Shown here: one piece after another, positions 1-30,311 of the stretch
Position numbering within the stretch: the first letter of the stretch is position 1
How the letters are laid out: every line of letters begins with the position of its first letter
Source of the DNA: a virus
Taxonomy: Duplodnaviria > Heunggongvirae > Uroviricota > Caudoviricetes
IMG/VR virus record: IMGVR_UViG_2778261541_000010
Location: 1-30,311 of that record
DNA length: 30,311 nt
Reading direction: 5' to 3' (one strand)
Program-made: the position numbers and the translations under genes
The notes under the pieces: generated by a model
Seen by the model: the letters and a program-made list of their open reading frames with translations, nothing else
Database searches by the model: none
Told to the model about the DNA's origin: nothing

Positions 1-1251
1 GTGCTTACCGATACAAAATTAAAAAACCTCAAGCCGCAGGACAAACTATACAAAGTCTCCGATCGTGACGGGCTGTATGTAGCTGTGCTTACGTCAGGTA
101 CGGTCTCGTTTCGCTATGACTACCGTATCAACGGTCGCCGCGAAACACTGGTAATCGGGCAGTATGGGCGTGACGGTATCAGCCTGGCAGAAGCGCGAGA
201 AGAACTGATTGCTGCAAAGAAGCTGCTTAAAGCAGGCCAGTCACCGGCTGCTGCTAAACGTGACGGCATCAAAAAGATTCGTGGTGCCGAAACGTTTGCG
301 GTACATACCGACAGTTATATGAAACACGTCATCCTGGCTGAAAGTACCCGCGCAATGAAGCAGGCAGTGATCGACCGTGACATACTTCCGGTTCTTGGCA
401 ACAAAATGATGGCTGAAATTACCACATCGATGGTTCGTGATTTGTGTGACCGGATTGTCGAACGCGGTGGCCGGGCAACAGCAGTGCAGGCCAGGGAGAT
501 CATCAGCAGCGTATACCGTCACGCCAATGACCGTGGTCATGGTTTGTTTAATCCTGCGGCTGACATTAAGCCTTCGTCTATCGCCATATTTAAACCACGA
601 GAGCGAACACTGACACCAGAAGAAATTGGCCTGTTCTTCCGCACGTTGGATGCCATTGGTGCTATGGGCACTATGAAAATGGCTTTAAAACTGGTGCTTA
701 TCACTATGGTTCGTAAGGGCGAATTCACCAATGCAACGTGGGATGAAATAGATTTTAAAAAATGGACATGGACAATTCCTTCAGACCGCATGAAGGGAAG
801 CCGGGCGCATGTTATTTACCTGCCTAAACAGGCTCAGGATATATTGGTCGGGTTGCAGATGTGCGCTGGTGGAAGTGAATATCTGGTTCCTGGTCGTTAC
901 AATTTCCGGAAGCCATTATCTAATGCCGCGCTGAACTCTCTGATCGACAGAACGGTGAAAATAATAAATGAAGATGGTGAGCATATTCAGGATTTCACCG
1001 TACACGATATGCGCCGTACAGCCAGTACGTTGTTGCATGAGGCTGGTTATCCTTCAGACTGGATTGAAAAGGCTCTGGCACATGAGCAGAAAGGTGTGCG
1101 CGCCGTATATAACAAAGCGGAATACGCCAGACAGCGCGCCTACATGTTGCAGCAGTGGGCCGATATGATTGATTCCTGGATTAACGGGGAGCATACGGAT
1201 CTGATTCCGTTCTCCCCGTCGAAGTTTGAGAAGTGGATGGCGGGGGAATAA
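1..1251 (+). CDS. int: Tyrosine site-specific integrase, P4-type; GTG at position 1, so the true N-terminus may lie upstream of the window
   Basis: 416-aa ORF; N-terminal LTDTKLKNLKP...DGLYV...FRYDYRINGRRE matches the DUF4102/arm-binding region of P4-family integrases; C-terminal HDMRRTASTLLHEAG...Y catalytic region. Confidence 0.9.
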   Translation: MLTDTKLKNLKPQDKLYKVSDRDGLYVAVLTSGTVSFRYDYRINGRRETLVIGQYGRDGISLAEAREELIAAKKLLKAGQSPAAAKRDGIKKIRGAETFAVHTDSYMKHVILAESTRAMKQAVIDRDILPVLGNKMMAEITTSMVRDLCDRIVERGGRATAVQAREIISSVYRHANDRGHGLFNPAADIKPSSIAIFKPRERTLTPEEIGLFFRTLDAIGAMGTMKMALKLVLITMVRKGEFTNATWDEIDFKKWTWTIPSDRMKGSRAHVIYLPKQAQDILVGLQMCAGGSEYLVPGRYNFRKPLSNAALNSLIDRTVKIINEDGEHIQDFTVHDMRRTASTLLHEAGYPSDWIEKALAHEQKGVRAVYNKAEYARQRAYMLQQWADMIDSWINGEHTDLIPFSPSKFEKWMAGE

Positions 1252-1254
1252 CGT

Positions 1255-1449
1255 TTAATTATTCTGCTGATTTTCTTCCATCTCGGCTTCTGCTGCCAGT
1301 GATTCAATTTTATCTGTGAATATTGCTGACAGTGTTGCAAATTCAGCATCAGTGACAGCGGGAATTGGAACAAACCTGATCCCGCTGTGTGCAAGCATGT
1401 TTGCAGTTTCAAGGCATTTCCTTAAATCTGCTGGTGATGCCCTGTTCAT
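1255..1449 (-). CDS. Hypothetical small protein (64 aa), translationally coupled to the methyltransferase
   Basis: ATG at 1449 overlaps the upstream TGA stop (ATGA); last gene of the leftward operon; track ORF trimmed to the internal Met. Confidence 0.35.
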   Translation of the reverse strand: MNRASPADLRKCLETANMLAHSGIRFVPIPAVTDAEFATLSAIFTDKIESLAAEAEMEENQQNN

Positions 1450-2096
1450 GCTGCACGCTCCCGCCCCTGGTTGTCTGTTGGTGACAGCGGAGCATTGCTG
1501 AATGCATTTGTTAATCTGGCAATATCCAACGCGTATCCAGGGTGTAGTTGCACTGCCGGGTCTTCGCACTGATTACCCCAAACATCGAAACCATGAGACG
1601 ACTGGCGGGCGAACAGTTCAATGCGAGAAACATCGCCTAACAATTGCACAAGTTTTTCACGAACGATATCTGGTTTTCTTGAATGCTCAAGCCGCGGTGC
1701 GGTAAATGACTGAACGATCCCTGCATTAATGCGCGTAGGTAGTTTTCCCTTTACTGCAAACAGGCAATCTTCACTATTGGCGCGAGTCATGTGTCCCATA
1801 CCCATAACCAGTTTATCTGGTTGTCGACTACCACATTTTATCCACGTGAAGCCCTTCATGGTCATCAGACGGAATCCCCAGGCTTCAACAACTTTTAGTG
1901 CTTCGAGTGGTTGTGTTGGCACCCACCACATGGCCAACAGACAGTTTTCATCGGCCAAATCCCACACAGGAAGGCGGCAGATATCCAGCACACTCATAAC
2001 CGGATATTTAAAACCGGCACCGCGATTACCATCTGCGGCTTTGTCCCGGTATACCCAAGGTGGATCTGCATAGATTAGTGTGTATTTCTTAGTCAT
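1446..2096 (-). CDS. DNA N6-adenine methyltransferase, MT-A70 family (orphan phage MTase)
   Basis: IYADPPW motif near N-terminus, WGF, HSRKP and WGNQ motifs typical of MT-A70; ATG at 2096 has a GGGGTGG Shine-Dalgarno, preferred over the GTG at 2108 given by the track. Confidence 0.8.
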   Translation of the reverse strand: MTKKYTLIYADPPWVYRDKAADGNRGAGFKYPVMSVLDICRLPVWDLADENCLLAMWWVPTQPLEALKVVEAWGFRLMTMKGFTWIKCGSRQPDKLVMGMGHMTRANSEDCLFAVKGKLPTRINAGIVQSFTAPRLEHSRKPDIVREKLVQLLGDVSRIELFARQSSHGFDVWGNQCEDPAVQLHPGYALDIARLTNAFSNAPLSPTDNQGRERAA

Positions 2097-2355
2097 AAAC
2101 CACCCCACAACATCCTATGCCGCTATAGTCGCCACGGCGAAGGCCGTTACCTTTTGTGATACATTGGTCCCTGCGAACCGCGATCCTTGCACGCTCAACA
2201 TCACCAGAAGCAACATCCATACACTGAAGCCAAAGGTGGGCGGCAATGCGGAACTGCCCTTTTTTCTCTCTTTCAATCGCGCGTTTTTCGATCTCTATCG
2301 CCGCAGGAGTAACGGCAACAACCTTTGAATGGCTGCGCATTGAAACTTTGTTCAT
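2089..2355 (-). CDS. Hypothetical small protein (88 aa); start uncertain (ATG 2355 or GTG 2388)
   Basis: ORF in the leftward operon overlapping the MTase start by 8 nt; no family recognised with confidence. Confidence 0.4.
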   Translation of the reverse strand: MNKVSMRSHSKVVAVTPAAIEIEKRAIEREKKGQFRIAAHLWLQCMDVASGDVERARIAVRRDQCITKGNGLRRGDYSGIGCCGVVYD

Positions 2356-2497
2356 GTGATATTTTTCAAGTCGGCTTAACTTTCTCACTTAATCCAACCC
2401 TCTCTGAAAATTAATGCCAGCAGATAAAGCCATGCTGAAACAGAGGCCAGGAATAAGTACCATCCTGACCATTTGCTCAAGTGCCTTAGCAGCACAC

Positions 2498-2746
2498 TCA
2501 TGCAGCGTTGCTCACAGGACGATATACACGTTGCTGAACAGGAGGTTTTTTACCTTGGAACTCTGCCGGGCTTGCTGCCTGACGTTCATCAAGCCAACGC
2601 TCAACTTCGTCACGGTTCCATGCGCAGCGTTTGTCAGTGATATACCAGCGTTTAGGAAATTCACCTGCGCGCTCCATACGGTCGATAGTGCTCCATGACA
2701 GTGGCACCACCGCCAGGAGTTCCTTCTTACCTAATGCACCTTTCAT
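2498..2746 (-). CDS. AlpA-family (prophage CP4-57 regulatory protein-like) HTH regulator/excisionase-like protein
   Basis: LSWSTIDRMERAGEFPKRWYITDKRCAWNRDEVERWLDER resembles the AlpA/MerR-like phage regulator fold; GAGAGG RBS 5 nt upstream. Confidence 0.7.
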   Translation of the reverse strand: MKGALGKKELLAVVPLSWSTIDRMERAGEFPKRWYITDKRCAWNRDEVERWLDERQAASPAEFQGKKPPVQQRVYRPVSNAA

Positions 2747-2795
2747 AAATACCTCTCTTGGTTGCAGTGCGGCGCGCGTGGCGCCGCGGTGGTGG

Positions 2796-3677
2796 TTACA
2801 TAGATGTTTCGTTTAATTCTTCCCGGCGAACGCTGTAAACGTCGGTGGCTTTTGCCAGCAGTTCGTCATCATCTGAAAGTTTTTGTGCAATGTATTTGTA
2901 AGCCTTATCTAGTTCGGAGACAGTGCTGTAATTCATCGCTGCGCTGGTAAAGGCCATCAGCATTTCTTCTGGATCACGGCTATCCGCTTTACGCGTTTGC
3001 TCATCAGGCTTTTTCACTGTTTTAGCGTTGATCAGACTGTTCATTCCCGCAGCAGTGGTCGTTTGCGGAGTAATGTCTCGCTCAACGCGCGGTGCCGTTT
3101 CCTGTAATTCGTCTGGTGTGTAAACACCGAGAAGTACATCAGGAGCGTGCAGGCGAGCCCATCGTTTCGTGCAAAGATAGGCAAGCTGCTGGCGCGGATC
3201 CTGTTCCCACAATGGAGAGTTACGCACTCCGGCTTGCGCCATACTGATGGTAAGCTCACGTGGTTCTGCTTCTCCTTTAAGAACTGCTGACACAGTTACC
3301 GTCAGATTAGGTGATTTATCTGTTTTGCCGTTAACATTCGACCAGTCACCGCTCCAGCGATAATTCAGGCGTGTCGCCAGCAGGCTGGAAGAGGATACGA
3401 CCGCGTTTACCAACTGTGCTTCGTAGCCTAACGTTCCGTTTACCACATGCGTTTTCTGCGCCACGGCGAACGGGTTCATTCCCCACTGTGCCGCCTGCAT
3501 GGTCACCGCCAGGCAATCGGCAGGTTTGCCTTCAAGATGTTTCGGTACAGTCGCTTTGCTTTGTGACATCAACTCCGCGAAACGCACCAGTTGATTCATG
3601 CCCTCGGGGCTGAAGATTGCCGCAGCAGTGCCTACAGTTGCGCCTGGTTGTGATGTGATTGCGATATCATTGCTCAT
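2796..3677 (-). CDS. Single-strand annealing recombinase, Bet/RecT (Red-beta) family
   Basis: QWGMNPF and ERDITP motifs parallel lambda Bet (QYGLNPW, ERDITP); sits directly downstream of the exonuclease with an ATGA start/stop overlap. Confidence 0.7.
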   Translation of the reverse strand: MSNDIAITSQPGATVGTAAAIFSPEGMNQLVRFAELMSQSKATVPKHLEGKPADCLAVTMQAAQWGMNPFAVAQKTHVVNGTLGYEAQLVNAVVSSSSLLATRLNYRWSGDWSNVNGKTDKSPNLTVTVSAVLKGEAEPRELTISMAQAGVRNSPLWEQDPRQQLAYLCTKRWARLHAPDVLLGVYTPDELQETAPRVERDITPQTTTAAGMNSLINAKTVKKPDEQTRKADSRDPEEMLMAFTSAAMNYSTVSELDKAYKYIAQKLSDDDELLAKATDVYSVRREELNETSM

Positions 3678-4495
3678 ACGTACATATCCTGTTTACGTGC
3701 CCAGTCAGGGCGTTTAATAATTTCCACTCCGCCCCATTCATCGTTGATGCGGCATTCGTGATAGGTATTCAGATCCCGGCGGAACAGAGCGTGCCCGGCA
3801 TCGACATCCGGCGCATCCAGCTCGAACACGCGTACCGGATACCGACCACAATCAATGCTTTCGCTCACGGCAAGAAAGAAAAAACCATGTGGCTGACCAG
3901 TAACCCTCATTGCGCCTTCGCGGTACATTGCGTCCTGCACGTGGTAGCGGAACTCCTCGATGTGGCGTGCAAAACGGTCCATATCTGCAACCTTTTTCAC
4001 GTCGACGATCACGTTGTGCTCGTTCAGCCATTTGTCTGGACGAATTCGGCACAACTCACCCGTATCTTCATCGTTCCAGTACATTGATGCTTCGCAGTAA
4101 CCAGGTGCTTCCAACATCCAGCGTGCCGCCGGGTGAGCCATTGCGCTATCACGCATCAGCTCCAGTTTTCGCCACTGCTCTGCATCAAGTACCGAAATCC
4201 CCATATCCGCTACATCACGAATAAATGCCTCTTCGTCAGCTTTACCTTGTTTTGTCCGACGATCGAATTTCGGTGAAACGATGAAGCGTTTGTCAAACTC
4301 TCCAGGTTCCAGAAGCAGACAGTGCAGAGCAGTACCCATGTCCAGTGCAGACTTCTTCTCTTCGTCTTCCGGAGCAGCCTTCACCCATTTCAGAAGGGCA
4401 GGGTTCTTAGCCACCATATCTAGCTGCGACTTACTCACGCCGTCACCGGCGTGGTAGTCCTCGTTGCTGATATCGAAATAAATTCCCGGATTCAT
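3674..4495 (-). CDS. PD-(D/E)XK exonuclease (YqaJ/exonuclease VIII-like), partner of the annealase
   Basis: N-terminal YHA...S.S.L and IVDVKK (D/E-x-K) motif; exo-bet pair typical of phage recombination modules. Confidence 0.7.
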   Translation of the reverse strand: MNPGIYFDISNEDYHAGDGVSKSQLDMVAKNPALLKWVKAAPEDEEKKSALDMGTALHCLLLEPGEFDKRFIVSPKFDRRTKQGKADEEAFIRDVADMGISVLDAEQWRKLELMRDSAMAHPAARWMLEAPGYCEASMYWNDEDTGELCRIRPDKWLNEHNVIVDVKKVADMDRFARHIEEFRYHVQDAMYREGAMRVTGQPHGFFFLAVSESIDCGRYPVRVFELDAPDVDAGHALFRRDLNTYHECRINDEWGGVEIIKRPDWARKQDMYV

Positions 4496-4797
4496 GCCGC
4501 GTCCCTCTGCCCATCAATCTGATCAGCCAGATCCCAGCGGGCGATAATTGCCATTGCCTCGCGCCGGTAGGCATCCATTAGTTCTTCGAACTCAGGGCTG
4601 TCTTTAGCGGCCTCCAGTACTTCCTGGCGAACGCCTTTAACTGTTACAACGTCGAAAGTTGATGCCAGTTGATGAAGCCGGATACTCTCAATCAGTTCAA
4701 CTTGTCGGTCATATAGCTGTTCTGACAGGCGGTAGTCCTTGTCGAATGCCAGCATGATTTTTTGAAGATTTTTCTGCTGATTAACGTTCATACCCAC
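4492..4797 (-). CDS. Hypothetical protein (101 aa) in the recombination operon
   Basis: ORF tightly packed between the coiled-coil gene and the exonuclease (overlapping stop/start). Confidence 0.5.
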   Translation of the reverse strand: MGMNVNQQKNLQKIMLAFDKDYRLSEQLYDRQVELIESIRLHQLASTFDVVTVKGVRQEVLEAAKDSPEFEELMDAYRREAMAIIARWDLADQIDGQRDAA

Positions 4798-4798
4798 C

Positions 4799-5833
4799 TC
4801 AATATTTGATATACGCGTCCTGCACTTTGCCGCCAGCGATAGCCAACATTGCTTTCTGCGCGAATTCTTCGGGAATGCCTTGGGCTATCAGATCTGCGAT
4901 TACTCTGCGGTTAACGGTACGGCGATGCTCTTTATCCGCAGCTCGGCGCGCTTCTTCGTCGGCGATACGCTTCTGTTCTTCAATGCGGGCTTTTTCTGCC
5001 TCCTCTTGGCGTCGGCGTTCCTCGGCAACGGCTTCTTCTTTTTCGCGTCGTGCACGCTGCTCTGCTTCAATTCGCTGACGTTCTGCTACTTCAGCACGTG
5101 CTTTCTCTTCCGCCGCTAGGCGTGCCGCAGCATCAATTTCAGCTTTCGCTTTTTGTTCAGCTTCGAGCCTGGCCTGTTCAGCAGCTTCCCGGCGGATATT
5201 CTCTTCTCGCTCAATGCGCGCTTTTTCCTCCGCTTCTTTGCGAAGTCTCTCCAGCTCAGCGGCTTCATGCTCGCGTTTTTGAGCTACTGCGAGTGATTCT
5301 TCCAGTTTCTGGATGGTTGAATCCTTGGCTACTCCAGCTTCTGCTGCGTACTCCTGCCAACTCTCATCAAGTGCTACTGATTTAGCCTCTTGAATTCGTT
5401 CCTGAATATCAGTTGATGGCAAGTAGTTTCCGGAGAGATCGATCACGTCAGCCAGTGCTCGCAAATTTGTCAGGCGTTGTTGCAGTGCTTCAGTGCGTAA
5501 TTTCTCAGCATTTTCCCACTCGGTGAGTGGGCGGCGTACTTCATCACGAAGCCGATCGCATTCGGTTACGAAGCGTCGTAACTCTGCTTCAACTACTTTC
5601 GGCTGTTCTTTCAGGCGTTTCAGATAATCACGTCCTGGTTTTTCTACCGCTGTTTTACTTCTTGAAACCTTCGCAGCCAGAGATGCAATGCGCTTTCTGC
5701 CTTTGTCTGTGCTAATGTCAGGCACTTCATTAACACCTTCACGGATCTGCTCGAGAAACTTTTCCAGTCCTTTTTCAACGTAAATTCTTGGTGCCATATC
5801 TGGTGTGATTTCGATGATTGATAATTCACTCAT
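4799..5833 (-). CDS. Coiled-coil, E/A/R/K-rich phage protein (TolA-like low complexity)
   Basis: 344-aa ORF with a long repetitive charged helical region (EAEQKAKAEIDAAARLAAEEKARAE...); first large gene of the leftward operon. Confidence 0.6.
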   Translation of the reverse strand: MSELSIIEITPDMAPRIYVEKGLEKFLEQIREGVNEVPDISTDKGRKRIASLAAKVSRSKTAVEKPGRDYLKRLKEQPKVVEAELRRFVTECDRLRDEVRRPLTEWENAEKLRTEALQQRLTNLRALADVIDLSGNYLPSTDIQERIQEAKSVALDESWQEYAAEAGVAKDSTIQKLEESLAVAQKREHEAAELERLRKEAEEKARIEREENIRREAAEQARLEAEQKAKAEIDAAARLAAEEKARAEVAERQRIEAEQRARREKEEAVAEERRRQEEAEKARIEEQKRIADEEARRAADKEHRRTVNRRVIADLIAQGIPEEFAQKAMLAIAGGKVQDAYIKY

Positions 5834-5991
5834 TTGCTAACCTCCTCCCATATCTCGTTATCGTTGGCCACATCGCGAGCTTCTTTGCTGACGAAAGCCC
5901 ACTTAATGCCTTCCTGTAAGGTGCGGAACTTCCAGCTCATGAATCCGCATGCAGTAACGCAGTACCAACCGTTGATGATTTTCCACTGCAT
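5830..5991 (-). CDS. Small ORF (53 aa) missing from the ORF track; first gene downstream of the leftward early promoter
   Basis: My translation: MQWKIINGWYCVTACGFMSWKFRTLQEGIKWAFVSKEARDVANDNEIWEEVSK; GAGG 9 nt upstream of ATG; TGA overlaps the ATG of the next gene (ATGA). Confidence 0.35.
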   Translation of the reverse strand: MQWKIINGWYCVTACGFMSWKFRTLQEGIKWAFVSKEARDVANDNEIWEEVSK

Positions 5992-6010
5992 AACTTGTTA
6001 CCTCGGTCTG

Positions 6011-6025
6011 TTACCGTTGAGGTAA
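6011..6025. promoter_or_regulatory. Operator: perfect 15-bp palindrome TTACCGTTGAGGTAA overlapping the -10 of the leftward early promoter
   Basis: TTACC-N5-GGTAA; 62 bp centre-to-centre from the 6073 site. Confidence 0.7.
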
Positions 6026-6053
6026 TAATTATGCGTATCTGGTTTGATGTCAA
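6025..6053 (-). promoter_or_regulatory. Leftward early promoter (PL-like)
   Basis: Minus-strand TTGACA (6053-6048) followed 14-17 nt later by CATAAT/AATTAT; flanked by two operator palindromes. Confidence 0.5.
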
Positions 6054-6072
6054 TAGGTATGAGTTAAAAAAA

Positions 6073-6087
6073 TTACCCATCAGGTAA
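6073..6087. promoter_or_regulatory. Operator: TTACCCATCAGGTAA
   Basis: Perfect TTACC-N5-GGTAA palindrome between the repressor terminator and the leftward promoter. Confidence 0.7.
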
Positions 6088-6097
6088 TCGCACAGGC

Positions 6098-6123
6098 AAT
6101 AAAAAAGCCGCCATGAGGCGGCT
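6098..6123 (-). terminator. Intrinsic terminator of the repressor gene
   Basis: Minus-strand hairpin AGCCGCC-TCAT-GGCGGCT followed by TTTTTATT; 22 nt downstream of the repressor stop. Confidence 0.7.
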
Positions 6124-6144
6124 TACTTACTGAAAAATATGATT

Positions 6145-6729
6145 TTATTGTTTGTTTTTTTCGTTCTGGCTGATGACAAATTCAATGTAACTTTCGATCT
6201 TTGCCTTCTCTGTTTCAGGTAACAATGCGTAGCGCGAGCGGTCATAGTTGATGGTCGCAGGGTCGTGCGGGTGAATCAGTAATTCATAGCCGTGACGCCC
6301 GAATGCGGATGCAACATTCTCCAGGGTGGAAATGGAAACACTGACCTCATTGTTTAACAGGCGGCTGATTGTCACCTGGGCGACGCCGGATGCGCGGTGA
6401 AGTTTTCCCTGCGTTGAAAGGTCGCGGCTTTCGCTCATCCAGCGTTCTAGGTTGTGAGCCGCCAGCTGACCAATGTCGCTTGGGCCGACAGGCTGAAAAC
6501 CTTCCTGAGAAAGCGAGCGATCGATATCAAGCCAGTTACGGGGTTTATTGGCGGCAGCTTCAATTTTTCGCGCAACCTGGTCGCCGATAACCTTCTTGCC
6601 AAGAGCCCAGCGGTTTACCAGATTTGCCTGAGTTCCAAGTTTTTCTGCCATCCGCGTCTGAACACCATTGAATTCACGGTCGATCAAGTCGTTGAGATTT
6701 TGCCTGCGGACGTCCTGGATACTTTTCAT
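6145..6729 (-). CDS. Phage repressor with two XRE-type HTH domains in tandem (CI-like function)
   Basis: Two HTH segments (MAEKLGTQANLVNRWALGKK and ASGVAQVTISRLLNNEVSVS); divergent from a cro-like gene across an operator-rich intergenic region; own terminator downstream. Confidence 0.8.
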   Translation of the reverse strand: MKSIQDVRRQNLNDLIDREFNGVQTRMAEKLGTQANLVNRWALGKKVIGDQVARKIEAAANKPRNWLDIDRSLSQEGFQPVGPSDIGQLAAHNLERWMSESRDLSTQGKLHRASGVAQVTISRLLNNEVSVSISTLENVASAFGRHGYELLIHPHDPATINYDRSRYALLPETEKAKIESYIEFVISQNEKNKQ

Positions 6730-6784
6730 TTTCTGGAAAATCGCCTCATATATGAATCAGTAGATGATTCAATTTAAAGCAATA

Positions 6785-6799
6785 TTACCCAATAGGTAA
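6785..6799. promoter_or_regulatory. Operator O1 of the immunity region: TTACCCAATAGGTAA
   Basis: Perfect palindrome between divergent repressor and cro genes. Confidence 0.7.
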
Positions 6800-6801
6800 A
6801 T

Positions 6802-6816
6802 GCACCCCATAGGTAA
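6802..6816. promoter_or_regulatory. Degenerate operator O2: GCACCCCATAGGTAA
   Basis: Right half-site perfect, left half 3/5; 17 bp from O1. Confidence 0.45.
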
Positions 6817-6829
6817 CTATCCTTGATTT

Positions 6830-6858
6830 TTGTTACCTTATGGGTGAATATTTATTAT
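6830..6858 (+). promoter_or_regulatory. Rightward early promoter driving cro (PR-like)
   Basis: TTGTTA-17 bp-TATTAT, about 25 nt upstream of the cro ATG. Confidence 0.5.
6833..6847. promoter_or_regulatory. Operator O3: TTACCTTATGGGTGA (one mismatch), overlapping the cro promoter
   Basis: Overlaps -35 TTGTTA (6830-6835) of a promoter with -10 TATTAT (6853-6858), 17-bp spacer. Confidence 0.55.
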
Positions 6859-6883
6859 CTGAAATAAATATCAGGCAATAGCT

Positions 6884-7114
6884 ATGAGCGATAACGGACA
6901 TTTCGATTTCAAAAAGCACTGGCTTGCACTTACTCCGGATGAGCGTGAAGCCTTCGCACAGGAAGCCGGAACGACGAGTCACTATATCCAGACTCACTTA
7001 ACAGGTAAGCGCAAAATGCCAGGTAAGGTATTGATGAATGGGCTTTTTAAAGCCTGTAAAACAAGACAATGGCTGCGCTCAAAAGCAGAACTGGCATACT
7101 TCTTCTACTCATGA
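6884..7114 (+). CDS. Cro-like small HTH regulator
   Basis: 76-aa ORF divergent from the repressor; HTH-like LTPDEREAFAQEAGTTSHYIQTHLTGKR; promoter and operators immediately upstream; terminator downstream. Confidence 0.6.
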   Translation: MSDNGHFDFKKHWLALTPDEREAFAQEAGTTSHYIQTHLTGKRKMPGKVLMNGLFKACKTRQWLRSKAELAYFFYS

Positions 7115-7136
7115 TATCCAGCCACAACCCTCTGTA

Positions 7137-7158
7137 GACCGCCATCCGGCGGTCTTTT
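7137..7158 (+). terminator. Intrinsic terminator immediately after cro (tR1-like)
   Basis: GACCGCC-ATCC-GGCGGTC followed by TTTTCAT. Confidence 0.6.
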
Positions 7159-7169
7159 CATATCTATTC

Positions 7170-7184
7170 GCACCTCAAAGGTAA
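7170..7184. promoter_or_regulatory. Degenerate operator-like site GCACCTCAAAGGTAA
   Basis: Same GCACC-N5-GGTAA variant as the 6802 site; lies between the cro terminator and the zinc-ribbon gene. Confidence 0.35.
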
Positions 7185-7264
7185 TAAAAAACCAAATCTG
7201 GTTGATCTTTTTTTTGTGTCAGCACAAAATAACCGTAATCCCAATACTAATAACAGGGCTTACC

Positions 7265-7465
7265 ATGGAAATCATTACACGTATTGATGCCGCAAAGCGC
7301 GGACTTAAACGCTACTACACCGGAAAACCATGTAAGCACGGACATGACAGTGAACGCTGGGTTTACAACGGACACTGTGTTGAGTGCACCATGGAATCAA
7401 ACCGTCGCATCAGGGCAGAGATTAAGCAGATCATGATTAATTCCTCCCCACAACATTCAAGCTGA
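7265..7465 (+). CDS. Small zinc-ribbon protein (C-x-H...C-x2-C), occupying the cII-like position
   Basis: YYTGKPCKHGHDSERWVYNGHCVEC motif; start trimmed to the ATG at 7265 rather than the track start at 7202. Confidence 0.5.
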   Translation: MEIITRIDAAKRGLKRYYTGKPCKHGHDSERWVYNGHCVECTMESNRRIRAEIKQIMINSSPQHSS

Positions 7466-7480
7466 TAGCGGAGATTAATC

Positions 7481-8278
7481 ATGAGCAGACATGCAACAGA
7501 TTGGGCCTGGGAGACAGATCCAGGGAGCTCGTCATTAAAGCTCATACTGCTCTCGATGGCTGACAGAGCCGATGAATATAACCTCTGCTACCCCAGCATA
7601 GAACGCCTCGTTAAAGACACTTGCCTGAATAAAAAAACCGTGCAGGCCGGACTTATATCGCTCATGAAAATGGGGCTTATTTCAGATACCGGAGAGAGAA
7701 AGGGAGCGACGAAAAGAGTGCGGGTTTTCTCTCTTAATATAACCAAAAACGGGAACATTAAAGGCAACCGGGAAGGGAGGAATGTTCCCGAAAACGGTAA
7801 TGTTCCCGAAAACGGGATGTTGAATGATCCCAAAAACGGGATGTTGAATGATCCCAAAAACGGGATCCAGAACCAGTCATATAACCAGTCATTTAACCAA
7901 GAGAGGGAGAGCAGGACAAAAACCGGGGATTCTGTGCCTCATGACCCCGGCGCAAACAACGCCGTGATGAATAACTTTGTTCCTCCTGGTGGGCCAGGGC
8001 AATTAGGCAAATTTGTCATGCATGAACAATGGCAACCATCAGATGACTTTCTTCGGAAAAGCTCATTGCAGGGGATCTACCTGGACAGTCTGCCAACGGC
8101 ACAGGAACTTGCAGAGTTCAGAATTTACTGGATGGCTGAGGGTAAGGCATACCATCAGGCACAGTGGGAGCAGAAGCTGGCAAGGCGGCTGCAGATTAGC
8201 AGACAGAAGCAATCAACATTACCTGATAACAACGTTCCGCACTGGAACAGCCCTGAAGCATGGGAGGATTTCTTGTGA
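7481..8278 (+). CDS. Replication initiator (lambda O-like) with iterons inside the coding sequence
   Basis: N-terminal HTH-like region, internal peptide repeats NVPENG/MLNDPKNG encoded by DNA iterons, C-terminal region typical of initiator/primosome proteins; GGAG RBS; followed by a P-like gene with GTGA overlap. Confidence 0.7.
   Translation: MSRHATDWAWETDPGSSSLKLILLSMADRADEYNLCYPSIERLVKDTCLNKKTVQAGLISLMKMGLISDTGERKGATKRVRVFSLNITKNGNIKGNREGRNVPENGNVPENGMLNDPKNGMLNDPKNGIQNQSYNQSFNQERESRTKTGDSVPHDPGANNAVMNNFVPPGGPGQLGKFVMHEQWQPSDDFLRKSSLQGIYLDSLPTAQELAEFRIYWMAEGKAYHQAQWEQKLARRLQISRQKQSTLPDNNVPHWNSPEAWEDFL
7741..7900. repeat. Iteron cluster (putative origin of replication) inside the O-like gene
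   Basis: Tandem 18-bp repeat AATGTTCCCGAAAACGG(T/G) x2 (7781-7816), tandem 24-bp repeat ATGTTGAATGATCCCAAAAACGGG x2 (7817-7864), shared core AAAACGGG in 5 copies including an inverted partial copy at 7746-7758, then AACCAGTCAT x2 (7871-7892). Confidence 0.7.
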
Positions 8279-9060
8279 ACAACGTTTTTACCGCGATACA
8301 AAACCGTGACGGAGAAGCCCTTTCTCGCATGTCAGGTTATGAGCATCAGTACACCAACAATGACAACGTGGTGAACATGTCAGCAGAGAGGCTTGTTGAT
8401 GCCCTTTTCAAACAGCTGAAACAACTGTTTCCGGCGGCAGTGGTAACCAACCTGAAGACGCCAGAGCAGGAAGTTGCTGCAAAACAGCAGTGGATTGCTG
8501 CGTTTGCCGAAGGGGGGATCCGAACCCGTGAACAGGTTTCTGCTGGTATGCGCCACGCCCGCGCCAGTGAATCTCCGTTCTGGCCGTCGCCTGGGCAATT
8601 TATCAAGTGGTGTAAAGACAGCAAGATGGTTCTTGGCGTCACCATTGACGATGTGATGGCGGAGTTTCACCGGTACAGCAAGGAAAAAAGTTTATATCCT
8701 GGTGGTCCCGAAAGATTCCCGTGGCGACATCCGGTTATGTACTGGGTCGTATGTGATACCCGCCGTGCAATGTATCAGCGCCAGCTTAGCGAGATTGAGG
8801 TTGAGAAACACGCGCGCAGGCTGCTCGATGATTGGGCGAAAAAGGTGGCTTCCGGACAGCAGATACCCGATCCGGTGATCAGCATACAGGCAAAGCCAGA
8901 ACCCATGAGTACGCCTCCTGACACTGGGAGAGACGTTTACCATCCACCAGGGCGAAGTTTCGGGTGCATGCCTAACGCCGCCACCCTGGGGGGAATAACA
9001 CCGGCGCAGTGGCTGATAGAGGAATACAGGCGGGGAAAGGCGGCAGGATTTATCAAGTAA
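8275..9060 (+). CDS. Replication protein P-like helicase loader
   Basis: LFPAAVVTNLK...QQWIAAFAEGGIRTREQVSAGMRHARASESPFWPSPGQFIKWCK parallels lambda P (TFPASLANRD...RRQWVLAFRENGITTMEQVNAGMRVARRQNRPFLPSPGQFVAWCR); GTG 8275 preceded by GGGAGG, ATG 8260 is the alternative start. Confidence 0.8.
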   Translation: MNNVFTAIQNRDGEALSRMSGYEHQYTNNDNVVNMSAERLVDALFKQLKQLFPAAVVTNLKTPEQEVAAKQQWIAAFAEGGIRTREQVSAGMRHARASESPFWPSPGQFIKWCKDSKMVLGVTIDDVMAEFHRYSKEKSLYPGGPERFPWRHPVMYWVVCDTRRAMYQRQLSEIEVEKHARRLLDDWAKKVASGQQIPDPVISIQAKPEPMSTPPDTGRDVYHPPGRSFGCMPNAATLGGITPAQWLIEEYRRGKAAGFIK

Positions 9061-9065
9061 TACCA

Positions 9066-9085
9066 GCGCGATAGCGCATTTTTTT
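9066..9085 (+). terminator. Weak intrinsic terminator-like element after the P-like gene
   Basis: Short GCGC-GATA-GCGC stem followed by ATTTTTTT. Confidence 0.35.
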
Positions 9086-9097
9086 ACGCCTACATGA

Positions 9098-9112
9098 TTA
9101 CCTGTTGGGTAA
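9098..9112. promoter_or_regulatory. Operator: TTACCTGTTGGGTAA
   Basis: Perfect palindrome upstream of the -35 of the 9.1-kb promoter. Confidence 0.7.
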
Positions 9113-9131
9113 CAAAATGTTCTAATCTCTA

Positions 9132-9160
9132 TTGATTCCATGTCTTATGTGGTTTTTAAT
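9132..9160 (+). promoter_or_regulatory. Promoter for the accessory (nin-like) operon
   Basis: TTGATT (9132-9137)-17 bp-TTTAAT (9155-9160); flanked by operators at 9098 and 9160. Confidence 0.5.
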
Positions 9161-9174
9161 TACCTAAGGGGTAA
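9160..9174. promoter_or_regulatory. Operator: TTACCTAAGGGGTAA overlapping the -10/+1 region and the ribosome-binding site of the DUF1064 gene
   Basis: Perfect palindrome ending 4 nt before the ATG at 9178; 62 bp from the 9098 site. Confidence 0.7.
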
Positions 9175-9177
9175 ATC

Positions 9178-9522
9178 ATGAGAAAACAGATACAGGCTCT
9201 TGGTCGACTCAAAACAGGCCAAATGAACAAAACAGAATCTGCGTATTGCCAGCACCTTGAGCTGCGTAAACGTGCAGGAGAAATCGTCTGGTATCGATTT
9301 GAGGGTATCAAGCTGCGGTTAGCTGACAACACGTTCTATACGCCCGATTTTGCTGTGATGCTCGCCACCGGCGAGATGGAACTGCACGAAGTGAAAGGTT
9401 TCTGGACCGACGACGCCAGGGTGAAAACCAAAGTCGCCGCAGATCAGTATCCGTTCCGAATCATCGGGGTAACGGTTAAACCAAAGAAAGCAGGTGGTGG
9501 CTGGAACATCGAAGAGTTCTGA
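9178..9522 (+). CDS. DUF1064-like phage protein with a PD-(D/E)XK-like motif
   Basis: TPDFAV...ELHEVKG motif; first gene after an operator-flanked promoter. Confidence 0.5.
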   Translation: MRKQIQALGRLKTGQMNKTESAYCQHLELRKRAGEIVWYRFEGIKLRLADNTFYTPDFAVMLATGEMELHEVKGFWTDDARVKTKVAADQYPFRIIGVTVKPKKAGGGWNIEEF

Positions 9523-9583
9523 AGCGACGATCTTTTTAGTTATCAATGTAATCAATAAGTTATGTGGATAAGCGAGGGTAAAG

Positions 9584-10114
9584 ATGGAAAGTAATATCAA
9601 AGGGTTAGTTGCCGCCGGGCATGAGATGGCTTCGGAACTGAAAGCAGAATGTGGTGCCGTTGATATGCGCAGTGTGGCAAAGCTGATCAGCGATTTGGCA
9701 ACGCAACTGGAAGTGCAACTGGTGCGTGCTAATGTGCTGGCGGCGGAGAATGCGGGGCTTAAGGCGATATGTGATGACCGTCGCAGATTCATCATGAATG
9801 GGGTGCAGATGGGTTATATCAAGGTGCCAGCAGCGGAAACAGATCCAGACCTTGAGACAATTCGCATTGCTATATCACCACAAAAGCCCATTCCAGCCAC
9901 TGATGCTTTCCTGTCTGAAGTGCGGGCGCAGGGGGGGGATGCTGCTATAGAAGCTGCAAAAAATCTGGTGGTCCAAGAATATGAGTATAAGGATTTCAAA
10001 GCGGCGCAGAGTGATTGCTGTATGCACCCTGGTTCAGACCTGGTAGGGAAGGTTGAAATGACTGAGTGGTTAGTTGACTTTGCTGCCCAGCTTCGCAAAG
10101 GAGGCAACCAGTGA
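9584..10114 (+). CDS. Hypothetical phage protein (possibly Ea22-like)
   Basis: 176-aa ORF with GAGGG RBS; family assignment tentative. Confidence 0.45.
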   Translation: MESNIKGLVAAGHEMASELKAECGAVDMRSVAKLISDLATQLEVQLVRANVLAAENAGLKAICDDRRRFIMNGVQMGYIKVPAAETDPDLETIRIAISPQKPIPATDAFLSEVRAQGGDAAIEAAKNLVVQEYEYKDFKAAQSDCCMHPGSDLVGKVEMTEWLVDFAAQLRKGGNQ

Positions 10115-10728
10115 GCGAAATTAATTACCAGGCATTGCGTGAGGTGGCGGAACGTGCAATTCCAGCAATGGAACGCCTGTTAATGTTGCCAGTTGATGAT
10201 GATTTGTTAAGTGAACAGGAACTTAAAGATTACGGTGTGGATATTGATGCGCTCAACGCCTTCAAACTTCTGGCCGGACCAGAAACCGTGCTGGCACTAC
10301 TGGATGAACGGGAAAGAAACCAGCAATACATCAAACGCCGCGACCAGGAGAACGAGGAGATTGCGCTAACGGTAGGGAAACTGCGTGTTGAGCTTGAGGA
10401 AGCAAAATCAAAACTCAACGAGCAGCGTGAATATTACGAAGGTGTTATCTCGGATGGGAGTAAGCGCATTGCTGAACTGGAAAGCAACGAAGTCCATGAA
10501 GACGGAAATCAGTTTCTTGTTGTTCGCCACCCCGGGAAATCTCCGGTAATCAAGCACTGCACTGGTGACCTGGAAGAGTTTCTGCGGAAGTTAATCGAAC
10601 AAGACCCGTTAGTAACTATCGACATCATTACGCATCGCTATTACGGGATTGGCGGTCAATGGGTTCAGGATGCAGTTGAGTATCTGCATATGATGTCTGA
10701 CGCTGGCATTCGCATCAAAGGAGAGTGA
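10111..10728 (+). CDS. ead/Ea22-like family protein
   Basis: N-terminal INYQALREVAERA plus central coiled coil resembles Ea22-like proteins of lambdoid prophages; AAAGGAGG RBS, GTGA overlap with upstream stop. Confidence 0.5.
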   Translation: MSEINYQALREVAERAIPAMERLLMLPVDDDLLSEQELKDYGVDIDALNAFKLLAGPETVLALLDERERNQQYIKRRDQENEEIALTVGKLRVELEEAKSKLNEQREYYEGVISDGSKRIAELESNEVHEDGNQFLVVRHPGKSPVIKHCTGDLEEFLRKLIEQDPLVTIDIITHRYYGIGGQWVQDAVEYLHMMSDAGIRIKGE

Positions 10729-10729
10729 T

Positions 10730-11218
10730 ATGAGCGCTATAACCAAAGAACGTATCGAATTATTCATTAAAAATCCGCTCGATAACGGACTTACCCGTGG
10801 CGAACAAATGGAACTGGCACGAATTGCACTGGCATCGCTGGAAGCAGAGCCGGTGGTGTGGAAGGTAACATTCACGCAAATTGACCGTGAATATAACACG
10901 TTCACTGGTATGTATTCTGACAAAGCAGAAGTCGAACGGTGGCTGCGGCTGCATAAAGCATGTAATTTTCGGGCAGATATAACACCGCTTTATACCGCCA
11001 AGCCAGTGCCGGTAACTCCGGATGGTTGGATAAGCTGTAGTGAGCGAATGCCCGCTCAAGATGATTGGATTTTAATTTATTCAAAGCACGGTGAGTATAT
11101 GGCAGGACAGGTGCAAGGGGAATACGTGGAGTTGAGCGACGGCACTTTATCGTGGTTAGGGAACGCCTTGTTCTGGATGCCACTACCGGAACCACCGCAG
11201 GAGGTTAACCGTGGCTAA
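10730..11218 (+). CDS. DUF551 domain protein
   Basis: C-terminal WISCSERMP...WMPLPEPP matches the DUF551 signature common in lambdoid nin regions. Confidence 0.6.
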   Translation: MSAITKERIELFIKNPLDNGLTRGEQMELARIALASLEAEPVVWKVTFTQIDREYNTFTGMYSDKAEVERWLRLHKACNFRADITPLYTAKPVPVTPDGWISCSERMPAQDDWILIYSKHGEYMAGQVQGEYVELSDGTLSWLGNALFWMPLPEPPQEVNRG

Positions 11219-11492
11219 CCTGCAACTTGCCGTCAAAGGTGAATACTTCGATGCCATGATTCGCGGGGAGAAAACGGAAGAGTATCGCCTGTGTAATGAC
11301 TACTGGAATAAGCGAATTATGTTCCGGGAGTATGACCGCCTGATTATCACAAAGGGATATCCGAAGCGCGACGATTCCAGCCGCAGAATTGACGTCCCGT
11401 ATGACGGATATGAAATCAAGACAATCACACATCCGCACTTCGGCGATAAACCGGTAAATGTGTTCGCGATAAAGGTAAATATTGATGGCTAA
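11211..11492 (+). CDS. Hypothetical protein, possibly ASCH/PUA-like fold
   Basis: 93-aa ORF (GTG start) overlapping the upstream stop; weak resemblance to ASCH-domain phage proteins. Confidence 0.4.
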   Translation: MANLQLAVKGEYFDAMIRGEKTEEYRLCNDYWNKRIMFREYDRLIITKGYPKRDDSSRRIDVPYDGYEIKTITHPHFGDKPVNVFAIKVNIDG

Positions 11493-11823
11493 ATCAGCAG
11501 CAGAGCGCAAAGCCGCTCAGAGAGCCAGACAAGCTGCATCTGGTGTGCGTAAGCTGGAAATTGTGCTTGATGCTCAGGAAATTGAAATGCTGGAGCGTAA
11601 CTGTGCCACGCGTCGCCCCGGGCGTGCGCCTTACGAATTTGGTGAGTATATAGCGTTACTGATCCGCCAGGATGATGCACGCGTGCGCGGGCGTATAAAA
11701 TCGATCAGCAGAAAACGTTGCGGTAAGTGCGGCGAGAGAGTTCCAGTTAATTCATGCCCGTGTAATGGTGACTCGCAATGCTGGGTGACCAAAGGCTGGC
11801 ATGAAACGAAATTAATAGTGTGA
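11485..11823 (+). CDS. Putative ribbon-helix-helix DNA-binding protein with C-terminal Cys-rich zinc-ribbon motif; candidate late-gene regulator
   Basis: RKLEIVLDAQEIEMLERN (beta-strand then helix, RHH-like) and CGKCG...CPCNGDSQC; last regulator-like gene before the terminase block. Confidence 0.45.
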   Translation: MAKSAAERKAAQRARQAASGVRKLEIVLDAQEIEMLERNCATRRPGRAPYEFGEYIALLIRQDDARVRGRIKSISRKRCGKCGERVPVNSCPCNGDSQCWVTKGWHETKLIV

Positions 11824-11840
11824 CATGTCACGAAGGTGTT

Positions 11841-12053
11841 ATGCCAAAAATACGCTACGACCTTGAAGATATGAGAGATAACTCAGCAAATTTTCCGAAA
11901 GAGGTTAAATTTCTCATGCATAAGTATGGTTGCGCCAGGAGGGATATAGTTATCGACAGTCAGCACCCTTGCGGCGAGGATGTAATTTTCATTCGCGGTA
12001 AATGGGAAGGGTATCTTGACGAGAGTTTTTACGATGAATTTGATGGACTTTGA
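11841..12053 (+). CDS. Hypothetical small protein (70 aa)
   Basis: ATG at 11841 with GAAGGTG RBS; the track ORF begins earlier inside a palindrome; followed by an intrinsic terminator. Confidence 0.4.
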   Translation: MPKIRYDLEDMRDNSANFPKEVKFLMHKYGCARRDIVIDSQHPCGEDVIFIRGKWEGYLDESFYDEFDGL

Positions 12054-12058
12054 ATACT

Positions 12059-12084
12059 GCCGCCAACTATGGCGGCTTTATTTT
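12059..12084 (+). terminator. Intrinsic terminator between the early/accessory region and the terminase genes
   Basis: GCCGCC-AACTAT-GGCGGC followed by TTTATTTT. Confidence 0.7.
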
Positions 12085-12095
12085 GCATGGTACTA

Positions 12096-12110
12096 TTACC
12101 ACAACGGTAA
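12096..12110. promoter_or_regulatory. Operator: TTACCACAACGGTAA, immediately upstream of the small terminase start
   Basis: Perfect palindrome; a degenerate overlapping repeat follows at 12114-12128 (TTACCACGGTGGTTA). Confidence 0.6.
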
Positions 12111-12127
12111 CTATTACCACGGTGGTT

Positions 12128-12724
12128 ATGATGCCTGCTGAACCTAAAACCTATAAACGCAAATCAACGCAATTTAAGCCACTAACAGCAATGCAGGAGG
12201 CTTATTGCCAGTCATACATCAAAACGCCTGAAAACCAGACTCAGGCAGCGATTAACGCAGGATTCTCCCCAAATACAGCGGCAGTTAAAGCCAGTGTCAT
12301 GATGCGCGATGAACGCATTCAAAAACGGATTGCCGAGCTGATGGAGGAGCGCAACAAACGAATGCGCGTCAGTGCTGATTACGTTCTCATGCGTCTGGTG
12401 GAGATCGACCAGATGGACGTGATCGACATCCTCAACGACGATGGGAGCCTTAAGCCAATCCGCGAGTGGCCGAAAATTTGGCGCACTACGCTTAGTGGCT
12501 TTGATCTGTCATCGACCATCATGAACATGAACGAGGATTCGATAGAGACAATCCTCAAAAAAATTAAATGGCCTGATAAGGTGAAGAACCTCGAACTGAT
12601 TGGTAAGCACGTCGACGTCAACGCATTCAAAGAACGCCTGGATGTTAATGTGAATGTGACAATTGCTGATCGCATAGCGGCAGCCAGGAAGAGACTGAAA
12701 GAACGTCAGGATGGCAATCAGTGA
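12128..12724 (+). CDS. Terminase small subunit
   Basis: TAMQEAYCQSYIKTPENQTQAAINAGFSP matches the HTH of phage small terminases; start trimmed to ATG 12128 (track start 12050 runs through a terminator and repeats). Confidence 0.7.
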   Translation: MMPAEPKTYKRKSTQFKPLTAMQEAYCQSYIKTPENQTQAAINAGFSPNTAAVKASVMMRDERIQKRIAELMEERNKRMRVSADYVLMRLVEIDQMDVIDILNDDGSLKPIREWPKIWRTTLSGFDLSSTIMNMNEDSIETILKKIKWPDKVKNLELIGKHVDVNAFKERLDVNVNVTIADRIAAARKRLKERQDGNQ

Positions 12725-14196
12725 CAGATACAGCGTTATCTCCTGAAGAGCAGTTAATCGAGGATATTGCAGGGTTCACTCACGATCCGCTTGGCTATGC
12801 CCTCTATGCGTTCCCGTGGGGGGAAGAGGGGACTGAACTGGCACATGCTACCGGCCCACGTCAGTGGCAGGCCGATGCGTTCCGAGAGATACGTGATCAC
12901 CTGCAGAATCCCGAGACGCGCTATCAGCCGCTTATGCTGGCACGTGCTTCGGGTCACGGTATTGGTAAATCAGCACTCATCTCAATGTTGATCAACTGGG
13001 GCATGTCCACTTGCGAGGATTGTAAGGTCGTGGTGACCGCCAACACCGACAACCAGCTACGAACGAAGACCTGGCCGGAAATTATCAAGTGGTCAAACCT
13101 TGCTATCACGAAAGACTGGTTTACCTGTACCGCTACCGCGATGTACAGCAATGACCCTGGGCACGACAAGCGGTGGCGAGCTGACGCAATCCCATGGTCT
13201 GAGCACAACACTGAGGCATTCGCCGGACTACACAACGAGCGCAAACGCATCATCGTGGTATTCGATGAAGCGTCGAACATTGCCGATCTGGTGTGGGAGG
13301 TAACAGAGGGTGCGCTGACGGACGAAGACACCGAAATCATCTGGGTGGCGTTCGGAAACCCGACTCGTAATACCGGACGTTTCCGTGAATGTTTCCGCAA
13401 GTATAAACACCGCTGGAAAACTGCGCAGATTGACAGTCGGACGGTGGAAGGTACCAACAAACAGCAGTTGCAGAAATGGGTTGATGACTACGGGGAAGAC
13501 AGCGACTTCGTTAAAATCCGTGTGCGTGGCATATTCCCTGATGCATCTGAATTGCAGTTTATCCCTACCGGTCTTACTGACGAGGCAATGAAACGGGTGG
13601 TAACCGCTGCGCAGGTTGCACATGCTCCGGTGATAATCGGCGTTGACCCGGCATACTCCGGTGTTGATGACGCTGTGATATACCTGCGGCAGGGGCTACA
13701 CAGTAAGGTGCTGTGGACTGGCAACAAGACTACCGACGATCTGATTATGGCGAAGCGTATCGCTGACTTTGAAGACCAGTATCAGGCTGACGCGGTGTTC
13801 ATCGACTTCGGTTACGGAACCGGTTTGAAGTCAATCGGTGACGGCTGGGGTCGTACATGGCAACTTGTTCCGTTCGGTGGCGCGTCTACTGACCCGCAGA
13901 TGCTCAACAAGCGTGGGGAGATGTTCAACTCATGCAAGACATGGCTGAGGCTCGGCGGCATGCTGGATGACCAAGAAACAGCGGACGACCTGTCGACGGC
14001 AGAGTACAAAGTTCGCGTGGACGGTAAAATCGTTATCGAACCGAAGGAAGATATCAAGGAGCGACTTGGGCGTTCGCCGGGGAAAGGCGATGCGCTATTG
14101 CTGACGTTTGCTTTCCCGGTCTCGAAACGCATAAATATACCAGGACAGCAAAGCCAGCAGGGAAGGGCCATAACGGATTATGACCCTTATGCTTAA
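12721..14196 (+). CDS. Terminase large subunit (ATPase/nuclease)
   Basis: Walker A-like ASGHGIGKS, Walker B-like IIVVFDEAS, C-terminal nuclease-like region; overlaps small-subunit stop. Confidence 0.85.
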   Translation: MTDTALSPEEQLIEDIAGFTHDPLGYALYAFPWGEEGTELAHATGPRQWQADAFREIRDHLQNPETRYQPLMLARASGHGIGKSALISMLINWGMSTCEDCKVVVTANTDNQLRTKTWPEIIKWSNLAITKDWFTCTATAMYSNDPGHDKRWRADAIPWSEHNTEAFAGLHNERKRIIVVFDEASNIADLVWEVTEGALTDEDTEIIWVAFGNPTRNTGRFRECFRKYKHRWKTAQIDSRTVEGTNKQQLQKWVDDYGEDSDFVKIRVRGIFPDASELQFIPTGLTDEAMKRVVTAAQVAHAPVIIGVDPAYSGVDDAVIYLRQGLHSKVLWTGNKTTDDLIMAKRIADFEDQYQADAVFIDFGYGTGLKSIGDGWGRTWQLVPFGGASTDPQMLNKRGEMFNSCKTWLRLGGMLDDQETADDLSTAEYKVRVDGKIVIEPKEDIKERLGRSPGKGDALLLTFAFPVSKRINIPGQQSQQGRAITDYDPYA

Positions 14197-14237
14197 TCCG
14201 CTGGTGGGGATAATACTGCTGATATCCTCTGGTGAGG

Positions 14238-14266
14238 ATAAAACAAAGCCAGCTCATCGGCTGGCT
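14238..14266. terminator. Terminator between convergent terminase large subunit and the moron gene (strong on minus strand, weak on plus)
   Basis: AGCCAGC-TCATCG-GCTGGCT; minus-strand reading is followed by TTGTTTTAT, plus-strand by GTTTGT. Confidence 0.6.
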
Positions 14267-14286
14267 GTTTGTGACATGTCACGGTG

Positions 14287-14667
14287 TTATTGCTCGCTTA
14301 ACTTCTGCTTCAGCAAGTAACCTTCGAGCATCCAGATTTTGTTTACAGCATTCTGCCGGGCAATCTTCCGACCAATTTCTGCATCAAAATTTTCCGGGCT
14401 TGCACAGGCACTCTCTCCGGTGACGGTGAAGCCATTCTTCAGCACCAGTACGCAGAAAGTGAGCAACTTCAATGGTGATAAATCACGATCGCCTTCTTCT
14501 GGTTTTTCTCTGCCACAATATTCGTTGCTGGAAATGGCACCATTTCGTCCATCATAAGCAGTAAAGTAATGCTCGCTTTTAATCACATCTTCGATGTGCT
14601 GCGGGGTGATTCGCGGTGCCGTTTTGCCTTTCTCAACGATTTCTTTTTCGATTTGCTGGTCGTTCAT
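14287..14667 (-). CDS. Reverse-oriented moron gene, likely DUF1398 (YbcV/YdfO-like) family
   Basis: 126-aa ORF on the opposite strand to all flanking structural genes; AAGGTGAG RBS; intrinsic terminators on both sides; family assignment from memory of YbcV/YdfO-like prophage proteins. Confidence 0.5.
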   Translation of the reverse strand: MNDQQIEKEIVEKGKTAPRITPQHIEDVIKSEHYFTAYDGRNGAISSNEYCGREKPEEGDRDLSPLKLLTFCVLVLKNGFTVTGESACASPENFDAEIGRKIARQNAVNKIWMLEGYLLKQKLSEQ

Positions 14668-14678
14668 AATCTCACCTT

Positions 14679-14702
14679 AAAAAAATGCCCGGTTCGCCGG
14701 GC
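14679..14702 (-). terminator. Intrinsic terminator directly upstream of the moron gene RBS (minus strand)
   Basis: Minus-strand GCCCGG-CGAA-CCGGGC followed by ATTTTTTT, then AAGGTGAG and the ATG. Confidence 0.65.
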
Positions 14703-14780
14703 GAACTGGAAGCAATGAGTTATGCCTTCCGTGGCTGTACTGGTTTACAGCATGAAGTCATCGCAATGGCGTCCTGCTGT

Positions 14781-14822
14781 AAAAAGGGCGGTGATAGTCC
14801 TTCAAGGGAAACCATCACCGCC
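14781..14822 (-). terminator. Terminator downstream of tRNA-Arg (minus strand)
   Basis: 9-bp stem GGCGGTGAT/ATCACCGCC with structured loop, followed on the minus strand by CTTTTTAC. Confidence 0.55.
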
Positions 14823-14865
14823 AAGCACCTGGAACTTCTGGCATCACGGTCCTTAGGCGTGATTC

Positions 14866-14942
14866 TGGCGTGGCATGCAGGATTCGAACCTGCGACCAAC
14901 CGCTTAGAAGGCGGTTGCTCTGTCCGACTGAGCTAATGCCAC
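14866..14942 (-). tRNA. tRNA-Arg (anticodon UCU), phage-encoded, with encoded CCA
   Basis: Reverse complement folds as a 77-nt cloverleaf: acceptor GTGGCAT/ATGCCAC, D-arm GCTC-AGTCGGACA-GAGC, anticodon arm ACCGC-CTTCTAA-GCGGT (anticodon TCT), T-arm GCAGG-TTCGAAT-CCTGC, discriminator G, CCA. Confidence 0.9.
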
Positions 14943-15264
14943 AACGCTGAGAGCACTTAGCCTGTTAAGGCGCCACACTTTGTCGCGGCTCCATAAATGC
15001 TCTCATCGTTGTACCCTCGCCTCTTCCGAGGCGTCACACCGAATCGCCGGGATGGTGAATCCCCGTGCGCGGAATAAAACCGCTCGACTTGCACATTCCG
15101 GCTACCTGGTTCGTTTGCCCGAGCAAGGGAGGGTGCCCCTTAAACGTATCCAGACCGCTATCGGCGCATGTGCCATACGCCGTACTGCTCAAAATAAAAG
15201 CTCACTCCACCTGTTCAATTTAACGACAAGCCAGTCAGGTTAGTAACCGGAATGAACCCTTTAC

Positions 15265-15279
15265 TTACCTGAAAGGTAA
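15265..15279. promoter_or_regulatory. Operator: TTACCTGAAAGGTAA upstream of the virion-gene operon
   Basis: Perfect palindrome about 90 bp upstream of the first structural gene. Confidence 0.65.
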
Positions 15280-15369
15280 TAATTCGTGCGTTAAATGTCA
15301 ACTATCTACGATAAATAAATCATATATGGTTAAATTGGTGATAATTTAATTGCGTACGGAGTCATTGAT

Positions 15370-15576
15370 ATGTGCATGGGTAGCTCACCATCAGTGCCTG
15401 CAACACCAGAAGTTCAGGCAGCACCACAGGAGCAGGATGCCGCCGTTGTTGATGCCCGCGACGAAGAAACACGTCGCCGTCGCGCTGCTGCTGGTCGTAG
15501 TTCTACGCTGCTTACCGGTTCTCAGGGCGACACATCAACCGCTAATACCAGCGGTAAAACGCTGCTTGGTCAGTAA
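15370..15576 (+). CDS. Small virion-associated protein (T7 gp6.7-like, tentative)
   Basis: 68-aa ORF starting MC..., Ala/Gly/Ser/Thr-rich, ACGGAG RBS, directly upstream of the portal gene; the overlapping 79-aa frame is rejected. Confidence 0.45.
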   Translation: MCMGSSPSVPATPEVQAAPQEQDAAVVDARDEETRRRRAAAGRSSTLLTGSQGDTSTANTSGKTLLGQ

Positions 15577-15590
15577 CCGGAGTCATTGAA

Positions 15591-17270
15591 ATGGCGGAAA
15601 CAACTAAAGAGCGATTGAACAAACAGTTCGCACAACTTGAAAGCGAGCGTCAGTCGTTCGAGCCGCACTGGCGCGAGTTGAGTGATTACATCAACCCGCG
15701 TGGTTCCCGCTTTCTGACTTCTGAGGTCAACCGTAACGATCGACGCAATACACGCATTATTGATTCTACCGGGACTATGGCGGCGCGCACTCTCGCCAGC
15801 GGCATGATGTCAGGCATCACAAGCCCCGCGCGTCCGTGGTTTCGCCTGGCTACGCCAGATCCTGAAATGATGGATTATGGCCCTGTTAAGTTGTGGCTTG
15901 AGGCGGTGCAGAACCGCATGAACGATATGTTCAATAAGTCGAATCTCTATCAGTCACTGCCGCAGTTATACGGAAGCCTAGGCACATACAGCACTGGTGC
16001 AATGGCAGTGCTGGAGGATGATGAGGACATCATTCGCACAATGCCATTCCCGATAGGCAGTTACTACCTGGCTAACTCACCTCGTGGCAGTGTGGACACC
16101 TGTTTTCGCAAGTTCTCTATGACTGTTCGTCAGCTTGTTCAGGAGTTCGGACTAAATAACGTCAGCGAATCCGTAAAAAGCATGTGGGAAAGCGGCACCT
16201 ACGAGAAGTGGATTGAAGTGATGCATTCGGTTTACCCGAACATTGACCGCGATACATCGAAGCTGGATAGCAAGAACAAGCCATTCAAATCGGTTTATTA
16301 CGAGGTTGGTGGCGATAACGACAAGTTGTTGCGTGAGTCCGGATTTGATGAGTTTCCAATTATGGCTCCGCGCTGGGAAGTTAATGGCGAAGATGTTTAT
16401 GGATCATCATGCCCGGGTATGCTGGCGCTTGGACCTGTTAAGGCATTGCAACTTCTCCAGAAGCGCAAGTCGCAGTTGATTGATAAAGCCACCAATCCGC
16501 CGATGGTTGCTCCGACTTCCCTCAAGAATCAGCGCGCCTCCCTTCTTCCTGGCGACATCACGTATATCGATCAGATTACTGGTCAGGATGGCTTCAGGCC
16601 TGCTTATCTGGTTAACCCCAGTACAGCAGATCTGGTAGCAGACATTCAGGACACTCGTCAAATCATTAACAGCGCCTACTTTGTCGATCTGTTCATGATG
16701 TTGCAGAACATCAATACCCGCTCGATGCCTGTTGAAGCAGTGATCGAAATGAAAGAAGAAAAACTTCTGATGTTGGGGCCGGTTCTGGAGCGTCTGAACG
16801 ACGAATGTCTTAATCCTCTCATTGACCGCGCTTTCTCGATGATGGTGCGTAAAAACATGCTGCCGCCACCGCCTGACGCGATGGAAGGTATGCCCCTGAA
16901 GGTCGAATACATTTCCGTCATGGCTCAGGCGCAGAAGTCTATCGGCCTGTCCAGTCTGGCGTCTACGGTCAACTTCATTGGTCAACTTGCGCAAGCGAAA
17001 CCAGAAGCTCTCGACAAACTCAACGTTGATCAGGCGATCGATGCATTCGCTGATATGTCCGGAGTGTCTCCAACCGTCATTGTTCCGCAGGAACAGGTTG
17101 AGCAGGCTCGCCAGCAACGGGCACAGCAACAACAGCAGCAACAAATGATGGCGATGGGGATGGCGGCGGCACAGGGGGCCAAGACGCTAAGCGAAGCTAA
17201 AACTTCGGATCCGAGTGTGTTGTCAGCTATGGCGAATGCAGTTAGTGGTCAGGGTGGGCAATCACAATGA
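15591..17270 (+). CDS. Portal protein, T7 gp8-like
   Basis: 559 aa; Q-rich C-terminus (QQRAQQQQQQQMMAMGMAAAQGA) parallels the T7 gp8 C-terminus; position before scaffold and capsid. Confidence 0.75.
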   Translation: MAETTKERLNKQFAQLESERQSFEPHWRELSDYINPRGSRFLTSEVNRNDRRNTRIIDSTGTMAARTLASGMMSGITSPARPWFRLATPDPEMMDYGPVKLWLEAVQNRMNDMFNKSNLYQSLPQLYGSLGTYSTGAMAVLEDDEDIIRTMPFPIGSYYLANSPRGSVDTCFRKFSMTVRQLVQEFGLNNVSESVKSMWESGTYEKWIEVMHSVYPNIDRDTSKLDSKNKPFKSVYYEVGGDNDKLLRESGFDEFPIMAPRWEVNGEDVYGSSCPGMLALGPVKALQLLQKRKSQLIDKATNPPMVAPTSLKNQRASLLPGDITYIDQITGQDGFRPAYLVNPSTADLVADIQDTRQIINSAYFVDLFMMLQNINTRSMPVEAVIEMKEEKLLMLGPVLERLNDECLNPLIDRAFSMMVRKNMLPPPPDAMEGMPLKVEYISVMAQAQKSIGLSSLASTVNFIGQLAQAKPEALDKLNVDQAIDAFADMSGVSPTVIVPQEQVEQARQQRAQQQQQQQMMAMGMAAAQGAKTLSEAKTSDPSVLSAMANAVSGQGGQSQ

Positions 17271-17563
17271 CAGATTACGAAGACGATCAACTGAAAGAAG
17301 AAAACGCCCGTAAGCAACGTGACATGGCGCAGCGTGAAATTGATGACATTCGCTTTGTCATGAGCAGTGAACAGGGGCGTCGCGTTGTCTGGTCGGTGCT
17401 GGAGAAAGGCCGTGTGTTTTCCGCTATCTCACCGATGGACGCTATGGCAATGGCATTTAATGAGGGGCAACGCAATCTGGCGCTGGAACTGTTTCAGCGC
17501 GTTATGGCGCATTGCCCTGAACAGTATTTGAAGATGGCCAAAGAGGCCAGTGAACAGGAGTGA
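17267..17563 (+). CDS. Hypothetical head-module protein (98 aa)
   Basis: ATGA overlap with portal stop; between portal and scaffold. Confidence 0.45.
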   Translation: MTDYEDDQLKEENARKQRDMAQREIDDIRFVMSSEQGRRVVWSVLEKGRVFSAISPMDAMAMAFNEGQRNLALELFQRVMAHCPEQYLKMAKEASEQE

Positions 17564-17565
17564 TC

Positions 17566-18261
17566 ATGAATTTATTTGAGCGTTTGCTGTATCGCCGTCT
17601 TTGCAATGAGCAACCAGTCGATGGTGGAGCAGCTCCGGCTGCGTCAGAACCGTCAGCGCCTGCAGGTGATAACCCTGCTCCAGTTGGTGATCCATCACAA
17701 CAGGAAGGTGATAAGCCACAACCTGTTGCTGATGGCGATAAACCTGCTGATGACAAAAAGCCTGAAAACGATAAGCAGGATGAAAAAAAGGACGGCGATA
17801 AACCAGAGGGTGCGCCTGAGAAGTACGAGTTTCAGGCAGCCGAAGGCGTAGAGCTGGATACAGAAGCGTTGAAGGAATTCGAGCCGGTGGCGCGAGAACT
17901 TAACCTGACCAACGAGCAAGCGCAAAAGCTGGTTGATGCTTATCCGAAGATTCTGGCAGGTGTTCAGCAGCGCCAGGCAGAAGCCTGGCAGAAAACAACC
18001 GAGCAGTGGGCTGCGGATGTAAAAGCTGACAAAGAAATCGGTGGCGACAAGTTGATTTCTAACCTTAGCGCCGCACAGCGTGCGCTTGACCAGTTCGGGA
18101 CACCTGAACTCAAAGAATATCTGAACACCACCGGGCTGGGTAATCACCCTGATCTGGTCAAAACGTTCGTGAAAATCGGAAAGGCGATGTCTGAAGATGG
18201 CATGGTCACCGGTGGTAATGAAGGCCAGCGTAGTGCGGCCGAAGTGCTCTATGGCAAATAA
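17566..18261 (+). CDS. Scaffolding protein
   Basis: Acidic, Pro/Asp/Lys-rich low-complexity N-terminal half and helical C-terminal half; located between portal and capsid; ATG 17566 with AGGAG RBS. Confidence 0.6.
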   Translation: MNLFERLLYRRLCNEQPVDGGAAPAASEPSAPAGDNPAPVGDPSQQEGDKPQPVADGDKPADDKKPENDKQDEKKDGDKPEGAPEKYEFQAAEGVELDTEALKEFEPVARELNLTNEQAQKLVDAYPKILAGVQQRQAEAWQKTTEQWAADVKADKEIGGDKLISNLSAAQRALDQFGTPELKEYLNTTGLGNHPDLVKTFVKIGKAMSEDGMVTGGNEGQRSAAEVLYGK

Positions 18262-18275
18262 GAGAGGAAATGACA

Positions 18276-19262
18276 ATGGCTGTTAAAGGCTTAACTGCGC
18301 TAACGCTGGCTGACTGGGGTAAGCGCGTCGATCCAAACGGGAAAGTCGATAAGATTATCGAGCTTCTCGGTCAAACTAACCCGATCCTTCAGGATATGCC
18401 TTTTGTCGAAGGGAACCTTCCTACCGGACACCGAACCACCATTCGTTCTGGTTTACCTTCAGCTACCTGGCGTTTGCTGAACTATGGCGTACAGCCAAGC
18501 AAATCAACCACAGTGCAGGTAACCGATTCCGTTGGCATGCTGGAAACCTATGCTGAAGTCGATAAATCACTGGCTGATCTGAACGGCAATTCCGCTGAAT
18601 TCCGCCTGTCTGAAGACCGCGCATTTATTGAAGCGATGAATCAGCAGATGGCGCAGACGCTGTTTTATGGTGATTCCAGCGTTAACCCTCAGCAGTTTAT
18701 GGGACTGTCCTCCCGCTATTCCAGCCTGTCTGCGGGTAATGCTCAGAACATCATTGATGCTGGTGGCACGGGTACAGATAACACCTCAATCTGGTTAGTG
18801 GTGTGGGGCGAAAACACCGTGCATGGCATCTTCCCGAAAGGGCAGAAGGCTGGCATCCAGATGGAAGATAAAGGCCAGGTGACACTGGAAGATGCTAATG
18901 GCGGCAAGTACGAAGGCTATCGCACCCATTACAAATGGGACAACGGACTTGCTCTGCGTGACTGGCGTTATGTTGTTCGCATTGCAAACATCGATGTCAG
19001 CAATCTTTCAGAACCTTCCTCTGCCGCAAATATTGCGAAGTTGATGGTTAAAGCACTGCATCGCATTCCAAACCGTGGAATGGGTCGCCCGGTGTTCTAC
19101 ATGAACCGCACTGTAGGCCAGGCTCTTGATCTGCAATCTCTGGAGAAAACATCTCTGGCGATCAGCGTAAAAGAGACAGAAGGCGAGTGGTGGACTTCAT
19201 TCCGTGGTGTACCAATCCGTGAAACTGATGCGCTTCTGGAAACAGAAGCCCGTGTGGTGTAA
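18276..19262 (+). CDS. Major capsid protein
   Basis: About 330 aa, immediately after scaffold, size and position typical of HK97-fold coat proteins; ATG 18276 has GAGG at optimal spacing. Confidence 0.65.
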   Translation: MAVKGLTALTLADWGKRVDPNGKVDKIIELLGQTNPILQDMPFVEGNLPTGHRTTIRSGLPSATWRLLNYGVQPSKSTTVQVTDSVGMLETYAEVDKSLADLNGNSAEFRLSEDRAFIEAMNQQMAQTLFYGDSSVNPQQFMGLSSRYSSLSAGNAQNIIDAGGTGTDNTSIWLVVWGENTVHGIFPKGQKAGIQMEDKGQVTLEDANGGKYEGYRTHYKWDNGLALRDWRYVVRIANIDVSNLSEPSSAANIAKLMVKALHRIPNRGMGRPVFYMNRTVGQALDLQSLEKTSLAISVKETEGEWWTSFRGVPIRETDALLETEARVV

Positions 19263-19313
19263 CGCCTGTTATTAACCAGTGGGTCGTAACAGACCCACTA
19301 ATGGAGAAAGAAG

Positions 19314-19751
19314 ATGATCACCGACAAACTGTTGATGTTCTCCGAAGCACAGGCGGTAACTGATACCGCGGCTTCTACTGACGTAATCGATCTAGGTCCA
19401 ATTGATGGAAATCGTCGCGATATCGGCGTGGGTTACCCGCTTGAGTTTTGGGCGCTGGTTAACGAAGCCGCCACGGCAAGTGGTGAGGCAACTGTAAACA
19501 TCCAGTTGCAGACGAGTGAGAATAACAGCTCATGGTCCACTATTTATGATAGTGGCGCACTGGCAAAGGCTACCCTGACAGCAGGTAAACGAGTTGTTTC
19601 TGCAAAGGTGCCTGCCGGTGTTCAGCGATATCTGCGTGTTAACTACTCCGTCGCAACTGGCCCACTAACGGCCGGCAAATTCACTGCGGGTATTAGTCTG
19701 GATGTTGATGCCAATACACCGTACCCGATCCGCTCAAAATTAACTGGTTAA
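19314..19751 (+). CDS. Putative capsid decoration/cement protein
   Basis: 145-aa Ala/Thr/Gly-rich ORF directly after the capsid gene, GGAGAAAG RBS. Confidence 0.4.
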   Translation: MITDKLLMFSEAQAVTDTAASTDVIDLGPIDGNRRDIGVGYPLEFWALVNEAATASGEATVNIQLQTSENNSSWSTIYDSGALAKATLTAGKRVVSAKVPAGVQRYLRVNYSVATGPLTAGKFTAGISLDVDANTPYPIRSKLTG

Positions 19752-19761
19752 GGTGATTTCG

Positions 19762-20097
19762 ATGTCAGGTGAGAAACCAAGATACCGCGTTCTGCGCCTC
19801 TCTCATATCCATAACACACTGTGGCCGGAGGGGGCAGAAATCGAATACGAAGGTGAGCCTGGTAGCGCACTGGAACCTGTTAACGATGCAGCCAGACAGG
19901 CAAAAGCAAAGGTAGCAGGAAAGGTGACTATGGCAGCAACCAGCACCAAAATCATCAACGATGTGTCAGATGATGGTGAACTGGATAAGCTCCGTGAAGA
20001 GTACGAATTGCTCTTTAACGAGAAGCCACACCATAACGCCAAAGCCGAAACGCTCCGCGAGAAGATCGCAGATAAGCGTAAAGAACTGGGCGTGTAA
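19762..20097 (+). CDS. Hypothetical virion-module protein (111 aa)
   Basis: ATG 19762 preceded by AAGGTGA (track start 19753 is a GTG inside the RBS); followed by a terminator-like hairpin. Confidence 0.45.
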   Translation: MSGEKPRYRVLRLSHIHNTLWPEGAEIEYEGEPGSALEPVNDAARQAKAKVAGKVTMAATSTKIINDVSDDGELDKLREEYELLFNEKPHHNAKAETLREKIADKRKELGV

Positions 20098-20114
20098 GCC
20101 TCGCGAATCAGACA

Positions 20115-20135
20115 AGGGGCTTCGGCCCCTTTATT
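20115..20135 (+). terminator. Terminator-like hairpin inside the virion operon
   Basis: AGGGGC-TTCG-GCCCCT followed by TTATT, between the 111-aa and 107-aa genes. Confidence 0.5.
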
Positions 20136-20147
20136 GCAGGAGTGTAT

Positions 20148-20471
20148 ATGGAACTCGTAAACCTCAAAACCGGCACTGACAGCTACCAGGATGAGAGCGG
20201 AGAAACCAGAACTCGCGATGAATACCCGTGGGGGCTGTGCATCACGCTGAATAACGACACATTGAATAAGCTGAAGGCGCAACCTCAGGGCGTCGGAACA
20301 GAAGTGATGATAACTGCAAAGGCTGTTATTCGAGGCCTGTCTGCCAGAGAAACTGACGATGGTGTTAATCGCAGCGCCGATCTGCAGATCACTGATATGG
20401 CAATCGCTCCTGTTTCCGGTGATGTAGAAAAATCAGCGGCTGAAACCCTCTACGGTAACGGGGGTGAGTGA
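20148..20471 (+). CDS. Hypothetical virion-module protein (107 aa)
   Basis: ATG 20148 with CAGGAG RBS; stop overlaps next start. Confidence 0.45.
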   Translation: MELVNLKTGTDSYQDESGETRTRDEYPWGLCITLNNDTLNKLKAQPQGVGTEVMITAKAVIRGLSARETDDGVNRSADLQITDMAIAPVSGDVEKSAAETLYGNGGE

Positions 20472-21076
20472 TGGCCTCTGTAGTAGAGATCTGTAATCGT
20501 GCGCTGTCCAATATTGGCAACAGCCGCAGCATTAACAGCCTGACGGAAGCCAGCAAGGAAGCAGGGGAATGTTCGCTGCACTTTGAGGCCTGCCGTGATG
20601 CTGTGCTTTCTGATTTTGACTGGAACTTTGCTACCAAACGCGTGGCGCTTGCAGATACGAACAATCCACCGCCTGACTGGGAATATGCGTACCAGTACCC
20701 GTCCGATTGTCTGCGCATTACTGAAATTATGCTTCCTGGTGTACGCAATCCAACAGCAGCAATGCGCGTCCAGTACGAAGTGGGTGCAGACACCAATGGA
20801 ACAGGAAAGTTGATCTACACAGGCCAGCCGCAGGCATGGCTCAAGTATGTCTCTCGCGTTTCAGATGTAAACATGTTTGATGCCATTTTTATGGAGGCGC
20901 TGGCCTGGCGTCTTGCGGCAGCCATTAACATGGCGCTGACTGGGAATGCAGACCTCGGTACGTTTGCCCTCAATATGTACAATCGCGTGATTCTTAGTGC
21001 TGGCTCGCATAGCCAGAATGAATCACAGGAACCACAGCCACCGGTTGATGAGTTTACCATTGCGAGGTTGTCCTGA
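20471..21076 (+). CDS. Tail tubular protein A (T7 gp11-like)
   Basis: About 200 aa directly upstream of a gp12-like gene; N-terminal pattern N.AL..IG...L.E resembles gp11; GGGGTGAG RBS. Confidence 0.55.
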   Translation: MASVVEICNRALSNIGNSRSINSLTEASKEAGECSLHFEACRDAVLSDFDWNFATKRVALADTNNPPPDWEYAYQYPSDCLRITEIMLPGVRNPTAAMRVQYEVGADTNGTGKLIYTGQPQAWLKYVSRVSDVNMFDAIFMEALAWRLAAAINMALTGNADLGTFALNMYNRVILSAGSHSQNESQEPQPPVDEFTIARLS

Positions 21077-23541
21077 TGGCTATCAGTTGGATCCAGCCCA
21101 GCTTTGCCGGTGGTGAGATTGGACCGTCGTTGTACGGGCGTATTGACATGGCGAAGTACCAGGTAGCATTGCGCAAGTGCGATAACTTTATCGTGCGGCA
21201 GTATGGCGGCGTTGAGAATCGACCTGGTACGCGTTTTGTCGGTGTCGCCAAATACCCAAATCGGAAATGCCGCCTGATCCCGTTCCAGTTCTCGACGGTT
21301 CAGACTTATGCTCTGGAGTTCGGACACCAGTACATGCGCGTTATCAAAGATGGTGCGTTGGTGCTGAACAGCAGCAATGTTATTTATGAAATTGCCACGC
21401 CATATACTGAAGCCGATCTGTTCCGAATTAAATTCACGCAAAGCGCCGACGTGCTTACGCTGGTTCACCCGGCATACCCGCCGAAAGAGCTGCGCCGCTA
21501 TGCGCATGACAACTGGCAACTGGTTGATGTGGTAACGAAGAACGGGCCATTTGAAGATATCAATATTGATGAGTCAGTGACGGTTTATGCCAGCGCCAGC
21601 ACCGGGACAATTACGTTAACGGCAAGCGCCTCTATTTTTGGCGCGGAGCAGGTAGGCAAATTGTTCTATCTGGAACAGCCTGCAGTGGATTCTGTGCCGG
21701 TATGGGAAACCAGTAAGAGTACGTCGATTGGCGATATTCGCCGTGCAGACAGTAACTACTATCGCGCCGTTACAGCAGGCAAAACAGGCACTTTGCGCCC
21801 TTCGCATACAGAAGGCACATCATGGGATGGCTGGGGCGGATCCGGTGATGATGATACTGGCATTGAGTGGGAATATCTGCACAGTGGTTTTGGCATTGCC
21901 CGTATCACTGCTGCAAATGGAACTACTGCAACTGCCGAGGTGATTTCCTATATCCCTTCGCAGGTCGTTGGCGAGGATAATGCCAGCTATAAATGGGCTA
22001 AATATGCCTGGAACAGTGTTAATGGTTATCCTGGCACTGTTGTTTATTATCAACAACGTCTTTACTTCGCCGCATCGACTGCGTTCCCTCAGACTATCTG
22101 GGCCAGCCGTACCGGGGATTATAAGGATTTTGGCAAAAGCAATCCTACGCAGGATGACGACAGAATTATCTACACCTATGCCGGGCGTCAGGTTAATGAG
22201 ATCCGTCACCTGATTGATGTTGGTTCTCTGGTGGCGCTGACTTCCGGAGGTGAGTACGTCATCACCGGCGACCAGAACAAAGTGTTAACCCCATCATCAT
22301 TTGCATTCAGCTCTCAGGGATCAAATGGCTCAAGCAACGTCCCACCAATTGCTGTGGCGAATATTGCTCTGTTCGTCCAGGAGAAAGGCAGCGTTGTCCG
22401 TGATCTGGCCTACTCATTCGATGTTGACGGCTATCAGGGGAACGACCTGACCATCCTTGCCAATCATCTTTTTCAGAAGCACAGCATTGTTGACTGGTGC
22501 TTCTCTATTGTCCCTTACTCCAGCGCCTTCTGCATTCGTGATGACGGTAAATTACTGGTGATGACCTATTTGCGTGATCAGCAGGTTTTTGCATGGGCAC
22601 CACAATCCAGTACCGGAAAATATGAAAGCACATGCAGTATCAGCGAAGGAAATGAAGATGCGGTGTATTTCGTCGTTAACCGAACCGTTAACGGGCAAAC
22701 AGTGAGATACATCGAGCGACTGTCCAGCCGTTTATTTACCAGCGATGAAGACGCTTTCTTTGTTGATTCTGGCCTTAGCTATGATGGAAGAAATACGTCT
22801 GACAGAACGATGACAATCATTGGTGGTTCTGGCGAATGGGATTACCGCGCGGAATATACAATCAGTGTTTCTGGTGGTGCGTACTTCACCAGTAGTGATG
22901 TCGGCGCGCAACTACAGTTCCCTTATACCGGAACTGATACTGGCGATGAAGTGTCAAAAGAATTACGTTGCGACATTATTTCTGTAACCAGCAATACCGC
23001 TGTAGTGGTTCGTGCTAACAGGAACGTCCCGCCATCCCTCAGGAATGTGGCCACCACGAACTGGCAGATGGCGCGCCGGACATTTGGAGGCCTGTCTCAT
23101 CTTGAAGGCCAGACCGTAAACATTCTCTCTGATGCGAACGTGGAACCACAGAAAGTGGTTTCCGGAGGTGCCGTCACGCTGGAATCTCCGGGGGCTGTAG
23201 TGCACATCGGCCTGCCAATAACTGCTGAATTCGAAACACTGGATATCAACATTAACGGACAGGAAACGCTGCTGGACAAAAAACAGGTGATCCCCTCCGT
23301 TACTCTGGTTGTGAATGCCAGTCGCGGCATCTGGGCGACTACGCCTGGCGGTAAATGGTACGAATATCCACAGCGTGAATTCGAGTTCTACGATGATCCT
23401 GTTGATGATGCTACCGGAAAAGTAGAAGTGAAACTGGACAGTAACTGGGGCAAAAACGGACGTGTAAAAATCCGTCAGCTTGATCCGTTGCCGCTGTCTG
23501 TTCTTGCCGTTATTCCTCGCCTTACTGTTGGGGGATTCTGA
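21076..23541 (+). CDS. Tail tubular protein B (T7 gp12-like)
   Basis: 821 aa (T7 gp12 is about 794 aa), follows the gp11-like gene, start overlaps upstream stop. Confidence 0.6.
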   Translation: MAISWIQPSFAGGEIGPSLYGRIDMAKYQVALRKCDNFIVRQYGGVENRPGTRFVGVAKYPNRKCRLIPFQFSTVQTYALEFGHQYMRVIKDGALVLNSSNVIYEIATPYTEADLFRIKFTQSADVLTLVHPAYPPKELRRYAHDNWQLVDVVTKNGPFEDINIDESVTVYASASTGTITLTASASIFGAEQVGKLFYLEQPAVDSVPVWETSKSTSIGDIRRADSNYYRAVTAGKTGTLRPSHTEGTSWDGWGGSGDDDTGIEWEYLHSGFGIARITAANGTTATAEVISYIPSQVVGEDNASYKWAKYAWNSVNGYPGTVVYYQQRLYFAASTAFPQTIWASRTGDYKDFGKSNPTQDDDRIIYTYAGRQVNEIRHLIDVGSLVALTSGGEYVITGDQNKVLTPSSFAFSSQGSNGSSNVPPIAVANIALFVQEKGSVVRDLAYSFDVDGYQGNDLTILANHLFQKHSIVDWCFSIVPYSSAFCIRDDGKLLVMTYLRDQQVFAWAPQSSTGKYESTCSISEGNEDAVYFVVNRTVNGQTVRYIERLSSRLFTSDEDAFFVDSGLSYDGRNTSDRTMTIIGGSGEWDYRAEYTISVSGGAYFTSSDVGAQLQFPYTGTDTGDEVSKELRCDIISVTSNTAVVVRANRNVPPSLRNVATTNWQMARRTFGGLSHLEGQTVNILSDANVEPQKVVSGGAVTLESPGAVVHIGLPITAEFETLDININGQETLLDKKQVIPSVTLVVNASRGIWATTPGGKWYEYPQREFEFYDDPVDDATGKVEVKLDSNWGKNGRVKIRQLDPLPLSVLAVIPRLTVGGF

Positions 23542-24005
23542 TGATCGATGTTCAAATTATTCCCGCAACCGAAGAGCATCTTCAGATGATTTTGCCGGAT
23601 GTTCGTCAGGCTGATATTGACGAACTGTATGCGGTATCGCTGATGACTACCGAAGATGCGCTGCGTGTTGGTCTGCGCACTGCGACTATGGCCTGGTCAG
23701 GGTTCGCGAACGGAGAACTGGTAACCATGTTTGGTGTATCTCCGGCGTCAATGATCGGTGGCAATGGTACGCCCTGGCTGGTAGGAACCAGCCGTATTGA
23801 AAAATATCAGAAGACATTTCTTCGCCACTGCCGACCTGTATTGCAGCAGATGCTGGCAGTTTATCCGCGCCTGGAAAACTACGTCGACGAGCGAAACCAT
23901 GTTGCCAAAGCATGGCTGCACTGGCTTGGATTCAGGCTTGAAGAAGCCGCGCCTTATGGTGCTCTTGGTCTTAATTTCCACAGATTTCACATGGAGAGAA
24001 AATAA
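23541..24005 (+). CDS. Hypothetical protein at the gp13 position (internal virion protein A-like, tentative)
   Basis: 154-aa ORF between the tail tubular B and gp14-like genes; overlapping start/stop. Confidence 0.4.
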   Translation: MIDVQIIPATEEHLQMILPDVRQADIDELYAVSLMTTEDALRVGLRTATMAWSGFANGELVTMFGVSPASMIGGNGTPWLVGTSRIEKYQKTFLRHCRPVLQQMLAVYPRLENYVDERNHVAKAWLHWLGFRLEEAAPYGALGLNFHRFHMERK

Positions 24006-24580
24006 TGTGCGATCCGGTTATTGCTGGTGGCGCAATGCTCGCCATGAGTGGCATTCAGGCATACACCCAGTACCAACAGGGAAAGTATGCCTCGAAGGTT
24101 GCAGAAGCGAACGCAGATATAGCCACTGCTCAGGCAAATGATGCAATAAACAGAGGTAACGCTGAAGCTGAGCAACGGCGCAGAGAGACCCGACAGCGGC
24201 TTGGTACACAAGCGGCGACAATGGGGGCGACCGGCGCCGATTTATCTACCGGTAACGCGCTGGATATATTTGGCGACACTGCCCAGTTTGGCGCTCTTGA
24301 TGCGTTAACGACAGTGAATAACGCTCAGCGTGAGGCATATGGGTATCAGGTTCAGGGAATGAATGCTCGGGCACAGGGGGCTGCTGCTCAGTCGGCTGCT
24401 AAATCATCGATGACCAGCACTTTGTTAACGGCACCACTAAAAGCATACGGTGCGTACCAGATGTTTGGTGGGACGTGGAGTCCGTTCTCTAAAGGAAGTA
24501 CATCTAGTGGTGGGACGCCAATGTTATCTAACTCAGGTTTTATGAATTCTGACTCCCGATTCAAAATAGGAGGTTACTGA
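24005..24580 (+). CDS. Internal virion protein B (T7 gp14-like)
   Basis: 191 aa, begins MC..., Ala/Gln/Gly-rich, size and position like T7 gp14. Confidence 0.5.
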   Translation: MCDPVIAGGAMLAMSGIQAYTQYQQGKYASKVAEANADIATAQANDAINRGNAEAEQRRRETRQRLGTQAATMGATGADLSTGNALDIFGDTAQFGALDALTTVNNAQREAYGYQVQGMNARAQGAAAQSAAKSSMTSTLLTAPLKAYGAYQMFGGTWSPFSKGSTSSGGTPMLSNSGFMNSDSRFKIGGY

Positions 24581-27297
24581 TGCCTGTTGTTCCTACTACA
24601 TCCGGACGCCAGGTGCAAAGTCGTGGTGTGCAAACCGGTGGTTTTCAGACCTTCGATGTTCCTCAAGCAGGTCAGGTGCTGGCGAATGTCGCAGATCAGT
24701 ATGCGGTGACATATGGTGAAGCCAGGCAGAAAGCGAATGTTGCATTGTCTCAGGATGCCATCCTTCAGCTTAATCAGCGCAGCAATGAACGTCTTTATAA
24801 CCCTCAAACCGGTTTTTATGCACAACAAGGCAAAAATGCGATTGGTAAGGGGCAAGAGTACATATCTGGATTTGATCAGGATGTGGAAGAAATAGCTGCT
24901 TCATTGACTGATGAAGCTGCAAGAAATATGTTTTTGCAACAAGCCAGAACACAGAAAATTCAGTTCAGTACTGGAGTTCTCAGACATGAGATAGGGCAGA
25001 CAAATGCCTATGAAGATGAGCAATATCAGGCAACGAGAAAATTATGGATACAAAATGAAGCGGATGCCTGGAATGACCCGCAAACTGCCACTTTAGCCAG
25101 AAATTCCAGAATGGTAGCCATTGCCAGATATGGAGCTGCCAGGGGATGGTCACAAGAACGCATTCTGGAAGAAATAGAAAGTGATGATCGCAGTGCCACA
25201 GAAATGCGGGCGAAGAATTATGCCGCTGCCAATCCAGAAGGATGGCTAAATGGTCTGTTTCAGAAAAATGATTCTGGAGGCATGGACATGCGTGCCATAC
25301 GCCTTGTTGAATCAGGTGATCGACATTTTAATCCTGATGGTAGTCTTCTTGAGGGACCGATAACATCTTCTGGAGAGAGAGCCCAGGGGAAATACCAGTT
25401 AATGCCGGGCACAGGAAAAGAACTGGCGGCCAAGCGTGGCGTTGAATACAACCCTACGGACGAACAACAGCATGAAATGCTCGCCAGTGACTATGTAAAT
25501 CAACTGTATGGTAAGTACGGTTCCGAAATATTGACCGGAGCAGCATATAACTGGGGGATGGGTAACGTGGATAAACTGATCGCCAAAGTCGGTGATCCAC
25601 GTAAAGGTGAAATATCAGAAGAAGAATTTATCCGAAATCTTCCATCAGAAACACAAGGGTGGCTTTCCCGATATAGAAAAAATAAAACTGGAATGGATCC
25701 GCTGACTATTTATCAAATAGATAACCTTGCTAATAGTCAGATAGAAAAGCAAAGGAAGTTAATATTAGAACAGCTTGAGCCAGCTATTAATAACACCATG
25801 GCCCAGCTATATAACGGTGAGGTTCCAGATTATATACCGGCTCAGGAGACCATCATCAGGGGGTATGGAAAAAACGCAGATAAAATAATCAATCAACTGG
25901 ATATAGCGATTGATAACGCGAGAATATTCCAGGCAATTCAGTATTTGCCTCCTTCTCAGCAGCAAGAAGAAATGCAGAAAGTGAAGCCTGAGGTTAACGA
26001 TCCTCACTATGCGTTAAAACTCGATGCTTACGGAAAATTGTCTGCATTGCTTCAGAGATCAAATGAAGCAATTCAGGCGCAACGGGATTCACGCAGATTC
26101 AATGAGGCGCTGACAATAGGTGAAAAATTAGACCCAAGCAACAAGTCAATGCAGAAAGCTGCTGATTACACAGAAATGGCGCAGAACTTTCGTATTAATG
26201 ATGCCTCCACTCATGATGGGGTTGTTCGGCTTGTGGCTCAGACTGGCATAATGCCTTCGCAGGTCATCACGCAGCTTTCAGCAGTATCCCGATCCAGCAA
26301 TCAGGAAGTGGTTAAAAATGCGGCGGAACTGTTTAGTCGGTTATATGAAACAGACAATGCATCTATTGGAAATATGCCGAAGGATATGCAGGGTTTTTAT
26401 CTGACTGTTAAGCAACTAACTGATTCTGGCATGTCTGCTGATGCGGCTATCGAGCAGGCGCAGAACCTTACGTACAACCAGACCGATGCTCTTAAAGCTC
26501 AATTGGCATCAACGCAGAGTTCAAAAGAGTACAAAAATGATCGCAGCAAGGCGATGAATTCTGCTGTCAGCAATATGGCGCAGTGGTTCCGTTGGGATCC
26601 GTCTGCGGATGACCAGACGCCGGAAGCAGCTAGATTCCGTAATGACTATCAGACGCTGTATGACATTAACTACCGCGTTGCTGGTGGTAACGCTGACGTA
26701 GCGAAGCAAATGACCAACCAGCAGATAGCCCGCACCTGGAGTATCAGCGAGGTTAACGGAGAAGCGCAGTTTATGAAATATGCACCGGAGGCGCTTTATC
26801 AATATGGGCCGTCAGGCTGGCAGGCGGCGCAGTGGAAAGCTGAAAAAGAACGGCTGATGTACGGTGAGCGCAAAGAGATTATAACAACCAGCCCGACGTT
26901 GCTTGGGATCACGTCAGGTAATGCTCCTGTAGTTGAGACAAAAACCCCTGAGAGTCGTATTAATGGAGAATTATTCATAACCCCTGACGTGTTAACACCC
27001 CGTAATGGTGATTACGCCATTATGGTAAGAACTAAGGATGAAAATGGCATCGATCGGGTCCAGCCGTTTTATAACAAACATGGGCGTCCTATGCGTTGGG
27101 AACCATCACTAGAAGATTGGGAACCCTATAAGAAAATGCAGCAGGAACGGGAGCAGTACGAGCAGGAAGAAATTATGCGTGGACAGGCTATACGAAACTT
27201 CAAAGACAAGCATCGCGCTCTGGATGAGCAGTATCAGCGCCTGCATAACGAACGTATGGACAAATTTAAAGATTACTTTTCGTGGGGATCTAAATAA
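24580..27297 (+). CDS. Internal virion/ejection protein with lytic transglycosylase (SLT) domain
   Basis: LVESGDRHF...AQGKYQLMPGTGKE...AAYNWGMGNV matches the catalytic ES / QLM / AYN-G motifs of soluble lytic transglycosylases; 905 aa in the gp15/gp16 position. Confidence 0.75.
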   Translation: MPVVPTTSGRQVQSRGVQTGGFQTFDVPQAGQVLANVADQYAVTYGEARQKANVALSQDAILQLNQRSNERLYNPQTGFYAQQGKNAIGKGQEYISGFDQDVEEIAASLTDEAARNMFLQQARTQKIQFSTGVLRHEIGQTNAYEDEQYQATRKLWIQNEADAWNDPQTATLARNSRMVAIARYGAARGWSQERILEEIESDDRSATEMRAKNYAAANPEGWLNGLFQKNDSGGMDMRAIRLVESGDRHFNPDGSLLEGPITSSGERAQGKYQLMPGTGKELAAKRGVEYNPTDEQQHEMLASDYVNQLYGKYGSEILTGAAYNWGMGNVDKLIAKVGDPRKGEISEEEFIRNLPSETQGWLSRYRKNKTGMDPLTIYQIDNLANSQIEKQRKLILEQLEPAINNTMAQLYNGEVPDYIPAQETIIRGYGKNADKIINQLDIAIDNARIFQAIQYLPPSQQQEEMQKVKPEVNDPHYALKLDAYGKLSALLQRSNEAIQAQRDSRRFNEALTIGEKLDPSNKSMQKAADYTEMAQNFRINDASTHDGVVRLVAQTGIMPSQVITQLSAVSRSSNQEVVKNAAELFSRLYETDNASIGNMPKDMQGFYLTVKQLTDSGMSADAAIEQAQNLTYNQTDALKAQLASTQSSKEYKNDRSKAMNSAVSNMAQWFRWDPSADDQTPEAARFRNDYQTLYDINYRVAGGNADVAKQMTNQQIARTWSISEVNGEAQFMKYAPEALYQYGPSGWQAAQWKAEKERLMYGERKEIITTSPTLLGITSGNAPVVETKTPESRINGELFITPDVLTPRNGDYAIMVRTKDENGIDRVQPFYNKHGRPMRWEPSLEDWEPYKKMQQEREQYEQEEIMRGQAIRNFKDKHRALDEQYQRLHNERMDKFKDYFSWGSK

Positions 27298-30200
27298 TGC
27301 CAGTTTATGCACAAGCTGAAGATCTTAATAACGGACTGATCCCGTCAGGTAACGTTTTGCCGGAACAAACTGGGTTTGATGTTGCCCTTCCGGAAGGGGC
27401 TAATCCTGAGCCATTGCCACCTGAGCCTTCCGTATGGGGGGCTGCAATGCGACAGAACAATATTCTGTCTGGTTTTTTCCGCCCAGCCAGACAGTTTGAA
27501 CCGGTCGAGGGTTATAACCCATATGCTGATAAAAATGAGTTGCACGGTTATGAATACTGGGGGGCGAAATTTGCAGATTCCCGATCGCCAGAGGAAACGG
27601 CGTGGATTAAGCAGCAGATAGATGATGAAAATGAAGACAGACGTTTATTGTCTGATGCTGGCGTAGTTGGAACCCTTGCCAGTATTGCTGCGGGAATGGA
27701 TCCGGTTACTGTTGCGTCAATGTTTATTCCCGGTGCTCAAGGAGGGGCACTGGCGCGTATTGGCTCACAGATTGCGATTGGTGCTGCCGGTACAGCATTA
27801 AGCGAGGTTGTACTGAATAATCAGCAAATAACACGCTCATGGGGTGAAAGTGCCGCTCACGTTGCAGCGGGTGCGATGATGAGCGGCGTGTTTGCCAGTG
27901 CTGGTGTTGCGCTTTCGCCATCCGTCCGGGCTGCAGCCACACGTGAGGTTGCTGATGCTCTTGATAATATGAGCATTACATCAGCGACTGACAGGGCTGC
28001 CGCTTCGCTTTCCGATGGTGGTAGTGTTGGTGCTATGAAAATTGATACAGCGGCTCTGGATGATTTAACCCCTGTTTCCGGTGGGTGGGTTGGAAAGGCT
28101 GCATGGAAAGCAGGGAGCTATCTTACTCCTTTGACAAGGTTAATGGAGTCTCCGTCCAAGACGGTGCGAAAAACAGCGCTGGAGTTAGCCGAAAATAATT
28201 TCACCCTTAAAGGAAATGAAAGGGGGATTGAAACACCGGTAGCTGTAGAAACCCGTACACGTGGATGGCAGCGTGAAGAAGCTGCTGTTGTTGTCGGAAA
28301 TAAACAGGCATACGCAAAGTATAAAGCTGATGGTGGTGACATGAGTTTTGATTCATTTCGTCAGCAGGTTGGGAATGCTATGCGAAGCGGTGATGTGCAT
28401 GCTAATCCTGTTGTTCAGGAAACGGCGCAGGCGATGCGAACTGTATTAAATCGGGTGAAAGTTGAAATGCAAAAGCTTGGTTTATTGCCGCCAGATGAAG
28501 AACTGAAAGCATTAGGCCAGGCAAGCTATTTCCCACGCATATATAAAGTTGGAAAAATAATCAGTGAACGCGATAAATTTCGACGTATTTTGGTTGACTG
28601 GTGGTCGAGAGGAAATAAAACACTGGATCCTGAGGATGCTGAAATTGCAGCGGATATCGTAATTAATAAAATTACTGGTGCTAAGGTTCCACAGGATTTT
28701 GTCAGCGTATTTTCTGTAAAAGCCGCAGGTAGTACGAAAGAAAGAACATTAAATGTTCCTGATAGTCTTATCAGGGATTATCTTGAAAGTGATGTGAATT
28801 ACGTGCTGCAACGTCATATCCGTGAAGCGGCAGCAGAAATTGAGTTGACGAGAACATTTGGCAAACGAACTATGACTGAGCGTCTGCAATTAATTGAGGA
28901 CGAATATGACAGTCTGTTACGGGAAGTGCCTGAAAAAATAAAGGCGAAATATGACGAAAGTGTGGCAAATCTGAAAGCACGTTATGAGAGCAATGGTGAA
29001 GTTGTTCCTCAGGGTAAACTCGATTCATTAATGCGAAAGTACGAAAAGGAATTACGGAAAGAACAGTCCAGACTTTCAAAATCAAGAGCAAATGATCTCA
29101 GAGACATAACAGCATTACGCGATCGTCTTGTTGGTACATATGGTATGCCTGATGATCCGTCTTCGTTTTTTGTTCGTGCTGGCGCTTTTCTGCGGGATGT
29201 GAACTTCACGACCAAACTCGGTGGAATGACTGTATCAGCTATTCCAGATCTGGCCAGAGGGGTTATGGTTAATGGTTTCCGTAACACCATGAAAGGCTAT
29301 GCTTCTCAGATATCCCAATCACCGGCATTTAAGGCCAGCAAAGAAGAGATGTTGAAGATGGGGATTGGATTGGAAGCTGTACTACATTCACGTTCTCGTG
29401 CAATTGGTGATCTTGTTGACAGTTCTTCCAGGACAACAGCAGTCGAAGCAGGAATGGAGCGAATTACTGATGCCTTCGGCAAGCTGACACTCATGGATCG
29501 ATTTAATGACATAAACAAATCCATGAACGGAATGCTCACGTCAGACGGTATTTTGTCTGGTGCGTTTTCTGCACGTCGCATGGCAAAACTCGGTATCAAC
29601 GACAATATGGCTGCGCGTATTCGCAGTGAGTTCGAGAAACATGGTGAGGTAATTGATGGATGGCACATTGGTAACTTTGATAAATGGGACGATCAGTACG
29701 TTGCCGGAGTATTCCAGTCAGCGGTTCTGAAAGACGTTAATAACACTATCATCACCCCCGGTATTGGTGACACACCTTTATGGGCGAGTACTCCAATGGG
29801 GCGAACGATATTTCAGTTTAAATCATTCACAACGGCTTCATACAACCGTGCGCTACTTGGTGGGTTACAGGAAGGAACTGCGCAATTTTATTATGGCACT
29901 GTATTTCAGATTGCTCTTGGCTCACTGGTCTATGCGCTAAAAGAAGCATCGAAAGGGAAAAATGTTGACTGGTCACCAGAGAAGCTGGTGCTTGAGGGTA
30001 TAGATAGATCCGGTATTCTTGGGCCATTGATGGAATATAACAACATGGCTGAAAAGGCTACTGGTGGTGCTGTTGGGCTGGGGGCTTTATTTGGCACTGG
30101 CACACAGTCTAGGTATGCCAGTCGTGGATTCGTAGGATCTCTATTCGGACCGTCATTTGGTCTTGCGGATAGCATCATTGATGTGACCGCAGGAGTGTTG

Positions 30201-30311
30201 AATGGTGATGCCGGTGATCGTATTGTGCATAATGTCCGAACCCTGATACCAGGCAATAACCTGTTCTGGATTGCGCCACTAATAAACCAGGTGGATCCGG
30301 TGATGCGGTGA
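27297..30311 (+). CDS. Large internal virion/ejection protein (gp15/gp16-like); stop codon is the last triplet of the window
   Basis: 1004-aa ORF following the SLT protein; Ala/Gly-rich hydrophobic segment near residue 130-200; position matches T7 internal core proteins. Confidence 0.6.
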   Translation: MPVYAQAEDLNNGLIPSGNVLPEQTGFDVALPEGANPEPLPPEPSVWGAAMRQNNILSGFFRPARQFEPVEGYNPYADKNELHGYEYWGAKFADSRSPEETAWIKQQIDDENEDRRLLSDAGVVGTLASIAAGMDPVTVASMFIPGAQGGALARIGSQIAIGAAGTALSEVVLNNQQITRSWGESAAHVAAGAMMSGVFASAGVALSPSVRAAATREVADALDNMSITSATDRAAASLSDGGSVGAMKIDTAALDDLTPVSGGWVGKAAWKAGSYLTPLTRLMESPSKTVRKTALELAENNFTLKGNERGIETPVAVETRTRGWQREEAAVVVGNKQAYAKYKADGGDMSFDSFRQQVGNAMRSGDVHANPVVQETAQAMRTVLNRVKVEMQKLGLLPPDEELKALGQASYFPRIYKVGKIISERDKFRRILVDWWSRGNKTLDPEDAEIAADIVINKITGAKVPQDFVSVFSVKAAGSTKERTLNVPDSLIRDYLESDVNYVLQRHIREAAAEIELTRTFGKRTMTERLQLIEDEYDSLLREVPEKIKAKYDESVANLKARYESNGEVVPQGKLDSLMRKYEKELRKEQSRLSKSRANDLRDITALRDRLVGTYGMPDDPSSFFVRAGAFLRDVNFTTKLGGMTVSAIPDLARGVMVNGFRNTMKGYASQISQSPAFKASKEEMLKMGIGLEAVLHSRSRAIGDLVDSSSRTTAVEAGMERITDAFGKLTLMDRFNDINKSMNGMLTSDGILSGAFSARRMAKLGINDNMAARIRSEFEKHGEVIDGWHIGNFDKWDDQYVAGVFQSAVLKDVNNTIITPGIGDTPLWASTPMGRTIFQFKSFTTASYNRALLGGLQEGTAQFYYGTVFQIALGSLVYALKEASKGKNVDWSPEKLVLEGIDRSGILGPLMEYNNMAEKATGGAVGLGALFGTGTQSRYASRGFVGSLFGPSFGLADSIIDVTAGVLNGDAGDRIVHNVRTLIPGNNLFWIAPLINQVDPVMR

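Follow-up and report, generated by a model that had tools for sequence, protein, structure and literature searches.

Is the short open reading frame behind a phage's leftward early promoter a real gene, and what might its product do? The question was raised by a first-pass annotation of the window (the whole 30,311-nt stretch of phage DNA analyzed here), which described a 53-codon ORF missing from its gene list as the first gene of the leftward early operon and a possible host-takeover or division-inhibitor gene. ORF length alone is uninformative here, where a 5-kb stretch of the window is overlapped by 66 ORFs 30 aa or longer. The window belongs to an epsilon15/phiV10-like temperate podophage (Uetakevirus). 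Around the ORF, its identity is 98% to Escherichia phage phiv142-3 and 95–98% to phiV10, TL-2011b, vB_EcoP_ZX5, and further Uetakevirus (epsilon15-like) phages. Going leftward, one meets in turn the cro-like gene, repressor, terminator, promoter and operators, 53-aa ORF, 344-aa gene, 101-aa gene, exonuclease, and RecT. The features used below are as follows.

7136-7155, plus strand: terminator just after the cro-like gene.
6884..7114, plus strand: cro-like gene.
6145..6729, minus strand: prophage repressor with two helix-turn-helix (HTH) domains, of the SPC32H Rep type (profile and annotation matches; PMC9638917).
6105..6124, minus strand: predicted intrinsic terminator closing the repressor transcript, between the repressor gene and PL; annotated in phiV10.
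6073..6087, no strand assigned: distal candidate operator TTACCCATCAGGTAA, upstream of the -35 hexamer; an exact palindrome kept in relatives.
6025..6053, minus strand: PL-like leftward early promoter from a consensus scan, TTGACA (6053..6048), 17 nt, AATTAT (6030..6025).
6011..6025, no strand assigned: promoter-proximal candidate operator TTACCGTTGAGGTAA, over the predicted transcription start; an exact palindrome kept in relatives.
6001..6004, minus strand: Shine-Dalgarno (SD) sequence GAGG.
5830..5991, minus strand: gp37-family small early gene, 53 aa (PHROG 898).
5830..5833, minus strand: ATGA stop/start overlap of the 53-aa ORF with the 344-aa gene, a putative site of translational coupling.
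4799..5833, minus strand: 344-aa coiled-coil protein (PHROG 1376, with no functional annotation), the second cistron here.
4492..4797, minus strand: gp36-family 101-aa protein (PHROG 856), the usual second cistron in relatives.
3674..4495, minus strand: PD-(D/E)XK (DUF3799) RecE-like exonuclease.
2796..3677, minus strand: RecT single-strand annealing protein.

The ORF opens with an ATG at 5991 and encodes MQWKIINGWYCVTACGFMSWKFRTLQEGIKWAFVSKEARDVANDNEIWEEVSK. Its signals are those that the first-pass annotation had read: the minus-strand GAGG (6004..6001) stands 9 nt ahead of the ATG, and positions 5830-5833, tcat on the plus strand, give an ATGA on the minus strand in which the TGA of the ORF overlaps the ATG of the 344-aa gene. 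Both SD and ATG are kept across relatives: 91 of the 94 scored loci have an SD-like motif no more than 20 nt ahead of the start codon, and an overlap with, or close spacing to, the next gene is common among them. The product is also Trp-rich, as described, with 5 Trp among its 53 residues.

The description of the ORF as unlisted holds under the length cut-off of that annotation; in GenBank and RefSeq, however, the gene is annotated. It is phiv142-3 Orf44 (QGF19649.1), phiV10 gp39 (YP_512294.1), epsilon15 gp37 (NP_848245.1), and RefSeq WP_001198619.1, each named “hypothetical protein,” and it is annotated as well in BUCT711, BUCT554, PAT1, and RefSeq E. coli. The window protein is 98% identical to Orf44, 100% identical to phiV10 gp39 over 49 residues, and 79% identical to epsilon15 gp37, and all three share its size and its position at the head of the operon behind the repressor operators. 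Two differences set the counterparts apart. In the window phage and phiv142-3, the C terminus extends 3 to 4 residues further (EEVSK), with an overlap into the inserted 344-aa gene; in phiV10 and epsilon15, gp36 follows the gene directly, without the insert. A full-length profile match to phrog_898 (E 3.2e-38; residues 1-49 align with positions 1-49 of the 50-position profile) agrees with this assignment, and the conserved N-terminal core of the family, M-x-W-K-[IF]-x-N-G-W-Y-x-V-T-x-x-G-x-x-S-W-K-F...W-A-F, is present in the window protein. We regard its identity as a member of the epsilon15 gp37/phiV10 gp39 family, together with the gene structure given above, as practically certain; the gene, which we call gp37 from here on, is not new, being already annotated and belonging to a catalogued but uncharacterized family.

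Outside this family we found nothing related. The homology search that the first-pass annotation had proposed matched PHROG 898, but no known small early-protein family. Searches of Pfam, NCBIfam, PADLOC, and PDB sequences, queried both with the protein alone and with alignments of its family, gave no meaningful match. An exhaustive HMMER search of 1.84 billion representative proteins returned 19 clusters, consisting of the gp37 family or its truncated or frameshifted copies; a 1929-aa repeat protein (P0033) listed among them was set aside as a spurious match. No mention of the protein’s accessions or locus tags turned up in a literature search, and the paper on vB_EcoP_ZX5 covers the repressor, antirepressor, and integrase only.

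Comparison among relatives bore out the claim that the ORF is a real gene. In pairwise comparisons with the divergent phages epsilon15, Tyrion, BUCT711, BUCT554, and PAT1, dS was 1.2-1.9 (saturated) and dN 0.07-0.24, giving dN/dS of 0.03-0.17, and variable sites fell on codon positions 1/2/3 in the proportion 12/14/27. The ORF was intact in all 95 relatives’ loci that were fetched; the distant relative L009 is counted as intact because its alignment begins one codon late, an offset artefact. The record of Tyrion annotates an ORF on the opposite strand, and one antisense frame stays open across most relatives. Across the six frames, however, pN/pS was lowest in the sense frame (0.29), against 0.45 in the phase-linked antisense frame and 1.2-1.5 in the remaining four. 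Since this selection analysis favors the sense frame, and SD and ATG are conserved, we rejected the Tyrion annotation as lying on the wrong strand. As judged from these sequence comparisons, the 53-aa ORF is a genuine protein-coding gene under purifying selection.

Retention of the gene is equally consistent. Its loss from otherwise conserved relatives, which the first-pass annotation had named as grounds for abandoning the idea, was not seen: the cro-like neighbor occurs in 35 enterobacterial phage records and gp37 in the same 35, so that the two sets overlap completely. With tblastn, gp37 was found in 36 phage records (Escherichia, Salmonella, Klebsiella, and Enterobacter), and IMG/VR holds 372 relatives. 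The order cro-like < Rep > PL > gp37 was kept at every locus examined, and the family was never met outside this one genomic context. Close relatives from E. coli, Salmonella, Klebsiella, Enterobacter, and Citrobacter share a nearly unchanged stretch of residues 1-36 and differ in the C-terminal tail. The neighboring genes change far more. Between the window and epsilon15, gp37 is 79% identical, whereas Rep is 42% and gp36 51% identical; more generally, gp37 keeps 70-85% identity to the window protein where the repressor drops to 41-45% and gp36 to 46-53%. At 17 of 80 IMG/VR loci and in epsilon15, gp37 is retained where a RecE/RecT pair of the window type has been replaced or could not be detected. 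The 344-aa gene is an insertion present in a minority of relatives (13 of the 80 IMG/VR loci) and is followed there by gp36. At one divergent locus (L008), the position of gp36 is taken by a true member of the lambda Gam family (PF06064, E 3.6e-12); between gp36 and this protein, the pairwise E value is 5e-4, yet the hhalign probability is just 1.6-6.8%.

We then asked how the gene is likely to be controlled. Its place directly behind an operator-controlled leftward promoter, as the first-pass annotation had it, recurs in 95 related loci: gp37 is the first cistron after the two-HTH repressor and PL and lies upstream of gp36 and the recombination genes, the position characteristic of its family. 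The TTGACA-17-AATTAT sequence is the sole minus-strand promoter-like match within 1200-6100, and its TTGACA is conserved in relatives. A leader of about 27 nt lies between the predicted PL start and the ORF. Palindromes of the form TTACC-N5-GGTAA, the form of the candidate operators, occur nine times in the window against 0.61 expected, two of them in the divergent PR/PRM region, and in the curated record of epsilon15, three repressor-binding sites are annotated at the corresponding position. Rep and Ant of the related phage SPC32H form a repressor/antirepressor switch that has reportedly been studied structurally. The SPC32H repressor has been characterized experimentally as a tetrameric operator-binding protein that is inactivated by the antirepressor (PMC9638917).

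Between PL and position 1200 we found no leftward terminator-like site; a single transcript can therefore span the operon. The leader itself varies in length. Epsilon15-type and more distant relatives carry 70 to about 400 nt of additional leader between the promoter and gp37, and in the relatives with a longer leader, an operator is still kept immediately upstream of the gp37 ribosome-binding site. In L009, the leader holds a 60-aa gene, a boxA-like CGCTCTTTA, and a hairpin, and this distant relative is the only one in which a nut-like boxA and hairpin were found. The 27-nt leader of the window has no nut site (boxA plus boxB hairpin); a boxA/nut search of the whole window gave matches not above chance and none in the early regions. 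An Rfam scan of 5500-7400 brought no family near its gathering score.

The first-pass annotation had also pointed to a hydrophobic stretch in the product, and this did not prove membrane-like. The best 19-residue Kyte-Doolittle mean is 0.57 and the GRAVY of the 53-aa product is -0.35; with no segment at the hydropathy of a membrane helix, we rejected a membrane-protein reading. AlphaFold2, run with a diverse alignment, instead folded the stretch into a β-hairpin and a third strand, placing strands at residues 2-6, 9-14, and 18-22 and a helix at 25-44 (pLDDT 76.7, all five models at least 69.7). An all-helical model from an alignment of close relatives reached a pLDDT of 55 and was discarded. 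The product is accordingly predicted to be a soluble mini-domain of ∼6 kDa, in which a single helix packs against three antiparallel strands. Its N-terminal part (36 residues) is basic, with a pI of 9.6, and aromatic; the tail, with a pI of 4.1, is acidic. Metal binding is unlikely, because neither of the two cysteines is kept in distant family members. Comparison of the predicted fold gave generic matches only, to small β-β-β-α domains (UPF0339/YegP-DUF1508, MmoD, the AP2/integrase N-terminal type, T7 gp1.2, and the C-terminal half of PH domains). For UPF0339/YegP (DUF1508), there was no Pfam match, and hhalign with an approximate YegP query sequence produced no alignment.

These observations suggest a working scheme. 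When the repressor is lifted, or on infection, a leftward transcript from PL would make gp37 the first protein produced. Its translation would be coupled to that of the next gene, the 344-aa insert here and gp36 in most relatives, with the RecE-like and RecT genes to follow. The protein itself would act in trans by binding a conserved protein or nucleic acid of the host rather than a coevolving phage partner. We consider such a target the most likely one because gp37 stays near-constant while the repressor diverges and the recombinase genes are swapped, and because the family spans several enterobacterial genera. As a statement of mechanism, an immediate-early host-directed binder is our tentative preference, at roughly a one-in-three level of belief; as a whole, the account of a gp37-family first cistron of a repressor-controlled leftward operon whose product may be a host-directed effector is the best explanation that we can offer, and we place it a little short of an even chance. 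Bolder and less likely than either is the idea that gp37 might found a new class of immediate-early effectors: a 50-residue β-β-β-α protein that acts first of all in Uetakevirus lytic development, to block or redirect some target conserved in Enterobacterales (RNA polymerase, for instance, a nuclease or defense component, or a division or replication protein), or else an early transcription regulator that is independent of N and new in structure.

What the analysis pins down is the identity and anatomy of gp37, not its function. As a discovery from a genome scan, the gene is ordinary, being already annotated; as a bench target, it is a reasonable candidate. Prophages of the epsilon15/phiV10 type are common: the gp37 locus is present in about 10% of complete E. 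coli genomes (558 of 5426) and is found in Salmonella, Klebsiella, Enterobacter, and Citrobacter as well. The first product made after their switch opens would be one that is retained universally, with a 36-residue core that is almost invariant and no detectable relatives outside its family. Some of the small immediate-early proteins of other phages are precise inhibitors of host machinery, which makes functional work on gp37 reasonable as well as cheap.

To weigh alternative roles, we compared the gp37 family profile with the small proteins of the PL operons of lambda (N, CIII, Kil, Ral, Gam, orf28, ea10, orf60a, and orf63) and P22 (gp24, C3, Kil, Arf, Abc1, Abc2, Ral, gp17, orf45, orf56, orf78, and orf87). 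In hmmsearch, every one of these scored negative. Lambda N and P22 gp24 are, like gp37, the first cistron behind a repressor-controlled PL; they differ in that they show no similarity to gp37, which is a predicted folded β-β-β-α domain with a short leader lacking a nut site. Lambda N is intrinsically disordered. Lambda CIII, lambda and P22 Kil, and P22 Arf (47-62 aa) resemble gp37 in size and early-left expression, but they lie further down their PL operons and have no detectable similarity to it. An apparent N-terminal resemblance to CIII (MQY.I.GW) was not upheld: BLASTP gave no alignment and hhalign a probability of 0.5%.

The alternative that survives best, although we judge it unlikely, is that gp37 is directed at the phage rather than the host, as a regulator analogous in function, but not homologous, to the lambda-type early regulators N, CIII, or Cro. 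Such a protein would tune the choice between lysis and lysogeny or permit read-through at the plus-strand terminator behind the cro-like gene, perhaps by means of a basic, Trp-rich sheet that binds nucleic acid. Against an N-like mode of action, gp37 has no Arg-rich motif (its N terminus reads MQWKIINGW) and no Pfam match, the early regions of the window have no boxA/nut-like site, and there is no leftward terminator that would require suppression. No similarity was found to N, gp24, CIII, or C3, and gp37 does not covary with the fast-evolving repressor.

We give somewhat less credit to a role as an accessory of the recombination/anti-RecBCD module, in the manner of P22 Arf or Abc1, with gp36 or a Gam-type protein and RecE-like/RecT as partners. 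Position speaks for it: gp37 heads an operon that has gp36, the exonuclease, and RecT as its core, and in most relatives its translation is coupled to that of gp36, and in L008 to that of the lambda-Gam-family protein. P22, moreover, has small accessory recombination proteins, with arf encoding 47 aa. Against it, gp37 persists at the loci described above where window-type RecE/RecT is replaced or undetectable, it is separated from gp36 in the window by the unrelated 344-aa gene, and it is conserved far more than gp36. Nor is it similar in sequence to Arf, Abc1, Abc2, or Gam.

Improbable in our assessment is a division inhibitor of the Kil/DicB type or a membrane-active small toxin, a reading close to the first-pass proposal. 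It draws on the positional analogy with the kil genes of lambda and P22, which are small early-left genes, and on a Trp-rich product whose N-terminal half is moderately hydrophobic. That half, however, is predicted to be β-sheet, and its hydropathy maximum lies below that of a membrane helix. Neither lambda Kil nor P22 Kil showed similarity to gp37 in hmmsearch, BLASTP, or hhalign comparisons, and the Pfam scan, which alone covered DicB, matched no family. With no similarity to Kil or other small early proteins and no membrane-like stretch, host takeover or division inhibition stays a guess drawn from the position of the gene.

Least probable is that the peptide has no function, the ORF being a cis-acting upstream reading frame that delivers ribosomes to the next gene, as its common overlap or close spacing with that gene might suggest, or the antisense ORF of Tyrion being the real gene: against both stand the selection on the sense frame, the near-invariance of residues 1-36 across genera at saturated dS, and 8 loci in which a TAG shortens the gp37 tail and abolishes the overlap with the 344-aa gene, while the core of the ORF is retained.

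The first cistron of the leftward early operon, gp37 (53 aa), is separated from gp36, the usual second cistron in relatives, by an inserted gene whose product is rich in Glu, Arg, Ala, and Lys and has no Pfam family:

Window 4799-5833, minus strand: 344-aa coiled-coil protein (PHROG 1376)

Of 80 close relatives in IMG/VR, just 13 have this gene. It also occurs in phage phiv142-3 and in three loci of related phages (L009, L012, and L014), and it is missing in phiV10 and epsilon15. Wherever it occurs, the 344-aa gene is coupled to gp37 by an ATGA, except in eight loci where a TAG cuts gp37 short by four codons and this coupling is lost. In the divergent relative L008, a lambda-Gam-family protein (PF06064, E = 3.6e-12) fills the position of gp36:

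L008 3819-4106, plus strand: lambda-Gam-family protein
Window 4492-4797, minus strand: gp36 (PHROG 856), at the counterpart position

The two proteins matched by BLASTP (E = 5e-4), but the hhalign probability was 1.6-6.8%. Because a Gam-family protein holds its position in L008, there are hints that gp36 may be the functional counterpart of Gam, that is, a RecBCD inhibitor.

The GenBank/RefSeq record of Enterobacter phage Tyrion (L004) leaves out the gp37 homologue and annotates an antisense ORF, which the selection analysis indicates is a strand mis-annotation:

L004 2905-3117, minus strand: antisense ORF annotated as gp39

Among relatives, the leader between the leftward promoter PL and gp37 also varies. 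The distant relative L009 has additional elements here (4600-4990): a boxA-like CGCTCTTTA, a 6-bp hairpin (CACCGC-GATGAT-GCGGTG), a 60-aa gene, and a GC-rich hairpin, followed by one more operator immediately ahead of the gp37 ribosome-binding site. These leader elements may represent an inserted N-type antitermination cassette. Epsilon15-type phages (epsilon15, BUCT711, and PAT1; L003, L005, and L007, at about 2870-3000) have a third operator shortly ahead of gp37; a ∼70-nt leader insertion with a hairpin, missing from the window's lineage, separates it from the promoter-proximal operator. In BUCT711, this hairpin looks terminator-like, since TTTTCT comes after it.

On the rightward side, the cro-like gene is directly followed by a terminator, as likewise annotated in the phiV10 record:

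Window 7136-7155, plus strand: intrinsic terminator, ahead of the replication genes

No N-like gene or nut site that could explain its rightward passage was found in the window. Conservation among relatives is far higher for the cro-like protein (6884-7114, plus strand; identity 54-100%, with 76% to epsilon15) than for the repressor (6145-6729, minus strand; 41-99%, with 42% to epsilon15). Despite this repressor divergence, the operator half-sites TTACC/GGTAA are common to all relatives. The repressor contains two HTH domains, and its Pfam matches include no peptidase domain of the LexA type; this make-up fits antirepressor-based induction.

Further copies of the repressor operator, TTACC-N5-GGTAA, lie beyond the immunity region:

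Window 9098-9112 and 9160-9174: two copies, in the intergenic stretch flanked by the P-like replication gene and the DUF1064 gene
Window 12096-12128: two copies, a short way upstream of the small-terminase segment matched by Pfam
Window 15265-15279: one copy, adjoining a minus-strand promoter

This promoter has a PL-like build (TTGACA-17-AATTAT) and faces an N4-gp49/Sf6-gp66-family gene (14287-14667, minus strand). Judging from these copies, the repressor may directly control several promoters.

Follow-up and report, generated by a model that had tools for sequence, protein, structure and literature searches.

The stretch of DNA analysed, hereafter the window (30,311 nucleotides), is a phiV10-like Uetakevirus prophage. 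The genes, promoters, terminators and copies of a 15-bp palindrome at the locus are as follows; the palindrome copies, here called operators, have no strand.

6011..6025: OL-proximal operator, perfect; half-sites invariant in five phages
6025..6053, minus strand: PL, leftward early promoter (TTGACA 6053..6048, 17-bp spacer, AATTAT 6030..6025), from the promoter scan
6073..6087: OL-distal operator, perfect; 62 bp from 6011, just past the rep terminator and upstream of the PL -35
6105..6124, minus strand: rep rho-independent terminator (terminator call; annotated in phiV10)
6145..6729, minus strand: Rep, ε15/SPC32H-type repressor, 194 aa (identity to PhiV10p40, Pfam, alignment, PDB 5d50)
6785..6799: OR operator nearest rep, perfect; within the stretch that must hold the rep promoter
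6802..6816: middle OR operator, 17 bp from 6785
6830..6858, plus strand: PR, promoter of the cro-like gene (TTGTTA, 17-bp spacer, TATTAT), from the promoter scan
6833..6847: OR operator over PR, covering part of the PR -35 and the spacer
6884..7114, plus strand: Cro-like HTH protein, 76 aa (phrog_35, 'transcriptional repressor')
7136-7155: cro terminator, upstream of the degenerate operator at 7170
7170..7184: degenerate operator after the cro terminator; the -35 of a putative promoter follows about 27 bp downstream
7202-7230: putative promoter read by eye (TTGATC 7202-7207, 17-bp spacer, CAAAAT 7225-7230)
9098..9112: upstream P_acc operator, perfect; about 30 bp upstream of the -35
9132..9160, plus strand: putative accessory-operon promoter P_acc, read from the sequence (TTGATT 9132-9137, 17-bp spacer, TTTAAT 9155-9160)
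9160..9174: downstream P_acc operator, perfect; 62 bp from 9098
12059-12076: terminator hairpin upstream of terS
12088..12096, plus strand: putative extended -10 promoter of terS (TGgTACTAT), directly after the terminator
12096..12110: terS operator 1, perfect; orthologue labelled 'repressor' in ε15 (12-27)
12114..12128: terS operator 2, 18 bp from operator 1, ending at the terS ATG (12128/12131)
15265..15279: operator between the leftward tRNA/Gp49-like unit and the gp3/portal operon, perfect; ε15 orthologue (2931-2947) labelled 'repressor'
15301..15273, minus strand: putative leftward promoter (-35 TTGACA 15301..15296, 17-bp spacer, -10 TACCTT 15278..15273)

Scanning of the window recovered perfect TTACCNNNNNGGTAA (TTACC-N5-GGTAA) at seven positions (6011, 6073, 6785, 9098, 9160, 12096 and 15265), all of which had been given in an earlier sequence-only reading of this DNA. 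The mean number of perfect copies in dinucleotide-preserving shuffles was 0.01, the same order as the chance figure of about 0.03 per 30 kb estimated in that reading, and seven or more copies occurred in 0 of 100 shuffles. When all 5-mer inverted dyads with gaps of 0-12 were enumerated, TTACC with a 5-bp gap ranked top with seven copies, and the runner-up had two. The degenerate copies also named there turned out to carry one mismatch (6833 and 12114) or two (6802 and 7170, each GCACC-N5-GGTAA). Non-coding DNA makes up 5.7% of the window and held all of these sites, including 9/9 sites with zero or one mismatch, in agreement with the earlier description of them as intergenic. By number, the two-mismatch class was not enriched between genes (17 coding versus 2 intergenic, n = 19), although 6802 and 7170 have positional orthologues in ε15, Tyrion and BUCT711. 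A TTG start of terS, as in the phiV10 record, would put 12096 and 12114 in the coding sequence; we preferred the ATG at 12128/12131 because of the terminator at 12059-12076, a Pfam Terminase_2 match that starts after this ATG, and the ATG annotation in ε15 and Tyrion. No perfect copy was found in the sampled E. coli host DNA, which comprised three 50-kb segments of the chromosome and 9.4 kb of flank (about 160 kb in all). The fuller operator consensus was A-TTACC-N5-GGTAA-T with an A/T-rich centre. The TTACC-N5-GGTAA palindrome is real and statistically significant.

The same dyad was also the top one in ε15 (11 copies), SPC32H (10), Tyrion (9) and BUCT711 (9), as well as in six further enterobacterial prophages, including those of Superficieibacter, Erwinia, Klebsiella, Citrobacter and Scandinavium; phages with the motif span at least eight host genera. 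Copies in the relatives occupy orthologous positions, and alignments of four intergenic regions showed invariant half-sites with variable spacer and flanks. The orthologue of the middle OR operator (6802) is perfect in ε15, SPC32H and BUCT711. That of 7170 lies at 35365 in Tyrion and at 6032 in BUCT711, and ε15 has the same architecture; a half-site, TAACC, follows the -10 of the putative promoter at 7202-7230. Neighbouring sites were 61-63 bp apart in 24 pairs across 13 sequences, where they bracket a promoter, and 17 bp apart in six pairs. In the ε15 GenBank record AY150271.2, the orthologous ATTACC-N5-GGTAAT sites before terS, before gp3, at PL and before the accessory operon carry 'protein_bind: repressor' labels, which may be predictions, and the OR triple is unlabelled. 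Because this record already labels the sites as repressor-binding, the repressor-operator idea is known for this phage genus and is not new. The operator definition was absent from the phiV10-lineage records and from the ZX5 paper (PMC9782041).

Three promoters meet an operator in the same way. PL scored 10/12 consensus matches in the promoter scan and has an invariant -35 in the alignment, and the last T of its AATTAT (minus strand) is the first T of TTACC in the operator at 6011. P_acc was below the scan threshold, with both hexamers conserved in the alignment; its -10 and the operator at 9160 share one T, the last of the former and the first of the latter, and this operator also contains the Shine-Dalgarno sequence of the DUF1064/Holliday-junction-resolvase-like gene (ATG 9178). 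The terS promoter, likewise below the threshold and without a good -35, keeps TG-n-TA(C/T)TAT in Tyrion, ε15 and BUCT711, and the operator at 12096 starts with the T that ends its extended -10. Orthologues of terS operator 2 lie at 30-44 in ε15 and at 85-99 in Tyrion.

The site at 15265 had been taken for the leader of the virion operon. It is intergenic and stands beside that operon, a rightward unit that probably starts about 60-80 bp downstream of it, but it fits better with the leftward promoter, which faces tRNA-Arg and the Gp49-like gene and whose -10 lies within the operator. The TTGAC and the spacing of this promoter are conserved in five phages, and its score was below the promoter-scan threshold; the virion promoter is without a good -35. 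Because 15265 sits away from the likely promoter of the structural operon, direct silencing of that operon is not supported. We infer that P_acc, P_terS and the leftward promoter at 15265 work as promoters.

Rep has an HTH at its N terminus, a domain of the HTH_3 fold in the middle and a tail at its C terminus, and is 99.5% identical to PhiV10p40. Its residues 1-190 matched SPC32H Rep (PDB 5d50) in a full-length alignment (E = 4e-42), and an S24 peptidase domain was not found in it with Pfam. The N-terminal recognition helix, NLVNRW, is invariant among relatives that are otherwise 42-78% identical. A Pseudomonas phage, whose CI has an N-terminal domain 39% identical to Rep (residues 4-68), carries TTACC-N4-GGTAA at its switch, and TTACC dyads were absent from N-terminal-domain relatives with a different recognition helix. 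Kim et al. reportedly found in 2016 that SPC32H Rep touches DNA through its N-terminal domain. The earlier picture of a tandem-HTH repressor was not secured; a secondary source, PMC9638917, describes SPC32H Rep as a tetramer on palindromic DNA sites that is disassembled by Ant. That the motif is the operator of a phage-encoded HTH regulator is supported. The match to 5d50, the invariant NLVNRW, the 'repressor' labels in ε15 and the start of the operator at the last base of the -10 at three promoters make Rep the best candidate for its binder. We put at about 80% the probability that the motif is the operator of Rep as the lysogeny repressor of a phiV10/ε15-type (Uetakevirus) prophage.

A second candidate, just as conserved, is the Cro-like protein, which may bind the same operators in place of Rep or alongside it. 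It falls in a PHROG of transcriptional repressors, its HTH (AGTTSHYIQxHLT) is invariant across the genus and weakly similar to the Rep N-terminal domain, and with 58-84% identity against 42-78% it is better conserved than Rep. It co-occurs with Rep and the motif in 5/5 aligned Uetakevirus genomes, and by our own reading of the sequence a Cro-like ORF adjoins cI in the Pseudomonas phage PseuP_224. The distant sites (accessory operon, terS and 15265) might on these grounds be mainly targets of the Cro-like protein in lytic growth, where it would control when, or how strongly, middle and late genes are transcribed, with Rep acting essentially at OL/OR. We consider this unlikely: the ε15 labels give the distant sites to the repressor, lytic growth would be ill served by turning off the packaging and accessory genes, and the strict 62-bp pairing is unexplained by a small Cro dimer but is explained by a tetramer with two DNA-binding units (PMC9638917). 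On sequence alone, either of the two proteins could occupy the distant sites.

The sites at terS, and perhaps elsewhere, could instead be roadblocks that stop terminator read-through in the manner of mycobacteriophage stoperators, given that 12096 and 12114 lie between the strong terminator at 12059-12076 and the terS ATG without a -35, and that 6073, 7170 and 9098 likewise directly follow terminators. However, in four lineages the operator directly adjoins the conserved extended -10 (TGnTA(C/T)TAT), joined to it as at PL and P_acc, and the sites are palindromic and strictly intergenic, neither oriented nor scattered within operons, which makes roadblocks quite improbable. Still less probable is a palindrome unrelated to transcription, serving packaging, recombination, restriction-modification or a host factor. 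One pair does lie directly before terS, a possible pac location, and the bipartite form resembles type I restriction-modification sites, but three copies between rep and cro and two at PL are in classic operator positions over a -35 or -10; no copy of the motif was found in the host DNA sampled, and its conservation in phages of at least eight host genera disfavours a host-specific factor.

In the likely model with Rep as the binder, every transcription unit ends in a terminator and starts from a sigma-70 promoter of its own, with one or two operators per promoter. At PL, P_acc and P_terS the operator begins at the last base of the -10 and spans about -7 to +8, and we therefore propose that Rep bound there would keep the open complex from forming; the operator at PR covers the -35. 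The second operator at PL and P_acc, 62 bp off (about six helical turns) and beyond the -35, might be clamped together with the first by one Rep tetramer through its two DNA-binding units, so that the promoter between them would be looped. If Rep occupies each site, as we infer, this single protein would shut the early-left, early-right, replication, accessory, packaging and leftward tRNA units in the lysogen. Induction would proceed without S24 autocleavage, through inactivation of Rep by the LexA-controlled antirepressor Ant, as in the SPC32H homologue; ant and its LexA box are outside this window and present in phiV10, and the box precedes ant in both phiV10 and SPC32H.

The sequence-only reading had one DNA-binding protein, most simply Rep, directly silencing the early, replication-accessory, packaging and structural operons in place of an N/Q antitermination cascade. 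That reading is largely right, in that an operator lies at almost every promoter-bearing boundary and Rep is the best candidate, but direct silencing is not supported for the structural operon, and the identity of the binder qualifies it further. No N or Q homologue was found with Pfam, PHROGs or NCBIfam, as that reading had noted; on the other hand, a conserved PHROG 'transcriptional regulator' (11482-11823) lies in the position of lambda Q and a PerC-like activator is encoded in the PL operon. Because the former, a putative regulator, lies just upstream of terS, it would be unsafe to conclude that the prophage has no late regulator. The terS and virion promoters, both without a good -35, are compatible with activator dependence.

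The closest likeness is to ε15/SPC32H with its Rep-Ant-LexA switch: the operator core ATTACC-N5-GGTAAT is identical, the PL pair, OR triple, accessory-operon pair, terS pair and gp3/portal leader are orthologous, Rep aligns over its full length without an S24 domain, and phiV10 has the LexA box at ant. In contrast, Rep here is only about 42% identical overall, with an identical recognition helix, the middle OR site and the OR site over PR are degenerate in different halves, and ε15 has three PL operators versus two here. As in lambda (CI/Cro, OR1-3 and OL1-3), repressor and cro are divergent, OR has three parts, operators cover PR and PL, both proteins would be expected to share operators, and cooperative or looped binding by a higher-order oligomer would be expected. 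Unlike here, lambda CI acts only at OL/OR and late genes need N/Q antitermination; the present prophage has operators also at accessory, packaging and other units, with neither a RecA-dependent autocleavage domain nor N/Q found. In phage P1, one immunity repressor, C1, controls many operons from operators scattered round the genome, a likeness of analogy and not homology: the 17-mer operators of P1 are asymmetric, its C1 is unrelated, and its late genes need the activator Lpa. The stoperators of mycobacteriophages L5/L1 are oriented, lie within transcribed regions and block elongation. They are many asymmetric repressor sites spread over the genome (PMC1934351), whereas the present ones are palindromes found strictly between genes, most overlapping or flanking a promoter, with 12114 and the distal sites beside one. 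A palindromic operator reused at the promoters of several functional modules is described for the global repressors KorA/KorB of the IncP plasmid RP4 in PMC2665229, but that is a plasmid system of unrelated proteins, with two cooperating repressors versus the repressor/Cro pair here.

Seven exact copies of the palindrome TTACC-N5-GGTAA (TTACCNNNNNGGTAA) were located when the window was scanned (6011, 6073, 6785, 9098, 9160, 12096 and 15265), which bore out the coordinates of the sequence-only reading. Dinucleotide-preserving shuffling gave a mean expectation of 0.01 copies and none of 100 shuffles attained seven, in agreement with the earlier estimate that such a count lies far beyond chance. 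A tolerance of one mismatch yielded two further sites (6833 and 12114), and a tolerance of two yielded 6802 and 7170, each reading GCACC-N5-GGTAA; the degenerate copies noticed by eye were all recovered, together with 17 background-like coding matches at two mismatches. When every 5-mer inverted dyad in the window was ranked (gaps of 0–12), TTACC/N5 came top with its seven copies, the runner-up having two. By a gene map taken from the phiV10 annotation, non-coding DNA made up 5.7% of the window and contained all nine sites with no or one mismatch, so that the claimed intergenic placement held for 9/9. The scan of coding DNA and sampled host sequence that had been proposed as a check found such sites only between genes, and no perfect copy occurred in three 50-kb pieces of E. 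coli chromosome or in 9.4 kb of host flank (DNA adjoining a related prophage). Readings of the motif as a pac site, a restriction-modification site or a host-factor site were rejected.

The immunity region was 97% identical to that of Escherichia phage phiV10 and of its relatives phiv142-3, PAS61 and ZX5 (genus Uetakevirus). The predicted lysogeny repressor (Rep; 6145-6729, - strand) was 99.5% identical to PhiV10p40, 78% to the Tyrion and 75% to the BUCT554 repressor, 45% to those of Klebsiella phages and about 42% to those of ε15, SPN1S and SPC32H. A phmmer comparison with SPC32H Rep (PDB 5d50/5d4z) gave E = 4.1e-42 over residues 1-190. Pfam placed an HTH_3 fold at residues 106-147 and a weaker HTH at 21-61; it returned HTH families only, with no S24 peptidase domain, and NCBIfam gave no match to Rep above its cut-off. 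The limits of the window are the integrase start codon on one side and a tail or internal-virion gene on the other, which leaves attP, the lysis cassette and the ant-tailspike region outside. Within the operon of the leftward early promoter (PL), the window has a 344-aa ORF of unknown function (4799-5833, - strand; phrog_1376) and separate exonuclease and RecT genes, where the phiV10 record gives one RecE-RecT fusion gene.

The same operator is annotated in ε15, whose GenBank record (AY150271.2) carries features labelled 'protein_bind: repressor / lysogeny' at the following positions:

12-27: directly before the terminase gene terS
2931-2947: before gp3/portal, the virion operon
19895-19911: in the ant/tailspike region
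32479, 32554 and 32616: at PL
35906: before the accessory operon

These ε15 sites read ATTACC-N5-GGTAAT, with a core identical to that in the window. Perfect copies numbered 11 in ε15, 10 in SPC32H and 9 each in Tyrion and BUCT711, each count far above chance, and an additional BUCT711 copy spans the record junction before terS. A scan of the Rep alignment against one genome per species found Uetakevirus-like prophages in Superficieibacter, Candidatus Erwinia dacicola, Klebsiella, two Citrobacter species and Scandinavium, and TTACC/N5 was the top dyad in every prophage so found. Across Uetakevirus the sites occupy orthologous intergenic positions, namely PL, OR (the sites between rep and the cro-like gene), the accessory operon, terS and the gp3/portal leader. 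When four intergenic regions (PL, OR, accessory promoter and gp3 leader) were aligned from five phages, both half-sites were invariant and variation fell on the five-base centre and most of the flank; these alignments are a clean phylogenetic footprint. In 48 pooled sites, A stood at -1 in 34/48 and T at +15 in 31/48, around an A/T-rich centre. Gaps between neighbouring perfect sites in 13 sequences were 61-63 bp (24 cases), 17 bp (six) and 76 bp (four), and the promoter-bracketing distance, about six helical turns, is under strong constraint. In four phages a one-mismatch copy, TTACCyTAAAGGTAT, is conserved some 45-55 bp ahead of the integrase start (phiV10 26870-26884, SPC32H 26960-26974, and 26882-26896 and 28568-28582 in two others). 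Since this site falls directly left of window base 1, int may be Rep-controlled too.

Within the window, the operators were compared with the following promoters and sites:

TTGACA 6053..6048, 17-bp spacer, AATTAT 6030..6025, - strand: PL, from the promoter scan
6785, 6802 and 6833: OR sites, respectively perfect, degenerate in the left half (perfect in ε15) and with one mismatch
TTGTTA 6830, 17-bp spacer, TATTAT 6858, + strand: PR, promoter of the cro-like gene
TTGATC 7202-7207, 17-bp spacer, CAAAAT 7225-7230, then TAACC: putative promoter after 7170, read by eye
TTGATT 9132-9137, 17-bp spacer, TTTAAT 9155-9160, + strand: putative accessory-operon promoter, P_acc
TGgTACTAT 12088-12096: putative extended -10 promoter of terS, following a strong terminator (12059-12076)

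At PL, operator 6011-6025 begins on the final base of the -10, and a second operator (6073-6087) lies 62 bp off, past the -35 and immediately following the terminator of rep (6105-6124). The 6833 operator overlaps the PR -35. The cro-like gene is followed by a terminator (7136-7155) and then by degenerate operator 7170; the ε15 layout matches here, its -10 junction carrying a TTACC half-site. Upstream of P_acc stand a short putative terminator, annotated in phiV10, and then operator 9098; operator 9160-9174, 62 bp from 9098, starts at the last T of the P_acc -10 and also holds the ribosome-binding site of the gene starting at 9178. At terS, the final T of the -10 is the first T of operator 12096-12110, the second operator (12114-12128) runs up to the start codon, and TG-n-TA(C/T)TAT is kept in Tyrion, ε15 and BUCT711. 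PL, P_acc and terS share this -10/TTACC junction, at which a bound protein would cover about -7 to +8. In the phiV10 record terS begins at a TTG (window 12050), and its coding sequence would then take in both operators as well as a rho-independent terminator; the true start is likely the ATG at 12128/12131, as annotated in ε15 and Tyrion.

The 15265 site had been labelled a virion-operon leader. Its location fits that label, but its geometry does not show direct occlusion of the virion promoter, as any plausible rightward start falls about 60-80 bp downstream of the operator centre. Upstream of the gp3/portal operon there is a separate, strongly conserved block, ATATGTGGTTAAATTGGTAATAATTTAATT (15323-15353), in which -10-like elements are present and a good -35 is absent. 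On the - strand, operator 15265 contains TACCTT (15278..15273), 17 bp from TTGACA (15301..15296), and TTGAC with this spacing is kept in 5/5 phages. We therefore prefer to assign the site to a putative leftward promoter, from which the unit would run in this order:

about 320 nt, - strand: untranslated
14866-14942, - strand: tRNA-Arg(TCT)
14287-14667, - strand: Gp49/Sf6-gp66-like ORF

The untranslated stretch (14943-15264) matched no Rfam family, and its fold z-score was just -2.2. The unit (14287-15301, - strand) sits between terL and the portal operon; two hairpins, with T-runs after them, occur between the tRNA and the Gp49/Sf6-gp66-family ORF, and an RNase III site is annotated in the corresponding part of ε15. 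The conserved block upstream of gp3/portal can be written ATAT(G/A)TGGTTAAATTGGT(A/G)ATAATTTAATT (15323-15353); TATGTGGTTTTTCAGGTAATAGAAT, which resembles it, stands ahead of the tailspike gene in phiV10 (20921-20948), and TATGTGGTTTTTAAT occurs within P_acc (window 9145-9160). What gp3/portal, the tailspike gene and P_acc have in common here may be a promoter element through which a second regulator acts.

The sequence-only reading had taken the repressor as the simplest candidate for one protein acting at all sites. Rep homology, the operator and its orthologous positions agree with that claim, but the Cro-like protein (6884-7114, + strand, 76 aa) is a second candidate binder, and sequence alone does not separate the two at the distant sites. 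The N-terminal helix NLVNRW is invariant in five aligned Reps though identity falls to about 42%, a constancy matching that of the half-site. PMC9638917, which describes the work of Kim et al. 2016 at second hand, has SPC32H Rep binding palindromic sites as a tetramer; according to that paper and PMC9986798, one palindrome is read by two DNA-binding domains from different dimers and the tetramer is broken by the antirepressor Ant. Two DNA-binding units per SPC32H-type tetramer would fit the 62-bp pairs and the 17-18-bp pairs alike. The Cro-like protein is more conserved than Rep, its HTH (AGTTSHYIQxHLT) is invariant, and it has weak HTH similarity to the Rep N-terminal domain; Rep and the Cro-like protein probably share their operators, as happens in lambda. 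Pseudomonas phage PseuP_224 encodes an S24-type, lambda-like CI whose N-terminal domain is 39% identical to Rep over residues 4-68, and TTACC-N4-GGTAA occurs three times around its cI (5922, 5961 and 6823). Use of the TTACC half-site with a 4-bp spacer indicates that half-site specificity reaches beyond Uetakevirus; because a Cro-like neighbour of cI, read by eye, is also present, this phage is uninformative on the choice between Rep and the Cro-like protein. Relatives by the N-terminal domain whose recognition helix differs (in Hydrogenovibrio, Thiomicrospira and Paraburkholderia) had no TTACC dyads. These comparisons weakly suggest that TTACC goes with the N-terminal domain of Rep.

In phiV10, p24, the homologue of ε15 gp19/Ant, is preceded by the LexA box CTGTATAAATACACAG, as in SPC32H (CTGT-N8-ACAG; phiV10 20822-20837, SPC32H 19951-19966), and the ant-tailspike interval holds a Rep operator (phiV10 20877-20891). 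Kim and Ryu are said to have described LexA-controlled Ant in 2013, and the boxes of both phages agree with this. The proposal that direct repression takes the place of N/Q antitermination stood in part. Pfam, PHROGs and NCBIfam, searched with subsets of the small proteins of the PL and PR operons, gave no N- or Q-family match, which argues weakly against such factors, and every transcription unit has a terminator upstream and a promoter of its own, a layout that fits module-by-module direct control. Set against it are a PerC-like activator encoded within the PL operon (2089-2388), the terS and virion promoters, whose missing -35 is typical of activator-dependent or weak promoters, and a candidate late regulator. 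The latter, a 113-aa protein (11482-11823, + strand), is the homologue of ε15 gp49, belongs to phrog_536 ('transcriptional regulator') and is encoded one ORF upstream of terS, a location matching that of Q in lambda. Its predicted secondary structure has a strand and then two helices at the N-terminus, which could form a ribbon-helix-helix, and its conserved tail is cysteine-rich. Searches of Pfam, NCBIfam and PDB gave no match to it, all 726 of its homologues are named 'hypothetical', and its AlphaFold pLDDT (57.6) was too low for a fold search. A 93-aa protein (11211-11492) was rejected as an N-like factor, the arginine-rich motif being absent; PGAP names its orthologue 'RNA-binding protein', and by eye it appears to resemble an ASCH domain.

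Taken jointly, the data could mean that one immunity specificity extends across Uetakevirus in at least eight enterobacterial genera, the half-site and both recognition helices being frozen while Rep diverged to about 42%; that the whole programme runs without antitermination, each module consisting of a terminator and its own promoter; and that each promoter is shut by a Rep tetramer bracketing it via two operators exactly six helical turns apart. We regard this combination as doubtful (probability roughly 0.3). If it were true, timing after induction would be set only by operator quality, promoter strength and the Cro-like protein.

phiV10-like phages serve as O157 reporter and typing phages, and the map of predicted Rep-controlled promoters is ready for engineering them. 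On these findings the immunity circuit of the prophage is of the ε15 type and intact, and the picture of how such phages are regulated is left unaltered. Control of separate modules by one repressor is not novel, being already annotated for ε15; since the record of the type phage marks these sites and the repressor structure is solved and has been investigated, the finding is known in kind. For the phiV10 lineage, the phage records and the ZX5 paper give no operator definition (PMC9782041), that paper being the only one returned by full-text searches for a Uetakevirus operator description. The modest additions, namely genus-wide half-site invariance, 61-63 bp bracketing, the common -10/operator junction and the reassignment of 15265, may be useful, perhaps for work on the SPC32H Rep tetramer.

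One repressor acting directly on many operons has precedents in P1, where C1 is the repressor, in L5 and in IncP plasmids. Mycobacteriophage repressors have multiple operators (PMC1934351), and KorA of RP4 likewise serves many operons (PMC2665229); the likeness to P1 C1 and to both of these is functional only, with no homology implied. L5-type stoperators are asymmetric, oriented and within transcribed or coding DNA, whereas the window sites are palindromic and intergenic, and three abut a -10. The divergent rep and cro genes and the three-part OR overlapping PR resemble lambda; unlike lambda, Rep has no S24 (LexA-like) autocleavage domain and the small early proteins searched contain no recognized N/Q antiterminators. 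With the ε15/SPC32H Rep-operator system, the prophage shares full-length Rep homology, the operator sequence and the orthologous positions, and by these features it is a predicted member of that system.

Follow-up and report, generated by a model that had tools for sequence, protein, structure and literature searches.

Operator pairs 62 bp apart enclose two predicted promoters of a phiV10/epsilon15-type prophage and may each be bridged by one repressor tetramer

The prophage, its repressor and its operators

The window (the whole stretch of DNA that was analysed, 30,311 nucleotides) belongs to a temperate podophage of the phiV10/epsilon15 type (Uetakevirus) and represents an E. coli prophage. 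Comparison with GenBank records gave a gene order identical to that of phiV10 and epsilon15, and the immunity region shares 97-98% nucleotide identity with phiv142-3 and phiV10. The repressor gene Rep (194 aa) occupies positions 6145-6729 on the minus strand and is accompanied by a cro-like ORF (6884-7114), for which a Pfam search returned zero matches. In relatives, the ant gene, which in this type of immunity stands for a small antirepressor under LexA control, is found directly before the tailspike gene, a position past the end of the present window, and phiV10 ORF23 is an anti-repressor according to one study (PMC9782041).

Over its full length, Rep is homologous to SPC32H Rep and to gp38 of epsilon15. 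It is 99.5% identical to the repressor of phiV10 and ZX5, and about 42% identical to the Salmonella proteins (epsilon15, SPC32H). Overexpression of the ZX5 repressor, ORF21, stops lytic growth (PMC9782041). Pfam detected the HTH domains of the present protein, and alignments to PDB entries 5D50_A (E = 4e-42 over residues 1-190) and 5D4Z (the tetramer-forming C-terminal part; E = 4e-20) make it a homologue of a protein in which a dimerisation domain separates the N-terminal HTH from the C-terminal domain for tetramerisation. By homology to SPC32H Rep, it is predicted to form tetramers with at least two DNA-binding units. The hexapeptide NLVNRW in the N-terminal HTH region, likely the recognition helix, is identical in Rep and the 5D50 protein, which fits the identical operator half-sites in both systems.

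The operators are 15-bp palindromes, given here without a strand, that follow the motif TTACC-N5-GGTAA. Seven exact sites occur in the window, against a mean of 0.01 in dinucleotide-preserving shuffles, none of which reached seven in 100 attempts; allowing up to two mismatches, there are 28 matches where 8.3 are expected. Four of the sites form two pairs (centres 6018/6080 and 9105/9167), each spanning 62 bp from centre to centre, exactly where the original prediction had located them. Their designation as operators, also part of that prediction, is backed by the adjacent Rep homologue gene and by the epsilon15 GenBank record, which marks the orthologous sites as protein_bind 'repressor' and includes an annotated pair (32554-70/32616-32) that is likewise 62 bp apart. 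The phiV10 record annotates zero operators. A full-text literature search found no paper mapping these operators, the primary epsilon15 and SPC32H papers (Kropinski 2007; Kim & Ryu 2013; Kim et al. 2016) being outside its reach.

Further copies of the motif lie at 6785, 6802, 6833, 7170 (two mismatches), 12096, 12114 and 15265, and the two 62-bp pairs therefore belong to a larger set of repressor sites. The intergenic region between the repressor and cro-like genes holds a cluster (6785-6847) made up of an exact site (6785-6799), one with two mismatches (6802-6816) and one with a single mismatch (6833-6847), with centre spacings of 17 and 31 bp; the last of these overlaps a rightward promoter, TTGTTA-17-TATTAT (6830-6858). 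Relatives show a 17/30 or a 48-bp layout in the same cluster. Directly after a terminator, where the small terminase gene starts, two adjacent operators lie 18 bp apart (12096-12110, exact; 12114-12128, one mismatch); they are orthologous to the epsilon15 sites 12-27 and 30-44. Finally, a lone operator upstream of the head-gene block (15265-15279) is the orthologue of the annotated epsilon15 repressor site 2931-2947.

Two promoter cassettes of one design

The left, PL-like cassette reads leftward. Its downstream operator, TTACCGTTGAGGTAA (6011-6025), matches the motif exactly and abuts the -10 hexamer, so that its centre (6018) coincides with the predicted +1; the same position is occupied in all relatives examined. 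A promoter scan called the -10 hexamer AATTAT (6025-6030, minus strand), whose last T doubles as the operator's first T, and the -35 hexamer TTGACA (6048-6053, minus strand), together TTGACA-17-AATTAT with 10 of 12 matches. The -10 consensus (A/G)ATTAT is retained in relatives. Further upstream, a T7 tract (plus-strand A7; 6066-6072, minus strand), a candidate UP element or bend, adjoins the upstream operator TTACCCATCAGGTAA (6073-6087; exact motif), the centre of which (6080) lies at about -62 and 62 bp from that of its partner, a spacing that is conserved. The intrinsic terminator of the repressor gene (6105-6124, minus strand), picked up by a terminator scan and with a fold energy of -21.1 kcal/mol (z = -5.8), lies 13 nt upstream of this operator. 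We predict an early promoter of the sigma-70 type here, which would drive the recombination and excision genes leftward.

The right cassette (PM) is found after the replication genes. It is preceded by a weak terminator-like hairpin, GCGC-GAUA-GCGC followed by U7 (9066-9085, plus strand; -8.4 kcal/mol, z = -2.0), that lies 12 nt upstream of the first operator and is conserved in relatives; the phiV10 record lists its equivalent as a putative terminator. The upstream operator, TTACCTGTTGGGTAA (9098-9112), is an exact motif with its centre (9105) at about -62. The -35 hexamer TTGATT (9132-9137, plus strand) begins 19 nt past it, within a conserved CTATTGA, and is followed after a 17-nt spacer by the -10-like hexamer TTTAAT (9155-9160, plus strand), which is weak, with a T at -11. 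The promoter scan of the window did not call this promoter because the second position of TTTAAT is T and not A. Relatives carry TTAAAT, ATAAAT or TTTAAT in the same register. We therefore accept PM as a probable promoter on comparative grounds, given the conserved CTATTGA at a fixed distance and notwithstanding its weak -10. The downstream operator TTACCTAAGGGGTAA (9160-9174; exact motif) starts on the last T of the -10 and is centred on the predicted +1 (9167). Within it lies AAGGGG (9166-9171), the Shine-Dalgarno sequence for the DUF1064 gene (ATG at 9178). The predicted overlap of the 9160 site with a ribosome-binding site is thereby borne out, and this arrangement is common to all relatives. 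A start at 9167 would begin the PM mRNA within its own Shine-Dalgarno sequence. PM, predicted to be of the sigma-70 type, would drive the DUF1064 gene and the genes beyond it rightward.

Both cassettes thus have the same layout: a terminator, the upstream operator, an A/T tract, the -35 (TTGAnn, in the context CTATTGA) at 19 nt from that operator, 17 nt, and a -10 abutting the downstream operator. Each predicted promoter is enclosed by its two operators, with one centre at about -62 and the other at +1. The original prediction had correctly placed both -35 hexamers, with one operator of each pair at the -10/+1 region and the other just upstream of the -35. It had also called the two promoters unrelated, and on this point we disagree: they are two copies of a single cassette design. 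In addition to CTATTGA, they share a GCCT located 10 nt ahead of the upstream operator, as well as the preceding terminator T-run, which is found 11-13 nt before each pair and also before the terminase operators. The spacers of PL and PM are 45% identical in the window, yet the geometry is identical. Next to the upstream operators, at about -54 to -48, runs a tract of T6-T9 or TAAAAT that is absent at operators 12096 and 15265. We also considered bending assisted by IHF and rejected it: the IHF consensus WATCAANNNNTTR has two matches in the window against 1.4 expected, neither of them within a spacer.

Spacing of the pairs across the Rep family

The initial search for Rep loci gave only phages that are 99-100% identical and so uninformative on divergence; for this reason, divergence was judged on diverged GenBank phages and on motif-pair scans. 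At both promoters the spacing is 62 bp in epsilon15, SPC32H, Tyrion and BUCT554, and the Klebsiella phages have 63 bp at PL and 62 bp at PM. The spacing that was originally noticed is kept at both promoters of seven diverged phages, with Rep identity down to 42% and spacer identity down to 36%, and in most of 200 Rep-linked loci. A scan unbiased for spacing (centre spacings of 47-77 bp), combined with the other loci of the comparison, yielded 157 unique pairs at 62 bp, 15 at 63 bp and 3 at 61 bp, and no other spacing in that range was represented by more than 10. When spacers were grouped into lineages of at most 80% mutual identity (median 53%, minimum 36%), all 13 had exactly 47 nt between the operators. 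The 62-bp pair at PM was found in 137 Rep-linked loci. These statistics cover only loci with a Rep homologue. Many other viral contigs carry TTACC-N5-GGTAA pairs or tandem arrays, for example GTTACC-N5-GGTAAC every 18-24 bp; we treat them as likely different systems.

Within the cassettes, 19 nt separate CTATTGAC from the upstream operator in 149 of the 171 oriented unique pairs, and the remainder are mostly 61- or 63-bp variants (18 or 20 nt). Every parsed variant of PL has its downstream operator 22 nt from the -35, and slippage of the T tract between T6 and T9 accounts for all PL variants of 61, 62, 63 and 64 bp. As a control on the flanks, the distance from the end of the repressor gene to the upstream operator varies between 64 and 94 bp in one class and between 79 and 324 bp in the other. 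Taken together, these sequence comparisons indicate that the 62-bp spacing is under selection rather than a coincidence.

Across the 200 Rep-linked loci, the PL spacing is either 61-64 or 73-75 bp, with nothing in between. In the 74-bp class, which may derive from a single ancestor, the downstream operator is shifted 12 bp from the -10 and the upstream operator is still 19 nt from the -35. Rare PM variants have a spacing of 52 bp, or of 53+20 bp, and their promoter is placed differently relative to the operators. In these shifted variants, therefore, the distances between operator and promoter change and those between operators remain close to a whole number of 10.5-bp turns (5, 6 or 7). The classes (52-53, 61-64 and 73-75 bp) are about one helical turn apart, and only about 2-3 independent shifts underlie them: a single one of 12 bp at PL, plus one or two at PM.

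How Rep could act on the operator pairs

We propose that the four sites are Rep operators and that one tetramer bridges each pair across the core promoter, a reading to which we assign a probability of roughly 0.55. Binding of these four sites by Rep in the present phage is suggested by the epsilon15 annotation and the accounts of SPC32H, and we infer that the predicted transcription starts at 6018 and 9167 are the real ones. In the lysogen, a single Rep tetramer would hold both operators of a pair simultaneously, its N-terminal HTH domains being arranged in two pairs with one palindrome for each. With about six helical turns between them, both palindromes are on one face of the double helix. 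Bending of the intervening 47 bp, which include the -35 and -10, would create a tiny loop or clamp from which RNA polymerase is shut out, and binding of Rep at one operator would reinforce binding at the other. Points against this reading are the high cost in bending energy of a 62-bp loop, for which neither spacer offers an IHF consensus, the weak -10 of PM, and a predicted PM start that lies inside the Shine-Dalgarno sequence.

What is reported for the Salmonella homologue is compatible with such an arrangement. SPC32H Rep is described as binding DNA as a tetramer and weakly as a dimer, with the DNA-binding domains pairing across dimers; the same source states only that 'one tetramer is required for repression', and not that the tetramer bridges distant sites (PMC9638917). 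In a second account, the C-terminal domain of Rep has the 'TetDloop' fold in common with the loop-forming Rco of plasmid pLS20, and the mechanism of repression by Rep is said to have 'not been extensively characterized' (PMC9986798). The original prediction had suggested cooperative binding or a small repression loop. The tetrameric state reported for SPC32H Rep (PMC9638917, PMC9986798) and the turn-spaced classes both favour the idea; bridging or looping itself is what we infer from them.

Another explanation, less likely than bridging but the most likely of the alternatives, is that the two operators work independently, without bridging. The downstream operator would block polymerase at the -10/+1, and the upstream one, at about -62, would have a separate job. 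It could mask the A/T tract as a possible UP element contacted by the alpha subunit of polymerase; alternatively, it could serve as a roadblock backing the terminator 12-13 nt upstream, so that transcription running on from the repressor gene or from the replication operon is kept out of the lytic genes. The 62 bp would then merely be the sum of two distances anchored to the promoter. Indeed, in the main class the -35 is at an invariant distance from the downstream operator and at 19±1-2 nt from the upstream one, so that most of the constancy could be promoter-anchored. The A/T tract adjoins only the upstream operator and is lacking at the single operators 12096 and 15265, and the pairs share with the terminase operators a position 11-13 nt past a terminator T-run. 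Counting against bridging, too, is the cluster between the repressor and cro-like genes, where the spacings of 17, 31 and 48 bp are out of phase, so that phasing is no general rule for Rep sites. What speaks against independence is the behaviour of the other Rep lineages: there the downstream operator is shifted by +12 bp or the upstream operator by 9-11 bp, and the distance between them is nevertheless close to whole turns (52-53 and 73-75 bp), with no intermediates. Additionally, the homologous Rep is described as binding DNA well only as a tetramer with two domain pairs (PMC9638917), and a second pair left free would be expected to take an operator on the same face 62 bp away.

Could the main protein on the pairs be something other than Rep, namely the cro-like product (6884-7114) or a host factor, acting in lytic-phase shut-off or another function? 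In many phages (lambda, P22, 434) a cro-type protein uses the same operators as the repressor, and an ORF without a Pfam match leaves some room for this. Nonetheless, we find it improbable, as the epsilon15 record assigns the sites to the repressor, the motif accompanies Rep homologues in 200 loci, and NLVNRW, the likely recognition helix, is conserved together with the half-site TTACC; binding by the cro-like protein would in any case supplement Rep binding, not substitute for it. Even less probable is a role of the upstream operator as a class I-type activation site for Rep or the cro-like protein at some stage. A centre near -61.5 is the classical position of a class I activator, such as CRP at the lac promoter, and the weak -10 of PM might need help. 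PL, by contrast, has a consensus -35 and needs no activator, the same protein also occupies +1, and other lineages place the upstream operator at about -52 or -70. Finally, the equal spacing might have been inherited rather than selected, the two promoters being paralogous copies of a cassette that kept their length by chance. The shared CTATTGA, GCCT motif and preceding terminator T-run would agree with common descent, whereas the spacers have diverged to 45% identity in the window and down to 36% between lineages with no net indel, 62 bp predominates in spite of a T tract that slips readily (T6-T9), and neighbouring intergenic regions show length differences of tens to hundreds of bp. On account of spacer divergence, T-tract slippage and variable flanks, we rejected chance or simple inheritance of the spacing and consider it scarcely credible.

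Beyond the two promoters of the window, the bridging reading can be extended to a tentative proposal that we place slightly below even odds: a core promoter wrapped by a tetramer in a loop of about six turns (62 bp), among the smallest natural ones, that serves as a reusable two-promoter cassette of turn-quantised length (52-53, 61-64, 73-75 bp) across Enterobacterales prophages. If true, the turn-quantised loop would explain in functional terms why the DNA-binding domains of SPC32H Rep pair across dimers, an unusual arrangement reported for that protein. Among immunity systems, the Rep-Ant switch of epsilon15-type phages is structurally unusual, and its repression at the DNA level is described as poorly characterised (PMC9986798). 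The 62-bp pairs offer it a concrete and testable geometry, in which one tetramer meets two operators on the same face with the promoter trapped between them, and the natural variants of 61-64, 73-75 and 52-53 bp come close to a ready-made helical-phase experiment. In practical terms, phiV10-type prophages from E. coli O157 and related ones, whose records are without operators, can be annotated more fully, and the cassette could provide synthetic biology with a compact, tightly repressed promoter.

Comparison with known switches

The system is a tidy case of a known switch type, not a new kind. Lambda CI reportedly binds cooperatively to operators 5 or 6 helical turns apart, an observation attributed to Hochschild and Ptashne (1986). 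The natural loops span 2.3 kb in lambda, and 92 and 401 bp in lac; the short lambda spacings are engineered. Our proposal resembles CI and the short Lac loops in having palindromes about six turns apart on the same face, one multivalent repressor and bent DNA, and dependence on phase would be diagnostic. It differs in that the layout of about 62 bp is natural, conserved and encloses the entire core promoter. LacI is unrelated to Rep. Work by Kim and Ryu in 2013 is said to have found that Rep is inactivated by an antirepressor; we know of no report of Rep being cleaved, as CI is.

Further parallels are Rco of the Bacillus plasmid pLS20 and PrgX of pCF10. Like Rep, they combine an N-terminal HTH with a C-terminal tetramerisation domain, two operator regions flank or overlap the promoter, and a partner protein or peptide inactivates the repressor (PMC9638917, PMC9986798). 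Both act as tetramers and loop the DNA that separates two nearby operators, which for Rep is our extrapolation. Unlike Rep, Rco loops with multiple tetramers and larger operator arrays, and Rep has an additional middle dimerisation domain that sets it apart from both.

Also among the closest known switches are those of epsilon15 (gp38) and SPC32H/SPN1S (Rep, PDB 5D50/5D4Z; Rep-Ant antirepressor switch). They share with the present phage a full-length homologous repressor (E = 4e-42), the identical half-sites ATTACC-N5-GGTAAT and the 62-bp pairs at both promoters. The operators occupy orthologous places, namely after the repressor terminator, the gap between the repressor and cro-like genes, the region after the replication genes, and the positions before the small terminase and before the head genes. 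The epsilon15 record leaves out two parts of our set, the cluster between the repressor and cro-like genes and the downstream operator of PM. At the left promoter, epsilon15 and SPC32H have three operators, with an extra one 76 bp further on, in contrast to the two in the window.

Geometry of the two operator pairs

The original prediction placed two pairs of operators, each 62 bp apart, around separate promoters, and all four sites are 15-bp palindromes, exact copies of TTACC-N5-GGTAA, at the positions predicted. At the left promoter the downstream operator lies at 6011-6025 (TTACCGTTGAGGTAA, centre 6018) and the upstream one at 6073-6087 (TTACCCATCAGGTAA, centre 6080). At the right promoter the upstream operator lies at 9098-9112 (TTACCTGTTGGGTAA, centre 9105) and the downstream one at 9160-9174 (TTACCTAAGGGGTAA, centre 9167). 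The exact motif occurs 7 times in 30.3 kb against an expectation of 0.01, a count reached in 0 of 100 shuffles; with up to two mismatches, the window has 28 sites against 8.3 expected.

In the direction of transcription, both pairs share one layout: a terminator T-run, 12-13 nt, the 15-bp upstream operator, 19 nt, the -35, 17 nt and the -10. Of the 19 nt, the first form an A/T tract, T7 in the left pair and CAAAAT in the right, and the last three are CTA. The -35 and -10 hexamers are TTGACA and AATTAT at the left promoter and TTGATT and TTTAAT at the right, and the final T of each -10 is also the first T of the downstream operator. Assuming a start 7 nt past the -10, the predicted +1 falls at 6018 (left) and 9167 (right); the operators are thus centred at a predicted +1 and about -62 at both promoters, which agrees with the expected placement of one site at the -10/+1 region and the other upstream of the -35.

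Upstream of the left pair is the repressor gene's strong terminator (-21 kcal/mol), and the promoter here would drive a leftward operon of small ORFs and RecE/RecT-like, AlpA-like and PerC-like genes. The right pair comes after a weak hairpin followed by U7, past the replication genes, and its promoter would drive the DUF1064 gene and those beyond. As anticipated, the 9160 operator overlaps a ribosome-binding site: it contains the Shine-Dalgarno sequence AAGGGG (9166-9171) of the DUF1064 gene, whose ATG is at 9178. The right-promoter assignment has two weaknesses: the predicted mRNA would start within its own Shine-Dalgarno sequence, and the -10 has T at -11, with no call by a consensus promoter scan at this position.

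The window shares 97-98% identity with phiv142-3 and phiV10, temperate podophages of E. coli in the genus Uetakevirus. The ORF at 6145-6729 on the minus strand encodes the repressor, Rep, a 194-aa protein 99.5% identical to that of phiV10 and ZX5; overexpression of the ZX5 protein blocks lytic growth (PMC9782041). Rep aligns over its full length with SPC32H Rep (PDB 5D50, E = 4e-42), and the alignment covers the tetramer-forming C-terminal fragment 5D4Z. Both proteins carry NLVNRW in the N-terminal helix-turn-helix (HTH) region, likely the recognition helix. The strongest Pfam HTH_3 match in Rep is not N-terminal, being found in mid-protein at residues 106-147. The equivalent region of SPC32H Rep is described as a dimerisation domain (PMC9986798), and an HTH fold may have been reused there for dimerisation.

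In the GenBank record of epsilon15, features labelled 'protein_bind: repressor' carry the same motif, and two of them (32554-32570 and 32616-32632) have centres 62 bp apart. Given this annotation and the homology of Rep, the window sites most likely belong to a known repressor family as its operators; they are missing from the annotation of the phiV10 record. Judged by genome type, operator motif, the orthologous positions of the operators and the homology of Rep, the window is a phiV10-type member of the epsilon15/SPC32H Rep-operator system; the Ant antirepressor is located outside the window. Neither the motif nor the tetrameric repressor is new. We did not find the cassette geometry at two promoters, its family-wide conservation or the turn-spaced classes described in the texts available to us, although priority is uncertain. 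The epsilon15 record annotates just one of the two right-promoter operators, which suggests that the pairing there went unrecognised.

Conservation of the 62-bp spacing and its variants

The two 47-nt spacers of the window are only 45% identical, sharing mostly bases of the -35 region. Pairs at 62 bp occur at both promoters in epsilon15, SPC32H, Tyrion and BUCT554, and in two Klebsiella phages the right promoter also has 62 bp and the left one 63 bp; across these phages, Rep identity falls from 78% to 42%. We searched IMG/VR for pairs of exact operators whose centres lie 47-77 bp from each other and pooled the hits with the loci already collected. There were 157 unique pair sequences with 62-bp spacing; 63 bp had 15 and 61 bp had 3, and every other spacing in this range had at most 10. 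TTGA lay 17-22 nt past one operator in 171 of the 177 unique 61-63-bp pairs, and at exactly 19 nt in 149 of those 171. In 13 spacer lineages with mutual identity of at most 80% (median 53%, minimum 36%), the operator gap is always exactly 47 nt. Prophages carrying the exact cassette were found in representative genomes of Citrobacter, Pseudocitrobacter, Klebsiella, Kluyvera, Buttiauxella, Pseudescherichia, Superficieibacter and Ca. Erwinia; where both copies share a contig they are about 3 kb apart on opposite strands.

Two further spacing ranges were scanned, and loci with a Rep homologue by tblastn were kept (n=200). Left-promoter spacing in these loci is 61-64 bp in about 170 and 73-75 bp in 20, with none between. 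Variation within 61-64 bp is wholly slippage of the T-tract (T6 to T9) beside the upstream operator, and the distance from the -35 to the downstream operator is 22 nt in all parsed variants. As a control, the distance from the repressor gene end to the upstream operator varies over 64-94 bp in the 61-64-bp class and 79-324 bp in the other. Since the spacing is kept in relatives and across diverged spacers while flanking distances vary, it is under constraint.

Loci of the 74-bp class encode a Rep that shares 45-53% identity with the three query Reps. Here the 19 nt between the upstream operator and TTGACA are kept, and the downstream operator lies 12 bp farther from the -10, centred near +13. 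A lone TTACC half-site is often left at the position of the downstream operator of the 62-bp class (loci L227, L155, L091, L233 and others), so that the class looks like the product of a 12-bp displacement or duplication event. Right-promoter spacing is 62 bp in 137 Rep-linked loci. In lineage L189 it is 52 bp, and just 8 nt separate the upstream operator from the -35; lineage L109 carries three operators, spaced 53+20 bp, of which one falls within the promoter spacer. A third left-promoter operator, where present, is most often 76 or 86 bp past the pair.

Possible bridging by Rep, or independent action

Operator positions relative to the promoter therefore shift between lineages, and operator-operator distances stay near 52.5, 63 and 73.5 bp, or 5, 6 and 7 helical turns at 10.5 bp each. 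The combination favours a same-face relationship between the two operators of a pair; with a small number of independent shifts behind it, some 2-3, it is suggestive and falls short of conclusive. Other Rep sites are out of phase (17, 30-31 and 47-48 bp between the repressor and cro-like genes; 18-20 bp at the terminase gene), so the apparent phasing is specific to promoter-bracketing pairs.

The cooperative binding or small loop originally proposed from the spacing is supported by its conservation and by the turn-spaced classes; the looping itself we infer. DNA can physically form loops as short as 5-6 turns, as shown for Lac repressor, and Hochschild and Ptashne reportedly obtained loops of this size with lambda CI on engineered templates in 1986. 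The most likely mechanism, at a probability of roughly 0.55, is that one Rep tetramer would bridge both operators of a pair. SPC32H Rep is described as binding DNA in the form of a tetramer, which is the unit of repression, and only weakly as a dimer; each palindrome is read by two N-terminal domains that belong to separate dimers (PMC9638917). Pairing of N-terminal domains across dimers gives two DNA-reading units per tetramer. Moreover, the C-terminal domain of SPC32H Rep shares the 'TetDloop' fold with the tetramerisation domain through which Rco of plasmid pLS20 loops DNA, according to a study that calls the mechanism of Rep repression not extensively characterised (PMC9986798). One turn inside each operator lies an A/T tract, and such tracts would help the DNA to bend toward the protein.

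The same elements could be read otherwise. The downstream A/T tract doubles as the -10, the upstream tract may serve as an UP element, and the two operators might act independently, by occlusion of polymerase at +1 together with masking of the UP element or a terminator-reinforcing roadblock at -62. Operator groups begin 11-13 nt past a terminator T-run at three places, the two pairs and the small-terminase doublet (6105-6124/6073, 9066-9085/9098 and 12058-12085/12096), and because this adjacency recurs, it suggests that bound Rep may also be a roadblock against read-through. Set beside the near-whole-turn distances, independent action, the main rival, seems to us the less likely reading, and bridging by a tetramer the preferred one.

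Other Rep sites and related motifs

Between the divergent repressor and cro-like genes lies an operator trio (6785-6847; 6785 exact, 6802 with 2 mismatches, 6833 with 1) with centre spacings of 17 and 31 bp, in which 6833 overlaps a rightward promoter, TTGTTA-17-TATTAT. The epsilon15 equivalents (33341-33402) have the exact motif, yet are unannotated in its GenBank record. A degenerate operator with 2 mismatches (7170-7184, GCACCTCAAAGGTAA) sits directly past the cro-like gene's terminator (7136-7155), ahead of the next ORF (7202); operators with 1 mismatch occur in apparently the same region of Tyrion (35365), BUCT554 (L085 7486) and BUCT711 (L086 6032). The small-terminase doublet (12096-12128; 12096 exact, 12114 with 1 mismatch, 18 bp apart) overlaps the likely true start of that gene (ATG at about 12129-12132), and the mechanical ORF call (12050-12724), which opens with TTG upstream of the terminator, is probably too long. 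A single exact operator is found at 15265. The long intergenic region ahead of the head genes contains a tRNA-Arg (anticodon TCT; 14866-14942, minus strand), and the matching position in SPC32H also carries a tRNA-Arg.

Among phages with Rep at least 99% identical, the central 5 bp of the left upstream operator (6078-6082) are highly variable (TAACG, TAATG, TTATG, TGATG, TTACG and others). The left downstream operator is nearly fixed at its centre, as TCAAC, presumably owing to the role of this stretch as transcription start and leader. One exact full-cassette match is in Bacteroidota (L391, Chryseobacterium sp. c4a scaffold_7, 840-916), all others being in Enterobacterales hosts; it could reflect contamination, chance or transfer. 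In another phage group (L113, L203, L193), four or five operators are spaced 24, 29 and 32-34 bp, with a TTGACA -35 abutting the middle one and the outer two of the trio again 61-63 bp apart. Finally, tandem arrays of GTTACC-N5-GGTAAC every 18-24 bp, in up to 7 copies (L098, L144, L157, L162, L099, L134), have the same half-site in an iteron-like arrangement and may belong to a different system, for example an origin or partition site.

Follow-up and report, generated by a model that had tools for sequence, protein, structure and literature searches.

Two helix-turn-helix folds in a phiV10/epsilon15-like prophage repressor: a very probable antirepressor-controlled orthologue of SPC32H Rep

Results

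The rep locus and its relatives

The window, by which we mean the whole 30,311-nucleotide stretch that was analysed, is a phiV10/epsilon15-like podophage genome of the genus Uetakevirus. The rep gene occupies positions 6145..6729 on the minus strand (stop codon included) and encodes a 194-aa lysogeny repressor of the SPC32H Rep/phiV10 gp40 family. The product starts at an ATG with the residues MKSIQDV, and the MKSI N-terminus is invariant in all homologues. An intrinsic terminator lies after rep on the same strand (6105..6124; 8-bp stem with 6 GC pairs, followed by a T-run), and its counterpart is annotated in phiV10. On the plus strand, a divergent cro-like gene (6884..7114) encodes 76 aa and matches phrog_35 'transcriptional repressor' with an E value of 5.6e-13. 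SPC32H_042 and phiV10p41 are its syntenic counterparts.

The immunity region shares 97-99% identity with those of phiV10, phiv142-3, the O157 typing phages 9 and 10, ZX5 and others. The repressor shares 193 of its 194 residues with phiV10 gp40 (phiV10p40, YP_512295) and equally with ORF21 of vB_EcoP_ZX5, and the lone difference in both is S187N. The public annotation of phiV10 gp40 reads 'two helix-turn-helix motifs (PF01381); similar to putative repressor epsilon15p38'. Overexpression of ZX5 ORF21 is reported to block the lytic cycle: no free phage was left, and transcription of holin and endolysin fell by over 99.9% (PMC9782041). The 'anti-repressor' tested in the ZX5 paper is a Bro-N protein, not the small Ant of the SPC32H type. 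Neither the protein nor its pair of HTH motifs is new, and its function as a repressor and the antirepressor induction of its family are likewise on public record.

Domain architecture of the repressor

The earlier note had placed two HTH segments at residues 27-46 and 113-132. Profile searches and structure prediction bear this out, with HTH units close by. A Pfam search with the whole protein returned HTH_3 over two stretches (E 1.2e-9), of which residues 106-147 were the best, and a Cro/YdaS-like HTH at residues 21-61. When the domains were scanned separately, the N-terminal HTH stayed sub-threshold (YdaS_toxin, 4e-4; HTH_3, 0.012), whereas the middle HTH reached 27 bits against an HTH_3 gathering score of 23 (E 4.6e-6). 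The middle domain also matches the LacI and HTH_26 profiles. On DNA-binding HTH profiles, therefore, the middle domain outscores the N-terminal one. Residues 146-194 matched no Pfam family even at E <= 10. The note had also seen no LexA/CI-type peptidase domain, and the Pfam profile search agreed with it, returning no Peptidase_S24 at E <= 1.

An AlphaFold2 model was built from 38 homologues (pLDDT 77.9, pTM 0.40). It contains two five-helix bundles, at residues ~4-59 and ~85-151, with the helix-turn-helix pairs 24-31/35-43 and 107-114/118-125. Residues 61-84 form a disordered linker devoid of secondary structure, with pLDDT below 50 at positions 75-81, and the C-terminal tail is predicted as an extended segment followed by a long helix (172-193).

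We divided the protein, encoded throughout on the minus strand, into four parts. The N-terminal Cro/CI-type HTH domain (residues 1-70, 6520..6729) carries the HTH helices 24-31 and 35-43 and is the inferred DNA-reading head. A flexible interdomain linker (residues 71-88, 6466..6519) was delimited from the AlphaFold2 model and from conservation; it is the least conserved segment, with 4 of 18 residues identical to SPC32H Rep. The second HTH_3-fold domain (residues 89-153, 6271..6465) is the counterpart of the middle dimerisation domain (MDD) of SPC32H Rep, and the C-terminal tail (residues 154-194, 6148..6270) is the counterpart of its tetramerisation/Ant-binding domain (CAD/TetDloop).

Relationship to SPC32H Rep

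A phmmer search of solved structures matched residues 1-190 to residues 2-197 of 5d50_A, 'Repressor', with an E value of 4.1e-42. The entry 5d4z, which comprises Rep 92-198, the C-terminal two thirds, was also matched (E 4.2e-20), with the middle domain aligned; the C-terminal tail aligns to both entries. Foldseek with the AlphaFold2 model ranked the same entries at the top, 5d50 (E 6e-11) and then 5d4z (TM 0.73), under the titles 'Rep-Ant complex from Salmonella-temperate phage' and 'Repressor from Salmonella-temperate phage'. By tblastn, SPC32H Rep and the repressor of the window are 41.8% identical over 98% of the query, and the middle domains are 34% identical. The two proteins share one Pfam pattern, a middle HTH_3 and a YdaS/Cro-like N-terminal domain, and the three-part architecture of an N-terminal HTH, a middle HTH fold and a strand-plus-helix tail is present in the window repressor.

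SPC32H Rep has been studied in structure and in function (Kim & Ryu 2013 J Virol; Kim et al. 2016 PNAS, as described in PMC9638917 and PMC9986798), with PDB entries 5D50 for the Rep-Ant complex and 5D4Z for Rep 92-198. The latter fragment crystallised as a tetramer. According to PMC9986798, the N-terminus is the DNA-binding domain, the middle part is the dimerisation domain (MDD), and the C-terminal domain (CAD/TetDloop) serves both tetramer formation and binding of the antirepressor Ant. PMC9638917 describes dimers and tetramers that both exist, of which the tetramer binds DNA and the dimer binds it weakly; the pair of N-terminal domains on one palindrome is drawn from different dimers. The same paper states that tetrameric Ant joins two Rep dimers and that the Rep tetramer is broken.

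Operators and promoters

The perfect palindrome TTACC-N5-GGTAA was found seven times in the window and in none of 50 shuffles. When up to one mismatch was allowed, the operator scan gave 8 matches against 0.26 expected. In the strong operators both arms are the same 5-bp word in exact mirror image, and the flanks are roughly symmetric, (A/T)TTACC...GGTAA(T/A). The TTACC/GGTAA arms are identical in the window phage, SPC32H, Enterobacter phage Tyrion and Klebsiella phage BUCT711. Operator clusters are given below without strand.

An OR-type cluster of three sites (6785..6847) lies between rep and the cro-like gene. The operator scan placed these sites at 6785-6799 (TTACCCAATAGGTAA), 6802-6816 (GCACCCCATAGGTAA) and 6833-6847 (TTACCTTATGGGTGA), and the three-site layout is also found in SPC32H, Tyrion and BUCT711. 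The site at 6833 overlaps the -35 element and the spacer of a PR-like sigma-70 promoter for the cro-like gene (TTGTTA-17-TATTAT, 6830..6858, plus strand), a candidate identified by consensus scan only. On the other side of rep, an OL-type pair 62 bp apart (6011..6087) consists of TTACCGTTGAGGTAA (6011-6025) and TTACCCATCAGGTAA (6073-6087). It brackets a PL-like promoter, likewise a consensus-scan candidate (TTGACA-17-AATTAT, 6053 to 6025, minus strand). SPC32H, phiV10 and Tyrion keep the 62-bp OL spacing; BUCT711 has 63 bp.

There are further sites in the window. A second 62-bp pair (9098..9174; sites 9098-9112 and 9160-9174) is found upstream of a DUF1064/resolvase-like gene (9178-9522) and is syntenic with SPC32H 35972/36034 and phiV10 35070/35132. 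A pair 18 bp apart (12096..12128) sits at the start of the small-terminase gene, with a perfect site at 12096-12110 and a site with one mismatch at 12114-12128; its syntenic counterparts are phiV10 87/105 and SPC32H 12. The portal/head operon has a lone perfect site upstream of it (15265..15279), which corresponds in position to phiV10 3252 and SPC32H 3175. The operator scan also returned a weaker match at 7170.

The N-terminal HTH as the DNA-reading head

Given two HTH folds in one chain and operators with two half-sites, the earlier note had proposed that a single chain could cover the 15-bp palindrome as a pseudo-dimer, which would put the N-terminal HTH on one half-site and the middle HTH on the other. 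Two HTH-fold domains are indeed present within one chain, and the modelled linker of ~25 residues could in principle span one operator. However, when the N-terminal and middle domains were compared by blastp to look for an internal duplication, nothing significant emerged (E 0.15), and the recognition helices are unlike (ANLVNRW vs QVTISRLL), yet the operator arms are mirror images. Two unrelated heads that both specify one 5-bp word would be an unlikely design. Conservation points the same way. Among 41 family members, the N-terminal HTH has eight invariant positions (Q24, R26, E29, N36, R40, W41, K46 and G49), whereas the middle HTH has one (R123). Over the helix 2-3 segment, the N-terminal HTH shares 14 of 26 residues with SPC32H Rep; the middle HTH shares merely 8 of 26, while both arms of the operator are unchanged. 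The invariant arms would pair with an invariant N-terminal head, and the two sets of conserved features agree in this respect. SPC32H Rep itself binds as a tetramer, with pairs of N-terminal domains on each palindrome, as reported in PMC9638917 and PMC9986798.

The N-terminal domain is also related to known DNA-binding domains. Searching phage genomes by tblastn yielded CI relatives, and residues 4-69 are 36% identical to the N-terminal domain of H-19B CI (pairwise E 8e-9) and 39% identical to that of the CI of Pseudomonas phage PseuP_224 (pairwise E 1e-12). With only the N-terminal domain as query, a word-indexed homologue search gave nothing beyond fragments of the same protein. Since its N-terminal domain is homologous to those of S24-bearing CI repressors, Rep resembles a CI-type DNA-binding domain that carries an HTH-fold dimeriser and a tetramerisation tail in place of the S24 module.

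The opposite assignment, in which the middle HTH_3 domain binds the operator and the N-terminal domain is regulatory or docks Ant, was weighed as well. The middle domain scores above the HTH_3 gathering score and the N-terminal domain below threshold; residues 106-192 have a weak RstR-like match (E 6.7e-4), and RstR is a full HTH-plus-oligomerisation repressor. Furthermore, the ZX5 authors name the C-terminal HTH as DNA-binding, from a TreR/LacI-like match (PMC9782041). Against these points, the N-terminal domain is homologous to bona fide CI DNA-binding domains and keeps the invariant polar or basic residues Q24, R26, N36, R40 and K46, whereas the middle HTH retains R123 alone. Moreover, in the SPC32H homologue residues 92-198 are the dimerisation and tetramerisation domains and the N-terminal part binds DNA, according to PMC9986798. 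The N-terminal domain carries a net charge of +4 and the middle domain one of 0, which is only weakly supportive of DNA reading by the N-terminus. We regard this reversed assignment as improbable, with about one chance in a score, and the single-chain pseudo-dimer as more improbable still.

The pseudo-dimer is thus contradicted by the dissimilarity of the domains, the symmetry of the arms, the variability of the middle HTH and the tetrameric state of the homologue. As judged from sequence comparison, our tests agree with the published assignment of DNA binding to the N-terminus. It is not supported that one chain reads both half-sites, because the SPC32H Rep literature, the dissimilar domains, the invariant N-terminal HTH and the CI homology all speak for N-terminal heads from separate chains. 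The second HTH fold is read here as a protein-protein module because SPC32H Rep, the sole studied member of the family, is reported to use it so. In the phiV10 clade the middle HTH retains a near-canonical signature, Q118-x-T-x-x-R123, above the Pfam threshold, and there is a slight chance that this fold adds auxiliary, low-specificity DNA contacts, for example between paired operators (17-18 or 62 bp). If so, the tetramer would present eight HTH units and whole promoters would be clamped at no fewer than five loci of the genome.

Induction by an antirepressor

The earlier note had further suggested induction by something other than RecA-mediated autocleavage, such as an antirepressor. A LexA/lambda-CI-type repressor inactivated through RecA-stimulated self-cleavage could be imagined from the kinship of the N-terminal domain with CI N-terminal domains. 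However, Peptidase_S24 was not found by Pfam in the whole protein at E <= 1 or in the tail at E <= 10, although the same tool detected it in the CI of H-19B (3.8e-16) and of PseuP_224 (2.6e-22), which served as positive controls. Only ~40 residues are left beyond the two HTH bundles, and the Rep sequence contains neither an Ala-Gly nor a Cys-Gly dipeptide that could serve as the cleavage site. Self-cleavage is therefore refuted at the level of sequence and considered the least probable of the alternatives, with a negligible chance of being correct.

Evidence for an antirepressor came from the relatives. The phiV10 protein gp24 is an 85-aa Ant homologue that matches 5d50_E, 'Anti-repressor protein', with an E value of 2.9e-46 and is identical to SPC32H Ant at 72 of 85 positions. 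Its gene lies immediately downstream of a perfect LexA box, CTGTATAAATACACAG. In SPC32H, ant (SPC32H_020) adjoins the tailspike gene and has the LexA box CTGTATAAACATACAG in front of it, at 19958. An 85-aa Ant homologue directly behind a perfect CTGT-N8-ACAG box was present in each of the three genomes checked, namely phiV10, phiv142-3 and an E. coli 13E0780 prophage at guaA; the repressors of the latter two are 193/194 identical to that of the window.

Searching the window by tblastn with the phiV10 Ant-like protein gave nothing below E 1. The window extends from the start codon of the integrase to the end of a 1004-aa virion gene, a few kb short of the ant locus, and it contains no Ant homologue because the syntenic locus lies past its 3' end. 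By analogy with the near-identical relatives, the genome from which the window derives probably carries ant as well. A search for LexA boxes in the window found a lone CTGT-N8-ACAG, located at 14735 (chance alone would give 0.47), and no Ant-like gene lies beside it. A 126-aa ORF at 14287-14667 was considered as Ant and rejected: it has no match to 5d50, and a weak Acb4-like match is all that it returned. Antirepressor induction in place of RecA autocleavage is thus supported through the Ant and the LexA box of the relatives and not through the window itself.

Discussion

Taken together, the window repressor is very probably the repressor of a phiV10/epsilon15-like prophage, an orthologue of SPC32H Rep, and controlled by an antirepressor in the manner set out below. 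The homology, the fold, the domain layout, the absence of S24, the statistics and synteny of the operators, and the ant gene with its LexA box in relatives come from the present analysis. What is said of the roles of the domains, of the tetramer and of how Ant acts is taken from the literature on a homologue of 42% identity.

In the proposed mechanism, the N-terminal Cro/CI-type HTH domain (~1-70) would read the TTACC half-site, and one TTACC-N5-GGTAA palindrome would be covered by two N-terminal domains from different chains. The second HTH_3-fold domain (~89-153), turned to protein-protein contact, would dimerise the chain, and the C-terminal tail (~154-194) would link two dimers into the tetramer, which is the presumed DNA-binding form. 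A tetramer has four heads and can therefore occupy two palindromes, from which we infer that one tetramer bridges paired operators. A tetramer with two head pairs fits the conserved operator pairs (17-18 or 62 bp), which overlap or bracket the PR-like, the PL-like and further promoters. Upon DNA damage, LexA would be inactivated and the small antirepressor gene ant derepressed, with no self-cleavage of Rep. The ant gene is expected beside the tail-fibre gene, just beyond the window. Tetrameric Ant would then bind the C-terminal domains of two Rep dimers, so that the tetramer is broken and the DNA released.

These results carry little weight as a discovery, since the annotation of phiV10, the study of ZX5 and the structures of SPC32H Rep-Ant, with the papers on them, are already public. 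Their use lies in a correction and in annotation. A phage repressor with a second HTH fold does not necessarily have a second DNA-reading head, and prophages with this Rep are expected to be SOS-inducible via LexA-controlled Ant, not via cleavage of the repressor.

Comparison with known systems

The closest system is that of SPC32H, also a Uetakevirus, in which Rep likewise lies opposite a cro-like gene and TTACC-N5-GGTAA operators occupy syntenic sites. The two systems have diverged unequally: Rep is 42% identical, whereas Ant is 85% identical (72/85, with Ant taken from relatives that carry the Rep of the window). The operators of SPC32H have an A/T-rich 5-bp centre, whereas that of the window operators is mixed, and there are three OL sites in SPC32H but two in the window.

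The Gifsy-1/-2/-3 repressors and Tum of coliphage 186 follow the same induction logic, in which the repressor stays uncleaved (Lemire et al. 2011, PMC3121763). According to the same paper, these systems have a small antirepressor gene that lies outside the immunity region and is directly controlled by LexA. The Gifsy repressors differ in that, by a section heading of that paper, it is most likely dimers that interact with the antirepressors, and no tetramer bearing an additional HTH-fold domain is involved.

The lambdoid CI repressors of H-19B, BP-4795 and PseuP_224 have a homologous N-terminal DNA-binding domain (36-39% identity over ~65 residues). Their C-terminal half is the Peptidase_S24 module of autocleavage and dimerisation, whereas the window repressor would have an HTH-fold dimeriser and a tetramerisation/Ant-binding tail in that place. 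SinR/SinI of Bacillus and RstR/RstC of CTXphi combine an HTH with a C-terminal tetramerisation helix, and a small antagonist protein inactivates them. Residues ~89-194 of the window repressor resemble the SinR/RstR layout, but the similarity is weak: Foldseek matched SinR 1b0n with an E value of 0.12, and the NCBIfam RstR match over residues 106-192 (E 6.7e-4) is far below the cut-off. The HTH of SinR and RstR is a DNA-binding one, whereas its equivalent in SPC32H Rep is described as a dimerisation domain (PMC9986798).

Rep-type operators across the genome

Palindromes of the Rep type (TTACC-N5-GGTAA) were also found outside the immunity region, and they occupy syntenic places genome-wide in the window, SPC32H and phiV10. 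They lie at 7170, 9098-9174, 12096-12128 and 15265-15279 of the window, at 12, 3175, 20013, 24782, 26960 and 35972/36034 in SPC32H, and at 87/105, 3252, 20877, 24692, 26870 and 35070/35132 in phiV10. The syntenic places comprise the replication-distal operon, the start of the small-terminase gene and the portal operon, as well as the region between ant and the tail-fibre gene, the region upstream of the lysis genes and that upstream of int. Where operators are paired, the spacing is 62 bp or 17-18 bp and is conserved among the compared genomes. The recurrence of these palindromes at syntenic places suggests that one repressor silences promoters throughout the genome.

Several promoter-like regions contain a recurrent ATG(T)GGTTTTT motif immediately 5' of a GGTAA half-site or a complete operator (window 9140-9160 and 15322-15341; phiV10, about 20915-20935). 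The motif may be a promoter element common to these regions.

Other genes in the window

The 126-aa protein encoded at 14287-14667 on the minus strand is phiV10p03-like ("Gp49 family", phrog_322). Its residues 69-111 weakly match the sequence of Acb4, an anti-CBASS protein of solved structure (9e4w_A, E 0.007). The gene may serve in anti-defence. About 70 bp 5' of it lies the sole match to the LexA-box pattern CTGT-N8-ACAG in the window (CTGTACTGGTTTACAG, 14735-14750), which is kept in phiV10 and the E. coli 13E0780 prophage; with 0.47 expected, a single occurrence is at chance level. A tRNA-Arg(tct) gene (14866-14942, minus strand) is antisense to an 83-aa ORF (14685-14936, plus strand). This ORF, whose counterpart in phiV10 is annotated as a CDS (p04), is probably spurious.

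The early-left operon includes a 344-aa ORF (4799-5833, minus strand; phrog_1376, unknown function) whose product is rich in Glu, Ala and Arg and coiled-coil-like. It is a mosaic insertion, since it is shared with phiv142-3 yet missing from phiV10 and prophage 13E0780.

Antirepressors in related phages

Both edges of the window coincide exactly with gene boundaries, position 1 with the start codon of the integrase gene and position 30311 with the stop codon of the gene for a 1004-aa virion protein; hence, the attachment site, ant, and the tail-fibre and lysis modules fall outside it. Past the 3' limit of the window, prophage 13E0780 has a gene for an Arc-family repressor adjoining a P22-type "antirepressor N-terminal domain" gene, as well as genes for a Bro-N protein and for the toxin YafO; the whole set is flanked by the virion genes on one side and the small ant on the other (L003 34426-36162). 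Judging from this cluster, the prophage may possess several antirepressor layers. In the work on vB_EcoP_ZX5, the anti-repressor assayed was Bro-N rather than the small Ant (PMC9782041).

Ant of phiV10 (L001 20543-20800) is 85% identical to that of SPC32H (L007 19676-19936), whereas the cognate Rep proteins (window 6145-6729 vs. L007 33739-34335) share just 42% identity. Such unequal conservation is compatible with antirepressors that act across heteroimmune repressors, as those of the Gifsy phages do.

Follow-up and report, generated by a model that had tools for sequence, protein, structure and literature searches.

Between positions 6000 and 9200, the window (the whole stretch of DNA that was analyzed, 30,311 nucleotides in length) shares 97–98% identity with Escherichia phage phiV10 and its relatives, and at least 80% of its first 25 kb is present in 390 of 5426 complete E. 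coli genomes. By these sequence matches, the window is a phiV10/epsilon15-like (Uetakevirus) prophage of E. coli. Its repressor, Rep, matches the repressor of Salmonella phage SPC32H over the full length of the protein (PDB 5D50, E = 4.1e-42), and the cro-like gene gp39, whose product is 57–100% identical among relatives, is transcribed divergently from rep. A GC-rich hairpin follows gp39, and gp40 and two replication genes lie beyond it. The genes and the adjoining features are as follows.

6145–6729, minus strand: Rep, prophage repressor of 194 aa (Pfam HTH_3, E = 1.2e-9)
6785–6847, no strand assigned: OR region, three Rep operators overlapping PR (operator search with TTACC-N5-GGTAA)
6830–6858, plus strand: predicted PR-like promoter upstream of gp39, TTGTTA, 17 nt, TATTAT (promoter scan, 9/12; divergent rep/gp39 spacer)
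6884–7114, plus strand: gp39, cro-like small HTH protein of 76 aa (PHROG 35 “transcriptional repressor,” E = 5.6e-13)
7136–7155, plus strand: GC-rich stem-loop AGACCGCC-ATCC-GGCGGTCT, terminator hairpin of the gp39 transcript (fold, conservation, phiV10 annotation)
7156–7169, plus strand: interrupted T-tract TTTCATATCTATTC (tail weight 2.9–3.6)
7265–9060, plus strand: replication operon of gp40, a DnaT/HTH_36 initiator, and a lambda-P family protein (Pfam, PHROG 1081, tandem repeats)
7265–7465, plus strand: gp40, Cys/His-rich protein of 66 aa (ATG start at 7265)
7481–8278, plus strand: DnaT/HTH_36 initiator with internal iterons (Pfam)
8260–9060, plus strand: lambda-P family protein (Pfam, E = 1.5e-56)

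An earlier interpretation made from the letters alone (hereafter the sequence-only reading) had placed zinc-ribbon, O-like, and P-like genes downstream of the hairpin, and the family searches agree: the Cys/His-rich gp40, the initiator, and the lambda-P family protein occupy these places. Iteron-like tandem repeats lie inside the initiator gene at 7781–7866, extending to 7899 in a second listing, with periods of 18 (1.9 copies), 24 (2.8 copies), and 12 (2.4 copies), and from their sequence they likely constitute the replication origin. The phiV10 initiator gene is ~30 nt longer than that of the window, presumably reflecting a different repeat copy number. A longer form of gp40 starting at the TTG of position 7202 (an 87-aa ORF) was considered and rejected, given the T7–T9 run variation in E. 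coli prophages and the indels among relatives.

Within the OR region, the operator at 6785–6799 is perfect, that at 6802–6816 is a GCACC variant, and that at 6833–6847 carries one mismatch. Among the sequences carrying gp39, one stands apart: NZ_RAVW01000927.1 (L010, 408 bp, labeled Corallococcus exercitus; coverage 0.75) has a gp39 that is 100% identical to that of the window. This record is almost certainly contamination in a myxobacterial assembly.

The hairpin and T-tract after gp39

The hairpin lies 21 nt past the gp39 stop codon, on the sense strand and in noncoding DNA. Its stem comprises 8 pairs, 6 of which are G-C, and is capped by a tetraloop, where the threshold for a terminator stem was at least 5 pairs and a loop of 3–8 nt. 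The computed energy is −15.0 kcal/mol (z = −4.95), and none of 200 shuffled sequences was as stable. The same hairpin is intact in both the MFE and the centroid folds of the entire predicted PR transcript (6865–7170), and neither a competing structure nor an antiterminator fold is predicted in that transcript. The sequence directly after the hairpin is TTTCATATCT; read on the minus strand, the hairpin is followed by no T-tract. The span of 7137–7158 given in the sequence-only reading covers TTTT and the stem in its 7-bp version. As a class, terminator-like matches show no enrichment (18 versus 15.1 expected, in 15 kb), so a class-level match by itself is not significant, and we accept this hairpin as real because it is conserved.

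Base pairing was counted in 16 versions of the hairpin, representing E. coli alleles together with phages and prophages of eight other host genera. A scripted hand alignment was used because MAFFT misregistered the hairpin arms of the Klebsiella and Salmonella sequences. The six core pairs are formed in 94 of 96 cells. When all eight pairs are considered, 113 of 128 cells are paired, compared to a shuffle mean of 106.7, and none of 2000 shuffles reached 113. Compensatory changes are seen at three pairs, namely pair 3 (G-C, but A-T in Scandinavium), pair 6 (A-T, G·T, or G-C), and pair 7 (G-C, T-A, or A-T), and the loop varies in both sequence and length (ATCC, ACCC, TTCT, TCAT, ACCCCCA, and others). 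On this comparative sequence evidence, the element is a real, conserved stem-loop of the terminator type.

The hairpin is already known through the annotation of phiV10, whose record (DQ126339.2) lists the same element at 33078–33100, in a region that is 99% identical, as a putative rho-independent terminator between PhiV10p41 (gp39) and PhiV10p42 (gp40). That record annotates no promoter or operator after the terminator and does not state the route by which the replication genes are expressed. The ends of two IMG/VR contigs (L044 and L086) coincide exactly with the hairpin and consist of C/G/T homopolymer runs, suggestive of a sequencing or assembly artifact.

The sequence-only reading had described a canonical hairpin plus T-tract. 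The hairpin part of this description stands, given its energy and covariation, but the tail is less canonical than stated: four consecutive T nucleotides (TTTT, including the closing pair) are followed by CATATCT. The tail weight is 2.9–3.6, whereas the rep and pre-terS terminators of the window score 3.9. Among relatives the tail is variable, ranging from TTTTTTATT to TCCTTCCTGC. Tail weights of ~4.5 are found in the Buttiauxella (TTTTTTATT) and Scandinavium (TTTTCTTTT) relatives. The T-tract is absent from the Salmonella, Klebsiella, and Citrobacter relatives (tail weight 1.3–1.6), and the Klebsiella and Salmonella tails read TCCTGCC or TCCTTCC. Because the T-tract of the window is only moderate, termination at the gp39 hairpin is probably partial in the E. 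coli phages, and some read-through is likely.

A predicted promoter among putative Rep operators

The most conserved bases of the spacer between gp39 and gp40 sit downstream of the hairpin and outside it. The features found there, along with two other regions of the window that resemble this spacer in layout, are listed below.

6000–6126, minus strand: cassette of the rep terminator and PL (operator search; fold, −21.1 kcal/mol; pattern match)
7170–7185, no strand assigned: operator A, GCACC-TCAAA-GGTAAT (left half degenerate, right half nearly invariant)
7190–7203, no strand assigned: palindrome AACC-N6-GGTT overlapping the −35 hexamer ([nearly] invariant columns C81, C82, T86, and G89–T92 of the spacer alignment)
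7202–7207, plus strand: predicted −35 hexamer TTGATC (column identity of GGTTGATC given below)
7225–7230, plus strand: predicted −10 hexamer CAAAAT (column identity given below)
7236–7264, plus strand: predicted start at ~7236–7238 and short leader with an AGGG Shine–Dalgarno sequence at 7255–7258 (from the −10 position and the sequence)
9062–9175, plus strand: cassette after the P-like gene (operator search, pattern match, phiV10 and epsilon15 annotation)

The gp39–gp40 spacer was aligned from 15 relatives, and mean column identity was calculated for each segment. The values are 0.97 for GGTAAT (7180–7185), 0.99 for GGTTGATC (7200–7207), and 0.98 for CAAAAT (7225–7230), and those for the hairpin loop, the tail, and the leader are 0.57, 0.69, and 0.60, respectively. 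Spacing was assessed in 17 relatives whose hosts are E. coli, Enterobacter, Erwinia, Pseudocitrobacter, Kluyvera, Buttiauxella, Scandinavium, Klebsiella, Salmonella, and Citrobacter. TTGAT(C/A) and nAAAAT are 16–17 nt apart in 17 of 17, and GGTAA begins 22 nt ahead of the −35 hexamer (23 nt in one). In the window, TTGATC-17-CAAAAT matches the consensus at 8 of 12 positions and is the sole sigma-70-like match of at least 8/12 on the plus strand of the spacer; CAAAAT carries A at position 2 and T at position 6, and the spacing falls within the 16–18 nt of sigma-70 promoters. A match of 8/12 is too weak to call a promoter from one sequence alone.

Allelic variation is consistent with a promoter. 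Among 80 IMG/VR E. coli prophages, the spacer T run differs in length (T7, T8, or T9), and TTGATA occurs in some alleles, a shift toward the −35 consensus. The T7–T9 variation excludes a coding role for the spacer, and it would be tolerable for a promoter. Moreover, the promoter block is kept alike in relatives with a strong tail (Buttiauxella and Scandinavium, ~4.5) and in those that lack a T-tract (Salmonella and Klebsiella, 1.3–1.6). This independence from terminator strength argues that a promoter, not read-through, is the general route to expression of the replication genes. Thus, a sigma-70-type promoter for gp40 and the replication genes at 7202–7230 is the most likely interpretation of these sequence comparisons, from which we infer promoter activity. 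The sequence-only reading had named exactly these hexamers among its options, and the comparative evidence now favors that choice. The same reading had the replication genes apparently sharing the cro transcript, for which we find no support, given the conserved predicted promoter in between.

The conserved hexamers could also serve as protein-binding sites instead of contacts for RNA polymerase. Several further readings of the spacer were considered and set aside. The promoter-like match on the minus strand (7138–7111) is unconserved outside E. coli and was taken as chance. Strings resembling TTATCCAAA, which might suggest an IHF site or DnaA box, are present in some relatives and unconserved. 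A role as a Dam site for the GATC of the −35 hexamer is weakened by the TTGATA alleles. The epsilon15 and phiV10 records contain no promoter or repressor-site annotation in the gp39–gp40 spacer. A literature search, with the SPC32H and epsilon15 papers outside its reach, found no 5′-end, reporter, or footprint data; the ZX5 paper reports no transcript mapping, and a search on Uetakevirus transcriptomics yielded nothing relevant.

The predicted promoter also coincides with a boundary between modules. Homology to the window breaks off at 7207, where TTGATC ends, in ZX5, TL-2011b, HEMP4, and many IMG/VR prophages, and the alternative replication module that follows keeps nAAAAT (CAAAAT) at 16 nt. 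Two alternative E. coli replication modules are joined exactly at TTGATC (loci L002, L019, L022, L027, and others). Since homology ends at this base, the immunity module ends and the replication module begins at the predicted 7202 promoter, which makes the −35 hexamer a tidy case of mosaic exchange at a regulatory boundary. The gp40 homologue of the second module starts with TTG and is unannotated in ZX5.

Rep operators (TTACC-N5-GGTAA, at most 2 mismatches) number 28 in the window, compared to 8.3 ± 3.3 expected, and perfect copies begin at 6011, 6073, 6785, 9098, 9160, 12096, and 15265, placed at unit boundaries. Operator A (7170–7184) has 2 mismatches, both in its left half, and many E. coli alleles read GTACC there, leaving one mismatch. 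Its GCACC left half is shared with the OR site at 6802. Downstream of the −35 and −10 hexamers there is no full operator, only a half-site at 7230–7234 (TAACC/TTACC) that opens with the last T of the CAAAAT hexamer. Because the left half of operator A is degenerate and the downstream site is only a half-site, Rep control at the 7202 promoter may be weak or absent. The palindrome AACC-N6-GGTT, whose spacing is one base longer than that of the Rep operator, is kept in all relatives, and gp39 is a candidate to bind it.

The two comparable regions give this arrangement its context. On the minus strand, the PL cassette carries the rep terminator (6124–6105), operators at 6087–6073 and 6025–6011, a −35 hexamer TTGACA (6053–6048), and a −10 hexamer AATTAT (6030–6025). 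With its consensus −35 sequence, the status of PL as a promoter is not in doubt, and judged by sequence, the 7202–7230 site is a weaker paralogue. The cassette after the P-like gene carries a weak hairpin GCGC-GATA-GCGC plus T7 (9066–9085), operators at 9098–9112 and 9160–9174, a −35 hexamer TTGATT (9132–9137), and a −10 hexamer TTTAAT (9155–9160). The hairpin at 9066–9085 is annotated as a terminator in the phiV10 record, and the first of the two operators is annotated as a repressor site in the epsilon15 record.

All three regions (6126–6000, 7134–7240, and 9062–9175) follow a common layout: a hairpin plus T run, 14–20 nt, an operator, 17–19 nt, TTGAnn, 17 nt, and a −10 hexamer that shares its final T with the start of TTACC. 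The pattern GGTAA-N17..19-TTGA-N22..23-AT(T/A)ACC has three matches in the window (PL, the 7202 site, and 9108–9164), with 0.00 expected, a statistic that is partly circular because the pattern was taken from these same sites. The complete epsilon15 genome, ~70% identical here, provides an independent check, and the pattern occurs there only at the three orthologous places. These matches suggest a third copy of the Rep-flanked promoter cassette, so far unannotated, in the spacer before the replication genes.

Other Rep operators and hairpins lie farther to the right. In the 12055–12135 region, two adjacent Rep operators, one perfect (12096–12110) and one with a single mismatch (12114–12128), come after the pre-terS terminator (GCCGCC-AACTAT-GGCGGC plus TTTATTTTG, −16.2 kcal/mol) and abut the terS start codon at 12131. 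By eye, no sigma-70-like −35 and −10 pair was seen between these elements, and the cassette model does not account for the start of the late genes. A perfect Rep operator, TTACCTGAAAGGTAA, is located at 15265–15279 in the long noncoding stretch before a 68-aa gene (15370) and the portal operon, and corresponds to the annotated epsilon15 repressor site at 2931–2947.

In the 14287–14750 region, the only LexA-box-like sequence of the window (CTGT-N8-ACAG, 14735–14750) is upstream of a 126-aa minus-strand ORF, and the interval from this box to the start codon contains a terminator-like hairpin (GCCCGG-CGAA-CCGGGC plus ATTTTTTT, 14702–14687). Pfam places the ORF in the N4 Gp49/Sf6 gp66 family (E = 3.4e-35), and its PDB match to the anti-CBASS protein Acb4 is marginal (E = 0.007); a comparison with the Ant chain of 5D50 gave no sequence match.

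The search for antitermination components

An Rfam search of the whole window at E ≤ 1 returned tRNA only, and the window carries a phage-borne tRNA-Arg (anticodon TCT; 14866–14942, minus strand; 73.3 bits). Sequences resembling boxA (CGCTCTTTA-like) number 4, compared to 6.0 expected, and none is on the PR or PL transcripts. An N-like protein opening the PL operon is absent; the first PL gene (5830–5991) encodes a nonbasic 53-aa protein with no family annotation. Searches of the early proteins against Pfam and PHROGs revealed no N-like, Q-like, or other antiterminator family, and NCBIfam assigned no family at all to the ten early proteins tested. The hairpin after gp39 is not a boxB-type site, because its loop is unconserved in sequence and length among relatives. 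The predicted leaders of ~19 nt (PR), ~27 nt (PL), and ~28 nt (7202 promoter) are too short for an HK022-type put RNA (~70 nt, two-stem), and no Rfam match was obtained. These searches bear out the observation in the sequence-only reading that neither an N-like gene nor a nut-like box can be recognized. The search for boxA- and boxB-like elements that it had proposed returned no candidate on the early transcripts and no conserved boxB loop, and we found no evidence for the unrecognized antitermination mechanism that it had offered as an alternative.

Two proteins deserve mention. A 113-aa protein (11482–11823, plus strand) is assigned to PHROG 536 “transcriptional regulator” and has no Pfam, NCBIfam, or PDB match. 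It has an arginine/alanine-rich N terminus (MAKSAAERKAAQRARQAASG) and a Cys-rich C terminus (CGKCG...CPC), is encoded two genes ahead of the pre-terS terminator, and is a candidate late regulator. An AlpA-family protein (2498–2746, minus strand) adjoins the integration genes. This location makes an excisionase-type regulator more likely than an antiterminator, and we set the latter role aside.

Proposed organization and related systems

We consider it likely that transcription of gp39 ends at a terminator and that the replication genes are then transcribed from their own Rep-controlled promoter. The early right arm would be a chain of short units rather than one lambda-style operon: a hairpin terminator would close each unit, and transcription of each would restart from its own promoter, flanked by Rep operators. 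Unit 1 would run from PR through gp39 to the hairpin at 7136–7155, which would stop or strongly attenuate this transcript, insulate it from the replication unit, and probably shield the 3′ end of the gp39 transcript. Unit 2, comprising gp40 and the two replication genes, would begin ~75 nt beyond the hairpin, with a −35 hexamer at 7202–7207, a −10 hexamer at 7225–7230, and a start near 7237. Rep most likely represses this promoter via 7170–7185 and the half-site at 7230–7234, as it would at PL and at the 9132 promoter. Both Rep binding across 7170–7234 and the efficiency of termination are judged here from sequence. Upon inactivation of Rep, all promoters would become active together, removing any need for antitermination of the N, Q, or put type. 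The whole chain would read PR–gp39–terminator; P7202–gp40–replication genes–terminator; P9132–accessory genes–terminator (12059); and then two operators before terS.

If instead the terminator were simply leaky, the replication genes would be expressed mainly by read-through from PR, the hairpin would set the ratio of cro-like to replication products, and the conserved downstream block would be a regulator site. The short, interrupted tail favors this account, as do its loss in the Salmonella, Klebsiella, and Citrobacter relatives, where read-through should be substantial, and the mere 8/12 match of the downstream promoter. Yet the Buttiauxella and Scandinavium relatives have canonical terminators and the same gene order, so read-through is not a general solution. 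Also, the conserved bases take the form of two hexamers at 16–17 nt with a TTACC junction like that at the near-consensus PL. We regard exclusive reliance on read-through as unlikely. The leaky terminator suggested by the sequence-only reading is retained in that some read-through probably occurs, but not as the general route, for which the promoter is favored.

Slightly less probable is a conditional barrier formed jointly by the hairpin and the Rep operator, at which bound Rep would halt or delay RNA polymerase at a terminator that is itself weak. The hairpin core and GGTAA are 25–27 nt apart in 17 diverged relatives though flank lengths vary, and an operator begins 14–20 nt after the stem at four junctions in the window (6105, 7155, 9077, and 12076). 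If this were true, immunity would extend to elongation in addition to initiation, in the manner of a stoperator, and removal of Rep by the antirepressor would ease the stop.

We are more doubtful still that the hairpin is chiefly an element for stability or processing of the RNA 3′ end, or contributes to Rho-dependent termination in an untranslated, C-rich region. Covariation preserves the stem even where no T-tract follows, and in all relatives the untranslated sequence around the hairpin is C-rich and G-poor, a composition typical of Rho loading sites. However, T runs directly follow the stem in the window and in the Enterobacter, Buttiauxella, and Scandinavium relatives, as in intrinsic terminators. 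Such a role would in any case be compatible with termination and would leave expression of the downstream genes unchanged. The account to which we assign the lowest probability, and which we consider very unlikely, is that a protein or RNA of an unrecognized antitermination system allows PR transcription to pass the hairpin. Several early proteins lack an assigned function, and the 113-aa protein and the AlpA-family protein might be named as candidates, but these are encoded beyond other terminators. The missing N-like PL protein and boxA, the unconserved loop, the short leaders, and the silence of Rfam all speak against such a system, and a conserved promoter would make it needless.

Under the favored model of a terminator followed by a separate promoter, Uetakevirus prophages probably run their early genes as separately repressed units, without a lambda-style antitermination cascade. 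The conserved predicted promoter would make antitermination unnecessary for the replication genes. The sequence-only reading had treated a terminator ahead of the replication genes as a puzzle, while allowing that a promoter at 7202–7230 would render it mundane; most likely, the arrangement is indeed ordinary and the puzzle dissolves. The finding has little significance beyond annotation, although the cassette should help in engineering phiV10-type reporter phages and in interpreting prophage transcriptomes.

The position of the hairpin resembles that of the lambda cro-nutR-tR1 region, where transcription also stops immediately past the cro-like gene and ahead of the replication genes, among them one for a lambda-P family protein. 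In lambda, termination at tR1 depends on Rho, and N, acting at boxA and boxB, overcomes it. In contrast, the window has no N-like gene and no boxA, its hairpin loop is unconserved, and a conserved predicted promoter follows. A second comparison concerns the stoperators of mycobacteriophage L5, which Brown et al. 1997 reportedly described as intergenic repressor sites that block elongation. As in L5, many repressor sites are spread at gene-cluster boundaries, in the window directly after terminators. However, the L5 sites are asymmetric and orientation-dependent, whereas those of the window are palindromic and flank promoters.

In promoter-coupled terminators, the 3′ end is at most 35 bp from the next start, most often 10 bp, and the elements overlap (Fletcher et al., bioRxiv 10.64898/2026.08.19.745784). 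The window likewise has a terminator and the next promoter in one short intergenic region between tandem related genes. We did not assign it to this class, as the predicted 3′ end (~7160–7165) and start (~7237) are ~75 bp apart and the elements do not overlap.

A further comparison is with epsilon15 (AY150271.2) and the Rep/Ant switch of SPC32H (PDB 5D50), which share the repressor family (E = 4e-42) and the operator ATTACC-N5-GGTAAT. Repressor sites are predicted across the epsilon15 genome at PL, downstream of the replication gene, and ahead of both terS and the portal operon. In the epsilon15 gp39–gp40 spacer neither a site nor a promoter is annotated, and the corresponding site of the window consists of a degenerate operator and a half-site. 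Rep binds DNA as a tetramer (PMC9638917). The proposed chain of separately repressed units would fit both this tetrameric binding and the genome-wide distribution of the epsilon15 repressor sites.

Follow-up and report, generated by a model that had tools for sequence, protein, structure and literature searches.

A likely lambda-type replication origin inside the initiator gene of a phiV10-like temperate phage

The phages lambda, phi80 and P22 are the classical cases of a replication origin lying inside the initiator gene. Their initiators (lambda O, phi80 gp15 and P22 gp18) are Phage_rep_O proteins in Pfam, and the GenBank record of phi80 (JX871397) annotates four binding sites of gp15, the O analogue, inside gene 15. 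The number of iterons varies in lambdoid relatives, with 4 in lambda and 6 in the Stx phages (PMC7466680). The general blueprint of an origin joins initiator sites, an unwinding element and the capture of one strand; iteron plasmids and oriC have two to four unwinding repeats, the exact sequence of which matters, and the initiator captures one strand (PMC5043065). On the side of helicase loading, filaments of the C-terminal domain of DnaT on single-stranded DNA mark the loading site (PMC13377028).

The whole stretch of viral DNA analyzed here, called the window below, is 30,311 nucleotides long and 94.6-97.5% identical to the phiV10 group of E. coli phages (genus Uetakevirus). phiV10 itself is a phage of E. 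coli O157:H7. The gene under study (7481-8278, + strand) encodes a protein of 265 aa that is 94.6% identical to the product of phiV10 gene p43, annotated as "replication initiation protein"; matches in the protein databases range in length from 265 to 311 aa. Pfam recognizes HTH_36 at aa 18-67 (E 1.7e-10) and DnaT (PF17948) at aa 178-246 (E 1.1e-15), and the repeat-bearing linker lies between them. The N-terminal DNA-binding domain, HTH plus wing (about aa 18-85, encoded by 7532-7735, + strand), keeps the motifs ADRADE and DTGERKG-T across all relatives and is presumed to be the reader of the iterons. The DnaT-like domain is encoded by 8012-8218 (+ strand). The C-terminal 85 residues (aa 174-259) match the solved single-stranded DNA-binding domains of E. 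coli DnaT (DnaT residues 85-170; PDB 4ou6, 4ou7, 6aep, 2ru8 and 9zbt) with an E value of ~1e-20, and the Pfam and PDB matches to DnaT, confined to this C-terminal domain, include none to its N-terminal oligomerization domain. A structure prediction for the initiator, built on a shallow alignment, reached a mean pLDDT of 35 and was rejected for fold searches. The next gene (8260-9060, + strand) encodes a lambda-P-like helicase loader (Pfam Phage_lambda_P, E 1.5e-56). It overlaps the 3' end of the initiator gene, and the phiV10 annotation places its start 4 nt inside the initiator gene, at what is here the GTG at 8275. Just 5' of the initiator gene, a small ORF (7265-7465) that is kept in phiV10 as p42 has a zinc-ribbon-like pattern (C-x3-H ... 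C-x2-C); a Pfam search gave no match to it.

The first-pass annotation had called the initiator gene O-like. This name fits the predicted function only, as the Pfam content of the protein is HTH_36 plus the C-terminal domain of DnaT and not Phage_rep_O. A profile of 76 N-terminal sequences aligned HTH and wing with those of lambda O, P22 gp18 and phi80 gp15 at a probability of 78.7% (E 1.7e-5), and a five-sequence hhalign profile gave a probability of just 6.5% against lambda O. The relation of the N-terminal domain to lambda O appears only moderately supported by these comparisons, and a distant common ancestry of the DNA-reading part with the Phage_rep_O proteins is plausible.

We propose that the repeats in the linker are quite likely the vegetative replication origin of this temperate phage, a phiV10-like Uetakevirus, and that the origin follows the lambda plan; the proposal comes from sequence comparison. 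In the searchable literature, the original genome papers being outside its scope, we found no earlier description of an origin for phiV10, epsilon15 or Uetakevirus, nor of the iteron sequences.

The repeats occupy 7740-7904, between the HTH_36 and DnaT domains. Tandem Repeats Finder (TRF) confirmed the tandem 18-bp and 24-bp direct repeats noticed at first reading, as an 18-nt repeat of 1.9 copies at 7781-7815 (100% match, score 70) and a 24-nt repeat of 2.8 copies at 7799-7866 (95%, score 122). With a 12-nt repeat of 2.4 copies at 7871-7899 (score 51), these are the three top-scoring tandem repeats of the window. The five copies of a shared core were recovered too: CCCRAAAACGG, with at most one mismatch, has five matches in the 30-kb window, all on the + strand at 7742-7863, against 0.93 expected for the whole window, and none of 100 shuffles reached five. 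The four copies of AAAACGGG start at 7746, 7809, 7833 and 7857 and the single AAAACGGT at 7791, and no core CC(A/G)AAAACGG was found in the 30-kb window outside 7743-7863. One copy had been described as inverted, which is not literally correct because the reverse complement CCCGTTTT, searched for throughout the window, is absent; the inversion is found inside each unit. As for the reported 10-bp tandem repeat, the exact 10-mer AACCAGTCAT is present, but its period is 12 nt. The repeats translate into NVPENG and MLNDPKNG within ORF 7481-8278, as had been stated.

Each iteron is an internal 16-bp palindrome, with inversions such as TTCCCG/CGGGAT or ATCCC/GGGAT. Five units stand in direct orientation on the + strand, three of them with perfect 5-bp arms. 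Iteron 1 (7740-7755, TAACCAAAAACGGGAA) has a degenerate left arm and lies 45 nt upstream of iteron 2 (7785-7800, TTCCCGAAAACGGTAA). The arms of iteron 3 (7803-7818, TTCCCGAAAACGGGAT) are perfectly complementary (TCCCG/CGGGA), as are those of iteron 4 (7827-7842, ATCCCAAAAACGGGAT, ATCCC/GGGAT), which carries a GATC site. Iteron 5, the last (7851-7866, again ATCCCAAAAACGGGAT), stands at a fixed distance from the hexamer array described below. A possible weak right-hand half-site at 7916-7931 (+ strand; ACAAAAACCGGGGATT, and AAAAAACGGGGAT in relatives) was read from the sequence and the alignment of close relatives. Two of the units are identical to annotated gp15 sites of phi80: iteron 2 (7785-7799) to TTCCCGAAAACGGTA and iteron 3 (7803-7817) to TTCCCGAAAACGGGA(A), each in 15/15 bases.

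Some other features of the array region were recorded. Three GATC (Dam) sites fall within 40 nt, at 7826, 7850 and 7864, within iterons 4 and 5 or at their edges (TGATCCC, GGATCC). The left arm of the unit has GATC in enterobacterial relatives as well, so that Dam methylation or SeqA might have an influence on the origin. The spacer from iteron 1 to iteron 2 is flanked by a perfect 10-nt inverted repeat, 7750-7759 and 7781-7790 (CGGGAACATT and AATGTTCCCG). This repeat is probably incidental, because most close relatives lack it and have AATGAACCCG, and a cruciform was rejected on the same ground. A terminator-like match on the minus strand (7856-7837) is a by-product of the palindromic unit and an A-run. 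Consensus sequences for DnaA boxes and IHF sites (TTWTNCACA, TTATNCANA, WATCAANNNNTTR) had no match in 7300-8400.

To follow the array among close relatives, 80 IMG/VR contigs were compared in which the N-terminal domain is essentially identical. The first-pass annotation had named loss of the repeats from close homologues as a sign against an origin; the exact unit of iteron 1 was found in 80/80 of these loci, and so was an array, 165-261 nt long. The arrays vary only by whole in-frame units of 18, 24 or 12 nt, and they hold 5-9 cores (6 being the commonest number and 5 that of the window). Expansion and contraction by whole 18-nt or 24-nt units may reflect the little constraint on the linker at the protein level. 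Across the 475 units of the close relatives, CC-AAAACGG is essentially invariant, and in the CCC/ACC codon the third position never changes while the first does. Selection on the peptide would be expected to leave the reverse pattern in the sequence.

Several records of the close set call for comment. In phage YDC107_2 (CP025713; locus L004, 715-1000), the initiator copy is interrupted by several 1-nt indels, each of them within a homopolymer run of the iterons, and is either a pseudogene or the product of sequencing errors. Because such indels may be errors, this frameshifted copy was set aside as evidence for conservation in a pseudogene. Escherichia phage BP9 (PP488543; locus L002), a 138-kb Vequintavirus record, has a phiV10-type replication module at 134.9-135.7 kb, near the end of the record, and the 115-kb unannotated record of phage PH444 (PP350014) carries one as well; chimeric assembly or contamination may explain both. 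In some units of close relatives, such as that of locus L017 (AATGTTACCGAAAACGGGAAT), the core ACCGAAAACGG fits 10/12 positions of the papillomavirus E2 consensus ACCG-N4-CGGT. The E2 binding site also sits in the viral replication origin, and the likeness is taken as coincidence.

A one-genome-per-species scan then supplied a distant set of 80 prophage loci, with 37-85% identity in the N-terminal domain, from Enterobacterales, Vibrio, Pseudoalteromonas, Marinomonas, Acinetobacter, Desulfovibrionaceae, Sphingomonadales and Burkholderiales. Nearly all have tandem repeats with palindromic cores right after the N-terminal domain, with periods of 17, 18, 22 or 24 nt. Over 81 loci, with both strands counted, the core CC[AG]AAA[AT][CT]GG occurs 153 times in the linkers (27.5 kb) versus 10 times in the other 228.6 kb, an enrichment of ~127-fold. 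The copies are spread over two or three reading frames in 23 loci, so that the same DNA is read as P-K-N-G or as T-Q-K-R-D; the lambda iterons are likewise read variously, as IPQNEG, SPKTRD and SLKLGD. These comparisons point to the DNA, and not the peptide, as the conserved object.

The repeats also travel with the N-terminal domain when the rest of the protein is exchanged, as far as the sequences compared here tell. Edwardsiella phage GF-2 shares this domain and joins it to a lambda-O-like C-terminus and a P gene, and Vibrio phage Her joins it to an unrelated C-terminus; both have a clear tandem array at the same position. Acinetobacter phage AP22, where the gene with the shared domain adjoins a DnaB-type helicase gene, has the same cores at the same position, and no tandem array was scored in its linker. 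In the Uetakevirus members SPN1S and Tyrion, where the likeness is confined to the DnaT-like C-terminal domain, the phiV10-type repeats are absent; a search of their initiators for iterons of their own gave none that were convincing. The Tyrion linker (Enterobacter phage; locus L010, 1320-1343), between a different N-terminal domain and the same DnaT-like C-terminus, carries GGATCAG in 3.4 copies, and other iteron-like repeats were not found in it. In Salmonella phage SPN1S (locus L009, 730-2010), the DnaT-domain initiator is followed by a DUF1064 gene, and the P-like loader gene is absent, unlike in phiV10 and Tyrion. Arsenophonus nasoniae (locus L110) has iteron cores and 12-nt repeats twice, once in the gene itself (about 1895-2280) and once ~1350 nt upstream of that set, at about 540-930; this points to a tandem duplication of the replication module.

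Directly beyond the last iteron, the window has three hexamers, AGAACC, ATAACC and TTAACC, 12 nt apart (7869-7904, + strand), which form the AACCAGTCAT repeat scored by TRF and are a putative DNA unwinding element. The three (7869-7898) are a weaker version of an element of the whole family, two of them (ATAACC and TTAACC) being degenerate. Directly after the last iteron, 65 of the 83 non-redundant loci have 2-3 AGAAYC hexamers spaced 12-13 nt apart, and pairs of GAAYC number 116 in the linkers of the 83 loci versus 8 elsewhere (189-fold). The array keeps a fixed distance from the last iteron and is found in two reading frames across the family. The family consensus reads GTCCCAA...GGGAC-aC-aGAATCTatCAaaGAA.Ct..cA.taGAAtC, with GTCCCAA...GGGAC directly before the first GAAYC and often an A-run after the element. 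The element persists where the center of the iteron differs, and it accompanies C-terminal domains or loaders of at least four types. The last iteron of GF-2 is separated from the start of the lambda-O-like sequence (TCCGAGAATTCTGACGAATCC) by 38 nt, and the hexamer array takes up this interval, exactly where lambda has its AT-rich unwinding region. Sequences resembling the AGAAYC element were also seen in P22, where GAATCAGTCA directly follows the last iteron (locus L172, ~905-925), and in phi80 (AAGAACAAGAAC; locus L173, ~3745-3765). This likeness hints that an AGAAYC-type motif is older than the split of the two initiator families.

Duplex stability was compared over the same region. For 71 loci, the array was ranked against the 40-nt stretches of its own locus; it belongs to the least stable of them, with a median at the 1.4th percentile and with 90% of the loci in the top 10%, and the iteron region, taken as control, has a median percentile of 27.6. 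The hexamer array of the window reaches only the 4th-12th instability percentile, depending on window length and comparison stretch. Within the gene, 7868-7904 is the second least stable stretch. The least stable 36-nt stretch is the left flank of the array, 7724-7760, which overlaps iteron 1, has a nearest-neighbor free energy of -42.4 kcal/mol and belongs to the top 1% of all 36-nt windows of the 30-kb sequence for low stability. No AT-rich tract of the lambda kind was found in the window, where the lowest GC values are 37.5-42.5% and 7860-7919 has ~42%. Since the hexamer array is usually the least stable DNA of its locus, it is probably the unwinding element, and this is the least secure step of the mechanism proposed below.

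Could the repeats be nothing but a slippage-prone, low-complexity peptide linker (NVPENG/MLNDPKNG) devoid of a DNA function? The free variation of copy number in close relatives, always in frame, would agree with this, as would the low-confidence model, in which aa 86-187 have no secondary structure. We nevertheless consider it highly improbable. Every unit is a DNA palindrome, the third codon positions and not the first are the invariant ones, and the 127-fold enrichment falls on one strand and at one site. Moreover, the same core serves two to three frames with unrelated peptides (PKNG, TQKRD) and periods of 17 and 22 nt, and two of the units are identical to phi80 gp15 sites that phi80 reads in a different frame (FPKTG). 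A function in DNA leaves room for another reading, in which the repeats are initiator sites used mainly to control replication or expression, by titration, by handcuffing or by acting as a roadblock when the initiator and P genes are transcribed, and the DNA opens elsewhere. Plasmid iterons do serve both initiation and control (PMC5043065), no strong AT-rich tract adjoins the array of the window, and it is the left flank and not the hexamer array that is least stable there. Nevertheless, the array is co-linear with those of lambda and phi80, in which such sites are the origin, an element of low stability is conserved family-wide at a fixed distance past the last iteron, and the 30-kb window has no further copy of the iteron; we find a role in control alone improbable. 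An origin at the repeats is the reading that we retain, and an iteron origin inside the initiator gene, lambda-like as the first-pass annotation had it, was supported by all the comparative tests applied.

More doubt attaches to the second half of this origin. The AACC/AGAAYC array could be a duplex binding site for some other host or phage factor, or could be kept for the peptide QNQS(L/Y), and not be an unwinding element at all. Its GC content is not extreme (~40% in the window), and a peptide G-x-QN(Q/L)S is common in the family. The peptide explanation has to face an array that is read in two frames ("PESIRNLKD" in locus L154 versus "IQNQSYNQ" in the window) and that can combine 12- and 13-nt spacing within itself; in addition, the array is the least stable part of most loci and replaces the AT-rich region of lambda in GF-2. 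We hold this alternative to be unlikely, though a good deal less so than the two preceding ones, and keep the hexamer array as the probable unwinding element.

If the repeats are the origin, replication would start as follows. Dimers of the N-terminal winged-helix domain would bind the five 16-bp palindromic iterons (7740-7866), as suggested by the palindromes, by the repeats travelling with this domain and by the identity with phi80 gp15 sites. The resulting nucleoprotein complex would strain the adjacent 36-nt array of AACC hexamers (7869-7904) until it opens; the position, family-wide conservation and low duplex stability of the array favor opening at this place. By analogy with DnaT in the E. 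coli preprimosome, the DnaT-like domains, concentrated by the iteron array, might then coat or hold the exposed single strand and, with the lambda-P-like protein, bring in host DnaB. Transcription from the early rightward promoter would pass through the origin, as in lambda. In the literature searched, we found no experimental binding or replication data for this phage or for other members of the HTH_36-type family.

An origin would thereby be assigned, with exact coordinates of the predicted minimal replicon, to the phiV10-like prophages, which are common in E. coli and whose initiators so far go by no more than the names "primosomal protein", "DnaT-like" or "HTH protein". A second family of initiators, much wider than the first and with iterons that have the same arms, would join lambda in having an in-gene origin, and the annotations of this HTH_36-type family mention no origin. 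Of all the parts, the conserved hexamer array has the best chance of being new, and it could help to locate origins in thousands of prophages. The model also suggests a testable role for a DnaT-type single-stranded DNA-binding domain in origin opening. More tentatively, and with somewhat less than even confidence, we suggest that an in-gene origin of two parts is common to the very large family of HTH_36-type prophage initiators, which spans Gamma-, Beta-, Alpha- and Deltaproteobacteria. The second part would be no generic AT-rich tract but a sequence-specific AGAAYC array with 12-13 nt spacing, placed at a fixed distance from the last iteron and retained irrespective of C-terminal domain and helicase loader. 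The initiator or the helicase would use the array for strand-specific landing, and in phages of the phiV10 branch filaments of the DnaT-like domains would form on it. If true, this would be a DnaA-like mechanism of marking the loading site in a phage initiator.

The closest parallel in layout is ori-lambda. As in lambda, the proposed origin sits in the linker between the N-terminal DNA-binding and the C-terminal parts of the initiator, its imperfect palindromes are arrayed in direct orientation and fall in several reading frames, the unwinding region (putative in the window) lies downstream of the last iteron, and a P-type loader gene comes next. The annotated lambda iterons (ATCCCTCAAAACGAGGGA and relatives) likewise have TCCC...GGGA arms and an A-rich center. 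However, ori-lambda consists of four 18-bp iterons and an AT-rich region, whereas the units of the window are 16 bp long, two bases shorter, and three AACC/AGAAYC hexamers at 12-nt spacing take the place of a 40-bp AT-rich tract. The initiators differ as well, with HTH_36 and not Phage_rep_O (PF04492) at the N-terminus of the window protein and a DnaT-like domain and not that of lambda O at its C-terminus. phi80 resembles the window in having its sites inside the initiator gene and a P-type gene (gp14) next to it. It departs from the window in its initiator, as gp15 belongs to Phage_rep_O and has a C-terminus of the lambda O type, and in the frame in which the units are read; in addition, a short A-rich stretch with AAGAACAAGAAC follows the last iteron instead of the 12-nt repeat.

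The iteron plasmids (RK2, F, R6K and pPS10) and oriC share with the window the arrangement of initiator sites beside 12-13-nt tandem repeats of low stability. Unlike in these systems, the proposed origin lies wholly inside coding sequence and 7300-8400 has no DnaA boxes, and the initiator is a single winged-helix-type domain joined to a DnaT-like domain. The database names "primosomal protein" and "DnaT" describe only one domain of this protein, because its N-terminus is an HTH domain. With E. coli DnaT (primosomal protein I) it has in common the single-stranded DNA-binding domain at its C-terminus, whereas in place of the N-terminal domain of DnaT it carries a predicted sequence-specific HTH domain.

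Follow-up and report, generated by a model that had tools for sequence, protein, structure and literature searches.

The window, i.e. the whole analysed stretch of 30,311 nucleotides, is an epsilon15/phiV10-type (Uetakevirus) E. coli prophage that carries the 12-bp palindrome GTGACATGTCAC in two exact copies and no others (S1 and S2, Table 1). S1 lies at the end of a gene for a 112-aa protein, hereafter the regulator, and S2 behind the terminase genes. The preliminary description had the first copy running across the stop codon of this 113-codon open reading frame, which is correct; the start codon of the next gene that it also placed there is only a mechanical GTG at 11820, the plausible start being an ATG behind GAAGG at 11841. 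The 70-aa ORF opened by this ATG is a variable insert of which phiV10 retains little and epsilon15 nothing. Further downstream, the ATG at either 12128 or 12131 is likely the true start of terS, and the operator-like site just ahead of it has a counterpart annotated as repressor-binding in epsilon15. The second copy does follow terL and its terminator, as had been described, and it is conserved in epsilon15, phiV10, SPN1S, Tyrion and loci L093, L101 and L105. At least seven alternative cassettes directly adjoin S2 in close relatives, several of them with TAA-CACC beside it, and the Gp49/Sf6 gene-66 family gene of the window is one of these.

Table 1. Features at and around the two palindrome copies of the window
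Feature	Position	Strand	Remark
Regulator gene (112-aa RHH-like, Cys-rich protein; proposed palindrome binder)	11485..11823	+	
S1, GTGACATGTCAC	11820..11831		Regulator TGA stop (11821-11823) inside
Flank GGTGTTAT at S1	11835..11842	+	Gives SD-like GAAGGTG and the AT of the next ORF's ATG
70-aa ORF, phrog_1541	11841..12053	+	Variable insert between S1 and terminator
Intrinsic terminator closing the early-right transcription unit	12059..12085	+	Homologous to epsilon15 terminator 39646-39672
Two prophage-repressor-type operator-like sites, ATTACCACAACGGTAAC and ATTACCACGGTGGTTAT	12095..12129		Just upstream of likely terS start
terS-terL transcription unit	12128..14196	+	Between S1 and S2; terL stop at 14196
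Bidirectional terminator hairpin	14238..14270 (stem 14247-14266)		Stronger T-run on minus strand
S2, GTGACATGTCAC	14271..14282		Between terminator and stop codon of convergent minus-strand gene
Flank GGTGTTAT at S2	14283..14290	-	Minus strand 14283-14289: TAA stop (14287-14289), then CACC
Gp49/Sf6 gene-66 family gene	14287..14667	-	Adjoins S2

The two copies were said to bracket the terminase genes, and for the window this holds, but the picture is incomplete: every complete relative examined possesses a third copy (S3) where the structural operon ends, 17 kb away from the terminase genes, and in the E. coli prophage L241 (97.8% identical) it lies ~300 bp beyond the point where the window ends. 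The three sites are located at the 3' ends of the early-right, terminase and structural units, each beside an intrinsic terminator and each upstream of the next repressor-controlled unit (repressor-type operators at 12095 and 15264).

Occurrence and conservation of the palindrome

Dinucleotide-preserving shuffles of the window yielded 0.01 expected exact copies of the palindrome, and none of 100 shuffles reached two, so that the possibility raised in the preliminary description of a motif that is frequent by chance does not apply. These counts were restricted to exact copies since the three copies obtained with two mismatches allowed were not above chance. The full motif is Y-GTGAC-NN-GTCAC-R, 14 bp overall, in which two inverted GTGAC half-sites are separated by a spacer fixed at 2 bp. 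Approximately 1 Mb of phage and prophage DNA with a regulator homologue contained 63 copies where ~1 would be expected, and 38 copies were found in 571 kb of 31 species-representative prophage loci (0.54 expected), 28 of the 31 loci having at least one. When the spacer of GTGAC-Nk-GTCAC was varied from 0 to 8 bp in two datasets (436 kb and 571 kb), a spacer of 2 gave 25 and 38 copies, and every other length only 0-1 (a spacer of 3 gave 1 and 0, respectively). Permuted palindromes used as a control occurred 0-4 times, and no copy was found in lambda and P22, both of which are devoid of a regulator homologue. The shuffles together with the spacer and permutation controls rule out a chance origin. 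Furthermore, position -1 was a pyrimidine in all 128 half-sites although this was no part of how sites were selected, and among 64 sites the centre was degenerate while the outer bases were fixed.

Conservation in closely related phages is equally strict. In epsilon15, SPN1S, Tyrion and prophage L241, the last nearly identical to the window, three copies stand unchanged at corresponding positions, and phiV10 has the same three with a single mismatch in the first, at an overall DNA identity of ~80% among these phages. Across the loci compared, the palindrome was 100% invariant at S1 (13 loci), S2 (7 loci) and S3 (5 loci), compared to 0-30% in the flanks. This also concerns the sequence GGTGTTAT, which had been regarded as a conserved flank of the element: it does accompany both copies (directly at S2, behind an extra GAA at S1), but it is lineage-specific and missing in epsilon15 and SPN1S. 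At S1 it is found only in relatives with the 70-aa ORF, and at S2 it consists of the TAA and CACC of interchangeable minus-strand genes, relatives having GGTGTTA in several distinct cassette genes. For these reasons the flank was not counted with the element. When viral contigs were scanned for the palindrome plus GGTGTTAT, those with a match were all of Uetakevirus-like size (<=~46 kb, with one of 71 kb), many of them identical to contigs already found via the regulator.

Protein and site occur together in phages whose virion and terminase modules are unrelated, i.e. Uetakevirus, ZF40, N15/phiKO2, P2-like Yersinia prophages, and Vibrio, Shewanella and Pseudomonas siphoviruses. ZF40, N15, phiKO2 and Vibrio K233 carry three copies each, as do the uetakeviruses, and copies are likewise present in phages of Shewanella and the P. 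fluorescens group. A copy placed on the regulator's TGA stop in identical register was observed in 12 of the 31 diverse prophage loci and also in N15, phiKO2, epsilon15, SPN1S, Tyrion and the P. fluorescens-group phage L249; in Pseudomonas, two phage lineages have such a copy. P. putida-type phages, whose homologue is ~29% identical, contain no GTGAC sites at all and instead 4-6 (C)GTTAC-NN-GTAAC(G) sites per 20 kb, exclusively with a spacer of 2 and against an expectation of 0.009; the TGA stop of the regulator itself coincides there with a hybrid, GTGAC-AG-GTAAC. The half-site hence follows the lineage of the protein. In the Pseudomonas terS gene the central dinucleotide has changed non-synonymously (R to C) with both half-sites kept. 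The association is not universal: Aeromonas phage 85AhydR10PP has a regulator homologue and no recognisable motif, the same is true for three of the 31 loci, and the Yersinia P2-like and Shewanella genomes have a homologue with no site beside the gene. In E. coli, the 4.6-kb region was covered to at least 80% in 373 of 5426 complete genomes. The repressor, IHF, RNase III, integrase and terminator sites marked in the epsilon15 RefSeq record do not include the motif, nor was it found in the literature searched.

The regulator protein

The regulator is a homologue of epsilon15 gp49, phiV10 p55 and N15 gp46 (phrog_536) and belongs to a family of ~150 clusters at 50% identity; a four-sequence alignment served to scan genomes for it. 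Its AlphaFold model, calculated as a monomer (pLDDT 91), displays a ribbon-helix-helix (RHH)-like fold with the beta-alpha-alpha arrangement and N-terminal strand typical of this class, together with a Cys-rich C-terminal module that is probably zinc-binding. The N-terminal helix is conserved and basic (ERKxxQRxR), and the dyad symmetry of the site is compatible with a dimer of the protein. Pfam has no family for the 112-aa protein, only two to three of 58 family members returned marginal RHH_5, RHH_1 or RepB matches, and the CopG-like YbfE match in NCBIfam (E 0.05) was below the cut-off. A fold search of BFVD recovered only a fragment of the same protein, and PHROG and Pfam scans of genes neighbouring the sites and of longer fused homologues provided no functional lead.

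Discussion

The enrichment of the motif, its fixed spacer, the stop-codon register and the switch to GTTAC point to a likely recognition site and not to a packaging signal. Most likely, Y-GTGAC-NN-GTCAC-R is recognised by the 112-aa protein encoded immediately upstream, and to this explanation we assign a probability of roughly 0.7. The preliminary description had proposed a second dispersed operator-like site, possibly for the adjacent RHH protein, and this suggestion gains support from the co-occurrence, the stop-codon linkage and the lineage-dependent half-site; the link between protein and site is a correlative one. The analysis established the motif statistics, the linkage of gene and site, their covariation between lineages and the predicted fold, and we infer binding, dimer geometry and a transcriptional effect. 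A regulator dimer would sit on the dyad in the manner of RHH proteins, with the basic N-terminal helix and the ribbon region reading the outer half-sites and the central 2 bp left free to vary. Since the gene's stop codon contains one of the sites, gene and site would be inherited as one unit through mosaic recombination; the remaining sites are dispersed over the phage genome.

The consequence for transcription is our preferred, weakly supported reading. The regulator would be made last from the early operon and then act on RNA polymerase crossing unit boundaries. It might be a roadblock or insulator that holds back read-through and convergent transcription of morons, or else a Q-like switch for read-through. 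Consistent with this, 23 of 61 unique sites were located within 40 bp of a strictly predicted terminator, compared to 5.7% of positions (p ~1e-13), and the genes that precede the late genes end with the regulator in Uetakevirus, Vibrio K233 and Pseudomonas phages, a terminator separating it from the late genes in Uetakevirus and Pseudomonas phages. On the other hand, the proximity to terminators may reflect that non-coding DNA of phages lies at operon ends, and many sites are found in coding regions far from promoters and terminators, e.g. in repA of N15/phiKO2, in gp08 and cII-like genes of ZF40, and in terS, terL, portal and connector genes of Pseudomonas phages. Moreover, N15 and ZF40 have a Q-like gene as well, and the window does not retain the -35/-10-like arrangement that epsilon15 shows at S1.

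The same pair of protein and site might instead serve an architectural role, as a phage analogue of MatP/matS marking dispersed sites of the genome in order to bridge or condense phage DNA, to position it, or to exclude host SMC (MukBEF-type) complexes or other factors; we regard this as possible but rather unlikely. The matS site (GTGAC-RNY-GTCAC, PMC6907758) has identical half-sites in the same inverted orientation, with one spacer base as the sole difference from the phage motif, and both have a degenerate centre between fixed outer bases. MatP consists of a four-helix bundle, an RHH domain and a C-terminal coiled coil and reads DNA by its RHH dimer plus a preceding helical element (PMC12756933), an arrangement mirrored by the presumed phage dimer with its preceding basic helix. 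The phage sites also resemble matS in being dispersed, at 3-8 per genome (three in Uetakevirus, ZF40, N15 and K233; 4-6 per 20 kb in the Pseudomonas phages), many of them intragenic. However, the 13-bp matS site GTGACRNYGTCAC has a 3-bp spacer, which none of the 63 phage sites shares, all having one of 2 bp, and one phage lineage has switched to GTTAC. There is also no detectable sequence homology between the two proteins: the family profile aligned with E. coli MatP (sequence verified against PDB 4d8j) at an hhalign probability of 1% (E 0.05), over the RHH helices only, and Pfam MatP domains were detected neither in the window protein nor in 58 family members. The regulator is devoid of most of the four-helix bundle and of the coiled coil, and has the Cys-rich module instead. 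Further, its family is present in Pseudomonas phages too, and Pseudomonas is not known to have a MatP. In Uetakevirus, finally, all three sites are found at the ends of transcription units.

A recombination linker at module boundaries, with no binding function of its own and akin to the recombination-related site considered in the preliminary description, would account for the coincidence of palindrome sites with mosaic junctions, given that alignment breaks off right behind the palindrome, at S1, S2 and S3 as well as in P2-like prophages, and that so many different cassettes abut S2. Such junctions are nevertheless expected wherever selection holds a sequence constant, and a passive linker is not expected to keep a strict 2-bp spacer and the outer Y/R in 128 of 128 half-sites, to hold fixed positions within coding regions or to change its half-site with the protein lineage, which makes this explanation improbable.

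We give still less credence to a host protein as reader of the sites. The half-sites do equal those of matS (PMC6907758), but the spacing of 2 instead of 3 bp is unfit for MatP and a spacer of 3 is not enriched. The motif also includes TGTGA-N4-TCAC, which resembles the half-sites of CRP. The CRP consensus is TGTGA-N6-TCACA, i.e. with 6 bp between GTGA and TCAC where the phage motif has 4, and both proteins were ruled out by the wrong spacing. A host factor would also not explain why lambda and P22 lack the motif and why it is confined to DNA with the phage gene, or why the switch to GTTAC in Pseudomonas phages tracks the protein lineage and not the host.

An RNA element that shapes transcript 3' ends, be it an RNase site or a small hairpin working together with nearby terminators, seems very improbable as well. 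Along the terminated transcript, each Uetakevirus copy has a stop codon on one side and a terminator on the other, and in the window the flank GGUGUUAU is able to pair with GUGACAU via G-U pairs. The palindrome alone, however, would form just a 4-bp stem with a 4-nt loop (fold z-score at S1 -1.3), and its copies are found in coding regions and on either side of terminators. There was no compensatory half-site change in 64 sites, down to ~30% protein identity, which argues for sequence-specific reading rather than structure; covariation is lacking here because the half-sites did not vary at all. Rfam contains no family for the palindrome, and only tRNA was found.

The packaging site considered in the preliminary description, a pac-like or terminase-related element, deserves almost no weight: although the two copies of the window flank terS-terL, a copy precedes terS by ~30 bp in the Vibrio and Shewanella phages and the database records of phiV10 and Tyrion open inside S1, there are three copies per Uetakevirus genome instead of one unique site in or next to terS (the third at the end of the structural operon), the motif occurs with the unrelated terminase families lambda-type Nu1/A (cos phage N15), P2 GpP/GpM-type (P2-like) and Terminase_4-type (Pseudomonas, Shewanella), N15 and ZF40 have no copy near the terminase genes, and the Pseudomonas phages also have copies far off or intragenic. 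For phiV10 and Tyrion, the record break falls on the stop codon of the last gene by annotation convention, and it was rejected as a physical genome end.

Uetakeviruses, among them epsilon15, phiV10 and the SPN1S/SPC32H group, serve as model and typing phages and are frequent as prophages of E. coli and Salmonella. The analysis defines an uncharacterised protein family, its probable 14-bp site, a natural switch in specificity from GTGAC to GTTAC and an unusual linkage of gene and site via the stop codon. Control of read-through at operon ends by the sites would explain the insulation or coupling of late units, and a matS-like action would make them the first case of such genome marking in a phage. 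The sites are also the exact junctions at which cargo cassettes are exchanged beside the terminase genes.

Comparison with known systems

Among phage and plasmid RHH repressors (P22 Arc/Mnt, CopG, AmrZ, TraM and the ParD/TacA antitoxins), the regulator stands apart in being outside the Pfam RHH families and in having an additional N-terminal basic helix and a C-terminal Cys-rich domain. Its sites lie on its own stop codon, at operon ends and within genes instead of at its own promoter, and each is a single 12-14 bp dyad in place of the tandem subsites of these repressors.

With Q-type antiterminators (Q-lambda, Q82 and Q21, acting at PR'-tR') the regulator shares the position as last early gene, ahead of a terminator and the late genes in Uetakevirus and Pseudomonas phages and similarly placed in Vibrio K233, and a DNA site immediately after the gene. 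In epsilon15 this site even supplies a -35-like GTGACA 17 bp before TAAATT, just ahead of the terminator. The promoter-like pair at S1 is, however, restricted to epsilon15, further sites are far from any late promoter, and N15 and ZF40, where this layout is absent, possess a Q-like gene in addition. The regulator had no Pfam, NCBIfam or PDB sequence match to Q-lambda, Q82 or Q21.

Centromere modules (ParB/parS and the RHH binders ParG and omega) similarly combine a DNA binder linked to one cis site with others that are dispersed, as for the par sites of N15/phiKO2, but the regulator gene has no partner ATPase linked to it and the majority of its carriers are prophages that integrate. The annotated phiKO2 par sites, GTGCGACCACGGTCGCAC, are of another sequence, and an identity of the palindrome with the phiKO2/N15 par sites or with prophage repressor operators was rejected as the sequences differ.

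Residues 48-111 of the regulator, a long helix followed by a CxxC...C module, align weakly with TraR and YbiI of the DksA/TraR group (marginal PDB profile matches at E 0.02-0.03). The zinc finger of that group is CxxC-x17-CxxC after a long helix, whereas the Cys spacing of the regulator differs, with the fourth Cys placed otherwise, and the tip of its helix, being connected to the RHH, is not free. There was no match to Pfam zf-dskA_traR in 58 members, and a relation would be marginal at most. The regulator and its sites could conceivably, though we hold it doubtful, constitute a widespread phage counterpart of MatP/matS that organises or insulates phage DNA, or a new DNA-tethered RNA polymerase factor at terminators, rather than an ordinary promoter-proximal repressor.

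Results

The preliminary description reported two copies of a 12-bp palindrome, GTGACATGTCAC, and both were found as exact copies where they had been placed (S1 and S2 in the table), against a chance expectation of 0.01 copies in dinucleotide-preserving shuffles, none of which (0/100) reached two. With two mismatches allowed, the window count was not above chance. The first copy contains the stop codon of a 113-codon ORF and the second lies behind terL and its terminator, both as described. The flank GGTGTTAT, which had been called conserved, is indeed present beside both copies (preceded by an extra GAA at S1) but is not conserved in epsilon15 or SPN1S. A start of the next gene inside S1 was not upheld, since GTG 11820 is only a mechanical start and the ORF most plausibly begins at an ATG behind GAAGG.

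Features around the palindrome copies, in window order
Feature	Position	Strand	Remark
S1	11820-11831		at the end of the regulator gene
TGA stop of 113-codon ORF	11821-11823	+	inside S1
Flank GGTGTTAT, first	11835-11842
ATG of variable 70-aa ORF	11841	+	behind GAAGG
Terminator	12059-12085
Two repressor-type operators	12095-12129		before terS-terL
terL stop	14196	+
Terminator hairpin	14247-14266
S2	14271-14282
Flank GGTGTTAT, second	14283-14290
TAA stop of convergent gene	14287-14289	-	Gp49/Sf6 gene-66 family
83-aa ORF (phrog_4647)	14685-14936	+	overlaps tRNA-Arg on opposite strand
tRNA-Arg (anticodon TCT)	14866-14942	-	variable minus-strand region between S2 and portal operon
Operator	15264		before portal operon

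E. coli prophages and phages of the epsilon15/phiV10 group (Uetakevirus) match a 4.6-kb region at 96-98% identity, and 373 of 5426 complete E. coli genomes contain at least 80% of it. Position 101 of the window aligns 100 bases into the integrase gene of L241, a 97.8% identical prophage integrated beside guaA, so the window begins at the integrase end of the prophage. The copies bracket the terminase genes in the window, as first described, but relatives have three: in each of epsilon15, SPN1S, Tyrion and L241 the exact 12-mer lies on the stop codon of the ORF homologue (epsilon15 gp49, phiV10 p55), after terL (directly behind its terminator except in Tyrion, where an additional minus-strand gene intervenes) and, as S3, between the last gene of the long structural operon and its terminator, which follows at once. 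Judging from L241, S3 would fall about 300 bp past the window end. In phiV10 the second and third copies are exact and the first is GTGACATGTTAC, with one mismatch. The motif scan of related phages proposed earlier thus found conservation at three equivalent positions, with all 12 bases invariant in diverse relatives and flanking columns only 0-30% invariant; the sole variant among 80 close relatives, GTGACGTGTCAC, keeps both half-sites. SPN1S has a further GTGACATGTCAT (26722, one mismatch) at the end of the Rz gene, i.e. of the lysis unit, which may be a degenerate fourth site. The GenBank records of phiV10 and Tyrion are linearised within S1 (between GTGA and CATGTTAC, and between GTGACA and TGTCAC, respectively), and linear scans miss this copy because the record ends cut it. 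We rejected the break as a meaningful end, as it was simply set after the stop codon of the last gene.

The 113-codon ORF encodes a 112-aa protein (MAKS...LIV; hereafter the regulator) of phrog_536, a small family (154 clusters at 50% identity in a set of 1.84 billion representatives), without a sequence match in Pfam, NCBIfam or PDB. A confident AlphaFold2 model (58 diverse homologues, pLDDT 91.3) has a basic N-terminal helix (residues 5-19), an extended segment (20-29), helices at 30-42 and 52-75, and a Cys-rich stretch (76-99) followed by a last helix. Two cysteines, C79 and C82, never vary and C99 hardly does, in keeping with a putative zinc site. In a PDB profile search, residues 48-111 matched TraR and YbiI only marginally (E ~0.02), with no Pfam support; the two are DksA/TraR-type RNA-polymerase-binding zinc-finger proteins, and the weak likeness concerns the long helix and Cys module.

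Phages with virion and terminase modules unrelated to those of Uetakeviruses also carry homologues of the regulator. Pectobacterium myovirus ZF40 (67% identity) has three exact GTGACATGTCAC copies, one 3 bp past the homologue stop and two within other genes, while N15 and phiKO2 (35%) each have three GTGAC-(TG/CA)-GTCAC in the same places: one overlapping the TGA stop of the homologue in the register of the window, one in the leader of the antirepressor locus and one within repA. Vibrio phage K233 (31%) contains three GTGAC-(AC/GC)-GTCAC, one 30 bp upstream of terS. Distant homologues accompany two sites in a Shewanella phage (one 28 bp upstream of terS) and two in a P. fluorescens-group phage (one on the homologue's TGA stop). 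Among 31 prophage loci from a species-level scan (one genome per species, homologues 40-80% identical to ZF40 gp22), the 571 kb covered contain 38 copies of GTGAC-NN-GTCAC where 0.54 would be expected, with at least one copy in 28 loci and a site on the regulator's TGA stop in identical register (G-TGA-CATGTCAC) in 12.

Among spacers of 0-8 bp between GTGAC and GTCAC only 2 bp was enriched (25 and 38 copies; 0-1 for all others), and permuted palindromes gave 0-4 copies. The motif is absent from lambda and P22, which have no homologue, and from 10 kb of E. coli chromosome next to L241. A de novo census of 5-Nk-5 palindromes placed GTGAC-N2 among the top motifs of the complete epsilon15, SPN1S, ZF40, N15 and K233 genomes, ranks shared with known repressor operators and par sites, and outside them in phiV10 and Tyrion (first copy split by the record start), Yen42.18 and an Aeromonas phage. 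The base before the half-site is a pyrimidine in 128/128 cases (64 unique sites), which the search did not demand; the motif proper is accordingly Y-GTGAC-NN-GTCAC-R, and its central dinucleotide is AT in 48 of the 64.

P. putida-type siphoviruses (homologue ~29% identity) lack the GTGAC motif and instead have 4-6 copies of (C)GTTAC-NN-GTAAC(G) per 20 kb, where 0.009 are expected, with a 2-bp spacer only. A hybrid GTGAC-AG-GTAAC holds the homologue's own TGA stop in the register seen elsewhere. At one site within terS, close relatives differ in the central dinucleotide (Arg to Cys) with unchanged half-sites. The GTGAC and GTTAC half-sites are mutually exclusive between lineages, and the choice does not depend on the host, as shown by GTGAC in the P. 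fluorescens-group phage. The Pseudomonas phages L244-L247 have, in addition to GTTAC-NN-GTAAC sites, 11-bp GTGAC-N-GTCAC palindromes (e.g. L245 6784 and 12297) at 2-3 per 20 kb against 0.02 expected.

Repressor sites annotated in epsilon15 precede the terminase, portal and tail-fibre units, the same logic as in the window, and the three palindromes thus mark the 3' ends of successive transcription units. Of 61 unique sites across all loci, 23 are no more than 40 bp from a strictly predicted terminator, compared to 5.7% of positions (p ~1e-13); many sites are intragenic in N15/phiKO2, the ZF40 group and Pseudomonas phages. Sites are also mosaic junctions, with alignment lost right after the palindrome. 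Cassette exchange has a hot spot at S2, where at least seven unrelated sequences adjoin the palindrome from window position 14283 onward in 97-100% identical relatives (L007-L086), and several of these share a minus-strand opening, TAA-CACC. P2-like Yersinia prophages have a conserved block, made up of terminator, near-site, 21 bp and site, which stops exactly at the palindrome.

Several further observations concern these surroundings. Repressor-type operators (ATTACC-N5-GGTAAT, at most one mismatch; window 6010, 6072, 6784, 9097, 9159, 12095, 12113, 15264) are present not only in the immunity region but also just upstream of the terminase and portal units, so that these late units appear to be under direct prophage-repressor control. 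The mechanical terS start, TTG 12050 (likewise in the phiV10 annotation), crosses an intrinsic terminator and two operator-like sites (12050-12131); the comparison with epsilon15 points to ATG 12128 or 12131 as the probable true start. The phrog_4647 ORF may be mis-called in phage annotations because it overlaps the tRNA. The regulator homologue of ZF40 (12444-14941) comes after two methyltransferase genes and overlaps the end of one of them, which encodes a 717-aa DNA methyltransferase; the other phages show no such linkage. In L093 (10336-10400), L101, L106 and L089-L091 the regulator is directly followed by a promoter-like sequence with a perfect LexA box (TACTGT-N8-ACAGTA) overlapping it; in the first three S1 lies between gene and promoter, which suggests an SOS-controlled gene adjoining the site. 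P2-like Yersinia/Serratia prophages (L006 11675-11719; L114-L117) carry a near-copy (GTGACATGGCAC or similar) and a perfect copy 33 bp apart, a layout typical of cooperative operators, and L006 and L116 an additional GTGACA half-site downstream.

Discussion

The palindrome is predicted to be the recognition site of the adjacent RHH-zinc protein, with a probability of roughly 0.7. The co-occurrence of motif and protein, the controls and the half-site covariation make the regulator the best candidate for the factor reading the motif. The DNA-binding factor of the preliminary description, possibly the RHH protein, thereby gains a candidate on correlative grounds. The architecture, in which one copy of a 5-N2-5 dyad coincides with the stop codon of the gene, is old. 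Motif variants were absent from the literature searched, unrelated primer sequences aside; a recent Uetakevirus regulatory study covers repressor, antirepressor and integrase only, and the epsilon15 record does not include this motif among its annotated repressor, IHF, RNase III, integrase and terminator sites.

The bound regulator might act on transcription across operon boundaries, either as a roadblock or insulator or as a Q-like read-through switch. This would agree with the association of sites with terminators and with the regulator's place at the end of the early genes, ahead of the late genes, in three phage groups (with an intervening terminator in two), whereas intragenic sites and the Q-like genes of N15 and ZF40 argue against it. 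In epsilon15, S1 offers a -35-like GTGACA with TAAATT 17 bp later, but this promoter-like arrangement is lost in the window. A hypothetical architectural, MatP/matS-like role of the putative regulator-site pair would account for the dispersed and intragenic sites and for the site's form. Packaging, as suggested earlier, RNA structure, a host factor and a passive linker all fit the data poorly.

The E. coli MatP site is GTGACRNYGTCAC (PMC6907758); its half-sites and their orientation are identical to those of the phage site but lie one base pair further apart. In MatP, the central RHH serves both dimerisation and matS contact, and an N-terminal helical bundle also touches DNA (PMC12756933). K233 has, at 19491, a single 13-bp GTGACACCGTCAC that matches the host matS consensus and is the only spacer-3 site across the 1 Mb examined. 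We rejected membership of the regulator in the MatP family, since its profile has no significant homology to MatP (probability 1%), the 3-bp spacing of matS is not enriched in the phages and the regulator family reaches phages of Pseudomonas, a genus not known to have MatP. The likeness to matS is therefore one of site construction and probably of the mode of reading.

Follow-up and report, generated by a model that had tools for sequence, protein, structure and literature searches.

The window, that is, the whole 30,311-nt stretch of phage DNA that was analyzed, carries a series of minus-strand features between two plus-strand genes, encoding the terminase large subunit (12721-14196) and the portal protein (15591-17270). 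Read along the minus strand, these features are a promoter (P_left) whose −10 element overlaps a repressor operator, a structured RNA of about 240 nt, a tRNA-Arg(UCU) gene, a terminator (T1), a spacer, a second terminator (T2), a Shine-Dalgarno sequence, an exchangeable cargo gene and a third terminator (T3). An earlier note had singled out positions 14238-14942 of this region. Its observation that the tRNA and the small gene run opposite to their neighbors is confirmed by ARAGORN, by the open reading frame at 14287-14667(−) and by the orientation of the flanking genes, and the order it gave from the tRNA through T1, spacer, T2, ribosome-binding site and gene to T3 is upheld by a terminator scan and by reading of the sequence. 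With its start at TTGACA-17-TACCTT, the unit extends some 360 nt beyond the upstream end of that interval, which stops at the tRNA and so leaves out the promoter, the operator and the structured RNA. Two plus-strand open reading frames, 14685-14936(+) and 14980-15243(+), have no Pfam match.

A single tRNA was detected by ARAGORN over the whole window, a tRNA-Arg with anticodon tct (anticodon position 35) at 14866-14942(−). The Rfam tRNA model RF00005 likewise recognizes it with 73.3 bits, against a gathering score of 29, so that the complete tRNA-Arg(UCU) previously proposed passes both predictors, the kind of check suggested for it. Its CCA end is encoded at 14869-14867. Arginylation by E. 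coli ArgRS depends on the identity elements A20, C35, U36 and G/A73, and the minus-strand sequence has A20, C35, U36 and G73. Some 505 E. coli records contain copies with at least 95% identity, the closest host tRNA-Arg reaches only 84.5%, and a tRNA-Arg is annotated in related phages. The gene is optional within the genus, as it is missing in epsilon15 and in L128-type variants. A codon count gave 6.4 AGA and 5.0 AGG per 1000 codons in the window, both codons clustering in 7481-8278 and in the large genes of 24580-30311. Since AGA is about three times as common here as in E. coli, codon supplementation is plausible, as had been suggested earlier, and the tRNA would then assist in decoding a codon used more by the phage than by its host.

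Scanning of positions 13800-15800 yielded six terminator sites, compared with 2.0 ± 1.3 in shuffled sequences, three of them on the minus strand at the places noted before. T1 (14778-14822, hairpin 14822-14787) has a 14-bp stem, an 8-nt loop and a CUUUUUA tail, with a ΔG of −22 kcal/mol. A sense-strand terminator at the T1 position, no more than 300 nt from P6, the last hairpin of the structured RNA, recurs in each of the 26 distinct loci that bear the tRNA. The 3′ half of T1 remains in epsilon15 as a deletion scar, and compensatory support for this hairpin is weaker in SPN9TCW. The spacer that follows (14703-14777) forms two small hairpins (CAGCAGG...CUGCUG and GGAAGGCA...UGCUUCC). T2 (14679-14702, hairpin 14702-14687) reads GCCCGG-CGAA-CCGGGC followed by A-U7, with a ΔG of −11.2 kcal/mol, and abuts the Shine-Dalgarno sequence AAGGUGAG (14671-14678), which lies 3 nt before the AUG at 14667. 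As the U-tract ends at 14679 and the Shine-Dalgarno sequence starts at 14678, the remark that T2 stops just short of the ribosome-binding site is accurate, the gap being 0-2 nt. T3 (14237-14266, minus-strand hairpin 14266-14247) is a bidirectional terminator with a 7-bp stem followed by UUGUUUUAU (ΔG −11.5 kcal/mol); it serves both the cargo gene and the terminase large-subunit gene that converges on it.

In epsilon15 and SPN9TCW, T2 takes the form GCCCAC-UUCG-GUGGGC, a compensatory change, and T3 exists in three stem variants that are compensatory in the same two phages. Because both hairpins are kept by compensatory changes in epsilon15 and SPN9TCW, T2 and T3 are not chance hairpins. T2 is annotated as a terminator in epsilon15, and T3 as a plus-strand terminator in phiV10. 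Between the cargo stop codon and T3 lies a 12-nt perfect palindrome, GTGACATGTCAC (14271-14282), found twice in the window (the other copy at 11820-11831) where 0.08 copies are expected; it is kept in phiV10, epsilon15 and SPN9TCW despite differing cargo and T3 sequences.

The cargo gene (14287-14667, minus strand) starts with ATG and encodes a protein of 126 amino acids that matches Pfam family PF13876 (Phage_gp49_66) over all 82 positions of the profile (1-82), with an E value of 3.4e-35 and a score of 120.8 bits where the cutoff is 27. Its phiV10 and epsilon15 orthologues match the same family, which has been equated with the Acb4 (anti-CBASS 4) family (PMC11722364). Acb4 itself is a protein of Bacillus phage SPO1, with which the cargo gene shares this strong family membership, and eight of eight tested homologues bound cGAMP (PMC11722364). 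The direct match between the cargo protein and SPO1 Acb4 (PDB 9E4W) is weak, with an E value of 0.007 over 43 residues in the ENF-x-xEIGR region. In the alignment, the equivalents of the adenine-pocket residues F48, F62 and I66 are kept together with the ENF..EIGR motif (β3-α4), while the guanine-pocket residue E49 and the phosphate-contacting Y57 and T70 read T, A and I. The cargo protein also differs in length from the 96-residue SPO1 protein, having an N-terminal extension. Judged from family membership, the cargo gene likely encodes an Acb4-family anti-CBASS sponge.

Comparison with related phages shows that the parts flagged earlier are real and ordinary constituents of a leftward operon common to epsilon15/phiV10-like phages. 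The phiV10 locus has the same gene order at 96% nucleotide identity, with the cargo gene (PhiV10p03) and a terminator annotated; a further phiV10 coding sequence, p04, is antisense to the tRNA and probably spurious. O157 typing phages 9 and 10 have a tRNA-Arg annotated at the same locus, and the epsilon15 record carries terminator, RNase III, IHF and repressor sites there, the RNA core, the tRNA and half of T1 having been lost from epsilon15 by deletion. Among the records of these relatives, annotations already exist for the tRNA, the reverse gene, T2 or T3 and the repressor site, though scattered over different records, and no record joins the parts into one unit, names the function of the gene family or annotates a structured RNA. 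The notion of an insertion is not supported, as phiV10, typing phages 9 and 10, epsilon15 and SPN9TCW all share the complete module, and across Uetakevirus (phiV10, epsilon15, SPN1S) only the cargo gene is swapped.

The exchange is sharply delimited. Sf6 (gene 66), Huey, IME10 and the Klebsiella phage phiKp_30 share just the open reading frame, at 97-99% identity; SPN9TCW, Tyrion, EC.W1-9 and L128 carry a different cargo. The boundary of the swap falls exactly at the ATG, T2 and the Shine-Dalgarno sequence being kept together ahead of differing cargo genes. The mobility of the frame, its variation between close relatives, the antiparallel orientation of the unit and the terminator at its end would all suit the earlier proposal of an autonomous moron, expressed from the prophage and governed by an attenuator switch in the 14700-14790 leader. 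Against this stands the genus-wide conservation of slot, leader, T2 and Shine-Dalgarno sequence around an exchanged frame. Moreover, neither the promoter tool nor a laxer scan found a sigma-70-like promoter between the tRNA and the gene (14680-14865), and an anti-CBASS sponge is needed in lytic growth rather than in the lysogen (PMC11722364). Nor did folding of the leader reveal an antiterminator alternative: the minimum free energy and centroid structures keep T1, the two separate hairpins and T2, no structure sequestering the 5′ arm of T2 appears in these or in the ensemble, and the T2 stem pairs with a probability of 0.975-0.99 without a rival fold. Of the expected choice between readthrough and attenuation, dependence on readthrough therefore stands while attenuation finds no support, and we consider the autonomous moron highly improbable.

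The sole good promoter upstream of the gene is P_left (15273-15301, minus strand), a predicted sigma-70 site with TTGACA at 15301-15296, a 17-nt spacer and TACCTT at 15278-15273. It is the top-scoring candidate on the minus strand of 14660-15340; a stricter scan missed it, its −10 element matching the consensus at only three of six positions. P_left is kept in epsilon15 and SPN9TCW and in 17 of the 23 distinct upstream variants among Uetakevirus-type IMG/VR loci. Its −10 element lies inside a perfect palindrome, TTACCTGAAAGGTAA (15265-15279), which is a candidate repressor operator: the window has 10 copies of the pattern TTACC-N5-GGTAA where 0.6 would be expected, the others clustering at a repressor-like open reading frame (6145-6729, minus strand) and a cro-like one (6884-7114, plus strand), and the same site bears the annotation 'repressor; lysogeny' in the epsilon15 GenBank record. 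Because the −10 element of P_left overlaps this operator, expression of the unit is probably early-lytic rather than lysogenic, which again disagrees with a prophage-expressed moron. The predicted operator could instead serve a rightward virion promoter. The paper on phage ZX5 gives no operator or transcript map.

Could the gene have a promoter that the scans do not see, located in the T1-T2 spacer and used by a phage activator or an alternative sigma factor, with T1 and T2 insulating the RNA and tRNA from the gene? The spacer, of about 85 nt, is some 80% conserved in epsilon15 and SPN9TCW, hence across Escherichia and Salmonella phages, which is more than a passive linker might need, and in some variants (L089-type) a second operator just past T2 hints at local regulation. 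However, a spacer promoter would still face T2, which lies between it and the Shine-Dalgarno sequence; only 0-2 nt separate the U-tract from the Shine-Dalgarno sequence, and the scan gave no −10/−35 candidate of any quality. This reading is very unlikely.

Between P_left and the tRNA lies a conserved structured RNA of about 240 nt (14943-15185, minus strand). It has six covariation-supported helices including a pseudoknot, arranged as a core of helices P1-P5 plus the pseudoknot (15185-15013) and a long hairpin, P6 (15011-14942), whose closing pair uses nucleotide G1 of the tRNA. A covariance model (R1) gives a single match in the window, with 146 bits and an E value of 4e-46. In alignment A3, 98.3% of the cells are paired and 17 of the 42 pairs show compensatory changes; none of 500 shuffles was as good, and slid controls reached 29-50% paired. 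A second alignment, A4, gave the same outcome, and the G-U pairs are compatible with the minus strand only. A protein-coding reading of the region was rejected, as it has no Pfam match and its substitutions are compensatory in helices rather than codon-periodic. No Rfam 15 family matches the RNA: a window scan at gathering thresholds returned the tRNA only, and a scan of 14200-15600 at E ≤ 10 returned nothing in 14943-15260. Searches of the literature on antitermination, phage P1 ban, phiV10 and epsilon15 yielded no description of it.

Helix P1 is a plain 9-bp hairpin. RNAalifold by default pairs the invariant strands GCACAU and AUGUGC; this long-range pairing was set aside in favor of the local hairpin, because pair 36:48 of the latter covaries between G-C and A-U (12:10). 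The two strands never vary, and their long-range pairing might be a pseudoknot or a switch. T-arm inserts resembling those of tRNAs were dismissed as a general feature of P6, occurring in only 4 of 82 variants.

The RNA is far from confined to this genus. It was found in 1840 of 5426 complete E. coli genomes, about a third, and in 87 phage records, and is annotated in none; among the E. coli prophages that carry it are Stx-converting, cdt-converting and P1-like ones. Wherever it occurs, it is part of a repressor-controlled early operon. In lambdoid phages that lack N it comes immediately after a strong PL-type promoter and the cI terminator, as in an Stx2c phage, mEp390, mEp460 and cdtI, where it follows the early promoter with no N gene nearby. 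Most lambdoid copies lie 45-55 nt behind PL, at the start of a long operon leader. Among 64 distinct copies without a tRNA, 50 show no terminator in the 300 nt that follow; in these the RNA leads a long operon and is not a self-contained terminated gene. In Uetakevirus-type copies, on the other hand, a terminator always separates the RNA from the cargo gene, also where the tRNA is missing, and an unrelated element repeats the layout of promoter, RNA, two terminators and genes.

Taken together, the best explanation is that epsilon15/phiV10-like podoviruses carry, as standard, a single leftward transcription unit here, and that the segment flagged earlier makes up its distal two thirds. For this explanation as a whole we put the probability slightly above one half (about 0.55). 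The prophage repressor would shut the unit off, and it would fire early after induction or infection. Its abundant products would be the structured RNA and the tRNA, ending at T1, and the cargo gene would be translated only from transcripts that pass both T1 and T2, its product then sequestering CBASS cyclic dinucleotides. How polymerase might pass the terminators is a matter of speculation: we propose, by analogy, that the upstream RNA acts in cis on the polymerase to permit readthrough of T1 and T2, as a functional analogue, not a detectable homologue, of HK022 put. It is also conceivable that T1, with its 14-bp stem and −22 kcal/mol, lets hardly any transcript past; the gene would then be nearly silent or depend on a promoter of an unrecognised type. 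A terminator-resistant polymerase would, moreover, also overrun T3 and run antisense to the terminase genes.

The main rival to an RNA that acts in cis is passive leakage: T1 and T2 would be imperfect, the RNA would be a stable trans-acting or protein-binding RNA freed by tRNA processing, with RNase P cutting its 3′ end here and tRNA 3′ processing freeing its 5′ end in phage P1, and a leak of a few percent would keep the sponge low. The placement of the tRNA fits, as it abuts the 3′ side of the RNA in Uetakeviruses and the 5′ side in P1-like phages, and here the closing pair of P6 overlaps tRNA nucleotide 1. In some copies a strong terminator comes no more than about 55 nt after the RNA, as it would in a stand-alone RNA gene; the ban operon of phage P1 embeds a dicF-like small RNA and a terminator upstream of tRNAs and genes; and, downstream of the RNA, terminators show no enrichment on the sense strand over the antisense strand, which, like the lack of detectable homology to put described below, also speaks against readthrough. 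So does the phage P1 copy, which lies 2.4 kb from its promoter and lacks P6. Leakage sits less well with the lambdoid copies, most of which lie close behind PL without a nearby terminator, a placement typical of cis-acting elements, or with T2, whose retention by compensatory change before the Shine-Dalgarno sequence whatever the cargo suggests a regulated gate. We regard leakage as a serious minority view, less probable than not.

Returning to the RNA acting in cis, the widest form of the proposal is that it founds a new and very common class of phage leader RNAs that modify host RNA polymerase in cis, by processive antitermination or protection from Rho, without a phage protein. Such RNAs would act at PL in N-less lambdoid prophages and before ban in P1-type plasmid prophages, and in Uetakeviruses would let polymerase traverse a tRNA and two terminators to reach an exchangeable anti-defense gene. 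We hold this generalization only tentatively and at odds clearly below even.

The flagged features alone add little, being already annotated piecemeal in relatives and with the gene family recently assigned to anti-CBASS sponges. Of more interest is that the locus looks like a ready-made expression slot, consisting of leader, T2 and Shine-Dalgarno sequence, that takes differing small genes. In this window it is occupied by an Acb4 homologue, and cargo genes without an assigned role in relatives, SPN9TCW and Tyrion among them, thus become candidates for new anti-defense functions. The unexpected part is the large, covariation-supported RNA without database annotation that heads the unit. If it controls elongation, this would explain early-left gene expression in N-less lambdoid prophages and would provide a second natural example of protein-free antitermination, structurally unrelated to put and widespread in Enterobacterales; to our knowledge, RNA-only antitermination has so far been described only for HK022-type put. 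Should it act otherwise, an abundant phage RNA would still await explanation, and standard E. coli systems make it easy to test.

Parallels for the separate parts can be found in several systems. Stx phages carry an argO-type tRNA-Arg(UCU) upstream of stx, 82-84% identical to the present one, and T4-like phages and cyanophages also encode a tRNA-Arg, 90% identical over about 70 nt in cyanophage S-RIM2; all have the same anticodon and the same rationale of rare AGA/AGG codons. What sets the present tRNA apart is that it is fused to a structured RNA, at the 3′ end of the latter, and that two terminators follow. The cargo gene resembles lambdoid morons, as defined by Hendrix and Juhala, in being an extra gene between conserved neighbors that is followed by a terminator and variable among relatives; it differs from them in having no recognizable promoter of its own, in occupying a conserved, pre-built expression slot and in being probably repressor-controlled. 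The unit as a whole has a parallel in the ban operon of phage P1. In this C1-controlled operon (dicF-like RNA, terminator, tRNAs, tci genes, trnI, ban), too, small RNAs and tRNAs stand among protein genes and an internal terminator behind a repressor-controlled promoter. It contains the same RNA core at 79.5% identity, directly after tRNA-Ile2(CAU) and before ban, so that the RNA there follows a tRNA instead of preceding it.

The comparison that matters most for the proposed mechanism is with the put RNAs. BLAST, an nhmmer profile and covariance model R1 at E ≤ 10 all gave no homology of the RNA to HK022 putL or putR or to HK639 putL, whose putL-like annotation was used as a comparison for RNA placement in N-less lambdoid phages; the only BLAST match was a chance 13-mer inside nun. 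Short motifs noticed post hoc are shared, namely CGGCG-N7/11-CAUGCG(U/C)CG (put stem I) and CGG(C)AAUG(C)UGC (the RNA polymerase-contacting strand). A put RNA has about 70 nt and two stems, with an essential 5′ duplex, A3-G7/C15-U19 (PMC9378689). It relieves termination in cis, an effect that is lost in rpoC mutants altered in the zinc-binding domain, for example Y75N. The put duplex has no counterpart in the present RNA, and the two stems and triplex of put contrast with six helices and a pseudoknot in about 240 nt. In position, on the other hand, the two agree: HK022 putL occupies the same place as the RNA does in N-less lambdoid relatives, directly downstream of a repressor-controlled PL with no N nearby, and in this window terminators lie between the RNA and the downstream genes.

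Positions 14100-15700 of the window match phage PH444 at 98.4% identity and Escherichia phage phiV10 at 96%; collinear with this region are O157 typing phages 9 and 10, TL-2011b, epsilon15 and SPN1S, all of the genus Uetakevirus. The leftward unit is flanked by the genes for the terminase large subunit (12721-14196, plus strand) and, beyond a 68-aa ORF (15370-15576), the portal (15591-17270, plus strand; Pfam Head-tail_con, E 1.6e-187). The earlier note had read the unit as a reverse-strand insertion carrying a moron gene. Its observations were confirmed: ARAGORN and Rfam (73.3 bits) agree on a complete tRNA-Arg(UCU) at 14866-14942 (minus strand), the only tRNA in 30 kb; ORF 14287-14667 (minus strand) encodes 126 aa as described; and a terminator scan, yielding six sites in 2 kb (2.0 ± 1.3 expected), recovered all three minus-strand terminators, T1 (14822..14787; -22 kcal/mol, very stable), T2 (14702..14687; canonical) and T3 (14266..14247). 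Its interpretation was partly supported. T2, the Shine-Dalgarno (SD) sequence and the stretch up to the ATG persist in SPN9TCW, Tyrion, EC.W1-9 and the IMG/VR variant L128, where other genes fill the same place; the locus is therefore a fixed slot for expressing exchangeable cargo rather than an inserted self-contained unit. Neither a tool scan nor a laxer scan revealed a sigma-70-like promoter between tRNA and gene, which also speaks against an autonomous moron and agrees with the proposed dependence on readthrough. The flagged tRNA, gene and terminators are of known kinds and already annotated piecemeal in relatives; added here are the assignment of the cargo gene to the Acb4 family of anti-CBASS sponges, the recognition of a repressor-controlled slot holding exchangeable, probably anti-defence, cargo, and a widespread, unannotated structured RNA heading the unit, whose function is directly testable.

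The cargo protein is a full-length member of PF13876 ('N4 Gp49 / Sf6 gene 66'; Pfam, E 3.4e-35), as are phiV10p03 and the epsilon15 orthologue; its PHROGs entry states only 'unknown function'. Among PDB sequences it weakly matches 9E4W, 'anti-CBASS 4 (Acb4)' of Bacillus phage SPO1 (E 0.007), across the ENF-x-xEIGR region. SPO1 Acb4 has been placed in PF13876, 1,331 Pfam members being treated as the Acb4 family, and all 8/8 purified homologues bound 3'3'-cGAMP (PMC11722364). In the alignment, the adenine-pocket residues F62 and I66 and the stacking F48 of SPO1 Acb4 are kept, whereas E49, Y57 and T70 are replaced, so that the ligand preference may differ. By itself the ORF, beginning 3 nt ahead of the ATG and finishing just short of the stop codon, recurs at 97-99% identity near lysis genes of Sf6, Huey, IME10 and a Klebsiella phage.

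The tRNA has a gene-encoded CCA and, read from the sequence, A20, C35, U36 and G73. The best host E. coli tRNA-Arg is only 84.5% identical to it and that of Stx phages 84%; marine cyanomyovirus tRNA-Arg, for example that of Synechococcus phage S-RIM2, is nearer (90% over ~70 nt). Per 1000 codons, the window ORFs contain 6.4 AGA and 5.0 AGG; E. coli uses roughly 2 and 1. These codons are concentrated at 24580-27297 (14 AGA), 27297-30311 (10 AGA) and 7481-8278 (6 AGA), and in the same count AGA is absent from the portal, scaffold and capsid genes and AGG from portal and capsid genes. Of the 62 AGA codons counted, 24 fall in the two largest virion genes (24580-30311; 905 and >1004 aa). An 83-aa ORF (14685-14936, plus strand) runs opposite T2, the spacer, T1 and the tRNA and corresponds to the annotated CDS PhiV10p04 of phiV10; it lacks a Pfam match and is almost certainly a spurious gene. 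Likewise, mEp390_036, mEp460_037 and cdtI orf40 lie across the structured RNA or across its leader.

The U-tract of T2 ends at 14679, directly before AAGGUGAG (14678-14671) and the AUG at 14667, as had been noticed. The attenuation control suggested on these grounds was not borne out: in leader folding T2 forms with probability 0.98 and no competing fold was found. Since the stems of T2 and T3 are preserved by compensatory substitutions in epsilon15 and SPN9TCW, both terminators are under selection. A perfect 12-nt palindrome, GTGACATGTCAC, occurs twice in the window (11820-11831 and 14271-14282; 0.08 expected), on either side of the paired genes for the small and large terminase subunits; the latter copy, between cargo stop codon and T3, is kept in phiV10, epsilon15 and SPN9TCW. 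It is possibly a protein binding site or recombination boundary.

The best minus-strand promoter candidate in 14660-15340, P_left (TTGACA 15301-15296, 17 nt, TACCTT 15278-15273), is conserved in epsilon15 and SPN9TCW and present in 17/23 distinct Uetakevirus-type upstream regions among the IMG/VR matches listed. Its -10 lies inside a perfect palindrome, TTACCTGAAAGGTAA (15265-15279), and the homologous site in the epsilon15 GenBank record is annotated as a repressor binding site. TTACC-N5-GGTAA is present in 10 copies in the window (0.6 expected), including 6011-6025, 6073-6087, 6785-6799, 6833-6847, 6994-7008 and 7170-7184. Two of these sites are downstream and four upstream of ORF 6145-6729 (minus strand), which resembles phage repressors; together they bracket this ORF and the cro-like ORF 6884-7114 (plus strand) in a layout like OL/OR of lambda. 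A further pair (9098-9112, 9160-9174) precedes ORF 9178-9522. We infer that the leftward unit would be repressed in the lysogen and fire on induction, a timing that suits an anti-CBASS protein. In the Uetakevirus variants L089 and L104 a second repressor operator, TTACCTTAAAGGTAA, lies ~10-40 nt past T2, replacing the SD and cargo arrangement of the window.

The ~330 nt from P_left to the tRNA hold no credible ORF. Sensitive BLAST revealed that 14939-15183 is 70-82% conserved in phages unrelated to Uetakevirus (Stx2c-converting, cdtI, mEp460, mEp390, 2H10, P1, P7, D6, Klebsiella and Stenotrophomonas phages), 87 records in all. An exact 19-mer taken from this stretch, GGTAGCCGGAATGTGCAAG, is found in at least 120 IMG/VR loci, where its invariance holds by construction as these were collected through it; BLAST-found copies also carry it, as do 24 species-representative genomes (Escherichia, Citrobacter, Klebsiella, Enterobacter, Kosakonia, Kluyvera, Buttiauxella, Erwinia and others). 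The element occurs in 1840/5426 complete E. coli genomes of RefSeq, at 2474 places (554 plasmid-borne), none of which is annotated, and lies without annotation between trnI and ban in the fully curated phage P1 record.

Covariation shows that 14943-15185 is a structured RNA of the minus strand, the only strand with which its G-U pairs are compatible. A six-helix structure pairs 98.3% of cells in an alignment of 23 diverse copies (A3), with compensatory changes at 17/42 pairs; 0/500 shuffles equalled it, and sliding the partners lowered pairing to 29-50%. It comprises hairpin P1 (CGGCR-UAUGGCA-CAUGYGYCG), P2, P4 with a pseudoknot between its loop CACC and downstream GGUG, P5 (CCUCG-GAAGAGA-CGAGG) and a long P6 with variable apex. 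A 38-sequence core alignment (A4) gave the same picture. Clean two-state covariation is seen in P1 (G-C/A-U 19:19), P2 (C-G/U-A 27:11), the pseudoknot (C-G/A-U 33:5), P5 (C-G/G-C 29:8) and P4. RNAalifold favoured joining the invariant P1 sequence GCACAU to AUGUGC within the 19-mer, a possible alternative pairing. With R1, a covariance model built on the core, the window shows a single copy (15013-15185, minus strand; 146 bits) and epsilon15 a 42-bit remnant. There (L002, 2207-2296) only P1 and the P2 5' strand remain of the RNA, joined by a deletion to the 3' half of T1; lost were the core, the whole tRNA and the other half of T1, and the spacer, T2 and the PF13876 gene were kept. epsilon15 is a natural mutant for asking whether the RNA matters to cargo expression. 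In 4/82 variants listed (L006 2800-2900, L017, L104, L108), hairpins like a T-arm, GTTCGATTCC or GTTCAATTCC, are present in the P6 apex; the L108 insert resembles a complete tRNA-like fold, on which ARAGORN makes no call. Such inserts, and tRNAs abutting either RNA end, suggest that the RNA has recombined with tRNA genes more than once or is functionally linked to them. The P6 3' strand reads UGCUCUC in the window (14951-14958) and UGCUCUUU in many variants; although base-paired, it would match the first part of the rrn/lambda boxA consensus.

All three contexts of the RNA are repressor-controlled early operons. In Uetakeviruses it follows P_left at 35-90 nt and continues directly into tRNA-Arg, whose nucleotide 1 takes part in the last pair of P6. 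In P1-like phages it lacks P6 and begins 14 nt past tRNA-Ile2(CAU), upstream of ban in the C1-controlled ban operon. In lambdoid prophages the cI stop and terminator are followed by a near-consensus promoter (e.g. TTGACA-16-CATAAT), ~45-55 nt, the RNA, a further leader of ~300 nt and the early-left genes, with no N-like gene annotated at the loci examined. This leader is G+C-rich and untranslated with several hairpins in L007 (2715-3000, minus strand), cdtI and mEp460, and may be a further structured element.

In the proposed scheme most transcripts would stop at T1, releasing RNA and tRNA, and the cargo gene would be reached by readthrough alone. We speculate that the RNA might render polymerase terminator-resistant. 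This would fit its place as a promoter-proximal leader, the invariable position of T2 between RNA and cargo in the Uetakevirus variants listed, tRNA-less ones included, and the lack of a terminator within 300 nt in 50/64 tRNA-less copies among those listed, in which the RNA is hence not a self-contained gene. It would also fit an unrelated temperate element (L101 8540-8800, L046), which repeats the layout of promoter, RNA, two terminators and genes. There, the first terminator is strong, at least five GGAAAGACC repeats, which look like iterons or protein binding sites, separate it from the second, and the genes include one for a 719-aa protein. The main rival is passive leak through the terminators, in which case the RNA would act in trans, following a processing step linked to the tRNA. 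Against terminator resistance stand the context in phage P1, the lack of statistical enrichment of terminators downstream of the RNA, and the expectation that a resistant polymerase would overrun T3 into antisense terminase.

The RNA was compared with put, the antiterminator RNA of HK022 and HK639. Neither BLAST, an nhmmer profile nor R1 matched HK022 putL/putR or HK639 putL, even at E<=10, and the architecture differs; the RNA is thus not assigned to the put family, and this lack of homology also counts against terminator resistance. The putL of HK022 and HK639 occupies the position held by the RNA in lambdoid prophages, and two motifs, noticed post hoc, are shared with put as described (PMC9378689): CGGCG-N7-CAUGCG(C/U)CG recalls stem I (CGGCG-N11-CAUGCGUCG), and CGGAAUGUGC resembles the RNAP-contacting strand CGGCAAUGCUGC. 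We hypothesize that the RNA may be a functional analogue of put.
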